Positions 1 to 64,000 of a stretch of 64,000 nt of DNA are shown here, piece by piece. How positions within the stretch are numbered: the stretch's first letter is position 1; each line of letters begins with the position of its first letter. This DNA is from Takakia lepidozioides. Lineage: Eukaryota > Plantae > Bryophyta. The DNA lies in assembly GCA_030704615.1 (NCBI GenBank), contig CM060733.1:52824001-52888000 (forward strand), written 5' to 3'. A program made the translations under genes and the position numbers. Under the pieces are notes generated by a model. It was not told the DNA's origin, made no database searches, and saw nothing but the letters and a program-made list of their open reading frames with translations.

Positions 1-123
1 AGCCCCATCGTTAGTCGCCGTCTTGCAATCTGTGAACTTGAGCTAGGATCTCGTGTGTTCAAGGTCTCCTAGTAGCTTGGCCTTGCATTTCTTGTTAGCC
101 TCCCATGATTATATCCACTGCCA

Positions 124-3100
124 CTATCCAATGCATTGTGGAATAACCAATCCCCATCCGGAACCATCTCAAGAGGTGGAGTCAAGCATCACATATGCCA
201 ACCTCTAGAGCATCGATCACACACCAGCATGGTGGCTGCCCCTTTAGCAGACCCACACAACATGCACCTCAAACTTGTAGATACCACTGCCAGGTTTGGG
301 TCAATCCTGCCATCGACATTCGGAAGGTGACATGGCGCACAATTACGCACATGGTCCTTCCAAGTTATGCCATCCCGACCCTCCAAGACCAAGACGCCTG
401 AGGGCAAGACCTCTCGAACCCTCAAAATAACACGTCCTGCAGTCACATCTAAGGTCGTAGGAGCAGTCTGCTGCAGATAGACATAGTCACCAGGGTTGAA
501 TCTCCAAACCCCAGGACGATAGCCCCCACCACGTATGGTAGCATACCTCAACGTATCACGGTGTTTTGCAATGGCAAGGTTCTCGAAAGCCATGGGCATG
601 ACTTTCTTGAACAACTCTGCACGCTGCTCATATGCACATGCCCACACGTCTGGATCGTCAAGGTTAAGAACTGTAGCAGCTTCCCTGCGAATGGATGTAG
701 GCAAATCCGGCTCTTGGCCAAAGAGAAGAAAGTATGGTGAGAAGGAGGCAAGTGATGCTTGCTTGCTGAACCTGTAGCCCATGGCTAACCAGGGTAACTG
801 AAGGTCCCAATCTCCTAGGTGTCCCTTCTACAAGCCATACTTGCGCAAACCCCTCTTTACTGTCTGAACAACTCTCTCTGCCAAGCCATCAGCCTCAGGA
901 TGATCCCGAGAAGTGGTGCGGTGGTCTATCAAGGCCTTGTCACACAAAGCCTGAAACTCCCCCAAGAACTCTCTCCCTTGGTCCGTGAGTACCTCAGCTG
1001 GAGCACCGAATCGGCTAAGCACACAATCCAAGAATGCATACGCAGCTCCCTCACTAGCCTTATCGGGCAATGGAACCAACTCAATCCACTTGGAGAAGTG
1101 CTCCACCATCACCAACACGTACTTGTTGTGGCGCATGGTCAGTAGCAACGGCCCTGCGAAGTCAAGACTCCACCTGTAGCCCAATCCCATGATCGGAAGA
1201 GGGTGCAATTGTGGAGTAGGGGCGTTGAATGAAGCACGCACCCTGTCACACACCATGCACCTAGCCACAAATTGTTGCACCTCTGTGTGCATACCACGCC
1301 ACCAATACTGCCCCTGCAGTAGGCTATGAGTGCGTCGCACTCCAAAATGCCCCAACTCCTCGTGGGCATGCCGCACTAACCGTGCCCGCTGTGTTGGGTG
1401 AGGCACAATCCTCACTCGACCATCCTCCCACACTCGGAGCAGGTGTGTCCCCTCCCACTTGAACCTCTTGGCTCGTTGTAGGATCCGATCCCTCTCCTTG
1501 GCAGTCACAGTGGCTGCAGTGTCTCCAGTGCGGAGGTAGTCCAACACAACTGAATCCTCATGTATATCTTTGGCGCCACCTTGCTCATTGCTGGCCTCAG
1601 GGTCCTCAGACACTTGATCTACAGTCATCCCTGTTGCAGGTCCAACCTGGCCTTCCGCTGCCAAGATACACAGAAATGCAGATGCATGCCATCCGGGCAC
1701 CATCTCCTCGTCCGTCTCACCATGCCACCGAGCTCCAGTGTCATCCTGCTGGCTCGTGTATGGATTGCGACTCAACCCATCTACATTGCGATTGACCAAA
1801 CCCGGTCGATGCACAACCTGAAAGTCATATTCTTGAAGGATGAGTGCCCACCGTGCAAGCTTCCCCGTAAGCTTGTCTGACTCCATCAACCACTTGAGTG
1901 GTTGGTGATCCGTGACAAGGGTGAAGAGATTGCCGTATAGATAGCACCTGAAGTGTGTCACGGCCCACACTGCAGCTAAGCATTCTCCCTCATATGAGCT
2001 ATACTTAGACTCTGCAACGTTGTTCGAGCGGCTAGCATAAGCCACTACGAACTCTCTTCCCTCATCATCCACCTGTGTGAGCACCGCTCCAAGCCCCAGC
2101 ATGCTCCAATCTGTATGCAGCTGAAAAGGACGCCCTCTAATAGGCCGTCTCAAGATGGGCGCCGAGGTCAACCTCGCCTTAAGCTCTTGAAAAGCTTGTT
2201 CTTGCTCATCTTCCCACTGCCACTCCTGGTCCACCTTGGTCAGCTTGGTTAGAGCCTTTGCAATGGCACTAAATCCCTTAACAAACCGTCTATAATAGTT
2301 TGCTAACCCCATGAAAGCTCGAACTCGGCTCACATCCGTGGGGCGTGGAACCTGTGCAATGGACTCTACCTTAGTCTGTTGTACCCCCAATCCTCCAGGA
2401 TATATCATGTGACCCAGATACTCAATCTGGTTGTGGAAAAACTTGCACTTTCCCGGATGTAACTTCAATCCGTGCGCCCTCAAGCGCTCAAATTCCCCCT
2501 GAAGGTGTCTCTCATGCTCCTCCACCGTAGCACTAAAGATGATGATGTCATCTATGTAGCACCGAACAAACTCCACCCCTGCTAGAATCCTGTCCATGAC
2601 TCTTTGAAACTCAGCAGGAGCGTTTTTAAGCCCAAATGGTAAGAACCGCCACTGGTATAGGCAATCCTTCCCGTGCTCATTGATCCCCTAGAATGTCGTC
2701 TTTTGCTTATCCGACTCCTTGATTGGCAATTGGTGATATCCGGATCGTAAATCCAACATGCTAAAGACCTTGGCATGCCCAATGGCATCAAAGATCTCCT
2801 CTGGTGTTGGCATGGCATACCTATCGGACTTGGTCTGACGATTTACAGGCCGGTAATCACCGCACATACGTCTCTCCGTCCAATTGCCATAGACATCCTT
2901 CTTGGCTGGCATCATTGTGGCTGAAGCATACTCTCTCCCAGATAGCTCCACCAAACCAGCCTCCCAAAGGTCCTGAGTTCTCATCTGAATCAAGGACATC
3001 TCCATGTCACTGTATCTATAGGGTCTCCGAAAGATTGGCGTGTCAGTAGCCAATTCAATGCAAATCTCTTGACCCTTCAGTGCTCCTAAGTCCTTCAAAC

Positions 3101-3257
3101 TGAAGGCAAAGCAATTCCTGTAAGCCCTCAGGAACCACCGTATACGTCGTCTCTCTCCTCCGGTGACAATGGGTCCAATGTCAGGCTCCCAATTGTCCTC
3201 CGTAACTGCAACCTTAAGTCCAGTGGGCTTAGAGGTAGAGGACGCGTCCCGTGGTTG
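124..3257 (-). pseudogene. pol of copy 1: RT - RNase H - DDE integrase - PHD finger (nonsense-disrupted)
   Basis: RT: RMCGDYRPVN, LDLRSGYHQ, YIDDIIIFS. RNase H: HTDWS, YSSYEGECLA, TDHQPL. Integrase: HAHEELGH..CMVC zinc finger, WSLDFAGP, TDQGREF, GLAERVVQ. PHD: CMLC..MLVCDRCSRGWHM*CLTPPLEMVPDGDW. Confidence 0.93.
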
Positions 3258-6011
3258 CTATACCGCAACCTCTTGAGCAGTACTCCCTGCCTGCTCAGTC
3301 AATGACAAGGCCTCATCCTGCCCCATCATCTCATCCTTGAGGACCTCATCAACCCGAGAAGAATCCCCAACCTCATCCATCACAGCTGCCTTCGCTGCCA
3401 ACTCCCTCTGAACCTCGAGCACCTCTCACGTGTGCCATGGATGCGGCCTGCACATCGTGGTCCTCACCTGTTCGCCCCCACTCGCTGCCTGTACCGTCTC
3501 GGTAGGCAGGGAGACCATGAAGGGAAGTACACTCCGTACTCTGCGCTGCTCAGCCGTAGCCAAGCTGATAATCCAGGTCAAGCAATTGAGATCCATTGCT
3601 TGCCCCAACACCTGACGACGTGATGCCTCAGAAAGAGATGGCACCGCTGTGGTACCAGTGGTAAAACCCATTGCCCGCTCGCGCTCGTCAGTATTGGGCT
3701 CCACTTATTGTTGCAACTGGCTATTCCACAAGAGGCCAGGTCCACCATCCCGAAAAGCATGGGATCCTAGGAAGCTGAGCAGTGTAGGTAATGCTGCTCG
3801 TGATTGACCCACCCTGTTGACCACTGCCAAAGGCGAACGGTCATCGTGTCTCACACGTTGAGACTGCCTCCCTGTGTCCAAAATGCTATCCACTGTGAGG
3901 TGTGCTGGACGCTGCACCCCATCAAATGCACGCTTGAGCAGTGCGGGTGACATCAAGTTAGTCCACCATAGCCGTGGACGATGAGCCCGTGATCCCACTG
4001 CAGCTGCATCCAGCAACATTGCTGATCCAAGCCACGACCGGACTTGATGCACACTGGCCATCACCCTGGCCCGAGAATCGCCCATCAGTGGCACATTCTC
4101 CAAGATGTATGCTGGAGATACAGCTTGATGAAGCTGCAAGTGGCGCAAAACCCGCACCATCTCCCAAAACAGACCCGTCCTTGAGTCTCGCAATCCATTG
4201 CCATGCCCGGCTGATGAATGCCCTTGGCAGGGCCAACTTGCCACTACCAGATCAATGGAGCCAACCTGCTCCAAATCCTGCACCCCCAGCAACAAAATGT
4301 CTGCTAGCAAGGCTTGTTGGTATCCACGAACTGCAGACACTGGCAACAAATCAGGGTACTGCTGTACCAGCTGAGCAACATGGCGCAGTGAGACGCGTCG
4401 TGCAGTCTCATCCCTCTCCACATACAGGTAACGTCAAACTCGTATACCTGCCTGCAGCACTGCAGCCAATCCAGTGCTGATCCCGCCAAACAAGTCCAGA
4501 AGGCATATGCCTTCATCCGGGCACTGCCACACAAGAGATGTAGTGTCCAATGGCAACAACTGAGGTGGTCCTGGTGCAATCACCGCACTCTCCTCCTCTC
4601 CTGACGGTACGAAAGCGTCCACCCAGGCTTGTTGCACCCGTCCATCAGCAGCCTGCTGCAAATCTTTGCCCGTACCCCACAATGGAGTGTGAGCAACCAT
4701 GGCAGGCAACTCTGCCATACCATGCATGTCATCCTGCTCTGCTGGAGGTGGCACATCCTTTACATGGGCATTGCCTGCCAGCAACTCTCCATGCCAACTA
4801 ACTGCAGCCGTAAAGGCGGCTAGTGTTGGCATCTTGCCCCGCTGGGCAGCCGCAATATCCCCAATGAATGTCACAGGGAGCTATGCACGACGACCATCCC
4901 CTGACTGCCAGCCAGGCCTGTAGGATGCTGACTCCTCCCAAAAGTTCAGGGTGAAGCCCATGGGGTATAACACTGCCCCACCAACGAGGACATCGTAAGA
5001 GACCGCGTCTGTCACAATGGCCTTGGCTCGCATCACTGAGCCATCTGTAGGGTGATCCGGCTGTAGTCCAATGGCCAACTCACGCCGTGTCATGCCCCGA
5101 GCCTGCTCTGATCCTCCCAGAGATGTCTGTATCTGGAAAGGACAAGGCTCCATATCCGCTTCCATGAGGCCCAAACCTATGATAGCAGCTCTGCCCAACA
5201 TCAGTGGCTGAGCTCCCGAGTCCAACAAGACCCGAAGTGGCCGGTACTTCTTGCCTGCCGGTCCACTCAATGAGAAAATGTCATCCTGGTTGTCTAACAA
5301 GACAACTCCAGGTGTCACCATGGCGCGTTCAAAGGCTGGCCTAGCTGGCAGCTCCGTCAACCTGGCAGCTGCAGCTTGCCATGGCGCAGCCGTGGCAGTC
5401 CTGACCCTCAAATCCGATGATCCCTCTGCCACTACACCTTCCAGTAACTCCGCAGAAGATGAAGTGACCTCCCCACTCTCACAGAGTGTTGCTGCTAGTC
5501 TGAACACTGCAGCTGGTCTTACCCCCGGCGTCGCAATCATGCTTGCCGAGAATAGTGGGGCTTGACACACAGAGGTGGCTGCCCCCAACAACACATCGGC
5601 TGCACTAGCCTTGGCAGCAGATGTCAGTGCTGCACGTGTAGCTCTCCCCAATGGCATAGTAATCTCCGCCTCGGTAACAGCCGGGCGAGAACTAGGTGCC
5701 ATGGATGGCGTCGACACTGTCTCCGCCAATGTGAATGACTAAGGAAGCCTCGCCTGACGGCTTGCCTCTCCACGCTGTGGATCCAATTCCACCTCTGCAC
5801 CTTGTAGATCAGGAACTCGTGCTGCTCCTCGAGTCACGGCTGCAGCAGACTCCACCTGCTCTAGTGGTAGTGCTGCTCCGCACATGAATCCTATGCCTCC
5901 CATATCTCCTCCCTCAGGAGCAGGAGGTGGACCATCCCGCCTGGGAGCCAGTACCACCTGAGCTGTAGCCATGGCAGCGAGCCTCTGCTCTAGCTGCTGA
6001 AGCCGGTTGGC
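3258..6011 (-). pseudogene. ORF1 of copy 1: Gag C-terminus - aspartic protease - DNMT3-like C5 cytosine methyltransferase (about 3565-4510)
   Basis: Protease VLLDSGAQ and DVLVG. MTase motif I LLDLFGGISTG, II ERD, IV DLVVASWPCQGHSSAG (PCQ at 4224-4232), VI YILENV, VIII AHRPRLWWTNL, IX ERERAMGF, X RRQVLGQAM. Ends at TAG 3258-3260. Confidence 0.92.
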
Positions 6012-6148
6012 TTCACCCCTAAGGATCCTGTTGGTCTCAGTCTGTGTAAAAATTAAGGGTACCCCACAGATCCCGTAAAAGCGTCTAAGTCCCAAGCAGC
6101 CCTCTAACATTTACCCCTCCTCCTCTCAAAAAGCCGTGTCCTCACGGT

Positions 6149-9100
6149 TTACTGTTTGGGATTAGCAAACCTTTGTGAGCGAGCACCCTTGTGACGTTGA
6201 GAGTCTCGTGAAGGACTCCGTGTGCGAGCCCGTGTCCTGTCACTGGTTGAGGGAGATGATTGAGCACTACCTGAAAATGTCAGTCCTTCCTTTGGCTGAT
6301 ATCGAGGTAATCTTTCAGGCATAGGAGACCCCCATCGCTTCTTCTCTGCCATCTGAATTGCATAGTCCTCTGCCATGTCAAAAGAGTCCGCTGAAGAACC
6401 AGTAGTATCAGAATCGTCTTCCCCCCTGAGGTGTTTTAACGGTCAAACTCTAACTGGAATCCTCTGGGGCATACAATGTGGTCACACCATGTCTGGAAGT
6501 TTAATCTGTAAAACTTGTTGTAAGCGCTGAATTGCAAAATTGGTGAAGACCCTGAACTCCTTGTCTGTCCAGGTGAGTGGTGTACCAATGACTTGTGAAT
6601 TGTGCAAGTTTTTCCATGCCTCATGGCCCTTAAAGAAAATATCGTCAGGCCCGAATTTTTGTGTTGACAAATTGTTCCAGGCCGCATGAAACCATGAACG
6701 AATTTGAGAATCCTTTTGCATCATAACTTTTGCCTCATATAGGTACATATGAGGTGGCACTGCAGGTAAGATCCAATGATCCCCACTGGAATAACTCAGA
6801 AAGCGCGATTGCATCTTCTGCTGTTCAATGTGATAACGTGCCAGAAAACAAGCAGCGTAGTATAGCCCGTAGCCCATGACAATACTTGCTACCTCCTTGG
6901 TCTTGGTATAAATGAATCCATGTACAACTTGGAAGGCAATTAATTCCTTCAACATGGTACTTGCCTCATGCCAGTATCTCGCAAGTGATGATCCTCAATG
7001 GGTCCATTGTTCGGAAGAACCTTAGTCCTAGTTGCCACTGGTAGCCAAATGCGCATGATTTGGTAGTAATGTACCAACGATTGCGGAGGACTAAATTCCT
7101 TCCAAGCCAAATCCACCACAATGGGAATTTGGTTGAAGGGCATAATCATAGCCCGACTGTACTCCCGTGCAGCAGAAGTTTTAGGTGGGTTAAAAGCAGC
7201 ATCCCCCCATACCTCAGGCTGTGGCGGCTGTGGTGTGGCTGTAGTAACAACAGGGTCAGCTACTGTCACAGTCACTTGTTGTGGTATTGGTAGCACTGGC
7301 TCTTGTACCACTGGCATCTCCTGCACCCCCTGCGAAGAAGACTGAAAAGCTAAAGTTCTGGCTTGTAAATAAGAAGCCATCAGCTGCTCCTCAGGTACAA
7401 AGACTCTCTTGTCAATATTTGATGTCAGGTCCTCCACCTGAGTTTGCAGGCCGTCTACATCCTCTTGTAGCTCTGATATCCTACTATAGACATTGTCTAT
7501 AGTAGTTGTGGCAATGTTCTGCACCTGCAGCCTGAGCTCATTCATGTCGGCTTGGGTGAGCTTCCGTGGTGCTTTGCCTTCCACCGGTCCTTGTGCTAAC
7601 CAGACCTGCAGAAGGTGGTTATCCACCAAGTTGGTTGTGGTACCTCTGAGAGTCTGCTCCTCTCTGAGTTTGTACATATCTAGGTAAAGCCTCCATGCGC
7701 TTCGCATGAGGTTCAACCAAACTCGCATATGCAGCAGCCAGATTATTGGCCTCCTTCCAAGCCTTGTTTGCCACAGAGAGTTCATTTCTATTGGCCCTGA
7801 GCGTTTGTTGCAATTCCAGGATATACCTCTCTTGGGTAGCTTCAACCTGCCTGTATTGCTTGAAAGTATTCTCATTGCGACAGATTGTATTCTTCATATC
7901 AATAATGAGTTTTGTCTGCTCGACATTATCTGTCTGTGCCTTTATACATCTTTCCGCTTGGTTGTTAACTTCTTTTGTAGTTTGCTCAAGCGTAATTGTG
8001 AGTGTAGCGCATTGTATGGTCATCCTGTCATGCACTGTCTGCAACTCCGTATGTAGTGCATTTACTTCTTGCAACTTGCTCTCATGTTTCACCTGCATTT
8101 GGTATAGTTGTTGCTTATGTGCTTCGTGCAACTGGTCCTGCGCGAGGCCTGCTTCAATCAAATGTTCCTTGGCCAACTGCAAAGCAGCTGTTGTATCCTC
8201 TAACTCTTGCTGTAACTTGATAGTGACCTCCTCATCAACTTGTTTGCACACTCAGTGGCAAGTCGAGCCTCAAACTCCTTCCTCAGTTCCTCCCTCAAAG
8301 CTGCCAATTGGGTAGATGGAACATGGGATTTCACATAAGTGCCCAACAAATTAAGTGTCGTGCTTATGGAACTCATAAACATGGCCTACTGAGGGTCATC
8401 ATGGTGAGTTTGCTGCTGTTCTCCCTGATCCTCAACAGTGTGATGCCTCACGAACCATTCAGGCCATTGCCCTACCAGATTTTCTTCCTGAACCACCTCA
8501 TCCACCACAGGTGCTGCAGTGTCTTGATATTTTCCCCCATGTACCTCCATCACAGGTGTGGTTATTACATGCACAGCAGGGTTCCCCTGGACACTCGCTG
8601 CACCTCTGGAATCATTGTTTCCCTTATCAAGCCGGAATTTTCATAGAGAAGGTCACCCTTCTCAATTTCGGCCACGACCTGTTCTGTAGTGGGAATGTCT
8701 AATCTTTCTCCTTCTTGAGCAATTGGGGGTGATGTCACAGCATATACTAATTGCGGAACCTCTAAAACAACAGAGTCAATTGGTTGTGGTGGCTGTGACA
8801 TCGAAGTGACTTCTTCCTCCCTCTCTGAAGGCCCTGCTTCTAATAATAGCAGCTCTCTGTGATGCTGTGCCCCTTCCTGCACAAAAGCTTGGGAAACATT
8901 ATCATGTGGTTTCCGTGAAGCTAGTGGATCCGCCACTACAGTCTTTCCCCGCCTCTGTCTCTTAGACTGAGGTTGCACTGCCAGTCCACCCTCACTGTGC
9001 GAAGAGCCTTGCTCTTCCATTGCAGTGGTTTCTGCCTCAAACACTCCCATCTCATTTCTTTCCCGAGCATCAAGTATGCAAGAATCAAGAATTATTTGAG

Positions 9101-9700
9101 CAATGATTGGGCCCGACACAATGATCGGAGACTTTGCAGCAGTGCCTTGTAACCTCTTCATCTCGTCCACCAATCCGTTGTACATTAGCTCCGCCCAAGC
9201 GACATCTTTTCCCCTCAAAGTTTTCAGGATCTCTTCTGTGAAAGACCTGCTCAAATATTGTTGGTTCTGTTTCATGACAAACAGAACGTTCAAGATTTGG
9301 CCAACCTCCCTAAGCCCTGGGTACTCGGCTTTGGTACAAGCAAAACCTTGAGTTTTAAAGAAACTCCCTTCTTGGAACAAATTCTCTATCCGCAATCTTA
9401 CCCTGTGCTCATCCACCTCCACATGTCCTGATGGCAAATCAAACAGTTGCTGCAGGTACTGGGGAGTAATTTCTATATCTACTCCCCTCACTTGAGTAAC
9501 TCCTGTCCGAGGCTCAAAGTTTTAGAGAAATTGTATCATGAACTGCCGATGATGCAAGGACCAGTCTTTGAGTAGCAATCCCTCCAATCGCAGCTCCTTC
9601 AGTAGCTGCACCGCCTGTGGTGCAGCGATCGTTTGCTTCTGTAAGATTGTGGTGCTTTTCACCTTGATATCTTCCATTCCTTTCACTCTCTTCATTCTGG
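6149..9700 (-). pseudogene. Degenerate long ORF (about 1100 aa) of probable TE accessory type, with a coiled-coil region
   Basis: ORFs 9522-10400, 8565-9491, 8386-8574, 8200-8382, 7619-8251, 6949-7875 and 6482-6955 chain together through single stops or frameshifts. ..FL*NFEPRTGVTQVRGVDIEITPQYLQQLFDLP resembles plant retrotransposon extra-ORF domains. 7619-8251 is a Q/E/L-rich heptad region. No introns seen. Confidence 0.55.
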
Positions 9701-10427
9701 ACAAACAGACAGGTTTTGGTTGCAACAACTGAAGAAACGCCTGCAGGGCACAAAGCATAAAAGTATGGTTGGCGCAGAATGAAATGGGTAAGTGCTTGTA
9801 AGCTTGCGGGGCTTGCAAGTAGCGATTTAGAGAAAATGTATTCTCCGTTCGTCTGTCCTTGTGCCACTGTGTAAGTAGTAAGGCGAGCGTGTAATCTGTT
9901 ATTTCCGCCATAGCTTCAAAGCTATAGCTTTGATTGTCTCTCCTGACGAGACGCCCGTTACTTGGAACGACGCCGACTCTTGCGCTCAGAATCCCTCCAT
10001 TTTCTTGATTTCGTTTCTTGGTAATTACCCTCTGCAGATAATTCTGGCTGGTGATTGGCTGTTGGCTGTGTGATTTGTTTTGTAATTTAATTTCCTCCCA
10101 TGGATTTTCCACTCTGGACTGTCCACTAGGATAGCACATGTGACATGGATTTCGCTTTTCGGTACTTTTAAAGGGTTCCGTTACCCTTTCCTTGTTTGCA
10201 TTAATGGGCCCATAATAAGTTAATGTGCCGGGTAGGTACTTTGACGGCATTTTTTGTCTTCTTCCTTGATGACACTCGCCTTTGCAATCCATGTCCGGCT
10301 GTGTGTCTTGTCCTGGCGTCCACGTGTCTATTTTTAAACGTGCCTCCGTCCACTTTTCCGCCGGCCACTCTCCGGATGTTAACCCACGTCCACCTGTCAC
10401 TGATTCTATGGATTGTGTAACCCCAGT

Positions 10428-10710
10428 AGGCTGTGTTGAGCTGTGACAGGCTGTGTCATACTATGGTACGCTGTGATAGGCTGTGTCGCACTGTGGTACG
10501 CTGTGACACGCTGTGATGGGTTGTGATAGGTTGTGTGACACTGTGATGGGCTGTGATAGGCTGTGCCACTCTGTGATGGGCTGTGATAGTTTGTGTCGCG
10601 CCGTGTTGGGCTGTGATAGGCTGTGTCGCGCCTTGATGGGCTGTGATAGGCTGTGTCGCGCCGTGATGGGCTGTGATAGGCTGTGTCGCGCCGTGTTGGG
10701 CTGTGATACG
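10428..10710. repeat. Minisatellite, 30-bp unit built from 10-bp subunits (GCTGTGATAG-GCTGTGTCGC-GCCGTGATGG)
   Basis: About 9 tandem 30-mers are directly visible. They produce the repetitive ORFs 10406-10723, 10461-10916 and 10513-10815. Confidence 0.95.
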
Positions 10711-11174
10711 GGCGATATGTCAATACTATTGATGGTCTTGAGCTTCACACTAGTATCTTTGATGAGTATGAGTTTGTGTCTCTTTCCTGTCCTGCACAAT
10801 GTTTTAAAGTCGTGACGTGGAATAACGGTGCCGAAATACCTCATTCCGCATCCTGGACCAGGAGAAACAGACCCTATTATCGAGGTATGAGGACATAATA
10901 CCGTCAATAAAGGCACAAAAATTCCAATTTCGCGGATGCCCGCTCATGAGCTCATAGGCTCATAGGCTCATGGGCTCATGAAATAGTAAACCTCGGCTAC
11001 CAGTGTTTGATTTGCCAAAAAACATACCCTCTGGGACTCTTCCCTCCAATGGCTCAATCAGTGAGAAATACCCTGGTTTTAACGATCTTTTCAACGCGGT
11101 GCTCTTCCCGGCTGAAGCCTTGGTTTTATTTGTAACCATCTCCATAGTGTCTACAGAACAATTCCTTTCATCCC

Positions 11175-11880
11175 ATGAGCTACCCAAAAACACAAAAATC
11201 TATGGCCATTAGCCAACTCCTTATGGAAACCCACTTCCATGGGAATGAAAGGAGGTACTGCAAGACTTCTTTCACCTACCATTCAACCGTTCCTCACAAC
11301 GAAGGACACCTGGCTCCCCGGAAGATTGCAATTTTGTGCCTTATCCCTACCCAACTCAATAGGTCCGATTGGGCTGGTGAATATCTATGCACCCAACAAT
11401 TCTACTGACATAGCAGAATTTTGGAACACTCTCAACACAAAAATGAGGGAACAACCTTCAATAGATAGTTGGATAGTGTCCGGAGATTTTAATATGGTGG
11501 AGATGCAAGAGGATAGAAGAGGCGCGGGGTTATTTACCTCAAACCCAAAAGAAATGGACTAGTGGTTCAACTGCATGCAAACACACAACCTCACAGAAGC
11601 AGTGCCAATCTTTGGACAGTCATCAAACATCACCTTTACCTGGTCCAATAACTGTGCTCTTGCAGATCTAAGTATGGCTTGTCTTGATAGGGCTTACCTT
11701 TCCCTTGACCTAGTTCAATATGCTAAGAGAGCCCCTCAAGAACCAATACCCTTATGCTTTGACCATGCACCAATTACCCTCTCCATAACCCTACCGGACT
11801 CTTATAGAAGGGGTAGAGGCCTTTACAAAATAAATAACCTCCTCCTTAAGCTCCCAAGCTTCAAGCAAGGCCTGTACTAA
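11175..11880 (+). mobile_element. LINE (L1-like) APE endonuclease remnant
   Basis: LMETH, VNIYAPN, WIVSGDFN, FTW, LDRAY and DHAPI motifs in order, then GLYKIN. Broken by a frameshift and stops. Confidence 0.85.
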
Positions 11881-12386
11881 CTCAATGCACAAATTTTTTT
11901 TGTCTTCTCCACCTTCTCTGGCTGCACCCTCTCTCTTTCGTGTCACACATACAATCAATATATGCTCGATGGTAAATAACTTTCTTTTTTTATCTTTAGG
12001 TATCTAGTTGTATCAAAAAATTTGCTATCAATCTGTGTGTCTGATCTATAGTACCTCACAAAATAAACCAGTGGGTACACATGGGGTAATTGTTCCACCA
12101 ACCAACCAGAACCAAAATCCAACAACAGTGGAAGGCAAAAAAGAAGGACCCTTGAAAATAATTAGCCTACATTCTTTCCCCGAGACAGTAATTTGTTCTT
12201 TGAGCTGCCTTCCTACTATTTTTAGTGTTGCATCATTGCAAATGCCATTTTTAGAAGTCATAAAGAAGGTACCTAAATACAGAGTGATATATAGGAAAAG
12301 CAAAAGAAGGACGCAAAAAAATACTCAAAATAACAACACCTTGATGACTATGAAATTATAACCATAAGTATTAAAAGCGGAAGGAT

Positions 12387-12992
12387 TTATATTTCTGTAC
12401 CTATCTCTCGAGTTGAATGGGATGAGAGAGACATAAGAAAATTAGAAGAGGTTGCTGACGAGCCTACTCGCATGTTGCCCGAAGTGGCTCGCGGAGCATT
12501 ACACGCCCGCTCATCCAAGAAAGCCATATCGTCGTACAATTCCTTTGAGAATGCCTTCGGAAGGCCGAGAGCTATCCGCTCTTTGCTTGTCATGCTCCAA
12601 AAATCCTGATTGCCAGTTGCATTGATTTGGTGGCCTCGAATGTCTTTGTAGAGCTTCGTGATTAGGTTCCACTTATTGATGCAGCTCCTCATATCACGAC
12701 CTCGGACACCTTGGCTCTCCATAAAGCAAATGACCTTCACCCACTTGAGCTTGTCAACAACCATATTTCCCTTGGCACAAGAGGCTTTCCAAGCTTCCCA
12801 CTCCTGTTGCTTTCCCAGCGCAAGCCAGTGCATCTCCTGCTCCGACCAGTTTGTGAGTCTCGGCCTCTTCTCAACTCTCGATCTCTCCCTTGCAAGCCTT
12901 GCAAGGTGACTCTCGGTCGCAATCTCTTCCCTGTGTGATTCCATAGCATCTCCTATATTGTCTGACCCCGACCCTATTGTTGCAGTGGACAT
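12387..12992 (-). CDS. Trihelix / Myb-SANT-like DNA-binding protein (host TF or PIF/Harbinger-type accessory ORF)
   Basis: NWSEQEM..L, KW..V..FM...G, R....C..KW..I...YK.I, then DFWSMTSKERIALGLPKAF, typical of plant trihelix domains. ATG at 12992. The 3' end may be spliced (possible donor near 12400). Confidence 0.75.
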   Translation of the reverse strand: MSTATIGSGSDNIGDAMESHREEIATESHLARLARERSRVEKRPRLTNWSEQEMHWLALGKQQEWEAWKASCAKGNMVVDKLKWVKVICFMESQGVRGRDMRSCINKWNLITKLYKDIRGHQINATGNQDFWSMTSKERIALGLPKAFSKELYDDMAFLDERACNAPRATSGNMRVGSSATSSNFLMSLSSHSTREIGTEI

Positions 12993-13619
12993 GATGCAGG
13001 AGTGCAAAACACGACAAGAAGGAGCACCGAGCTACAGCTAAAGAATGAAGAAAAAATTATCAAGAGAAAGAACTATGTCAAAGCAAGAAAGAAGCAAAAA
13101 TCAAAGCAAGAGAGAAGGAGCTACAAAAGCAAAGCGCCAAACAACAAAGACAACGAACTACAAAAGCAAAGTGCAAAACGCGAAGCGCGAAAGAAGAGCA
13201 AAACTCGAAGCGCGAGAGAGACGGTGAAACGCACGGCGATGGCGAAATGTGCAAATGGCGAAATGTGAAAATTGCCGGGCAGCTGCCCAAGGATCGCGTG
13301 CCAGTTTAGATTTAGCACTAGAGGGGGGGGTTTAGTGCTAAATTCTCTCTAAACTAGGAAGGATTATCTTAGGATAGATAGCGGTAGTTAGAGCTAAAAT
13401 TTGTGAAGCAGGGCAGCGCGGCCGGATTTTTCAAGCTAGCAGTAGTTAGCACTAACCTAACATCCGTTAGCAGCCCGGTGCGGCGGGGGCCTTAAAGCCC
13501 ACCAAAACGGAGAAGACTACGCTTAACCCAACGCGTTGAATGGCGAAGAGAATGGCGATCCTGAGGCACCACTGTTTCGTTTCCGCTTCTTCTGCGGAAG
13601 ATACCCATGGTGAGCAGAT

Positions 13620-14191
<572 letters not shown>

Positions 14192-15718
14192 TGATCCACC
14201 GGATTCAGATTAGGTACCGAGCCTTCATCTCTAAGGTGGGAGAGGTAGTTGCTCTTGTTTCGTTGAAACTTATGACAGGCTGGTCCTACTGATCGATTAC
14301 AAGTTCATCAATCCCGACTTGACTTAATGCCCATTTGGACGGGGATTATGGTAAATCTGAACATCAGGATAACTCATCAATCATTTACAATTCTTGAAAT
14401 TTCGACATCATGGCAGTTTAATATAGATCTAGAGAATATCTAAGTTATGAAAGTTTATAGAATTTAATTGAAATTCTTGACAGAATGAATCACTCTCCCG
14501 AGCTCAGTTCTCTCCCGTAACAATTGATAGACATGAAAGAAATGAATAGTATCTGTGGCAGCGCACAGCGTGGGGACGTAGGAGAGATTTCGCAGCTCCA
14601 CGATTTAGTCTCTTCAAGTAATGGTAGGCATTCAAAACAGTCTCCACGCAAAGATGTGGCTACCGAACGTTGTAATATATACTTCCTCCATACTATCTGA
14701 TCTATGTACTAGATCCTTTTCCTCGATATATGTGCGCGGGCGATAGAAACATAAGTTGTGCAGGCCTTTCCCCAGAACTTCAATCACACCAAATCTCCAA
14801 GGAAGAATTTGACCATTGACGTATCGTTTTTCCACTCGCAAGTACCCTAGTCCTGTGGGCTTCTAGCAAGATGGACATAGAGACCCAGCAGTTAGGACTA
14901 GGAGCCTGGTGATGTAGACGAAGGGGGCCCAATCGGAAAAGATCAGGATCGATCGAGAACGGTAAACTGGAAAAGGGGGAGTTATTGTCGAGGGGGAGGG
15001 GGAGGTTTGACCCGTGCTTGAATATAATCGGGTTTTAACTTGTTATTAGATTTCGGTGGTGGAAATGAAGTGGGTGAAGGCCGTCTTGGAACTGGCTTTA
15101 TACTCTTATCTGATCTTCTGGTAAACCTCGCCGCGAGTTTTGAGAAGAGTAACGAACAGGGAGGAGGTCGGCTTAGGTACCCTTCGCCATGGGCGCGGTG
15201 TCTTCGAACCTGTAGAACTCCCCAAACCAATTATACACAAATGGAGCATGTAGCGGTGCAATGATTCGGAGATGAAAACATTACACTTTATGACAGTTTG
15301 AATTACAAATATTCTCCAACTGCTGGCATGTATTTCAGAAATTTTAGGTTTGAATGAGTACCACTACTCGGATGCTACGCCATTGCAGCAAGATTTGAAT
15401 TCCTAGGGCTTCGGTTCTGGGGCCCCAAACCGGAGGATCAAGTGATTTTCTATGTTCATTCCATCCGCAATATACGAAGACTCGATGATCGTGTTCCAAG
15501 GTCTAAGCTCGCTACCGTTACCCGCGACTGGGACTCAGGATGAGTGGTCTCAAGGTCAGCTGCCTAAATTTAAATTCGATAGCATTCACTTTTCGAATTC
15601 TAAGCAAAAATCGAACGAACTACAGTGTTGTTTGGACCGTCTTCTGAATGGCCTCCGTGGACAACTGCATCCTGACCAGATTTGTATAATATATGATCTG
15701 ACATGAGATGAGCTAGAA

Positions 15719-16552
15719 TCACAACGTCAAAGTATGCAATAGAGCCAAGACAGGGAGGTACATATGAAGGGAGATATGAAGAGACTCCACCAGCATATGC
15801 AGCGTTAACGATCCTTCTTGTGAGGTCCTCCGATTCTCTGTCTCCATTAACTCAGCAAATTCAGAAGTGAAACCTGCAGTGAAGGTGATCATGGTAATTA
15901 GTATTCGAGACATAGTGGTTTAGATCTATTCTGTTGACCACATATATTGAGCGCTCAGACCTCTGCACATTAAGCAGTCGATCGTATTGGAGATTTCTAG
16001 GAATAAGTCAAACAAATGTCAGCTGGACTCAAGTGGAATTAAGTTCATGACCCACCAGCTTTTTAATGTGAGACGATTGAGGCATTCCAGATGGAAAATG
16101 AATGCACACGTTATTACATATTCATAAGCAGCGTCTGATCTCAAACATACCCCAAATTTCAGTTTCGACCGTGATATGTGAGTTCTTGAGCAGCCATTTC
16201 AACATTTCTCAAGTCTAGAATCACAAATCGATCGAAAGACGGTCACAGCTGGAAACTACAGTACTTTTCTCGACTATGGGTCGTATAAAACAAGCAGGAT
16301 AATTTCAAAGAAATCAATTAGCTAATGTCTGTGTCCCGACCTAGAGATCGACATATATGTAAGATACTTGAGAAGTGACCTGGAGTCCAAGCCAGATTTA
16401 CCTGGAGAAGGAGTATTTTGTAGAAGACGAGCACGTAGTGATGTGGCTGCAACACTTGATATCTTGAATTGGAGAGAGCTGCCCACTACAACTAGTTGGA
16501 GCACCAGACATAGACATGGCACACTGGTACTTCTTCGAACTTGTGGGGCCAT
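15719..16552 (-). CDS. Putative two-exon 101-aa protein with hydrophobic N- and C-termini (exons 16552-16402 and 15873-15719)
   Basis: Donor CCAG|GTAAAT at 16402/16401 and acceptor CTGCAG|GT at 15874/15873 join in phase to give 306 nt. N-terminus CLCLVLQLVVVG is signal-peptide-like; C-terminus is LPVLALLHTLTL. Confidence 0.35.
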
Positions 16553-18888
16553 GTGATCAAGGTACTCGAACTAGCAGTGCTTGCTTTGCTTGAGCAGGGA
16601 CAGGATCTGATTGTAATTCGGTGCAGCTATGGTACCTACTCAATGATCCGAAAATTCATTACAATCAAACCTTGATCAGACCATCTGTTCTGACAAGAAC
16701 GAAGCGGGCAGATCCTTGCTTCAGGTTGCGTGATCTACAATAACCATGGAAGAAGCCCAGGTCTATGTACAGGTGTGATCGATTCAACCGACATTGCAGC
16801 TCAACTCCATGTGCTGCACTGTTCCTCTCTGAGATCCAGATCTAGTGGCCCCACTTTCCTGAAATAAAATACACTATAAATCGCCTCTGAGCATCTGTGT
16901 GTGTCTCTCTTTCGCTCTGACGGACAAGGTTCTGGGCCTTCACATTACTCACGATGCATTACTCACTCTTTGCTAAAGATCCTCTCAAACATATAATAAC
17001 ACTTTGCATGCCCTCTATTCCTGCAAAATGCAAGTGAACGTGTCACTCAGCTTCTGACCCCTCCTTGCCATCTGCGGATACTAAAATTCTTACTGCTGCA
17101 GTGACTTTATATTGTTTCTTTAAGCTTAACTAGTGTGGCCCACCACATAGGAGATGCACCCCTAGGTATGAAGAACCCAAGCGGAGGCCTTGCTATTTTT
17201 CATGAATTTCCAGTGACAAAAAATACTTGAAATTCAATATCTCCCGCACCGCAGGTCTAAAAATTATGGAACCACCTGGATGCACCCGTACTCCTCCAGA
17301 GCTTTCCAGTGATATTAGGAACATGGGCAGAGACATCTCAACTTGACAAACAAAAGAAGCCTGGGCCAGAGGCTCTCTTGCTTTGGCAAAACATAAGAGG
17401 AAGGTGAGAGTATGGGGAATGACTTAGGACAACACACCATTCGGAGCTTGACATGGTGTAAGGTCCTTTGACCACATTTTCTCCCTTGACTTGAACATGT
17501 TACAAATCTCTCTCTAGACTCTACCAGAGAGCCAACAAACTTGTTTAATATTTTACTAGTGAGGCATGTGCCATTGACCACATATATATATATATCTAAA
17601 ACTATAAAACCACTTAAGTACATACAAAACAACAAAACAAACTACTTTGCTTAATATATTGATTGTTATGGGGAAAAAACGAATAAACCAAAATAAAACT
17701 ACTTTTTCTATACATAGTCATAGTGCCAACACAAAAATTATTTTAAATAATGAAATAAAATAAAAGAGAAGCTCCTCGAGTTGCAGTTTACTGTGGTAGA
17801 AGTAAAAGATGGAAGGGTGTGGGTGCCATGTTGTGACGTGCTGCAGACGTGCACTCTTACTTGAATCGATGGCTGAAGCCCTGTTGCCATGGATGCCCCC
17901 TCGCACGCACCTTCACTGTTGCTCGGACGGTGACGTGATTAAGGTCGTGAGCTCTCTGAGTGTGTTGATCAATCTGCTGCAGCAATGTGGATGATGCAGC
18001 TGTAGGGAGAAAGATGGAAGTGGAGAGAAGATAGGAGCTCTCTAGGTGCAGAGGAGAGATTCTCACGCTGCTAGTGAACAGGAATCACGTCAACTGATGT
18101 TCTTGTCTAGCAGAGATTTTAACTTACGAGTTTCATTAGAAATTAATTAGCAGTAGGGTTTATAAGCTAGGGTTCCACAACAGATGAATTGGTTAGTGTC
18201 ACAACAGCTCTGTTCATGTCGAGTCACATTCAGAACATAAATCAGGGTTGGGCATGCATGCTGTTACATTGAAAGTTGAACGCAGGTGAAGGCATGCACG
18301 TACAGCGGGGGTCGAGTAGACCCGCACTCATCAGCAGGGTACCATTTAAATATCATCTCTTGTGCAGCGCTGTACGTGGAGAGGAGAGCTCCACGGACAG
18401 AAGATCCGAGCAGGGTGTTACTTTAACAGTCGGGCTAATAACCGTACTTAGTGTGAGAATAGTGTACATGGTGGGACGAGAAGTCAAGTGGTCTGGACAA
18501 GCATTTATACATGTACGCCAGCAACAACTCGGTTCATGTCCAAGAGAGTCGAATTCTGCTACTCTCATCGTTCCAGGGTGAAATTGGGTATCAGGGTGAC
18601 CAAGTAATTTCTGAATCAAATACCGTGGGAAGGAGGACATTGATGAGCTCTGACCATGCATAAGCTTACCAGGACCTTAACGTCATATTACATTAACAAT
18701 GAATTACGTGTACCCAGTGGTATCCAGATATGGAGTATAATTTCAGACAGGTCTACCAAGTCCTATAGCTGCAGGTTTGTTGATGGCATCCTGCCTAGAA
18801 ATGTTGAACTTTCACAGACCCCAACACAGCTATGTAGCGAGGCACCAAGTCTCTCTTTTAGATTACAATTTTATGACTTTTATGTTCG

Positions 18889-21800
18889 CTAGAGTTCTTG
18901 GACCATGCCGACTTTCAAGAGACTAGCGTGGGGGATATTAAGTGAGGCGCTGGCGGACCGGCAATTCCTGCGCATGAAGCCATAGGCTTCATCAATCACA
19001 AACTTCCTGAAAAAGGAAGAGTCTTTACTAGCCCTCACTTCAGTCTGGCCAAGAAGATAAACCACCCCAGATTGCAGATCCTGATTCAAATACGCAATCT
19101 CGTTCTGTACAGACATATCGTCGCGGAAAACGTCTGACATCCTATACCCACCGTTGCCGACTTGTGTGCTGCCGCGAACATCGGCGTCCTCGACATGGAG
19201 CTCTGTATGGCCGGTGCCAGACAACTCCTTGGGATTGTTGGCCTCAGCACGGATGAATTCTGCAAGGCTGGTTATCAGCAGTTCGGCGAAGTTGCCGTCC
19301 TCGCTAGTGGTCTGGTCGCTGTACCCAAATCTGACCGCGCAGCGGTACATGTGGAACTCTTCGGGGCCTAATCTTCTGTGAAGAAATCGCTCCTCTTCAG
19401 GAACATGGGGTACGGGAAGGAACTTGATGCACACGAATACGATTGTCGAATGCATCGCTGGTAAGGTTTTAATAAGATGAGAAAATATAAGGGGTATCCC
19501 CTGCGTCCAAAGTCATGGCCGCCAGAGGTGTTCGAGCGTTAGTCACGAGACGCGTGAGATTCAATCGTAAACCATCAGCCATGGAGGTTGGCGATATATA
19601 TTTAAGTGAATAACTGCCTATAAGTAGCACTTGTAAACCCTCTAAACAAAATTCACTGAAACAGGATGAACATCTCGTTTCTAGAGAGGAAGGAGCTTGC
19701 AGAAAGACCAGAGGTGTGTGTTCCGCATAAGATCAAGAGATCACATCGAGGTATAATCTTGATCTGGCCAGCACGGATTATGAGCTAAGACATGCAACTA
19801 GTATAATATACAAGTTTCTAAATCAAGAGGAAGCCATACCATACCTGTGCAAGCTCTGTGTAGACGAGCCCAATCCCCGGAACTCTAACCTTGCCCAAGC
19901 TAGAGCCCAAGTCGAGCACCCAGTCCGCCGAAATTTTGTGTAGCACTTCATATTGGTACTTCTGCTTGCGGGCGTAGTGCCAAATGTACATAACCGTGAG
20001 GAAGAAGGCGACGAAAACAAGTGGCAGCCAGCCCCCTTGAGGCACTTTATACAACACTGATGAAAAGTACAGCAACTCCACCGACCCAAAAACCAAGTAG
20101 AAAGGAATAGCCAACCACAGGCTTGTCCGCCATACCATGAGCATAATTAGAGTCAGCATATGTGTCGTTACTACCATGACCGCTACCACAGCAATACCTG
20201 CACCCCAGTCATCGATTCCAGTGTGAAGACCAAAAAGGTTCCAGGTACTGACGGGAATAGAGAGAAGACGAAGCCAGCGTAACTAAGAGCACTTGCTGCC
20301 TCTGACAGGAATAAACTGAGTGCCATGTTCTTGATCAGGTATAAGGATACGGCATCGGTGTACCCTGCCCTGTCTGAAGTAAGTCGAAAACACTATGTAC
20401 AGGTGAAGACGTCCAGGACCATTTTCGTCTGCTCATGCGTAGCAATATAAAGACACAAATGTAGCAATTTTGAACCAACATATGTATATCTGCTCTTTTA
20501 ATTTGTATATGTATGATATACAGGTTTAGTGTTCTGTCAAGGGAACAAGGGACCAGTTGATCAAGGATCACAGGACGCCATCCGGCAACTACCTATGTGA
20601 TGTCTGGCCAGCATCAAAAGGTTATATAGGTTACGAAAAGGTGTACCGTAAGCATTCCCGATAGTGGTCGTATTCTTGAATCCAGCGGTAACTATCACCG
20701 TAAGAATCATAAGGATGTAGTTGATTTCGGGTATGTAGATCTGGCCTGCGTACTTCTTTGAAGTGTGTACCACCTTGCAGCGAGGAAAGCAGCCCAGAGT
20801 CATCGACTGATCGATAATGGAAAATGTGGCCGAGATCATGGCCTGGCTGGCTATCACTGCTGCCGCTGTTGCAACAACAAACATGGGCCAGTAGACAGGT
20901 GCTGTCCCCAACATCCACCAGATCCCCCCAACACCCACACAAATTACATTAGAATCCAGACCAAAATCTAACTTCTGAGTCCAGAATTTAGCTTGTCGTA
21001 GCCGCAACAATTCAGTCCTAATTGGAAGACAATGCAGCTTTAGAAATTTTCACGTGGGTAACTCACAAGTTATGCTCTGAGCCATCTGAGTGTTTTAACT
21101 TGTATACATACATGTCTCTCGATATTCGCTGTGCTAGTCTAGATAGTGGAGGAATAGATTAGCTTAATTACTTGGAATCGATTTATAGAATGTTTCTGAT
21201 AGATCCCCGGGATTTTTCATGAGGTAAGCAGCTTGGCCAATGTAAGCACAAAGTAGGCTGGGATATACCAGGGTCGAAAATCCAAGCTGCATCCATCGCA
21301 AAAGCAAGCACCAGTAAGAAATTTTCTGTTTTCGAGGCTAAGATCGATTGGAAGATCATGCATCTTGACCAAATATACATCCTTAACTGTATTTTTGTCT
21401 GCGCGCGATACAATTTCATATCTAGAGAAGATCAATTCTCGAGCCTATGAAATTATATAATTTCTATATGCAGGATCTGTAATCTAACTCAAATTTTGGC
21501 AGGACTTGAATGAAGAGAATAATGTTCCGCTCCAGAGAGTTCCAAGCAGTTTGGAAGGTAGATCTAGGTTGATATTAGTGCATGAAGCTCGGTGTAAGAA
21601 GGTATATTAGTTAGGCAGCTGCAAGTTACATTTACCTGTATTGATCGAACTGAGAAATGACCCAGATCCGCAAACATTGCTTCCGTCCCTGTTCACGTTA
21701 CACAGTCCAAATCAGTTGAGCGTCATAAATAATTCTGTTAATCTTGGATCGAGTGTATTATCTCCGACTGGGTAATGCAGTAAGATTGCTTGTCGGGGCA

Positions 21801-24167
21801 AAGAATATTTGCGTCAAGGACTGGTCAGTCCAGTTGAATTGGACTGTTGAATTGTCTCAACTTGTCTAGACTCTCTGAAGCTCTGAAGTCTCTCTTTCTC
21901 CTTGCTTTTGCATGTAGTAAATATTCAAAAGTCTAGGCCTAGGTACAGAGCTTTCGAATCTCAGTAGTTTAGTATTTCCGTCATGAAACCTTACTCCAAA
22001 AAGACGTAGGTACCTGTAATGCACAGTACAACGCCTCCAAGGGAGATCCAAGCGCCCTTTTTATTGTTCTTGAAGAAAACATAGATGTAATATGGGTTGA
22101 ACGCTCTGAAGACTGTGGGATCCCACTTGAAGATGTTGTAGACCCCAATGATGGCGATAGAGATAAACCAAGTCAGCACACATGGTGCAAATGTGTAGCC
22201 CACTTTATCAGTGCCGAATCGTTGGACGCAGAAGAGCACGATTATTATCGCCACTGAAATCCCCACTATCACATCTGCACACATACCAAAATCATGCCAG
22301 TACCACCAAAATATTAATTTCCAACGGAAGGCAGGATTCCTTCGGGATGAAGAGACAATTTAATTTACGCCTCCTCCGGGAGGAACCCTCTCGAGTGTAA
22401 CTTGAATGTAGAAAGGAAACTGGGTTCAAATGAGTCTTACTTTGATGAAGAGATGGAGCAGCAACCTGAAGACCATAGATAGACGACAACACTGCATCAA
22501 ACGTTCACGGTGCAAGCAATTCAGCAAACTGTAATTCAAAACTGGCGGCCTGCACACAAAGACAGACGGTGAAGTGCGGGACCTGACTAATTAATTTTGG
22601 CAGAGAGTAGGAAGACTGTTAAAACTGGTGCTTTAATACCTGAAATAGCTGGCGTGAGGACACCATCTCCAATGACCGCGCAGGTGCCACAAAGTCCCAC
22701 TATCAGTAGAAAGTTCTGCATGAACCTGCTTCCTTCCAGGAACTCCCTAATTTTCGTAGCCCGTTTCATGTTTTTATCTGGAAGGTCCATCTTGTACGTC
22801 GACAAGTCCCGGTCCTCAGGAGCTGTGTTGGAGGTAAGACTTATCCTTGCGTGTCTGCAGATCAGAGAATATAGCGCAAAAGTACCCCCTGAAATTGGCC
22901 ACTGACACAGCTTAAGTTTGATTCAACTGACATCTTTCAGAATGATTCCTTTCGAAATGGGACGAAGGAGAGAAGGAAGAAGATTCGATCTGGTGAGTTC
23001 CTGAGACATAGAAGTGCCGAGTTTTGTTACAATCGGAATAACTAAGTTTTGAACATAGCATGTAACTATCAGTCGGATGTAATCAACAAAGAGGTCGAGG
23101 GACCTGCTTGTTTTCGGTACTCACCTTGTCCCCTATCATTGGCCCTCAACACAATAAACACGTATTTGATCGCAGGTATGAGCGTCAATGTGTAGATTAT
23201 CAATGATAGTACTCCCAAAATGTCGTCGTGGCTGGGTCCATCACCAGGAGCGTTCGCCAGGCTGTAGGTGCTGGCGAAGACATACAACGGCGAGGTCCCA
23301 ACATCCCCATACACTACTCCGATGCTTTGGAATGCCAGACGGAGAATGACGGATGTTGAAAGTACCTGAGAATCACATGGACAGAATCTCAGTTACCAGC
23401 TCCTGCTCATAATCTCAATTGATCCATTAAACTCCAGAAACTACATTAATCGAAGAGCCTGCAGATCTCAGGTCTGAAGAAAAAGAGAGTAATAGTCTTT
23501 AAAGCTCTGTTCGCCCTAACTTCAAGAACGACTTGGATTCACCATCTATTCTTATCAAATTCGGTTAGTATTCGCGAACGATAGGAGGAGTAGAAGCCGA
23601 AGCGGCTGCAGAACAATTCATCACGGAGACAACTTTTGCAAATCAGCTCTACACCCTTTTTCCTATGTATGGGAATTGGTGCCGCAGCGATAGAAGGGCT
23701 CGTAAGGATAGAACGGATGCCATACATTCTCAGCGACAGATCAATAGAACTTGCAAGCTCGCTCTGAGAAATCAGTTCTACGCCCCTTTGTCTATGTATG
23801 GGAATTGGTGCCTTTGCAGAGATAGAAGGGCTCGTAAGGATAGACCGGATGCCCATACATTCTCACAGACAGATGTATAGAACTTGCAAGCTCGCTCTGA
23901 ATCAGACGCAAATAGATCCTTGCTCCACATGAACAATAGGACTTGTCACCCCTTATCAAACACGAGATCTAACGTCCCGACCCCCAAACTTGAGAGGTCC
24001 CACTCTAAAACACGAATTCCACGCACCTTTGGCCCACGGGGTCCCATGCTAGCGACACGACTGGCCTCCATCTCGAGAGAGTCCATTCTCTTGAGCACTT
24101 TGGGAGGAGTTCCATCAAAGGAACCCGCCTCATCGCCATCGATTCCGACCTCTGAGGCTACCTTCAT
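18889..24167 (-). CDS. KUP/HAK/KT potassium transporter (HAK5-like), 10 exons, 776 aa
   Basis: Exons 24167-24027, 23365-23125, 22888-22640, 22491-22441, 22274-22014, 21688-21636, 21286-21172, 20901-20647, 20197-19845 and 19500-18889. All introns are GT-AG and in phase; total 2331 nt. Motifs [81 protein letters not shown]. Confidence 0.96.
23640..23904. repeat. Tandem duplication (about 130 bp x2) in intron 1 of the KUP gene
   Basis: AATCAGYTCTAC...TATGTATGGGAATTGGTGCC...GATAGAAGGGCTCGTAAGGATAGA...AACTTGCAAGCTCGCTCTGA occurs twice. Confidence 0.9.
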
Positions 24168-25311
24168 CTCCACAGACCGCCTGGCAAACCCGAGAGCTGC
24201 AAAGCGATCTAGAAGACAATGGAAAAGCTCCTGCGAAAGAGTTTATGAAAGAGCAGAGAGCAACAGTCCTCGGAGACTTTGGAAGAGTAAAGCCAGGGCG
24301 TGTGGGCCCTCTGAGTGTCTATATGCGTTTCGCGTACTGCTTTTTGTACTGTTTGACTTTCTGTTGTGCTTTATTTAGAGCCACAAATCTGGGTCACCGG
24401 TCACCGACGAGCTCTGCTATGATACCCTGCATCCATTAATGGAACCACAAATATTACATAATAATACAAAGGATACATAATTCAAATGTCTCCTGCATGT
24501 CAGGAATGGGTTTCCCATGCCTAACCATGTCAGAGAACTGACTCTAAAGGGGCTTCCTCCCCTGTTCCCCTAATAAGAGAAAAAAAGAAAAGAAAAGAAA
24601 AAAAAACTGACAATTGAGCAAAAGTTGGGTTTTGCTTATATTGTCCGATTAGGCCCTAACTACTAGTGCCAGTTTGTTTCACAGAATTCAATAAGTTCAG
24701 TTCCCTGCCCACAAGCGTTGGGGATGCTCCAACTCACAATTGGGCAATTGGGTTCTTTTTGCGGATTCGGTCTTGTTTGTTTGTTGGCTCCTCGTTATTT
24801 TAAAGAAGAGACCACGCATGAGTGTCAAAAATCCTGAGTTGCCTTCCTTTGCTCCAAAATAGTACCTTCTCCAAGTAACACCTCTTAGGTAAAATTTCTG
24901 TTATTGGGCAACTTAAGGAAAAAAAGTGGTTGAATTTTTTAAGTTTATTATGGATGGAAGTAGATTATACTATCATTCACAAAGGGGAGCCCTGTGCGGC
25001 AAGCCACTTGTTACATGTGCATTTTGATGGTTGGGGGCTCCGAGGAAATAAATAAGTAATGAAAATCCCATGGGAAAAAGGAAATGAGGAACAATTGCTG
25101 TGCCTTGTGCATACAAATGTTTCTCAAGTGGGCGCCCAACAATTTAGGAACTTTGGTTGACTCCATCACCAAAGTAGGCACGAAGGTCCTGGGATCTGCC
25201 ATAACTTAGGTACTGAGAGCTACTTGAGAGGGGCTTTCCTGCTGGCGCTCTCTACCATTGCAAGGATTTCATAGGTAAGGAATAATATTTGACGAAGCAA
25301 TCGTAAATTAT

Positions 25312-26240
25312 GGTGTCTCTGTGCGGGTCCGGGTTTTGAAGGCGGTACCCGGCGGGTTAAGATCCAGGTTACCCGCACCCGGACCCGTGCTATCACAAAA
25401 AGCCCGGACCCTAACCCGGGTTCATTTCTAAAATGAACCCGAACCCGCCTGCTGGGTCCAGAACCCGTTAAACCTGCTACCCGTGGGCCAATGTAGCAGG
25501 TCAGGGTCCGGGTCTTAAATTTAGATGGGGAATAGGGGGTCCACCTTAGATCTGGTAGGTTTTGTCATATGTGTGGAGGGGACGAGCAGCAATAGGCCGC
25601 AGCAGCCAGCCCCACCACGTTGTAGCCCAGTGGTAATGCCCATATACCACCTCAAAAGCAGTTGTGGGTTCAATCCCCGGAGTGGTGTCACAAAGTTGTG
25701 CCCTGGGGGACCATAATTTACACCTCCCAAATGAGACGTCATATATTATTATTATGCCAGATCCCACACATCCATGCTATAGTGATCTACCCTGGAGGCA
25801 TATTACTATTCTTAACATGTTTAAAGAATTGATATTGAAAAATAGAAAATGGAACTCAAACTTAATTTAATTCTTATTCATGGTATACATATTCATATTC
25901 ATGGTATATTTTGAAGGAATGTCTCTTAAAATAAAATTCATTATTAGGATTTAAATTTTTTTCCAGCCAAAAATAAATTTATCCCTAATTAATATTATTT
26001 TTCTAATTTATTTAATCAATAAATTAGGACCCGGATCCGAACCCGTGAACCCGCTAATATTTCCCAACAACTACCCGGATCCTAACCCGAGTTCGTGTTG
26101 ACAAACCCGGACCCGAACCCGGACCCGGATTTTCCAAATTTCAAAAACCCGGATCCGGACCCGGACTTGGCTCCGAATAAAAAACCCGCACCCCCCGGAC
26201 CCAGCGGGTTCCTTAAAAAAGCAGAACCCGCACAACACTG
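25312..26240. mobile_element. Non-autonomous DNA transposon / MITE, hAT-like
   Basis: Dense ACCCG / CCGGACCC subterminal motifs at 25321-25513 and 26027-26232 around an AT-rich core. The ends TGTGCGGGT ... ACCCGCACA(ACACTG) are inverted. The left TIR is degraded and no TSD was identified. Confidence 0.6.
25615..25712 (+). mobile_element. tRNA-derived SINE-like head
   Basis: Pol III A-box TAGCCCAGTGG (25623-25633) and B-box GGTTCAATCC (25667-25676). A second copy exists split at 38360-38300 plus 26302-26270. Confidence 0.65.
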
Positions 26241-26269
26241 GTTTCTTCACCCCAAGGGTTACCTTCCGC

Positions 26270-26302
26270 TAAAAGGCGGACACCTTTGTGACACCAATCG
26301 GT
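26270..26302 (-). mobile_element. 3' part of the SINE interrupted by retrotransposon copy 2
   Basis: Minus strand ACCGATTGGTGTCACAAAGGTGTCC matches GAGTGGTGTCACAAAGTTGTGCC just 3' of the B-box in the 25615 copy. Confidence 0.7.
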
Positions 26303-26388
26303 TGTCGTGCGAATACATATTGCTACACAACTACATCGCTGTCCAGACCACACCACACATATATGCACAAATAAGTAGTCTAGCACAA
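26303..26388 (-). repeat. Terminal repeat A, outer copy (86 bp)
   Basis: Near-identical to 26741-26825 (TGTCGTGCG..ATACATAT..CTACACAACTACATCGCTGTCC...GTAGTCTAGCACAA). Confidence 0.92.
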
Positions 26389-26738
26389 TGATAAACAAAC
26401 TTGAAAAGACACACACTCTCAAACACAGAAATATGCAATCCCTCAAGATCACTCTTAAGAAATAGTCGAGCAGGGGCACCCCAAGCTATGGGGACTCCAC
26501 CCCACAACAACCTACACTCCATCATAGCACACTCAGATCTGAAGAATGCAGGAGCTCGGTCGCGCAGGCTCAACTCAAGAGAGATGAGCTGCGCGACTGC
26601 CGCTCTCGTGAAGATAAGACAGACCAGGTGTCAAACTAACTTGACACCTGATTTAACACTTGACCTAAATCCAAGTGTTAAATACAAATAACTAGTTTTA
26701 TTCTAGCTGTTTTCACACTGTGCTTATTTAACTTGACA
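26389..26738 (-). repeat. Terminal repeat B, 3' copy (350 bp, TG...CA)
   Basis: Near-identical to 37942-38299; differences are mostly 1-bp indels. Confidence 0.95.
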
Positions 26739-26740
26739 GC

Positions 26741-26825
26741 TGTCGTGCGCATACATATCGCTACACAACTACATCGCTGTCCAACCACACCACACATATA
26801 TGCACAATAAAGTAGTCTAGCACAA
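26741..26825 (-). repeat. Terminal repeat A, inner copy; joined to B through GACA-GC-TGTC
   Basis: Direct repeat of 26303-26388, separated from B by 2 bp (26739-26740). Confidence 0.92.
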
Positions 26826-26836
26826 TCGCCCCCCTA
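26826..26836 (-). promoter_or_regulatory. Putative polypurine tract
   Basis: Minus strand AGGGGGGCGA lies immediately before the inner A repeat. Confidence 0.55.
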
Positions 26837-27083
26837 GCTGGTGGATAGGTCCCTCTACCTCCAGATAGCTACAAGATGTAATAGCCACAGCCGTACTAAG
26901 TCCTCTATCACTGTCTTATCGTGCTCAAACTCTATCAACCAAGAGGCGGGTACAAGAGTAGCCCCATCGTTAGTCGCCGTCTTGCAATCTATGAACTTGA
27001 GCCAAGGATCTCGTGTGTTCAAGGTCTCCTAGTAGCTGGGCCTTGCGTTTCTTGTTAGCCTTCCATGGTTGTATCCACTCCCA

Positions 27084-30000
27084 CTATCCAATGCAATGTG
27101 GACATAACCAATCCCCATCCGGAACCATCTCAAGAGGTGGAGTCAAGCATCCCATGCCAACCTCTAGAGCCGATCACACCAGCATGGTGGGCTGCCCCTT
27201 TAGCAGACCCACACAACATGCACCTCAAACCTGCAGATACCACTGCCAGGTTTGGGTCAATCCTGCCATCGACATTCGGAAGGTGACATGGCGCACAATT
27301 ACGCACATGGTCCTTCCAAGTGATGCCATCCCGACCCTCCAAGACCAAGACCTCTCGAACCCTCAAAATAACACGTCCTGCAGTCACATCCAGGGTCGTA
27401 GGAGCAGTCTGCTGCAGATAGACATAGTCACCAGGGTTGAATCTCCGAACCCCAGGACGATAGCCCCCACCACGTATGGTAGCATACCTCAACGTATCAC
27501 GGTGTTGTGCAATGGCAAGGTTCTCGAAAGCCATAGGCATGACTCTCTTGAACAACTCTGCACGCTGCTCACATGCACGTGCCCACACGTCCGGATCGTC
27601 AAGGTTAAGAACTGTAGCAGCTTCTCTGCGAATGGATGTAGGCAAATCCGGCTCTCGGCCAAAGAGAAGAAAAGTATGGTGAGAAGGAGGCAAGTGATGC
27701 TTGCTGCTGAACCTAGCCCATGGAACCAGGGTAACTGAAGGTCCCAATCTCCTAGGTGTCCCTTCTGCAAGCCATACTTGCGCAAACCCCTCTTTACTGT
27801 CTGAACAACTCTCTCTGCCAAGCCATCGGCTTCAGGATGATCCCGAGAAGTGGTGCGGTGGTCTATCAAGGCCTTGTCACACAAAGCCTGAAACTCCCCC
27901 AAGAACTCTTCTCCCTTGGTCCGTGAGTACCTCAGCTGGAGCACCGAATCGGCTAAGCACACAATCCAGGAATGCATACGCAGCTCCCTCACTAGCCTTA
28001 TCAGGCAATGGAACCAATTCAATCCACTTGGAGAAGTGCTCCACCATCACCAACACGTACTTGTTGGCGCATGGTCAGTGGCAACGGCCCTGCGAAGTCA
28101 AGACTCCACCTGTAGCCCAATCCCATGATCGGAAGAGGGTGCAATTGTGGAGTAGGGGCGTTGAATGAAGCACGCACCCTGTCACACACCATGACCTAGC
28201 CACAAATTGTTGCACCTCTGTGTGCATACCACGCCACCAATACTGCCCCTGCAGTAGACTATGAGTGCGTCGCACCCCAAAATGCCCCAACTCCTCATGG
28301 GCATGCCGCACTAACCGTGCCCGCTGTGTTGGGTGAGGCACAATCTCACTCGACCATCCTCCCCCACTCGGAGCAGGTGTGTCCCCTCCCACCTGAACCT
28401 CTTGGCTCGTTGTAGGATCCGATCCCTCTCCTTGGCAGTCATAGTGGCTGCCGTGTCTCCACTGCGGAGGAAGTCCAACACAACTGAATCCTCATGTATA
28501 TCTTTGGCGCCACCCTGCTCATTGCTGGCCTCAGGGTCCTCAGACACTTGATCTACAGTCATCCCTGTTGTAGGTCCAACCTGGCCTTCCGCTGCCAAGA
28601 TACACAGAAATGCAGATGCATGCCATCCGGGCACCATCTCCTCGTCCGTCTCACCATGCCACCGAGCTCCAGTGTCATCCTGCTGGCTCGTGCATGGATT
28701 GCGACTCAACCCATCTGCATTTCGATTGACCAAACCCGGTCGATGCACCACCTGAAAGTCATACTCTTGAAGGATGAGTGCCCACCGTGCAAGCTTCCCC
28801 GTAAGCTTGTCTGACTCCATCAACCACTTGAGTGGTTGGTGATCCGTGACAAGGGTGAAGAGATTGCCGTATAGATAGCACCTGAAGTGTGCCACGGCCC
28901 ACACTGCAGCTAAGCATTCTCCCTCATATGAGCTATACTTAGACTCTGCAGCATTGTTCGAGCGGCTAGCATAAGCCACTACGAACTCTCTTCCCTCATC
29001 ATCCACCTGTGTGAGCACCGCTCCAAGCCCCAGCATGCTCCAATCTGTATGCAGCTGAAAAGGACGCCCCCTGATAGGTCGTCTCAGATGGGCGCCGAGG
29101 TCAACCTCGCCTTGAGCTCTTGAAAAGCTTGTTCTTGCTCATCTTCCCACTGCCACTCCTGGTCCACCTTGGTCAGCTTGGTTAGAGCCTTTGCAATGGC
29201 ACTAAATCCCTTAACAAACCGTCTGTAATAGTTTGCTAACCCCATGAAAGCTCGAACTCGGCTCACATCCGTGGGCGTGGAACCTGTGCAATGGACTCTA
29301 CCTTAGTCTGCTGTACCCCCAATCCTCCAGGATATATCATGTGACCCAGATACTCAATCTGGTTGTGGAAAAACTTGCACTTGCCCGGATGTAACTTCAA
29401 TCCGTGCGTCCTCAAGCGCTCAAATACCCCTGAAGGTGTCTCTCATGCTCCTCCACCGTAGCACTAAAGATGATGATGTCATCTATGTAGCACCGAGCAA
29501 ACTCCACCCCTGCTAGAATCCTGTCCATGACTCTTTGAAACTCAGCGGGAGCGTTTTTAAGCCCAAATGGTAAGAACCGCCACTGGTATAGGCAATCCCT
29601 TCCCGTGCTCATTGATCCCCCAGAATGCCGTCTTTTGCTTATCCGCCTCCTTGATCGGCAACTGGTGATATCCGGATCGTAAATCCAACGTGCTAAAGAC
29701 CTTGGAATGCCCAATGGCATCAAAGATCTCCTCTGGTGTTGGCATGGCATACCTATCGGACTTGGTCTGACGATTTACAGGCCGGTAATCACCGCACATA
29801 CGTCTCTCCGTCCAATTGCCATAGACATCCTTCTTAGCTGGCATCACTGTGGCTGAAGCATACTCTCCACCAGAGAGCTCCACCAAACCTGCCTCCCAGA
29901 GATCTTGAGTCCTCATCTGAATCAAAGACCTCTCCATGTCACTGTATCTATAGGGTCTCCGAAAGATTGGCGTCAGTGGCCAACTCAATACGGATCTCTT

Positions 30001-30187
30001 GACCCTTCAGTGCTCCCAAGTCCTTCAAACTGAAGGCAAAGCAATTCCTGTAAGCCCTCAGGAACCGCCGTATACGTCGTCTCTCTCCTCCGGTGACAAT
30101 GGGTCCAATGTCAGGCTCCCAATTGTCCTCCGTAACTGCAACCTTAAGTCCAGTGGGCTTAGAGGTAGAGGACGCGTCCCGTGGTTG
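27084..30187 (-). pseudogene. pol of copy 2 (RT-RNase H-integrase-PHD), frameshifted
   Basis: Same motifs as copy 1. The PHD ends CLTPPLEMVPDGDWLCPHCIG* with the stop at 27084-27086. Confidence 0.9.
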
Positions 30188-33100
30188 CTATGCTGCAACC
30201 TCTTGAGCAGTACCCCCTTCCTGCTCAGTCAATGACAAGGCCTCATCCTGCCCCATCATCTCATCATTGAGAACCTCCTCATCCCGAGAAGAATCCCCAA
30301 CCTCATCCATCACAGCTGCCTTCGCTGCCAACTCCCTCTGAACCTCGAGCACCTCCCACATGTGCCATGGATGTCTACACCTCGTGGTCCTCACCGGCTC
30401 GCCCCCACTCGCTGCCTGTACCGTCTCGGTAGGCAGAGAGACCGTCAAGGGAAGTGCACTCCGCACTCTACGTTGCTCAGCCATAGCCAAGCTGACAATC
30501 CAGGTCAAGCAATTGAGATCCATTGCTTGCCCCAACACCTGACGACGTGATGCCTCAGAAAGAGAAGGCACCGCCGTGGTCCCAGTGGAAAACCCCATAG
30601 CCCGCTCTCGCTCGTCGGCATTAGGCTCCACTAACTGCTGCAACTGAGCATCCCACAGGAGGCCAGGTCCACCATCCCGAAAAGCATGGGATCCTGGGAA
30701 GCTGAGCAGTGTAGGGTAATGCTGCTCGTGGTTGACCCACCCTGTTGACCACTGCCAAAGGCGAACGGTCATCGTGTCTCACACGTTGAGACTGCCTTCC
30801 TGTGTCCAAAATGCCATCCACGGTGAGGTGTGCTGGCCGCTGCACCCCATCAAATGCACGCTTGAGCAGTGCGGGTGGCATCAAGTTAGTCCACCATAGT
30901 CGTGGACGATGAGCCCGTGACCCCACTGCAGCTGCATCCAGCAACACTGCTGACCCAAGCCACGACCGGACTTGATGCACACTGGCCATCACCCTGGCCG
31001 AGAATCACCCATCAGTGGTACATTCTCCAAGATGTATGCTGGAGATACAGCTTGATGAAGCTGCAAGCAAAAATCCGCACCATCTCCCAAAACAGACCCG
31101 TCCTCGAGTCTCGCAATCCATTGCCATGCCCGGCTGATGAATGCCCTTGGCAGGGCCAACCTGCCACTATCAGATCAATGGAGCCAACCTGCTCCAAATC
31201 TTGCGCCCCCAACAAGGAAATGTCTGCTGGCAAGGCTTGTTGGTATCCACGAACTGCAGACCAGGCAACAAGTCAGGGTACTGCTGTACCAACTGAGCCA
31301 CATGGCGCAGTGAGACGCGTCGTGCAGTCTCATCCCTCTCCACATACAGGTAACGCCTTACCCGCACACCTGCCTGTAGCACAGCAGCCAATCCGGTGCT
31401 GATCCCGCCAAACAAGTCCAGAAGGCAAATGCCTTCATCCGGCCGCTGCCACACAAGAGGTGTGGTGTCCAATGGCGACAACTGAGGTGGCCCTGGTGCA
31501 ATCACCGCACTCTCCTCCTCTCCTGACGGTACAAAAGCTTCTCCCAAGCTTGTTGCACCCGTCCATCAGCAGCTTGCTGCAAATCCTTGCTCGTACCCCA
31601 CAACGGAGTGTGAGCAACCATGGCAGGCAACTCCGCCGTACCATGCATGTCATCCTGCTCTGGAGGTGGCACATCCTCTGCATGGGCATTGCCTTCCAGC
31701 AACTCTCCAGGCCAACTAACTGCAGCTGTGAAGGCGGCTAGTGTTGGCATCTTGCCCCGCTGGGCAGCTGCAATACCCCCAATGAATGTCACAGGGAGCT
31801 GTGCACGGCGACCATCCCCTGACTGCCATCCAGGCCTGTAGGATGCTGACTCCTCCCAGAAATCCAGGGTGAAGCCCATGGGTATAACACTGCCCCACCA
31901 ACGAGGACATCGTAAGAGACCGCGTCTGTCACAATGGCCTTGGCTCGCATCACTGAGCCATCTACAGGATGATCCGGCTGCAGTCTAATAGCCAACTGAT
32001 GCCGTGTCATGCCCCGAGCCTGCTCTGATCCTCCCAGAGATGTCTGTATCTGGAAAGGACAAGGCTCCATATCCGCCTCCATGAGGCCCAAACCTGCAAT
32101 AGCAGCTCTGCCCAACATCAGTGGCTGAGCTCCTGAGTCCAACAAGACCCGCAGTGGCCACTTCTTGCCTGCCGGTCCACTCAAAGTGAAAATGCCCCTG
32201 GTTGTCTAACAAGACAACTCCAGGTGTCACCATGGCGCGCTCAAAGGCTGGCCTAGCTGGCAGCTCCGTCAACCTGGCAGCTGCAGCTTGCCGGGCGCAG
32301 CCGTGGCAGTCTTGACCCTCAAATCCGAGGATCCCTCTGCCACTACACCTTCCACTAACTCCGCAGAAGATGAAGTGACCTCCCCACTCTCACAGAGTGT
32401 TGCTGCTAGTCTGAACACTGCAGCTGGTCTCACCCGGCGTCGCAATCATGGTTGCCCGAGAACAGTGGGGCTTGACACACAGAGGTGGCTGCCCCCAATA
32501 ACACACCGGCCGCACTAGCCTTGGCAGCAGGAGTCAATGCTGCACGTGTAGCTCTCCCAATGGCATAGTAACCTCCGCCTCGGTAACAGTCGGGCGAGAA
32601 CTAGGTGCCATGGATGGCGTCGACACAGTCTCCGCCAATGTGAATGACTGAGGAAGCCTTGCCTGACGGCTTGCCTCCCCACGCTGTGGATCCAATTCCA
32701 CCTCTGCACCTCGTGGCTCAGGAACTCGTGCTGCTCCTCGAGTCACGGCTGCAGCAGACTCCACCTGCTCTAGTGGTAGTGCTGCTCCGCACATAAATCC
32801 CATGCCTCCCATATCTCCTCCCTCAGGAGCAGGAGGTGGACCATCCCGCCTGGGAGCCGGTACCGCCTGAGCTATAGCCATGGCAGCGAGCCTCTGCTCT
32901 AGCTGCTGAAGCCGGTTGGCCATGCCTTGGTCAACACCCTGACCTCCGCGTCCTTGGCCATGTTGAGCTTGCCCTTGGCCTGCACCTCGTGCCCGACCAC
33001 CTCGTCCTCTCTGGGCTGGTCCACCTCGCCCCCGGCCACCATTGTTCCCTTGGAACTGGCCTGGGCGCAACTCAGGATGCAAGTCATAACACTGGGCATC

Positions 33101-34376
33101 TCCATGCCCATACTTGCCACAATGCCCACACTGCAACTGTGCAGGCTGTGCTTGTGCCGGCCTTCTGCCACTCTCTGGGCAATCTCTCTTGACATGGGGT
33201 CCTCCACATGTCCAACATATCACCCCTGGTTGCTGTTGGCCTGCAAAAGATGCCACGGGCCTCTGCACCTGAGGTCCCCTGTAAGCTCCATGGAACTTGG
33301 GCTGGGCAACCTTGCCCCCCTGACCACGCTGTTGGGCAGTCCCTTGTGCTTGTGGGCTGACAGCTGTGCCCCGTACAGGCATGTCCTTGCCAAATCCAAT
33401 TGTAACAACTCGCTCCTCCACCATGTTGAGCTCAATCCGCTCAGCCAGCAGAAACACATCTGCTAATGTGGGTTGGGCTGCTGTGTAACAGGGTTGCATC
33501 TCGCACCCTTCTCTTGAGCTCCTTGTCCAGAATTCCATACCAAAACTGGATTGCCTGAGCTTCAGTAACCCCTTGGGTCACACTTATCAAGCGCCTCATA
33601 CGAGTGTACGCCTCTCGCAGGCTCTCACTGGGGTTTGCGCTGGAAGTCTTGCAAACTTCGCAGCTTCTCTGTCCGTACACCTTGGTAGTTCCTCCGCAAC
33701 TCCTGGAAGAACTCCACCACCGGGTTGAATCTAGGCACATGTGTTGTAGTGTGGCAGGAGGAGTAGTAGCACCTTTGAACTGGTACCACCTGCAGAAGTA
33801 CCAGCACTACCTGCTCCACTACTAGTGCTGGCAGTGGGAGCTATTGGTACTGATGCAGCTACTGGTCGCGTCGTGCCTCGAGTAATGGAGATGTAGTCAG
33901 GTGACCAATACATCCTCCACTCCTCAATCTCTGCTTCATGTCCTCGCCTGAACTCGTGGTAATCGTCCATAGGCGGGCCTTCCAAATGCTGGAACAGTCC
34001 CTTCCACGCCATGAATGGGGTGAATAGATGTGGATTGCGCATGCTGCAAATCACACCAGCTGTCGAACTCCTGGATAAAGTCATCCAACTCGATTGTGCC
34101 CACAGCTCCAGAGTACCTACGAGGCCCCTTGGTAGCTCCATACATCTCCTCCATGTCGTCCCACAACAATGGCGAATGAAAGTGCACACCTGTTGATGAA
34201 GCCTCCGAGCCTGTGTCTGACTCTACAGTAATTGAGGGTGGCGGTGAAGGTGGTCTGAACCGAATACCTCGTCTTGTGAACCCACTCTCACTGTTACTGC
34301 CTGTAGCCGTACTCCCCTCAAAACCCTTGGGTAACTCCGTAATGACACTCACAATGTGCACCTCCTCCAGTGACAC
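30188..34376 (-). pseudogene. ORF1 of copy 2: Gag (two CCHC knuckles) - protease - DNMT3-like MTase (about 30495-31430), frameshifted
   Basis: CWTCGGPHVKRDC and CGHCGKYGHGDAQC knuckles; VLLDSGAQ; LLDLFGGISTG; DLIVAGWPCQGHSSAG (PCQ at 31147-31155); AHRPRLWWTNL; ERERAMGF. Ends at TAG 30188-30190. The true start is uncertain (first ATG near 34154). Confidence 0.9.
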
Positions 34377-34886
34377 TATAAGGCTCTAGTACTAATCTAA
34401 TAGTGACACGGGTGGGCACCTGTTGCAGTCTAAGGGTCATATCCCATGGCTCAGGGCACCTGCACCTGCATCCACCGCAAGAACTCCTATGGTTGGCTGG
34501 TCATCAACCCAGCCTCACCATAGAAGAAACACTGGTGGTCTTGCTGGTCATCACTCCAGCCTCACCACCGACAGCATACTCTAGGATTGACCGGTGATCA
34601 AATCCGGCCTAATCCCTATGAAAGCAAGCGCCCACACAAAACCAACATGGCGCACAGTCAAGCATGCAGGTGTTGGGGGGATCCAAACACAAGAAATCAA
34701 AACATCAACACCCCCACACCAAAATCCAGCTGCAATGCTGATCCTGCAGAATATCCCAGCCCAAAACCCCGGACTGACTGGCCTCCACCAAGAGAGGCTT
34801 TGGCAACTACAAGTACAAGGTAATGAAAATAGTACAGAGATGGAGGGGAAGAATAGAAGCCCGACCAAGCAAGATCTAATCCTGAT

Positions 34887-35576
34887 CTATGCTATCAACT
34901 GCCAGACTTCTCTCAAAGTGCCTCGCTCTGCATGATGGTAAGGTGTAGGAGGTATATCTATGTCCAGAAACCTGCCACTAACCTTGTCCCAAGCTACAGT
35001 AGCTCGCTCTAACCAACCCTCCTCCTCTTTCTGCCAGGTAGAGACAAAGCAATACTCCCCTATCTCCCGCTCACTGAACACTAAAGAAAACAAAGGTAGG
35101 GTCTGATAGTCTCTCAACTCGAAAGCTTTGAGACGGTTGCGGGTGTCCTCATTGCGAATGACTGCATCTCCTTCACGCACAACAAACATGTCATTGCTGA
35201 TGAACCCCCGCTCGTGGTTGCCCTGTGCAGAGCGTATCCGGCTGCAACCATGTCTGATTGCACAAACTTGTGTAGCTCCTGCTCCTCTGCTCCAGTACAC
35301 CACGGCCTTGTGCTGAACACCTCCCGGGGCTGTCTTTGGCTGTGTTCCAAGCCTAGCTTTCACCCACTTTGGTATTTCACCTACAGCTGCAGAACTGCTG
35401 GCTCCAACAGAGTTCTGACTGTCCAAGGCGATATTGAGGCCCTCAATGCCAACTACAGCAGTCTGTTGTCTACTGCTAATGCCTGACTCCCAGTATGCAA
35501 TCAACTCGTCCAACTGTTCTCCACTCAAATCAGTCTGAGTTCCTTGGGAAACATAAATCTTGTCCCCTTGGTGCAC
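34887..35576 (-). CDS. Extra ORF (229 aa) upstream of gag in copy 2, unknown function
   Basis: Uninterrupted ORF inside the element, absent from the equivalent position of copy 3. GTG start, with a possible true ATG near 35628 across a frameshift. Confidence 0.5.
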   Translation of the reverse strand: MHQGDKIYVSQGTQTDLSGEQLDELIAYWESGISSRQQTAVVGIEGLNIALDSQNSVGASSSAAVGEIPKWVKARLGTQPKTAPGGVQHKAVVYWSRGAGATQVCAIRHGCSRIRSAQGNHERGFISNDMFVVREGDAVIRNEDTRNRLKAFELRDYQTLPLFSLVFSEREIGEYCFVSTWQKEEEGWLERATVAWDKVSGRFLDIDIPPTPYHHAERGTLREVWQLIA

Positions 35577-36689
35577 AGGCTAAGAGAAGAGACCTGCCCT
35601 TCAACGACGTCCTCATTTCCCCCAGCCATACAAGGAGTACATCCACAGATTTGTCTCTATATAGACCAGCACAGGTTCTAGAGACAGGATTGTGGATCTT
35701 TCATGGCACACTCACACTCTAAAAATTCCATAGATTTTTAGCAGAGTCCCAAAAACAGAAACCAGGTCTAGATAGGTAGATTTCCCCTTTCTGCAGCTAT
35801 CCCTCAAAAACTGAGTCAAACGGAGCTCATTTGACAAAGATATGACCAACCAGGCTCTTTAAACATTTAAATTAGATCAAAAAGGCTTTGTTTTTTTTTT
35901 AACACCAAAACGCTTTTGTCATTACAACCTGTTCCCAGGTTATCTACGAGTTCCCGAGGTCGTTCCCCTCCAGGATTCTCCAGGCACCAAGAGCTCGTTA
36001 ATTCCAACACTCGACCTCAGTTGGGTGGGGTAACACGATTTGCTTTTCTCTGCGCGTGGGCCTGCCTCCTCGAGACCTAGAGACTACAAACCAGCGAGTG
36101 GGCGATTTCAAGAGCAGATGCACTGTGCAGCACCTTCATGGCTTATGGACAGGCGGCCTGCTGTGATGTGGCCGTCTTTGCATGGAATCCAAAGCCAAGA
36201 CCAGCTTGAAGTTCCATCAACTCGGTCTAATTCGCATCTCTCATGTTTTCCTGCAACGGGCATTGACGCCCACAATTTCCAGGGCTTGCACTGAAGCATT
36301 TCTAAGCTGTTCTTAGGCCACTAACACACCCTGTGTAGCTGCAGAAATTGTTCCCACGGGACCCTATAGATTCACCTGTAAGGCTGCTCAACGCCTGAGC
36401 TTAGAGTATGGTTGGATCACTTGCTCATTAAAGGCCCACAGAATATCTACAAAAGGACCCCAGCCTGACCACCACCTGCTTGTGCCAGCTTGTTCAAAGA
36501 TTTGCCCAGGTACTTTCCTTGTCTCTCAGCAACACTCTTTGTTTGCGGTAGGGCTTCCATTAGTAACTGGATCAACTGCCAAGCTTCCACCAGGGCACTT
36601 CTTCACAGGTAAGGAGTGGACAAAGGAAGAAGATCCAACACCATTGATCAAACCAGCAGCCCGTATGGCACCTCCGTCTAGCGCCACTG

Positions 36690-36810
36690 ACTTCAACAGC
36701 AGGCTCAGCAGGCTTTGTCCATAGGGAATGTTCAATAGTTCAAACAGCTCAGCATCACTGGCCAGCTCCAGTACAGAGTGTAGCTCTGGATCAAATGCAG
36801 CTCCTAGCAC
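36690..36810 (-). pseudogene. Captured fragment of a conserved plant YaaW-like protein
   Basis: AFDPELHSVLELASDAELFELLNIPYGQSLLSLLLKS resembles the EL..aLELAtd.EL motif of plant and cyanobacterial YaaW-like proteins (recognised from memory). Confidence 0.5.
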
Positions 36811-36944
36811 TGATTCTTTGCCAGTAAGCAGGTATATCTCTGCTGCTTTCTTGTCATGTTGTAAACAGCCTTGGAAGGTTTCAGACTTGGGGGAGTTTCA
36901 GACCTTGAGCTGGTCCACCTGTGACTTCTCGACCTGGATGAATA

Positions 36945-37210
36945 GTTGTACGCTTCAGTCTGTGCTGGGTCAGCTGGATTTGGGGCATCTAGCAGCTCCT
37001 GGATGCCAACCAGAATTTGTTTCACGGTGATGGCTGGTCTCCACCCAGAGTCCTCATTGAGGATAGAGAGGCACACTGTGCCTGACGGATACAGGTTCGG
37101 GTGAAAGAAGCCTGCGGGAAACTTGCACTTGGGTGGCTTACTGGGATAGTCCCCGCTGAAATGGATTGCAGTTGGGTAGAATCCCCTTCCCAATCAGTCC
37201 CAGCTTTGCC
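36945..37210 (-). pseudogene. SCE1: Captured intronless fragment of SUMO-conjugating enzyme (SCE1/Ubc9)
   Basis: [86 protein letters not shown]. Confidence 0.92.
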
Positions 37211-37220
37211 ACAAAACTTC

Positions 37221-37735
37221 TCGGATGATATTGCAGAGCATAAATTCCAGCAGCGCTGTTCTCAATGGCAGCAATGTCGCCCTGCAAACTGGTGGCTACG
37301 ACGTGAAAGCCTGGTGAACGTTAAACTGCCTCATCACCATGACTCATCCACACGACCGGGTTTGAGAAGCTCTCTGCATCACCATATAATTTACTATCCT
37401 TCACAGCAGCTATTTACATGCGCCCATACTCTTGGCTCTCCGCCTGCTTGACCTCTCCTCCCAGCACTTTGACAATAAGGTGCAGCCCGTAAAACGCCAA
37501 GCACTGCGATCCCATGATTCCTTGTGTACTCGAAGAAGCCATCAGGTACAGTTGGAGAGCCCTCTTCATGGACAGAACGGGGTCCACCTGAGAGAATTAT
37601 AACGGAGGGATTGAGCCCCTGAATGGCTTCCAAGGGGGTACCAGCAGGTAAGCAAAAGGGGCAAATAGAGAACTGTCGGACACGACGGTGATAAGATGCG
37701 TATACTGCGATCCGAAGTCCAGCACCACATTCCCT
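37221..37735 (-). pseudogene. Captured fragment of GMP synthase glutamine amidotransferase domain
   Basis: Across frames: VVLDFGSQYTHLI, IILSGGPRSV, VLG..YGLHLIVKVLGGEV, EYGRM, VWMSHGD, ALQYHP. Confidence 0.88.
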
Positions 37736-37925
37736 CAATGCCTGTCCGCTGCCTTCTCCATCTCTGCAACTTCTCCTTCTCCCTCTAATGGACTGTACAG
37801 CACCTATGCTCTTGCGCACAGACCAGCGAAACAGCAAGGCCAGATGGACTCCCGCCCCAAGATATATATTAAAATAATGCTAAAACAAACATTGTATCTA
37901 GCTTAGCACCAGCACACTAGATAAC

Positions 37926-37942
37926 GCTCATCTCTCTCGAGT
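37926..37942 (-). promoter_or_regulatory. Putative self-priming primer-binding site
   Basis: GCTCATCTCTCTCGAGT (37926-37942) is the exact reverse complement of ACTCGAGAGAGATGAGC (38132-38148) inside the adjacent repeat. There is no TGG-initiated tRNA PBS. Confidence 0.7.
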
Positions 37943-38299
37943 GATAAACAAACTTGAAAAGGACACACACTCTCAACACAAGAAATATGCAATCCCTCAA
38001 GATCACTCTTTAAGATAATAGTCGAGCCAGGGGCACCCCAAGCTATGGGGACTCCACCCCACAACAACCTACACTCCCATCATACGCACAGTCAGATCTG
38101 AAGAATGCAGGAGCTCGGTCGCGCAGGCTCAACTCGAGAGAGATGAGCTGCGCGACTGCCGCTCTCGTGAAGATAAGACAGACCAGGTGTCAAAACTAAA
38201 CTTGACACCTGATTTAACACTTGACCTAAATCCAAGTGTTAAATACAAATAACTAGTTTTATTCTAGCTGTTTTCACACTGTGCTTATTTAACTTGACA
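37942..38299 (-). repeat. Terminal repeat B, 5' copy (358 bp)
   Basis: Matches 26389-26738 and is not accompanied by repeat A. Confidence 0.95.
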
Positions 38300-38360
38300 C
38301 GGTGGATTGAACCCACAACCACTTCTGAGGTGGTATATGCCCATTACCACTGGCAGCAAC
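38300..38360 (-). mobile_element. 5' part of the interrupted tRNA-derived SINE
   Basis: Minus strand CCAGTGGTAATGGGCATATACCACCTCAGAAGTGGTTGTGGGTTCAATCCACCG matches 25627-25680. Confidence 0.75.
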
Positions 38361-41300
38361 TTGGTTGTCAGGTAAGGAATAGTACCTTTTGGACACATAG
38401 GCTTTTCTCCATGGCGACAGGTCATGGAGTCGTCGTCGTGGACGGTGATGGATGATGACATCCACCGCTGTGAACGGAGATGGCTCCGAACATGCCCACG
38501 CCGTTCACAAGAACAAATTCCATGAGCAATGGCCATTCATGACCATGGTCGTGACTTGTCAAAAGTTTGGAGTTGTGCCAAAATAAGAGAAAATGGGATT
38601 TATGAAGTTGCTATGATTCATTTCTTTCTTTGCCCATTAGTAAAGATGAATGTGTGGACGCTGCCCAAATGTTATATACGAACTAGTTCCTATACACATA
38701 CCTATCAAAGTGTCATTTACATTCTTAACAACTTCAATAGAGCAGCTAATAAACTGTAAACTGATTTACTCCTTTGGCACTCCAAGTAGTTGTACCAGAC
38801 CCTGTTGTTGCATTGTCTAGGTCCAATCCCCACTTGAAAGGCTTTCCGCTACCATTCTAGCTAGCTTCGCGAGATCATCTGTATATGCTAAGTCGTTATG
38901 GCTTCAGCCAGTGAGGTTTTAACATCATCAAAGAAGTGGTGGACGCTGCAATTCTCACAACATTAAAGGGTATTCTAACTTCTCATACGGAGGAGGTATA
39001 TATGAGATGGCATCACCCTAAGAAAAGGTTATGGATATGTCAAGGTACTAAGAAAAAACATCAAAACATTTATGCTCTAACAAACATTGTACCATTGGAA
39101 GCAATACCTCCAAAAGTGGTTGTCGTGTCTCCAGTGCGGATATAGTCCAACATAGCTGAATCCTCATGTATATCTTTGGCGCCACCTTGCTCATTGCTGG
39201 CCTCAGGGTCCTCAGACGCTCGGTCTACAGTCATCTTTGTTGTAGGTCCAACCTGGCCTTCCGCTGCCAAGATACACAGAAATGCAGATGCATGCCATCT
39301 GGGCACCATCTCCTCGTCCGTCTCATCATGCAACCGAGCTTCAGTGTCATCCTGCTGGCTCGTGCATGGATTGCGATTCAACCCATCCGCATCCCGATTG
39401 ACTCGGCCGGGTCAATGTTCCACCTGAAAGTCATATTCCTGGAGTATAAGTGTCTACCGTGCAAGCTTTCCTGTAAGCTTGTCTGACTCCATCAACCACT
39501 TGAGTGGCTGGTGATTCGTAACAAGGGTGAAGAGATTGCCGTATAGATAACACCTGAAGTGTGTCACGGCCCACACTGCAGCTAAGCACTCTCCCTCATA
39601 TGAGTTATACTTAGCCTCTGCAGCGTTGTTCGAGTGGCTAGCATAAGCCACTACGAACTCTCTTCCCTCATCATCCACCTGTGTGAGCACCGCTCCAAGC
39701 CCCAGCATGCTCCAATCTATATGCAGCTGAAAAGGACACCCTCCGGATAGGTCGTTTCAAGATGGGCGCCGAGGTCAACCTCGCCTTGAGCTCTTGAAAA
39801 GTTTGTTCTTGCTCATCTTCCCACTGCCACTCCTGGTCCAACTTGATCAACTTGGTTAGAGCCTTTGCAATGGCACTAAATCCCTTGACAAACCGTCTAT
39901 AATAGTTTGTCAACCCCATAAAAGCTCAAACTCGGCTCACATCCGTGGGGCGTGGAATCTGTGCAATGGCCTCTACCTTAGTCTGCTGTACCCCCAATCC
40001 TCCAGGATATATCATGTGACCCAGATACTCAATTTGGTTGAGGAAAAACTTGCACTTCCCCGGATGTAACTTCAATCCGTGCGCCCTCAAGCGCTCAAAT
40101 ACCACCTGAAGGTGTCTCTCATGCTCCTCCACCGTAGCACTAAAGATGATGATGTCATCTATGTAGCACCGAGCAAACTCCACCCCTGCTAGAATCTTGT
40201 CCATGACTCTCTGAAACTCTGCAGGAGCGTTCTTAAGCCCAAATGGTAAGAACCGCCACTGGTATAGGCAATCCTTCCCGTGCTCATTGATCCCCCAGAA
40301 TGTCGTCTTCTGCTTATCCGCCTCCTCACTAGAAGAAAAACGCGGAATAACCACTGGCCCCCTTAACCACTCTTGTCTTTTATCACTCTATAAATCACTC
40401 CAAGTAATGGTAACCACTGGTCAGTGGTTAATTCCGATGAAATGCCACGGTGGCATCATATGGAGTGGTTGGAAGTGGTTTTAACCACTGAGTAATCCAC
40501 GTGTAATATTTAATTTTATATTTATTATTCGAGATTTAGTCAAATATTTATATTAATAATGATAATATCCGACATGGACGAGTACAGTGATAAATTATGA
40601 GTGGTTAAAGACACCTCAGTGATGGAAAGTGGTTGAAACCACTTTCTACTCCACGTGTAATAATTTTTTTTTTAAGATTTTTATCATTTCAAAATATATT
40701 ATTCCACGTAGACGATGATAGTATACGTAGATCTGGAGTGGTTAAAGACCCCCCAGTGATTGGTACCACTTGCACAATGGTGGAATGTGAGTGGTTAAGA
40801 CCCTTTTGTAACTAGAACCACTCTTCAAGTGGGCACTTGTGAGTGGTTACATACACGTGAGTGATTGATACTACTTTTGTGGTGGGTTGTGAGTGGTTGA
40901 AGACACATGAGTGATGGGAGGTGATTGAAACCACTTGCTACTACACATGTAATAATTCAATTTTTATTTAAGATTTATCATTTCAAAATATATTTAATTA
41001 TGAACTATATTATTCCACGTGGACGGGGACAGTATACGTAAATCTGGAGTGGTTAAAGACCCCCATTGATTGGTACCACTTTGAGAGTGGTGTAGAGTGA
41101 GTGGTTACAGACCATTTAGTAACTGGAACCACTCGTCGTGGTTGGAACCACTCGGCCAGTGGTTACGCGTTAGTGATTACATACACACCAGTGATTGGTA
41201 TTACTTCTGTGGTGAAAAACTTTAGTGGTTTGTGTGTTGATGGAAAACCCAAAATCCATCCATCTATCGCTACATTCATCCATCCAGTCATGAGTGAGGG

Positions 41301-41445
41301 GACTTAGCGTTTTTTTTGTCTTCCCTGCCATTGTGGCATCTCTTTGTTTTCTTTGTGTCGAGTTTGATCGTGAAAGACAAACATGACAGAGCTATGTTTG
41401 TTTTCTTATAGTGTCGAGTCTGATCATGAGAGACGACAAGCGGAG

Positions 41446-41773
41446 CTGGTGGGATAGGGACAGACATGGACTCAAGACCTAGAATCGGGGCATGAAGGTG
41501 TGCACGATGGGTGGACAACCGCGATCGCAAGGTGTGGCTTTTTCTCAATGTACAATGTCGAGCGAAGCTGGTGGGATAGGGGGCAGACAGGGACTCAAGA
41601 CCTAGAATCGGGGCATGAAGGCGTGCACAATGATGGGACAACCGCGATCGCAAGGTGTGGCTTTTCTCAATGTACAATGACGAGCGAAGCTGGTGGGATA
41701 GGGGGCAGACATGGACTCAAGCCCTAGAATCGGGGCATGAAGGCATGCACGATGGTGGGACAACCGCGATCGC
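41446..41773. repeat. Tandem repeat, about 122 bp x2.7, inside the CACTA element
   Basis: GCTGGTGGGATAGGG..CAGAC..GGACTCAAG..CTAGAATCGGGGCATGAAGG...ACAACCGCGATCGC occurs three times. Confidence 0.92.
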
Positions 41774-43004
41774 GGGGTTTGATACTCATGGGAGAAGGAA
41801 CAACATTCTGAATTACAGTAGGAGGTCATGAAAGTGCTTGAGTGCTATGGAATGGGTGTCTCTGCTGGTAAAGTGTTGTTGGTGTACTGCCTTTAGATGT
41901 TGCTCATGCCAGCAGTACAATCATTAAAGTAGGGGATGTCTTGTGTGAAGAGATGGTGAAAGGATTGTTGAACATCTGCTAAACTTAGTTGGAAAGAGGA
42001 CACAAATGAAGGATAGTGGGGAAGAATGCCAATGACATATGAAGAGGGCAATGTACCTACTATGGGGGTAGGCTGTAGCTTTTCTGAAAGAAGATATCAG
42101 GTGGCATGCATTTGTTGCCTACTGCTTGTATCAATCAGCTTAGGAACATTCATAGACTGAATCTATATTCAGTGGGGCATAAGGGTCTTTCAAATAGTTT
42201 AAATGCAGTTTTAAGGAGGAGTTAAAAGTGGGGGCTCTGTGATATCATGCCCTCTTCATGCAAAGGGAAAGAGAAGAGAAATCTGAAATAAAGAAGCTAG
42301 GGTTTTGCATTTTCATTTAAGTAGATGTGAATGATGTCAAAACACCATGCATCAGTGTACAATCCATGGGCAGGATATGAAGGGGTAGCAATGTCATGCC
42401 AAAGGGGATCTATTTCTTAGATAGCTGTAGTATTAATAAAGAAGGAAAAGGAGAGCTCATGTGTAGAAACTAGGGCCTTTGCATTTTGGTTTACAGTAGA
42501 GTAAGTGACACACATATTTCTGCATCACTTACCTAGTCCAAGTATGGGCCAGTGGGGTATCTATGATATGTTTACACTGTGGATAGGATCTGAATCTGTA
42601 TAAGGATCAGAATGTACACCCTGTGATTTTCCAATGATGACATCTGTAGGGAAGAAGAACCCTGGCATATATGATGATCTGTTCACTAAAGAGACCCAAT
42701 AACAATTTAGATGACCTCAGCCCTGTCCATGTCTTCTCTTCCGCTGCGGCGTGGATAAGGGTATAAAGTCTCTGGTCATAAATAGATTTAGAATGAATTA
42801 AGTAGGTCATAGGGCAGGGCCATGGATCACTGCTCAAGAAACAGTTAACTATAGTTTACCAGAAGGGTTTCATGCCCCTTCTTTTTCACACTACTGTGTG
42901 GCTTTTCCTTAATGTAGGATGTGAAGAAGTTTGTCCATCCTGCAAATGTGGGCTTTTGGCTCCTGTTAGTACGGTATTCTTCCTGATGTTTACAAGGTTC
43001 TTGG

Positions 43005-43296
43005 GAGAATCAGCTTGGTCTTAGCAGCCCGCTGATTCATTTCCTGATTCAACCTATTTCAGCCTGTTTTGCCCTCTTATCAGACTCGGGCCTGATATGC
43101 ATATTGAATTCTGTAAGTTAGCTCGTTGGTGCAAGAGAGAGAGTCAGCTTGGTCTTAGCAGGCCGTGAGGGCACCTTCTTCTTCAACCTATTTTCAGCCT
43201 GTTTTGCCCTCTTATCAAACTCAGGCCTAATATGCATATTGAATTCTGTTAAGTTAGCTCATTAGTGCAAGAGAGAGAGTCAGGTTGGTCTTAGCA
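43005..43296. repeat. Tandem repeat, about 135-140 bp x2.2, inside the CACTA element; related to 51410-51700
   Basis: TCAGCTTGGTCTTAGCA...CAACCTATTTCAGCCTGTTTTGCCCTCTTATCA...ATATGCATATTGAATTCTGT is repeated. Confidence 0.85.
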
Positions 43297-46200
43297 AAGA
43301 GCGTGTAACCAGAGCCACTGCTGCCAAAGGCACAAAGTCCTTGACTGATGCAAATGGTGACATAACACCAAGTTCTAGCGGGAGTAAGAGTCAGGTGGGC
43401 CTTCAGGAGGCACCTCTCCATGCAACAGTTTCCGTACTAGAGGTGAGCATGCATGCACCTGTTGGCTATCAGTTCTGTACAATGTGGCCATTTACATGTT
43501 GGGTACTTCAAACTATTAGTAGATGCATTGCTAAATGAAACTGCTAAGGGGTGTTGGGCGTGATGTTTGCAGGTTGAGAAAGCCGCTCTTGATACTGCCA
43601 CCGACAGTGCACCAACTGCGGCGCCTTCAAAGGCAACCCCCAAATATCAACCCCCTGCCACAGTGGCAGATATTCTTATCCTACCAAAAGTACTCTACAC
43701 TTTCAGTGATTGCTTATACTGGGCGGTCCTCATTATCTAGTTTTCAATGTTAGGCTTAGTGCTTTTATCATGGCTGGATTTTGTTGACAGTGTTCTAGCA
43801 CTTAACTCTCTGGGATTCTATTCTATTTTGTGGAGCTTGAATCCCCAATGGTACTTCTTTAAACACTACACTAGTGGTATGTGTTCCTCTAGTTATGTTC
43901 ATAATCACTTGCACATCACTGTAATAGTGGTATAAATTAAAACTGTGGGAGTAGCCAAATGCACACAATTGCCTACATTACCACTTGTATAGTGGTATAA
44001 GTAGTCACATATATATTACTGTACTAGTGGTATGAATTCCTCCAGTGGTATTCCTAATCACTTACACACCACTCTGTTAGTAATGACTCCAATCCACAGT
44101 TCCCACTCAGAGAGACACCATGAATGACTCAAATAGCTTACACACCACTCTGTGGGTAATCATTCCAATGACCTGCTGAGAGACGTCATCCACTCACATA
44201 ACCACTCTGTGAGTGATATTGTATATTCTCAGTTTTCATATAATGACTCTATGAGTCATTTTGTGGTCACTCAACAAGTGGTTTCGGAAGTCATTGAATT
44301 TTTCACTCCATCCATTTCGTAGCACTGACACACTACACGTGTCCTTGCTGAGAATGTCACCACGTGTCGACATAATCTCCAATATCATCCACGGACCACC
44401 GGCTTACACGTCTCCACTACAAAACAGAAGTGGTTACTTTATCACTATGACACGTCAGTTTACCACTGTGACACACCATAAGTGGTTGGTTTACCTCAGT
44501 GACACGTCATTGACATGTCACAGTGGTTAATTTACCACTGTGACACGTCAGCTAACAGGTGGACCCGGACGTGAGTGGTTCGAACCACTGTCCTTAACCA
44601 CCGGTGCCACGTAATGTCTTTTACCACTCACTTGTCCTAATGCACTGGTTCTTCATCACTCTGGGGGCAGAGTGGTTTAGTGTCTTTTACCACTCAAAAT
44701 GAGTGGTTAACAGAGTGGTTTTTCCGCATTTTTCTTCTAGTGCCTTGATCAGCAACTGATGATATCTGGATCGTAAATCCAAAGTGCTAAAGACCTTGGC
44801 ATGCCCAATGGCATCAAAGATCTTATCTGGTGTCGGCATGGCATACATATCAGATTGGTCTGACGATTTACAGGCCGGTAATCACCGCACATACGTCTCT
44901 CCGTCCAATTGCCATAGACATCCTTCTTGGCTGGCATCACTGTGGCTGAAGCATACTCTCCACCAGATAGCTCCACCAAACCAGCCTCCCAAAGGTCTTG
45001 AGTCCTCATCTGAATCAAGGACCTCTCCATGTCACTGTATCTATAGGGTCTCCAAAAGATTGGCGTGTCAGTGGCCAATTCAATGCGAATCTCTTGACCC
45101 TTCAGTGCTCCCAAGTCCTTCAAACTGAAGGCAAAGCAATTCCTGTAAGCCCTCAAGAACCGCCGTATACGTCGTCTCTCTCCTCCAGTGACTATAGGTC
45201 CAACATCAGGCTCCCAGTTGTCCTCCGTGACTGCAACCTTGAGTCTAGCAGGCTTAGAGGTAGAAGACGCGTCCCGTGGTTGCTATGCTGCAACCTCTTG
45301 AGCAGTGACCACTGCCTGCTCTGTCAGTGACAATGTCTCATCCTGCCCCATCATCCCATCCTTGAGGACCTCCTCAACCCGAGAAAAAACCCCAACCTCA
45401 TCCATCACCTTGGCTGCCAACTCCCTCTAAACCTCGAGCACCTCCCACGTGTGCCATAGATGCGGCCTGCACCTCGTGGTCCTCACCTATTTGCCCCCAC
45501 TTGCTGCGTGTACCGTCTCGGTAGGCAGAGAGACCATCAAGGGAAGTGTACTCCGTACTCTGCGCTGCTCAGCCATAGCCAAGCTGATAATCCAGGTCAA
45601 GCAATTGAGATCCATTGCTTGCCCCAACACCTGACGACGTGATGCCTCAGAAAGAGATGGCACTGCCGTAGTACCAGTGGTAAAAACCATCGCCCGCCTC
45701 GCGCCGTCAGCATTGGGCTCCAGCTAATTGCTGCAACTGGCTATCCCACAAGAGGCCAGGTCCACCATCCCGGAAAGCATGAGATCCTGGAAAGCTGAGC
45801 AGTGTAGGCAATGCGGCTCGTGGGTGACCCACCTTATTGACCACTGCCAAAGGTGATCGGTCATCGTGTCTTACACGCTGAGACTGCCTCCCTATGTCCA
45901 AAATGCTATCCACCGTCAGGTTTGGTGGCCGTTGCATCCCATCAAATGCACGCTTGAGCAGTGCAGGTGGCATCAAGTTGGTCCACCATAGTTATGGGCG
46001 ATGAGCCCGTGACCCCACTGCAGCTGCATCCAACAACACTGCTATCCCAAGCTAAGACTGCACTTGATGCACACTGGCCATCACCTTGGCCCGAGAATCA
46101 CCCATCAATGGCACATTCTCCAAGATATATGCCGGAGAGTCTGTCTACTGAAGCTGTAAATAGCGTAAGACCCTCAACATCTCCCAAAACAGGCGTGACC

Positions 46201-49200
46201 TTGAGTCTTGTAACCCATTGCCATGCCCGGCTGATGAATGCCCTTGGCAGGGCCAACCTGCCACTACCAAGTGAATAGGGCCAACCCGCTCCAAATCACG
46301 CGCCCCCAGTAAAGAGATGTCTGCTGACAAGGCTTGTTGGTATCCACGAACTGCAGACACTGGCAACAAATCAGGGTACTGTTGCACCAACTGAGCAACA
46401 TGGCGCAGTGAGACGCGTCATGCAGTCTCATCCCTCTCCACATACAGGTAACGTCGAACTCGTACACTTGCCTGCAGCACTGCAGCACTACAGCCAATCC
46501 AATGCTGATCCCGCCAAACAAGTCCAGAAGACATATGCCTTCATCCGGGCACTGCCAGACAAGAGAGGTGGTCCCGGTGCAATCACCGCACTCTCCTCCT
46601 CTCCTGACAATATGAAGGCCTCTACCCAGGCTTGTTGCACCCGTCTATCAGCAGCCTGCTGCAAATCCTTGCTCGTACCCCACAATGGAGTGTGAGCAAC
46701 CATGGAAGACAACTCCGCCGTACCATGCATGTCATCTTGCTCTGCTGGAGGTGGCACATCCTCTGCATGGGCATTGCCCTCCAGCAACTCTCCAGGCCAA
46801 CTAACTGCAGTTGTGAAGGCTGCTAGTGTTGGCATCTTGCCCCGTTGGGCAGCAACAACACCCCCAATGAATGTCACAGAGAGCTATACACGACGACCAT
46901 CCCCTGACTGCCATCCAGGCCTATAGGATGCTGACTCCTCCCAAAAATCCAGGGTGAAGCCCATGGGATATAACACTGCCCCACCAACGAGGACATCGTA
47001 AGAGACCACATCTGTCACAATGGCCTTGGCTCGCATCACTGAGCCATCTATAGGATGATCCGGCTGTAGTCTAATGGCCAACTCACGCCGTATCATGCCC
47101 CGAGCCTGCTCTGATTCTCCCATAGATGTCTGTATCTGGAAAGGACAAGGCTCCATATCGGCCTCCATGAGGCCCAAACCTGCAATAGCAGCACTGTCCA
47201 ACATCAGTGGTTGAGCTCCCGAATCCAACAAGACCCGCAGTGGCCGGTACCTCTTGCCTGCCGGTCCACTCAAAGAGAAAATGTCATCCTGGTTGTCTAA
47301 CAAGACAACTCCAGGTGTCACCATGGCGCGCTAAAAGGCTGGCCTAGCTGGCAGCTCCGTCAACCTGGCAGCTGCAGCTTGTCATGGCGCAGCCATGGCA
47401 GTCTTGACCCTCAAATTCGACGATCTCTCTGCCACTACACCTTCCACTAACTCCGCAGAAGATGAAGTGACATCCCCACTCTCGCAGAGTGTTGCTGCTA
47501 GTCTGAACACTGCAGCTGGTCTTACCCACGGCGTCGCAATCATGGTTGCCGAGAATAGTGGGGCCTGACACACAGAGGTGGCTGCCCCGAATAACACACT
47601 GGCTGTACTAGCCTTGGCAACAGGTGTCAGTGCTGCACGTGTAGCTCTCCCCAATGGCACAATAACGGCCTCTGCTTTGGTATCCGTCAGGCGAGAACTA
47701 GGTGCCATGGATGTCGTCGACACTGTTTCCTCCAAGATGAATGATTGAGGCAACCTAGCCTGACGGCTTGCCTCCCCACGCTGTGGATCTAACTCCACCT
47801 CTGCACCTCGTGGCTCAAAAACTCGTGCTGCTCCTCGAGTGACGGCTGCAGCAGACTCCACCTACACTAGTGGTAGTGCTGCCCCACACATAAATCCCAT
47901 GTCTCCCATGTATCCTCCGTCAAGATGACGCTGCTAAGGAGAAACAGGAGGTGGACCCTCGGGTCTTGGAGCTGGTACCACCTGAGATGTGGCCATGGCA
48001 GCAAGCCTTTGCTCTAGCTGTTGAAGCCGGTTGGCCATGCCTTGGTCAACGCCCTGACCTCCACGTCCTTGGTCATATTGTGCTTGCCCTCGTTCTGCAC
48101 TTCGTGCCTGACCACCTTGTCCTCTCTGAGGTGCTCCACCTCGCCCTCGGCCACCATTAATTGTTCACTTGGAATTGGCCTTGTCGCAACTCAGGGTCGC
48201 AGCTTCTTTGTCCGTACGCCTTGGTAGTTCCTCTGCAACTCTTGGAAGAACTCCACCACCGGGCTTAATCTAGGCTCATGTGTTGTAGTTGTGGCAGGAA
48301 GAGTAGTAGCACCTTCTGCAGAAGTACCGGCACTACTTGTTCCACTACTAGTGCTGGTAGTGAGAGATATTGGTGCTGATGCAGCTACTGGTCGCGTCGT
48401 GCCTCGAGTAATGGAGACGTGGTTAGGTGACCAATACATCCTCCACTCCTCAATCTCTGCTTCATGTCCTCGCCTGAACTCGTGGTAATCGTACATAGGC
48501 GGGCCTTCCAAATGCTGGAACAGTCCCTTCCACGCCATAAATGGAGTGAACAGCTGTGGATTGCGCATCTGCTGCAAATCACTCCAGCTGTCGAACTCAT
48601 GGATAAAGTCATCCAACTCGATTGTGCCCACAGCTCTAGAGTACGTACGAGGCCCCTTGGTAGCTCCATACATCTCCTCCATGTCGCCCCACAATAATGG
48701 CGAAGAAAACTGCACACCTGTTGATGAAGCCTCCGGGTCTGTGTCAGACTCTACACTAGTTGAGGGTGGAGGTGAAGGTGGTCTGAACCCAATACCTCGT
48801 CTTGTGAACCCACTCTCACTGCTACTGCCTGTAGCTGTACTCCCCTCAAAACCCTTGGGTAACTCCGTGATGACACTCACAACCCGCACCTCCCCCACGT
48901 GACACTATAAGGCTCTAGTACTAATTCTAATAGTGACACGGGTGGGCACCTGTTGCAGTTTAAGGGTCATATCCCAATGGCTCAGGGAACCTGCACCTGC
49001 ATCCACCGCAAGAACTCCTATGGTTGGTTGGTCATCAACCCAGTCTCACCATAGAAGAAACATCGGTGGTCTTGCTGGTAGCCTCACCACCGACAGCATA
49101 CTCTAGGATTGACCGGTAATCAAATCCGGCCTAATCCCTATGAAAGCAAGCGCCCACACAAAACCAACAAGGCGCACAGTCAAGCATGCAGGTGTTGGGG

Positions 49201-51059
49201 GGGGATCCAAACACAAGAAATCAAAACATCAACACCCCCACACCAAAATCCATCTGCAGTGCTGCTCCTACAGAATACCCCAGCCCAAAAACCCGGACTG
49301 ACTCTTTGCCTCCACCTATGGAAAGGTTTTGGCCTACCGAGAGGGTGGAAAGCTATGGGAAGGAGAGACTAAAGCAATTCCTAAACCCAACATGCCCTCA
49401 TCCCGACACTCTTCATTTCCTCTCTAACCATACACTAATGTCAAAAAGTGATAGATGTGTTACAAACAGACAGCTAAGTGATCATCCCTGACTTGAAACA
49501 GCTTTTTCAATAGACCTCAAATAGATGTGGGGAGGATCTAATTTACATTAGAAAAATTCTATAGATTTTTGGTCAGGTCCAAAAAAAACTAAAACCAGGT
49601 TTAGGTAGGTAGATTTCCCCTTTCTGTAGGTCCCTGTGCAAGTTTTGGGTCAAACGGCCTTGGTATGCCAAAGTTATGGCCAAACAGGCTCTATGTAATT
49701 TAAATTAGATCAAAGAACGAATTTCTTTAATTTTTCACACCCAAAACGTTCTCGACATTAAAAGTTGTTCCCAAGTTATCTACGAGTTCCCAACACGTCC
49801 ATGTAGTTCTCACAAATTCCCTGGATTTCACCTGTGTTTCAAACATACACCAGTGAGCTGCTCTGCTCCAGCCAAGATCTGTAGCTATGCCGACTCCGGG
49901 GCTTTGATCCTTCGCATCTAGCACATCCTTCCATGCCACACTTGACGTGCACATGCCTCAGGGAAGCAATCTGAACAACTCCAACTTTGACCACCCACAA
50001 TGAACTCCTTCGCTCGTCATCAGGGCTGCCAAGCTTCTATTGCAAGCACATGTAAATGAATTATGTGGAGCCTGAGTCACACATCTGCCCCTTCAGTTGA
50101 TCACTTGTCTCTCAAGGCATTTTCCCACACCTAAGTGGGTTATACCCTCCTTCACCTTCACTACAAGAGATGAGCGTTTTTAGGACTACGGATTTGGCGG
50201 AGTCATAAAAACGGCACTAGGTGTACGACTACATAGCGCTGAAATGCGTTGCAGTCATAGTTTTACCACTTTGTAGTAATGGATATCACTACATGACTCC
50301 GGAAAGTTAGGGAGCATTGGTCAAACATTGTTGACCATGATGACAGGGATGGTTTTATGACTAGTGTGATATCTTTGACTACACATGGACGACGTTTCAT
50401 GGAATCTTGTGACTCCGTGACTGAAGATGGTTTTACAGCTCTATTTATACGACTACATCCCTACACGTGTCATTTTGAAAGTACATACATGAATGTATTC
50501 ATCCATTTGATGAGTTTATCCATCGATGACATGGCATGTAAACTTATGAGTCCCTCACTGCAAATTGTTTCATAACTCTATATATATGACTACATCATTA
50601 CACGTGTCATTTAAAAGGCACATACATTAATGAATTCATCCAATGGATGGGTTCATCCCTCCGCCTATACGGTGTGTCGATTTGATATCTGTTCAATAAA
50701 TTGGACCTGGATGGACGTGGCTTAACAAGCATCGCAAGATATATGAGATTAAAATACGCAATGGTCATGGTTGTACAAGGCTAGATCATGTGATGGAAAT
50801 TATTTTGAATCGTTAGATTTTACAGGATCTAACGGTCTAGATTATATAAGATCTAACGGTTTAAGATTACACCGCCGAACTTTACATCGGGCTGGGACTT
50901 AGGCTTTTTTGTCTCTTGCATTTCACCATCTATTTGATGTTGTGTCATGTATGCAGGGGCGTGGGATGGAGGCTTTGCAGACCTTCCTACTCTCTGAGAA
51001 AATGATGCAGGAAGGAGAAGAGGAGGAGGAGAGGAGACGATGGTACCCCTGCCAACTAG

Positions 51060-51061
<2 letters not shown>

Positions 51062-51090
<29 letters not shown>
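51062..51090. repeat. (AG)n microsatellite
   Basis: About 14 AG units, directly visible. Confidence 0.98.
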
Positions 51091-53099
51091 CGCTCATGCG
51101 AAGGGTCCTGCTTCAAACCACCACCACCAGCGCAGGCTGTAGGATTTCGAGGATGAGCACAGCCATGGCAGCGCGTACAATGCGTATTGTACGCGGACAT
51201 CCTCACATGTGGCTACGCTCACAAGCGTCCCCAAGGCGACGCTGCTGGCAAGACTGGTACTGTTCTGATTGCTTCAAATATGTGTGGGCTGTAGAAACTG
51301 CACTGTGCCCCTGGGCATTTTTCGAACCGCATTGAATTAAGGTTTCTTCAAACAATTTCAAGCAGATTTCGGCGAGGAGAAGATCCCAACATTCTTGCGA
51401 GCTCGCCGTTCTTGGGAGAGTCAGCTTGGTCTTAGCAGGCCGTGTTTCAATCTCTGCCTGCTTAGTTGCACCGTGGTGGTTCGATATCACATACCAATCC
51501 AACATTACCTGACTACAGATACAAGCAGCACACACAAGAGGTCCTTTTGGGTTGATGGTCGGTCAAATCCTCCATGGGTCATGACACAAGGTAAAGGACA
51601 ATGTGGTGAGGATACCTTCTTCTTCGACCTATTTCAGCTTGTTTTGCCCTCTCATCAGACTCGGCCCTGAGATGCATATTGAATTTTGTAAGTTAGCTCG
51701 GTGGGTGGATCTATGGTTGTTTAGAGTGACTTTGACAAGTTGCTGCCAATGTGGCAACATGAAAGTATCCAAAAACAGGTAACAGAGATGAGGAGAAGCT
51801 TGGGAATGAACACTTTTCCGACCCTAGTCAATGGCGGGACAATGGAGACAAAAAGGTGAGTGCATGTTGGACTACACTAGAGAGAAGTAGATGCAATTTA
51901 GAATTAGAACTACTGTAATAATTAGGGTTGGGGTGTCACACAGCTTTTACTCACCCATCCCTTCGCTATCCGAGGGGGAAACTCCAAGATAGAAGAGTTG
52001 GATATCTCTAAGCATTCAGCCCACGTGAAACAATCAGTCATGACCTGCAGCTAGTGAATCATTGTTGGGTTTTCAATTATATTCCTTATCAGTTTATATT
52101 CCCTGTTTATCATGACCAGGTATCTTTTTAAGCGTCAGATTGCTTCTTGGGCCCCCTGATTTCATTCATACACAGCTTCACTCAAGTCTCTCAACACAAG
52201 GTGTTTGTATCGGATGAGAATCAGATTAATCATAATCGGATACATGCTGATGTCCTAACTTCTCTAATCTATCCCTCTAAGTAATCCTACATCTCGTACT
52301 AACTCTGTCCTATAGTATCTCCTTCCTCCTCACCAGCTTCCCTTTCTCCGATCTTAGTCCTTCCCCAGGAGTGATCTCCATCCAAAAAAAGTGGTCCTCT
52401 CCCTTCTCCGCTGCCCCCTTTATCTCCTTCCCCCCTGTTCTAACCGTTTCCCTTGACTAACCGTCCTCCGTGAATTACATGTTCCCCGGTAGATGTTGTT
52501 CCCCACAGTCGTTCCCTGTCATGATAACCGTTCCCTACGACTGTGACGGGGGGTGCTATTCCATGAGCCCGGAGGCGTGAGCCTGTGAGCCCAGGAAAGC
52601 GTGAGCCCAGCAGAGGCTCACGCCACGTCAGCATGCAAACAGTGCCTATTTCCGCGGATGTCACCTATTTCCGAGTGGTGTCACCTATTTCCGCGGGTTG
52701 ATGTGGGTAGAATTGAGAATGCCTGAACAGTTTTTGATGAGGTGGACTTCACCGTGATGGATTCACCAACCATTCTTCTAGCAGGAATAGTTTGGGGACC
52801 AACTAGCAAATGATGCGAGAATGCTCTACACGAACCAAAGTGGTTTGTTTGTTTTCGCAATGTGCTCCAGTCTGTGAGGTCCACAAAACATCAAATAGAT
52901 TGAAGGAACAATCCAGGCAGTCCATGCAACCCCCATCTCCAACAATAGTTTGTAACCATGAATGTGAATTCCATGCACACATTGCAAACAGGACAACAAA
53001 GACACACAACCATCCCATTTCAAATTTGGCCCAGAATTAAACCAAAAGAAAACTTCATATCAAGTGTCGCAGTCATCACAATCAGTGTCCACCTCCTGT

Positions 53100-56000
53100 G
53101 CTATGTCATCTACAAAGATTCTGCCCCAACACCACGTGTTCTACGAAGGCCGTCGTAAGGTGGACTCGGAGTGCCATGAACGGACATGCTTGCTGCGAGT
53201 GCCTCCGCATAGACAGGTAGCACGCAAGACCGAGGAGGACTGCAAACAAGTCCAAATAGGTGTGATAGCCCTGGAGGGCAAGTGGGAAGCACGCGGACTC
53301 CTGCACATGTCCACAAAACCCCATTTTTAACACAATGATGCAATGCACAAGTCCAACAAAGAGGATGTCTCCCATGTGCACTTTGCCTGAAGAACAGCGA
53401 CTCTCGATATTGAAACAACAATGAAAGCATGCACAGGTTGAACTTACTCACAGGCAAAGTCGGAGTCCAGCTCCTTGTCAGAAGTCTCCTCTGTATCAGT
53501 ATCAACGGGACGGGGCTTCGGAAGGACTTGAGAAGTGTGTCCACCCAAACCCATCAGGAGGTTCTTGTAAATCTCAGCATCCCCTTCAATCCCAAAGACA
53601 TGTCGCGCACTGGCCTTGCAAGCGTGGTAAGAACACCTGCAGTGGAATAGAATGAATGAAGAAGACATTGAAGACACATTCGGAACGGTGGGAAGTGCTG
53701 AAAGTGCAAGCTCAATCAAACCTCATGAAATGTGAATGTTGAAGAGACGAACCTGTGCCCATCGACAAATCCAGAACTCTGGCGTCTGTGTAGGTGCAGC
53801 ACTCCACAATCGTTTGAATGAAAGCCGGACTCTCTCCCTCGCCCGTCTCCAAGGAACCCCATTCCCCCTTCGCAAGCACACGTTGCTGTCGACGTAGTTG
53901 TGATGCATGTCATCCGTGGGGATCTGTCCTGTCATCTATGAACTTGGCCCCATGAGTGATGGCAACTCGGTAATGCCGGCCGGAGTCGTTTGTGGATGCA
54001 CCCGGACGAGACAAACAGCTTCAAACAGACGAGTCTGCGAACATGACATCCACAAGGAACTAAGAAGCCAAAAAAAATCGGGCCCCCTACATATGAGTTC
54101 GAGCGACCTATACAACCCCATCGGAGAACAACCAAGAAGAGGAAGAAGAAGGCAAACTCACCATCTCTCCCGGGCGATCCCCCTTCGTAAGGTACATGCT
54201 GTTCACACAATTCCATGTCTTCACGACTCTCATGCCCGAGGCTTTCAAATAGCTGAAAGTGCATGGCGACACCGACCGTCGATGGACTGGATGAGCACCA
54301 AAACACCTGCATCGGACAGGAAGAAGTTGCAAAAGGAGAAAACCCACCGCCAGTAGCGCTCATCAAAAGCATTCCAACCCGGACAAGCGGATATCCGGGA
54401 CTGCCAACCCATCAGGGATGTCCAAGATGATGAGTTCGGCTGCATATGGCTTCTCCTTCCCGTTCACCCAGGATTTGGTCATTTTTAGCCTGCAAACAAA
54501 AATACAATGGAATTCTCACAAGTTTAGAAACGATCCATGCCCACAGCAGACAAAACAACAGAAGCCACAGAACCCAAAGAGAACACGCACCGTGCTGAGG
54601 AATTGCACAATCCTGTCCCACACTGGTGATGGCTCGCCCTTGTAATCAGATTTCTTCGACTCCATCATGGCAAGGAACCCGACGTTGGCCATCTCCAACC
54701 TGGTTGGGCGAATGACCCTCGTGGGATGTTCCACTGCATGGTACGGGTCCTTGGGATCAACCACCCCCTTGTTTTTCTCCCGGATCCCCTACCATGCGGT
54801 GGAGTCTGCTGGACATGCTCCACAGGGCCAATATCTGCAACACTTCCCTGCCCTTGTGCCACCTTCCCTCTACCCCTTCCCTTCCCCACAACACCAGCAA
54901 CATCTTTTCCCTTGCCTTTCTTCCTACCTGGGGTATCGTGAGCGGGAGGCTCCTTCTCTGCAAGAGTCCTCAAATTTCGTTCATGAATGTCGAGGTCGGC
55001 TGCTGCGGCAGTGGCTGCAATACGGTCATTCTCTCTCCTCAAAGACACCTCTGGAGCTGGGGTCTCAGAAGGAGGGCAATCCAAATACCAACCACAAGAA
55101 GAAAGATGGTCTGGGCCCCAGTCATGCAAGATCCCAGTAGTAACATGGTCTGGTTGCCAGCAGGGACAAGCCACAGGTCCACGAAATCTGGATGTTTGTC
55201 CAGGCAATTCTCTTCCAGGAGAACAAACTTTATGTACCTGCAGCAACAGAGACAGCCTCATTTTACAATGGAAATATTGTGTGGCAACTTTTCCATCACA
55301 CCAGGAAGACCCCCTTAAACAGTATGCCCACACACACATTGCAACCACAGCACAAATAAGTAGTGCAAGAGTGTGCACTGTAAAGGCATCGTTTCCAGGC
55401 TCCTCTCCTTTTTCTTGCTGGTCCAGCTCATTTGTTCGACTGATGCCACCCTCCTTGCTGAACTCTCTAAAGAAACAAGAGTGCCACACTGTGGCTCTCC
55501 ATTTCCTCATGTATGCTTCGAAGGACACCTTCGGTGCTATCATACTGATGCCATAGTCAGCCAGTTGAGTATGCAGAACCGATCTGGCCCTTTCTTCCAA
55601 CTGCAAAACAATACAAATGCAAGAATGAACCAAAAGCAATCACAGCGAATGTAAGAGGCAATAGAAAGATAAGGACAGGAAAAGAGAAAAGACAGTGACA
55701 CAGGGAAGGACATCACACCTGGCTCCAGTAAGTGGCCTTGTGAAGCCAGGTGTCCAGCACATTGTCACTGACAGGAATGACACGCTGGGTCTTCTTCTCT
55801 TTCTCCGGCCTTGGGAACATGTGGGTATCCCTAACTGTGGGATCGGAGTTCCATATCTGCAGCCACTTCACCTTTTGTTCTGGAGACACAACGGCGGTAG
55901 ACAGCCTGTGCAACTTCTCCTGGGCCATTTCTGGCTTGCCTGGCTTGTTATAATGGTTTTTTCTCCAGGAGAACTGCGGTCCGAATGATGGGTCGGCAAT

Positions 56001-59000
56001 TCTCAACTGCTTCACGAAAGCACTCATTATAGTCCTTCTTGTAGCGGTCATCTCTTTCTGGATGCGACTCTCAACCCCCTTTGCTGTCCTTCTCTCCTCA
56101 GGGGTAGAGCTGTAGTATTCCAGTTTGCCACGCTCCCCTGCATCTGCAATGTCTTGCTGCAAGGGAATGCAAGAGAGTTGCATCAGCACAAGGTCAAGGG
56201 AAACAAACATGTGGAATATGGAAGACCAGATGAAGGAAGATGTATCTCACCGTGTACATGTACTCCATGAAAGCCTCACGGTCAACGAGTACCACGTTTC
56301 CGATGTCTTGGAGCTTTCGCACTTCTTGTACATCTCCGCTGAAAGGATGGTCTTGAAGTTGGTCAAGGGCATCTGCCCTATCCTTTGTATCCTATACAGT
56401 GTGTGAACCAAACTCGTTTTGACATGCGATGTCTCCGTTCCTCTGCAGAATGATATCTGTAAGTCAGAATGAAATTCAAGGTCTTCAATCAAAGAAGAAC
56501 AAACCACAAGTGGAACATGTAGAATGAGAAACCAACCTGTTCACATCATTCATTGCCGTCAAAGACCCATCATGTTCCCGTCACAATCCAGCACCATCGA
56601 TCGAACAGAGTAATGCCACTCTTCCTCCTGTGAGTGCAGCCTCCCAATGACAGCCATCCATGCAAGCAAGCGGTGGTTCCCATCCCAAACGTGAACATCT
56701 TTCCCGAGAATGCCTGGGTGGAAGGTTTTCCTGAAGAAGAAGTTCGAAGGATTCGTTCAGCTGTCTCCAAATGGGGTCCCAGGAGTCCACGATTGACTGA
56801 TCCACGAGGAGCTCATTACCTTTGGAATCCCTAGTAGAAACGTAAAAGACTGCGGATCCATCCAAATACCCATGCACAAACTCGGCCTCCAGCTTGAGAA
56901 TGTCCTTGACGAGGGGTGTACGAACGACGGGCATGGAAACCAACCTACACAGGGGAATCTTCAACCTCCCACCCGGGGCAAGCATACTTTGCACCACAAG
57001 CTGAGAGTTTACCTTCTGACCCCCCAGCATCTCAGCGGCTTTGCTTTCATAGAACTCATCGTCCACATCAACAATTATCTCCTTCTCCTGACCCGAAGGG
57101 ACCTCATCTGCCACACTTTGCATCTTCTCCTGCAGGGTTGTTCATTCAACTTGATATTAGAGAGGGCATGAAACGTCGGCTGAGGCATGAAAAAGTGGCT
57201 CAAAGAGTGTGCGTTGACGCACAGTATTTTAAGCTGCCAGGTAAGTGTACATTGACCAGACATGTCCTATGTTGCCGAATTCCACAGAAAAGACAATGTA
57301 AGTGGGCTCAAACAGTGTGCGTTGACGCACACTGTTTCACTTGCCATGTAAATGATCATTGAACATCTACTTGTGCCAGGTAAGTGTTCATTGTAAACTC
57401 CAAGATATGCGGCCGATTTTGGATGAAAAAAGTGAAAGGTGAGTTCGAGTGTGACATGTACAGCTCAAACAGTGTGCGTTGACGCACACTGTTTGCCACA
57501 TCCTCAGAAACGTGCCCTAAATGCCGAATTTCAATCAAAAAAACACTTACATGTTCAGCTCAAACAGTGTGCACACTGTTTGAGCTGCCACTGAATGGTT
57601 TTTCATCATCATAAACCTGCCCTGGAAGTCCGAATTTCAAAAAAGCTCAAACAGTGTGCGCGCACACTGTTTGAGCTGCCACTGAATGGTTATTTCATCA
57701 TCATAAACCTGCCCTGGAAGTCCGAATTTAACACCAAAAACAGTGACATGTACAGCTCAAACAGTGTGCGCGCACACTGTTTGAGCTGCCACATCCTCAG
57801 AAACATGCCCTAAGGAAAAACACTTACATGTTCAGCTCAAACAGTGTGCGCCAACGCACACTGTTTGAGCTGCCACTGAATGGTTATTTCATCATCATAA
57901 ACGTGCCCTGGAAGTCCGAATTTAACACCAAAAACAGTGACATGTACAGCTCAAACAGTGTGCGTTGGCGCACACTGTTTGAGCTGCCAGTGATTTTCAT
58001 CCTCAGAAACGTGCCCTAAGCCGAATTTCAATCGGAAAAAAAACACATGTTCAGCTCAAACAGTGTGCGCCAACGCACACTGTTTGAGCTGCCACTGAAT
58101 GGTTATTTCATCATCATAAACCTGCCCTGGAAGTCCGAATTTAACACCAAAAAAACACGTACACATCCTCAAAACGTGAATTTCAATCGAAAAAACACTT
58201 ACATGTTCAGCTCAAACAGTGTGCGAAGCTGCCAGAATGGTTATTTCATCCTCAGAAACGTGCCCTAAATGCCGAATTTCAAAAAACACTTACATGTTCA
58301 GCTCAACAGTGTTTTGAGCTGCCACTGAATGGTTATTTCATCATCATAACCTGCCCTGGAAGTCCGAGTGACATGTCAAACAGTGTGCCGCACAGCAATT
58401 TCGCCCTAAAATTTCAATTTACATGTTCAGGTGTGCACACTGTTTGAGCTGCCACTGAATGGTTATTTCATCGCCTTGGAAATCCGAATTCATGACATGT
58501 TCAGCTCAAACAGTGTGCGTTGGCGCACACTTTTGAGCTGCCACTGAATGGTTGCCCTGGAAGTCCAATTTGGCAGCTGTGTGCGCCACGCACACTGTTT
58601 GAGCTGCCACTGAATGGTTGTCATCATAAACGTGCCCTAACGAATTCACACGGACAAAACGTGACATGTAGAGCTCAAACAGTGTGCGCACACTGTTTGA
58701 GCTACCACTGAAGGGTTCTGTCGTCCTGACATACATATCCTGAAAACCGATTTCCAGACGGAAACAGCAGTGAAATGTTCAGCTCAACTGATTGAGCTTG
58801 CAATTTGGTTGTATTGACCTGCTGTAGTGCCCAAGTTTGGGCGTTTCGCACCTGAACAATCAAGCAAATTGGTAGGCCAACACGTTGCCGCACACTGTTT
58901 GGGCTTCCAGTTTGCGGTGCTTTCAGCTGGTGCAGATGTCCTGTGTGGGCTATATTCATATCAGCAACGAAACACAAATGTGGGTCTTAAAGATTTCACC

Positions 59001-59400
59001 TTTTTCTTGGCTGCTCCAGAAGACTCCCCAATTGCCGGGGACCCTTTGCGCTTCGGGCTGCTCTCTGCGCCGAGCGTGTACGTGAGCCTCTCCCCTTCCT
59101 CTTTCCCGCAGGCAGACTCCTCGTGAGGCCACCTTCAACATCCTCTTCCATCTCGTCTGTCTCTCCTCAGATGCGGTGTCCTCTTCATCTGTTCTTGGAA
59201 CTATGGCGGGCTGCTGTGTTCTTCTGCTGATTCCTGCTCCTCCATCGCCACACTTTCCTCTACTCCCTCTTCTACCTCCTTTTCCTCTTCGTCCACTCTT
59301 TCCATCCTCATTCTATCTCTGGCTCTATTCCTGTTTTCTAGAGCTCGTGAAGTATAGTGACTTCCTTCTCTTCCTCCTCCGCTGAAACAAGGGCTCCCCA
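53100..59400 (-). pseudogene. Multi-exon gene: acidic N-terminus - ParB/Srx-like domain - beta-class N6A/N4C amino-methyltransferase fold - Cys/His-rich (RING-like) tail; frameshifted as assembled
   Basis: VWDGNHRLLAW at about 56660-56690; ELIILDIPDG at 54408-54437 followed by FLSDAGVLV; PW..ARE/SPAFIQTIVECCTYTDARVLDLSMGTG at about 53753-53860, spliced to CSYHACKASARHVFGIEGD; HPLCWTC near 53350. GT-AG junctions near 59000, 57129, 56537, 56442, 56251, 56156, 55718, 55600, 54592, 54489, 53753 and 53636. Confidence 0.7.
57190..58710. repeat. Array of about 12 long palindromes (CAGCTCAAACAGTGTGCG-N0-4-CGCACACTGTTTGAGCTG) with repeating linkers
   Basis: Clear copies near 57461, 57556, 57644, 57752, 57833, 57947, 58052, 58502 and 58671, plus partial copies. 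Two linker types alternate. Confidence 0.93.
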
Positions 59401-60256
59401 CGATGCCTCTAGAGCTCTCCAGTTTGACGTTTGTAACAAGTGCTGCTATGGCATGTAACCAAATCGAAATTGGACGTTGTCAACCATATTTGGATGCGGG
59501 TGTTGTTATTGTGTGCGAACGGAATTCATCCATTCCGTCGTCTCCGTATTATCCAAGCAATAAAGCGCTAGAAAAAAAGTACATCCGTTGCATGCACTAG
59601 CGATATATGTCAGATGTACTGCGCCGCCTGCCAATACACCGCGGCCTTCTTGCTTTCTTTCAAATTCGGATGTGCCGTAGAAATCTAATGCTAGTTCATT
59701 TTCGAGCAGTTCTTGCAGATCCGCAATAATTGTTTATGCTTCACATATGCATCCACGTGTGTTGTACTGCCTACCCTGTGGTTTGCATTTTACCGTTACC
59801 GTCGCCATGGGGTCATTCGGCATAAAGGGTTCTGTCGGATACGACCATGTCTGGCACGCATTCGTGCGAGGTATCTTCTGCAGTGTCAGTGTTTGTGTTG
59901 TGCTCTTCTGGCACAGCACAACCTCATGACATTGTGGTCTTCCTGTTTACTGCTCTCCAGGGTTTGTTGCCGTCTTTCATAATGGATGGTTTCATGTCGT
60001 TTTCAGTGTTTTGTTTTCATCCATAAAGCACGGCTTCTTGTAGTATTTGAAAACAGTTTTTCTGGTTAGTGCCTCTTGCGTTGCTGTTTCCGAAGTGAAG
60101 GTGCATCTCATCCCTACATCCTTTGCATGCATCACCTGCAACCTTTGGATTGGAGCTACCCTTGTTGACCTCGTTTGCTTGTCTTAATTCCCCTTTTTCG
60201 GTAATTGCGGGCTATCAGTTCGAGGATTCCGCAACTTTCGTTCAGTGAGGGAAAAC

Positions 60257-63200
60257 ATGTCGAGGGAGCGAGATACACTTGCTCGATTCCATTCCAATGC
60301 AGGTACTCTTCCACTGACTGCCACTGCAGACGACGATGGGTTTGCAGTTGTTCATGAGGATGAGCTGGTTACAGTGTTCCCGCTGGAGTTGGGTTCTCTC
60401 CTTGTTCAAAAAGAGGTGTATGACGAGGATGGGAATTTGGATTCTGGGCACTTGGAGAAACCATTGGTTGGCAAGTGTGGAAGGAAGTGGAGAGTCCTTC
60501 CAGGCACATACCGTGTCCTTGGAAAAGAGAGAAGACAATCAGCAGGATCGGTCGTTACCCCTGGCACTGCAGCATCGGTCGTGCAACAGAAGGGCACAGT
60601 TCCTGTGAAACAAGAGGTGAGCACATCCACTACCTTCGTGACTCTTTCAGACTCGTCCTCGGAGGATGTTTCTGAGATTCCTCCGCCAGTGCAGACTCCG
60701 TCATTGGATGATGACGAATTGCAAGAGATAACGAGTGTCATTCCAAAATTGAAAGCCCTCGCAGGTGTGCCTGGGTGCAAGAGCGAGCTGCGTTTTGTTG
60801 ATTGGGAGTCCCTTCCTGTGCAACGGGTTCAATACGTGCCAGCACAGTTTGATGGGGACATCCTGTTTGAGCTCAACCCTCCCACCTCTTCCACTGGACT
60901 GGCTGGGCTTTTATAGGGCATGGACAAGAAACATGACGGACATCCTTGGTGCAGGACAAAAACGTCGAACATCCATAACGACATTGGCTTGAAATTTCGG
61001 AGGTCGGTCTGCGTTGGCATTGTAAGTGCCAGAATATTTCTTGCCCTCGCCTGAGAAACAACGCTCAACCAAACGAAAGTGAGTGGGAAGGTGTGCCCCT
61101 GAATCCTTTCACCCCAGGGCTTGCCCCTCCCAGGACCAATACTTTCGTGTGCAGGTTCTGCAAACTTTCCCCGTCCTGTGTTTCTGTGTGCCACGCTCGT
61201 ATGTATCAGGTGGCACACCGATGCAAGACAATGACTCGTGCCTGCATTCATATGGGTGCACACGAGCATCCTGTGTCCAAAGGAAGTTGCAGGGATAGCG
61301 TGGACATCGCTAGAAATCTGCTGAAGCAGGAGTTCCACAATGCCCCTTGCAACCCTTCTGCTATAGCGCTTGCAGCTAGCAAGGCATTCCTGGAGAAACA
61401 CATACTGAAAGGGATGCGACACAACTTATGCTGATGCAGATTCGCTTAATGCAGTCATGGACCATTTCTCCGTGTTGAGCTCTCCCAATATTCGAAACCA
61501 GGTGAATGCACTCAGAATGGGCACAGGCACTGCTGGATTCATGGACAACATTATGGACCCTGAAACGGAGGAGTCGCTATGAATTCATTCAAAACAGTAT
61601 CTTCCCTGGCCAGGCTCGTCCAAGGTGTATTTGTTCAAGATGTCCGCTGTGGGCGAAGGCAGTGGTGTGTGAGCATTGTCCGCCGTATGCAACCAGGAGG
61701 AGATTTGGCTAAATGTTGTTAATGTTTGATCACTGCAAACGGGTGAAGGGTTGGACAACCATGGCGTGCCATGTGTATGATCCGGCGTACCAGCGTGTGC
61801 TCTCCATAGCAATTTGTGATATGCAGTCGGAGGACACTGAATCCCAAATGCTCATGTGGAATTCGCTCTTGGCCGTCATGCAGCGCAATGGAATACAAAA
61901 CACAAATTTTGCGGGCTTCATGGCTGATAGTGCACAGGCAAATTTCAATGCAGTGCGACGCGTGTTTGGTTCGGGGGATCCTAAGGTCCCAATGGAAAAG
62001 GGAGCGCACATGCCTCTTCCATTGGACTCAATCTCTGGCACGTCATACAAAGCGCTGCATTCGCCCTGACCTGCAGTTGGAGCACAGAAGGCTCTGTCTC
62101 AAGTACAAGAATGCCACCTCAATGGGAGAAGCTGAGAGCACTTACCAGGCAATCCGGGCTTGGTGGTTCTCCTCTGGTGCTGCAACAGGTACCCACGTAA
62201 AGGAGTTGGAGGACTGGTTGGTTTTCTGGCACTTCAGGTACAGACAGTGGGGAGCTTTCATGACGACGGTAAGCCTCTTCAATCCCAAAAACAGAAATTT
62301 TGCATCGTGCCTGTTCATTTGGGGTTCTTCGATTGTCACTTGAAGAACCTCTACCATTTGTTTTCGTTCCTCACATATCCATGCAATGCCTCCTGCAGGA
62401 CATGTCCTTGGAGGACTTGGCCGACATGCCATCCTGTAATTTTGGCGAGACTGTTCACAACGCCTGGATGCAGCAGTCTACCAAAGCAGGTCGTGACTTG
62501 TATGTGGCCACTGCTGATGACATGGTGCGTGCACTTACACAACAAACCAGGTACCGCAATTTTCTGATGGGACGGGGTGGAGGCAAGGGCCCTGATACGA
62601 CTTTGTTGATGCTAAGGGCTGCGAGTAGGTCCGGAGTCCCGTCGAAGATGGCCAGAGCTCTAAACAGATGCACTGAAGGGTCCGCTCTACAATCCAGATC
62701 CCCCATTTGGAAGGCGAGGAAAGATTTGGATCATGCAAAAGGAAATTGAACACTCTTCCAGGGTCAGATGGAGATTCCCATCGGCCAGACAGGGTCAATT
62801 TCTCTGTGCCAAAGGTGTCTCCACTGCAGACTGAGTCGTGTGCCCGCCCCTTCCCAGGTGGGTCCTCCTCCAGTGGAGCAGGTGCAGAACATACAAGCAC
62901 AGCAGCGGGAATCCCATTGGAGGAGGCGGTGGCCATGGTGCAGGAATCCGATTGCATTGATAGTGAGTGGCATATAGAACGCACCCCACCAGGATCTAGA
63001 GTGGCTTGCATGGCAATTCGGACCCCCTCATTCAAGAAATGCAAATCAAGATATGCAAAGGCTCCAGGGGGACTCCAGCTCCAACATTCACAGGGTTGTT
63101 CCGACCTTATCATAGTGGGGAGTCAAAGGACCACAAATTTTGGTTCTGCCCAGACGATATGGCACGATGCGTGAAGGGAACAGTTCGTCCTTCGGTGATA

Positions 63201-63870
63201 ATGAAACCCCTCCCCCCGCAATTTGGCCTGTGCAAATTGGGACGTCGCTGTCATCAACCGAGATAAGCATGCTGGAGGAGGGAGGGTTCTGTCTTGCATG
63301 GTCCCGGGTGGTGCCCTCATGCACTGTCGGCACAGATGTGCCACATGCTCCGGCAATGCCGCCACCCGGTGCCGACTCCCACCGAACAAAAAGAGATGGA
63401 AAACAGTGCGCCGTTTCGCTTCGGGTGCAGATCACGAATGCAAGATGGAATCTGCTAGAATTTTGCAGGCTCGGGTGTCTCGTATCACCGAAGTCCCTTC
63501 TCCGGGGTATGGACGGATTTACACAGTGCTGTCAATTGGGTCAGTTCTTCATGGCAAAGAATATCAGGTTACCGTCGGGAATTTCCCTTCGTGCACTTGT
63601 CCGGACTTTGTAACGATGCGTGAGGGCGCTCTCGGCATGAGAGGGAAGTGGGTCCCCTGCAAGCATCAATATTACATATACCTTGTGATTATGTGTTGCG
63701 ACGGTAAGAGACCAATTCATCCACCAAGCCACACTAGGCTATGGAGAAGTGAACACCCTTCTACAGCGGGACACCTCGCGTGGAGCTCCGCCAACTTCTC
63801 TTTGAACACATACGAGCCATGCCCTTCCCATGCTGGTTGGCAAGTTGCCGTGAAGACTTTGCATTTCTGA
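60257..63870 (+). pseudogene. Mutator-like (MULE) DDE transposase with upstream zinc-binding domain and C-terminal SWIM finger; frameshifted as assembled
   Basis: CRFCK..C...CHARMY..HMGAHEHP; MFDHCKRV..WTTMACHVYD; FMADSAQANFNAVRRVF; RERTCLFHWTQSL (CxxH); WL.FW..R...W; intron about 62269-62398; CNFGETVHNAW; SWIM CTCPDF..(x14)..CKH. Confidence 0.8.
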
Positions 63871-64000
63871 CAAACATATGGATTTCGTTTACGGAACCAG
63901 GGCAAATGCACATGCAATTCATTGTAAGCGTCTATCTGTGAATTGAAATAAATGTGACAATCATTCTGAGCTCAAATCTGCCATGTTTTCATATTTCTGT

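Follow-up and report, generated by a model that had tools for sequence, protein, structure and literature searches.

What does a transposon gain by carrying an enzyme of the class that silences it? The puzzle dates from 2018 and has lacked an experimentally tractable host; it is raised again by a 64,000-nucleotide stretch of the Takakia lepidozioides genome (assembly GCA_030704615.1, contig CM060733.1, positions 52,824,001 to 52,888,000; hereafter the window), whose minus strand holds three decayed copies of one Ty3/Gypsy retrotransposon with a DNMT3-like methyltransferase (DNMT). Coordinates below are those of the window, and features lie on its minus strand except where no strand is assigned.

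Three copies of one element

The domain order of the family is Gag-PR-DNMT, stop, RT-RH-IN-PHD, where PR is the protease and IN the integrase, and all three copies in the window are broken. Frame and Pfam analysis assigns copy 1 a coding region in a single frame (108..6011) with the end of gag, PR, DNMT, a stop, RT, RH, IN and PHD in that order; from 6011 to about 110 this frame is interrupted by point stops only (nine in frame), and it includes the protease motif at 5208-5228 and the RT motif YIDD at 2547-2558. The 5' part of copy 1 is missing and its 3' end lies beyond the window. Copy 2 (26303..38299) is a complete element of 12.0 kb with the ends A1...B1-GC-A2-B2; its gag (32534..34250) is frameshifted and has two CCHC-type knuckles. 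Copy 3 is split by a CACTA-type insertion (40327-44742, no strand assigned) into a 5' part with leader, gag, PR, DNMT, stop and the start of RT (44743..49791) and a 3' part with the remaining RT and RH, broken off before the integrase (39115..40326). The sequence-only reading of this locus had placed the methyltransferase between protease and RT, in frame with Gag, in every copy; the position holds, but copy 1 lacks most of gag (break at 6011). In Marchantia P0002 gag is intact and Gag-PR-DNMT forms one ORF.

The 5' leader of copy 2 contains captured, intron-less pieces of host mRNA (36104..37791), a low-copy cargo that includes a GATase of the GMP-synthase type (37222-37791) and a ubiquitin/SUMO E2 (36936-37214). 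Contig depth over these pieces is 286-1175, compared with 58,000-270,000 over the element (less than 1% of the depth of DNMT, RT and IN). Single-copy joints have a depth of about 40 against about 200,000 for the element, which, contig depth not being copy number, only suggests that copies number in the thousands. Contigs on the element also come from two runs presumed to be RNA, which carries no information about expression. The repeat that hosts copy 2 looks tRNA-like by eye, but ARAGORN and Rfam returned no match.

Identity of the methyltransferase domain

The domain of copy 1 (3558..4514; 319 aa) contains two stops private to that copy and, with X at these positions, gave a C5-MTase match in an HMM search (Pfam DNA_methylase, score 45.9 bits where the cut-off is 22, E 6.6e-12). 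Its best PDB sequence match is DNMT3A (E 2.5e-10; profile 3e-24), and the top Foldseek matches of the domain model (pLDDT 95.9) are DNMT3A/3B (E 6e-19), the closest folds being DNMT3 and not DNMT2. Sequence and modelled structure together confirm the domain as a predicted C5 cytosine methyltransferase of DNMT3 type, as the sequence-only reading had proposed. The motif order lacks the DRM rearrangement, and DRM2, like HhaI, ranks below DNMT3 by structure and sequence.

In copy 1, motifs I (4482-4499), IV (4221-4238), VI (4092-4106), VIII (3954-3983), IX (3669-3686) and X (3603-3620) follow one another unrearranged, and the same motifs are found in copy 2 (30485-31436, seven frameshifting indels) and copy 3 (45577-46542, six frameshifting indels), where the frameshifts may represent decay or assembly errors. 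The ordered motifs had been reported from all three copies, and so they occur, except that copy 3 has a damaged motif IX; motif IV, given as GWPCQ throughout, reads so in copies 2 and 3 but SWPCQ in copy 1; and the ILENV of motif VI, supposedly clean in copy 1 alone, is present in all three. Among aligned relatives with a residue at the position concerned, the catalytic Cys is present in 185/185, the Glu of ENV (motif VI) in 189/189 and the two arginines of motif VIII in 186/189 and 187/188; the Pro preceding the catalytic Cys is E, S or D in about half of the relatives. No alignment of the target-recognition region with that of DNMT3A was obtained, and a CG preference is therefore not predicted from sequence.

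Relatives and domain orders

A search with the domain returned 71 long proteins, of which ten, with identities of up to 71%, belong to Marchantia polymorpha and one to Sphagnum fallax. Scanning 50%-clusters without a profile produced 243 matches below 1e-30, one of them from Calypogeia fissa, and a search with RT-RH extended the range to Calypogeia (79%), Coleochaete, Closterium and Klebsormidium. Host DNMT3 sequences were absent from the search results. The nearest Atlas clusters of the domain are one streptophyte and two phage clusters, and viral contigs yielded only two distant methylases, one on a phage-like contig. The Klebsormidium nitens protein KFL_009030040, about 40% identical to the window element across all matches, is arranged as PR-DNMT-RT-RH-IN and carries these motifs too; this shared placement and motif set upholds the kinship with the Klebsormidium element that had been suggested earlier.

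Relatives fall into two domain orders, PR-DNMT-RT-RH-IN-PHD and RT-RH-DNMT-IN-PHD, the larger clade having the DNMT between RH and IN. In trees from which cluster members and partial domains were excluded, the closest neighbours of the window element are proteins of Marchantia and Calypogeia and the nearest metagenome loci (support 0.93 for RT, 0.98 for DNMT). It and the K. nitens element both fall on the side of the RT tree that is separated, with support, from animal Gypsy rows; weak inner nodes and a thin root make a common clade of the two tentative. Rows labelled 'noMT' in that tree represent second-ORF proteins for the most part and give no evidence of methylase loss. The KUP transporter gene of the host scores 56-57% against two liverworts, 53% against Riccia and 51-53% against angiosperms, a liverwort-like placement by a few points only.

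Gypsy elements with a DNMT3 domain have a precedent in Klebsormidium: KnitGypsy-Dnmt3 of K. nitens, as described in the text of its report (PMC5890265), likewise has a Dnmt3-like domain in a Gypsy polyprotein under purifying selection. It is not the nearest branch to the window element, which differs in its land-plant host, in its far higher copy number and in a conserved stop that splits Gag-PR-DNMT from RT. The text of the same report has no occurrence of PHD and no self-priming, palindromic junction, target-site duplication or second domain order; its supplement indicates that neither Marchantia nor Sphagnum was part of the 2018 survey (PMC5890265). SymbioDIRS-Dnmt3 of Symbiodinium also combines a Dnmt3-type domain in Pol with A-B split repeats, but has a tyrosine recombinase where the window element has a DDE integrase and a 4-bp target-site duplication, and its domain is regarded by the authors as an independent capture (PMC5890265, main text). 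A 2025 paper cites, in the text available, only the Klebsormidium report (PMC12344493), and a search of mainly non-subscription literature returned no report of a land-plant family, of this readthrough or of this junction. The window adds a high-copy land-plant DNMT3-Gypsy family, earlier descriptions in the literature covered being from an alga only.

Selection and co-inheritance

Between the window copies, dN/dS is 0.17, 0.21 and 0.12 for DNMT and 0.21, 0.25 and 0.24 for RT-RH; between the window and locus L014 it is 0.09 for DNMT, and the intact pair L022 and L031 gives 0.12 for DNMT and 0.03 for RT. The window values of 0.12-0.21, far below 1, bear out the expectation that the methylase is under purifying selection, as in the KnitGypsy-Dnmt3 clade, for which the published text gives Ka/Ks < 0.2 (PMC5890265). 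Decayed metagenome copies give 0.57 and 0.38 for DNMT and 0.40 and 0.31 for RT; in those of the close clade DNMT exceeds RT (0.57 > 0.40). The DNMT and RT trees of 97 elements are congruent (Mantel rho 0.72, p 0.001), and the DNMT-RT distance correlation is 0.79 (rho) among elements with the window's domain order. Contig depth over DNMT (198,000-225,000) is like that over RT/IN (200,000-270,000), in agreement with the presence of the methylase family-wide. The DNMT domain is a long-standing functional component of the element.

A conserved stop after the methyltransferase

The frame had been read as running open from the methylase into RT; instead, a TAG common to all three copies lies between the two, about 100 codons 3' of DNMT, and both the stop and the next six bases are identical in the three (TAG-CAACCA, copy 1 at 3252..3260 and copy 2 at 30182..30190; the TAG of copy 3 at 45283-45285). 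It alone among the nine stops of copy 1 is shared by all copies. The same stop and six bases fit the type I readthrough consensus of tobamovirus, given in the source text as UAG-CAR-YYA (PMC3542737); unlike that of tobamovirus, the window stop lies inside pol, past protease and methylase, and its readthrough is putative.

Metagenome loci were represented by the best 80 of 311 confirmed (from 600 candidates), of which 58 were scored and 22 were excluded as too short (9) or as duplicates or incomplete (13). In this best 80 of 311, a stop followed by CA[AG]YY lies 243-393 nt past the domain in 28/32 non-duplicate loci of the two nearer clades and in 0/26 loci of the distant clade, four of which run through without any stop. 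In L022, L024, L031 and L051, whose DNMT is unbroken, it is the sole stop before an in-frame RT and is followed by exact CARYYA; most close-clade loci have CAACCC, one base from consensus. Marchantia ORFs terminate 79-82 aa beyond the domain and 16 other ORFs terminate 88-171 aa beyond it. DNMT and RT of the window share a frame with the conserved stop between them, unlike those of K. nitens, where the gene model is continuous across DNMT-RT. Being absent from the distant clade and from Klebsormidium, the stop is a lineage trait.

These sequences make it likely that Gag-PR-DNMT is the main product and RT-RH-IN-PHD a minor readthrough product; lying within the main product, the enzyme would be packaged in bulk. 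Expression at Gag level cannot be general, because the larger clade has the DNMT between RH and IN.

Ends of the element

The family has the features of Ty3/Gypsy elements (PR-RT-RH-IN, TG...CA termini, a polypurine tract and a 4-bp target-site duplication), but a full LTR pair at both ends is absent, the ends being A...B-NN-A-B or A...B. Copy 2, with the layout A1...PPT-B1-GC-A2-B2 (PPT, polypurine tract), is flanked by the target-site duplication ACCG on its 5' side (38300..38303) and its 3' side (26299..26302), and the empty-site joint 26298-38300, with four shared letters, is found in eight contigs (run X1). Repeat A1 (37942..38299; 358 bp) starts with TGTCA and is 96.7% like A2 (26389..26738); the polypurine tract AGGGGGG and, after it, repeat B1 (87 bp, ending in CACGACA) occupy 26741..26836; and B2 (26303..26388), 94.3% like B1, abuts the end of A2 bluntly. 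The B1|A2 junction is a palindrome, GACA-GC-TGTC (26734..26747, no strand assigned), consisting of two element termini and a 2-nt spacer, and GACA-NN-TGTC recurs in metagenome relatives.

Directly after A1 lies a self-priming site of 16 bases (37926..37941) complementary to 38133-38148 within A1. The fold of this stem has z = -5.9 against 200 shuffles, and the stem is preserved with different sequences in three clades; a predicted self-priming stem replaces the tRNA site. Tf1/sushi elements and Tcn1 likewise have a priming site complementary to the LTR and not to a tRNA, and an integrase that terminates in a chromatin reader, but according to the text on them the reader is a chromodomain where a PHD finger is found here, the LTR pairs are ordinary and there is no methylase (PMC6317226).

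At the 5' side, 24/24 distinct ends start with TGTCA/TATCA and have the flank directly upstream, none of the 24 having B there; at the 3' side, 18 listed ends comprise 10 of the form PPT-B-NN-A, six that end at B and two unassigned. The 4-bp duplication is present in window copy 2 and in 7/9 complete loci, and in two contigs among those listed unique flank adjoins the A start or the B end of other copies. The mirror form A-B-A...B is absent among the ends examined, and the cut of the junction is therefore one-sided. At A|B the repeats meet bluntly, in some loci raggedly (L068 lacks most of B; L048 and L082 have 1-nt changes), which points to an origin by end joining and hence to an integrase that most likely cuts the internal palindrome of end-joined cDNA. 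The short A...B forms would fit a circle with a single repeat, cutting at both junctions, or subsequent recombination between B copies; recombination between B1 and B2 could give the six short ends.

Several known element types were compared and set aside. DIRS/PAT/Ngaro elements have a tyrosine recombinase and no target-site duplication, whereas the element here has an rve integrase and a duplication of 4 bp. Phygy, compared by target preference, is excluded by the fit of NCGN to 0/8 duplications. Troyka has only a Gypsy-like domain order in common with the window element, which lacks CG...CG termini and has a 4-bp duplication; the Troyka text describes CG...CG ends, a 3-bp duplication and occurrence in animals only (PMC12440569). 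KnitGypsy-Dnmt3 shares the DIRS-like repeats, A-coding-B-A-B, together with Gypsy domains, and a mechanism for them is absent from the text of its report (PMC5890265).

A PHD finger on the integrase

The integrase of copy 1 ends in a PHD finger (141..272; Pfam PF00628, E 6e-8), and such a finger follows IN in most full-length relatives. Its PDB matches are DPF3, PHF12, CHD4, KDM5B, ATXR5 and PHF21A, with AIRE and UHRF1 besides; the fingers of DPF3, KDM5, ATXR5, PHF21A, AIRE and UHRF1 are readers of unmodified H3 tails. Judged by these matches, the finger likely targets insertion.

Proposed mechanism and alternative roles of the enzyme

The conserved stop, the PHD finger, the self-priming site and the permuted ends, which the sequence-only reading had not noticed, sharpen the mechanism. 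Ribosomes would mostly stop after the DNMT and few would read through, so that the DNMT would be as plentiful as Gag and greatly outnumber RT and IN. The RNA would begin inside A and prime itself like that of Tf1/sushi elements, and standard reverse transcription would produce a linear cDNA with B-NN-A at both ends; by the established LTR mechanism, a priming site after A and a polypurine tract before B would give these ends. The cDNA ends would be joined at the blunt A|B, and the integrase would cut the left GACA-NN-TGTC and drop the 2-nt spacer, giving the insertion A...B-A-B, a circular permutation with the left B removed and a right B added. Foamy-virus integrase, according to the text of its report, also cleaves a palindromic junction of two ends, but there it is an LTR-LTR joint and the product is a normal provirus, whereas here the palindrome lies within the cDNA repeat and the product is permuted (PMC1180852).

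The DNMT, packaged with Gag, would methylate the element's own new cDNA de novo in the particle, probably at CG, so that the element would arrive pre-marked like host heterochromatin, protected and quiet, and the PHD finger on the integrase would steer it to H3K4-unmethylated chromatin. That such an enzyme methylates the cDNA of its element or the site of insertion was proposed by de Mendoza et al., in whose text the SymbioDIRS-Dnmt3 domain methylated CG de novo in yeast and the Klebsormidium domain left yeast DNA unmethylated, a result the authors call inconclusive (PMC5890265). We give methylation of cDNA in the particle somewhat better than an even chance, since no other role is as simple for a de novo methylase packaged in the amounts of Gag.

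The enzyme might instead take part in the one-sided cut. Methylcytosine mimics thymine, and a methylase that marked the CG of the B end (CGACA) could make that end imitate the TG of the A end. The right junction would be the first duplex, strand displacement would part its two methylated strands, one to each junction, and of the two junctions, thus hemimethylated in opposite ways, the left alone would have the methyl group on the processed strand and be cut. Such a switch would account at once for the presence of the enzyme, the retention of the CG and the one-sidedness of the cut. If true, it would mean that a Gypsy lineage, old in green plants and abundant in bryophyte genomes including that of Marchantia, inserts from circular DNA under the control of an epigenetic mark that it sets itself; we nevertheless think it quite improbable. 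The B end reads CGACA in 11/13 distinct junctions from four lineages (TG in the other two, the decay expected) even though CG is depleted in the element (observed/expected CpG 0.34-0.67) and its transitions are 2.5-fold faster; the A end is TGACA, with T at the matching place, in 13/13 from four lineages; and the lack of B upstream at every 5' end agrees with a cut on one side. Yet L082 is of the long form with TG in both B copies, TG at the B end is not clearly enriched in short forms (2/6, plus one CA, against 2/13 junctions), and integrase may favour CG through plain base contact. It is likewise unlikely that the enzyme modifies the chromatin of the host, either where the element inserts or in trans. 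Animal DNMT3 is guided by its ADD domain, and the PHD finger of an unprocessed readthrough protein could guide the element's enzyme; the recurrence of this finger after IN, with readers of unmodified H3K4 as its best matches, and the adjacency of DNMT and IN in the larger clade are consistent with such guidance, but in the window's clade the stop parts most DNMT molecules from the PHD, and the Klebsormidium methylome is described in the report's text as ordinary and plant-like (PMC5890265).

A role apart from DNA, in which the domain would bind or methylate element RNA or serve particle structure, we consider decidedly improbable: Gag-level stoichiometry would suit packaging, the algal domain gave no DNA methylation in yeast and RNA methylation is raised for LINE DNMTs in the same text, but SymbioDIRS-Dnmt3 domains do methylate CG (PMC5890265), the nearest folds are those of DNMT3 DNA enzymes, and the conserved Cys, Glu and Arg point to catalysis. 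It is scarcely credible that the domain hitchhikes without function. The family does capture host mRNA, as the leader of copy 2 attests, but those pieces are low-copy and broken, whereas the DNMT stands at family-level depth with dN/dS of 0.09-0.21 and its tree follows that of RT from algae to bryophytes; depth, dN/dS and tree congruence rule out cargo of this kind. Methylation of the element's own cDNA by packaged enzyme remains our preferred reading.

Implications

The genetic model Marchantia polymorpha has Gag-PR-DNMT frames that are intact, which makes the role of the enzyme testable, and the putatively leaky stop would indicate where and in what amount it is made. The permuted ends imply a DDE integrase acting on an internal junction, unlike textbook LTR elements, and LTR-finding software would miss such ends. 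Several of these ORFs stand in public annotations as unnamed host genes, and they may be confused with host DNMTs. A family of probably thousands of copies could also shape the methylome of its host.

Genomic setting and other mobile elements

The host lineage was judged from a KT/HAK/KUP potassium transporter gene of at least eight exons (18892-23371, minus strand). Copy 1 of the DNMT-bearing Ty3/Gypsy retrotransposon adjoins, at its truncated 5' end, a different element (6012-10720, minus strand) that contains a tandem array of 20-bp type (10430-10710) and several ORFs of 170-318 aa, for which a Pfam search returned no match; one of these ORFs appears coiled-coil-like. The RT of copy 3 is interrupted by a CACTA-type DNA transposon (40327-44742; ends CACTAG...CTAGTG, 3-bp duplication). 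Two decayed plus-strand remnants are also present: an endonuclease-like frame with an SGDFN motif (11180-11830), which we take to be probably a LINE fragment, and ORFs with a SWIM-like CxC...CKH motif (60188-63870), without a match in Pfam and presumably, on that motif, from a MULE-type transposase. At 57198-58787, direct repeats and inverted repeats together form a complex array.

Copy 2 is inserted directly behind the GGTTCAATCC motif, which we regard as B-box-like, of a high-copy repeat (25614-25676 and 38304-38365 / 26200-26302); the empty site is visible in the second copy of this repeat, and tRNA and Rfam searches with the repeat gave no match.

Variation within the retrotransposon family

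Copies 1 and 2 differ by a synonymous distance of 0.15 across the methylase domain (3558-4514 in copy 1, 30485-31436 in copy 2) but of 0.06 in RT-RH and IN, an inequality that suggests recombination between sub-lineages. In a larger clade of relatives (e.g. proteins P0034, P0039 and P0043) the methylase sits between RH and IN; this clade is a single branch in both the RT and the DNMT tree, implying that the methylase either moved once or was captured twice. A form of the family with a 569-bp deletion (29464-30034), represented in run X1 contigs at a depth of about 1,000 (contig depth, not copy number), is likely a non-autonomous derivative.

Upstream of gag, copy 2 carries a 230-aa ORF (34887-35579, within 34805-35720; minus strand) that copy 3 lacks; its depth is high across the family, and a Pfam search found no match. 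Between the priming site and gag, copy 2 also contains pieces derived from several spliced host mRNAs (36104-37791), among them GATase/GMP-synthase type and ubiquitin/SUMO E2 sequences and others. These pieces occur at low depth and are therefore confined to a small sub-lineage; they illustrate a route of gene capture.
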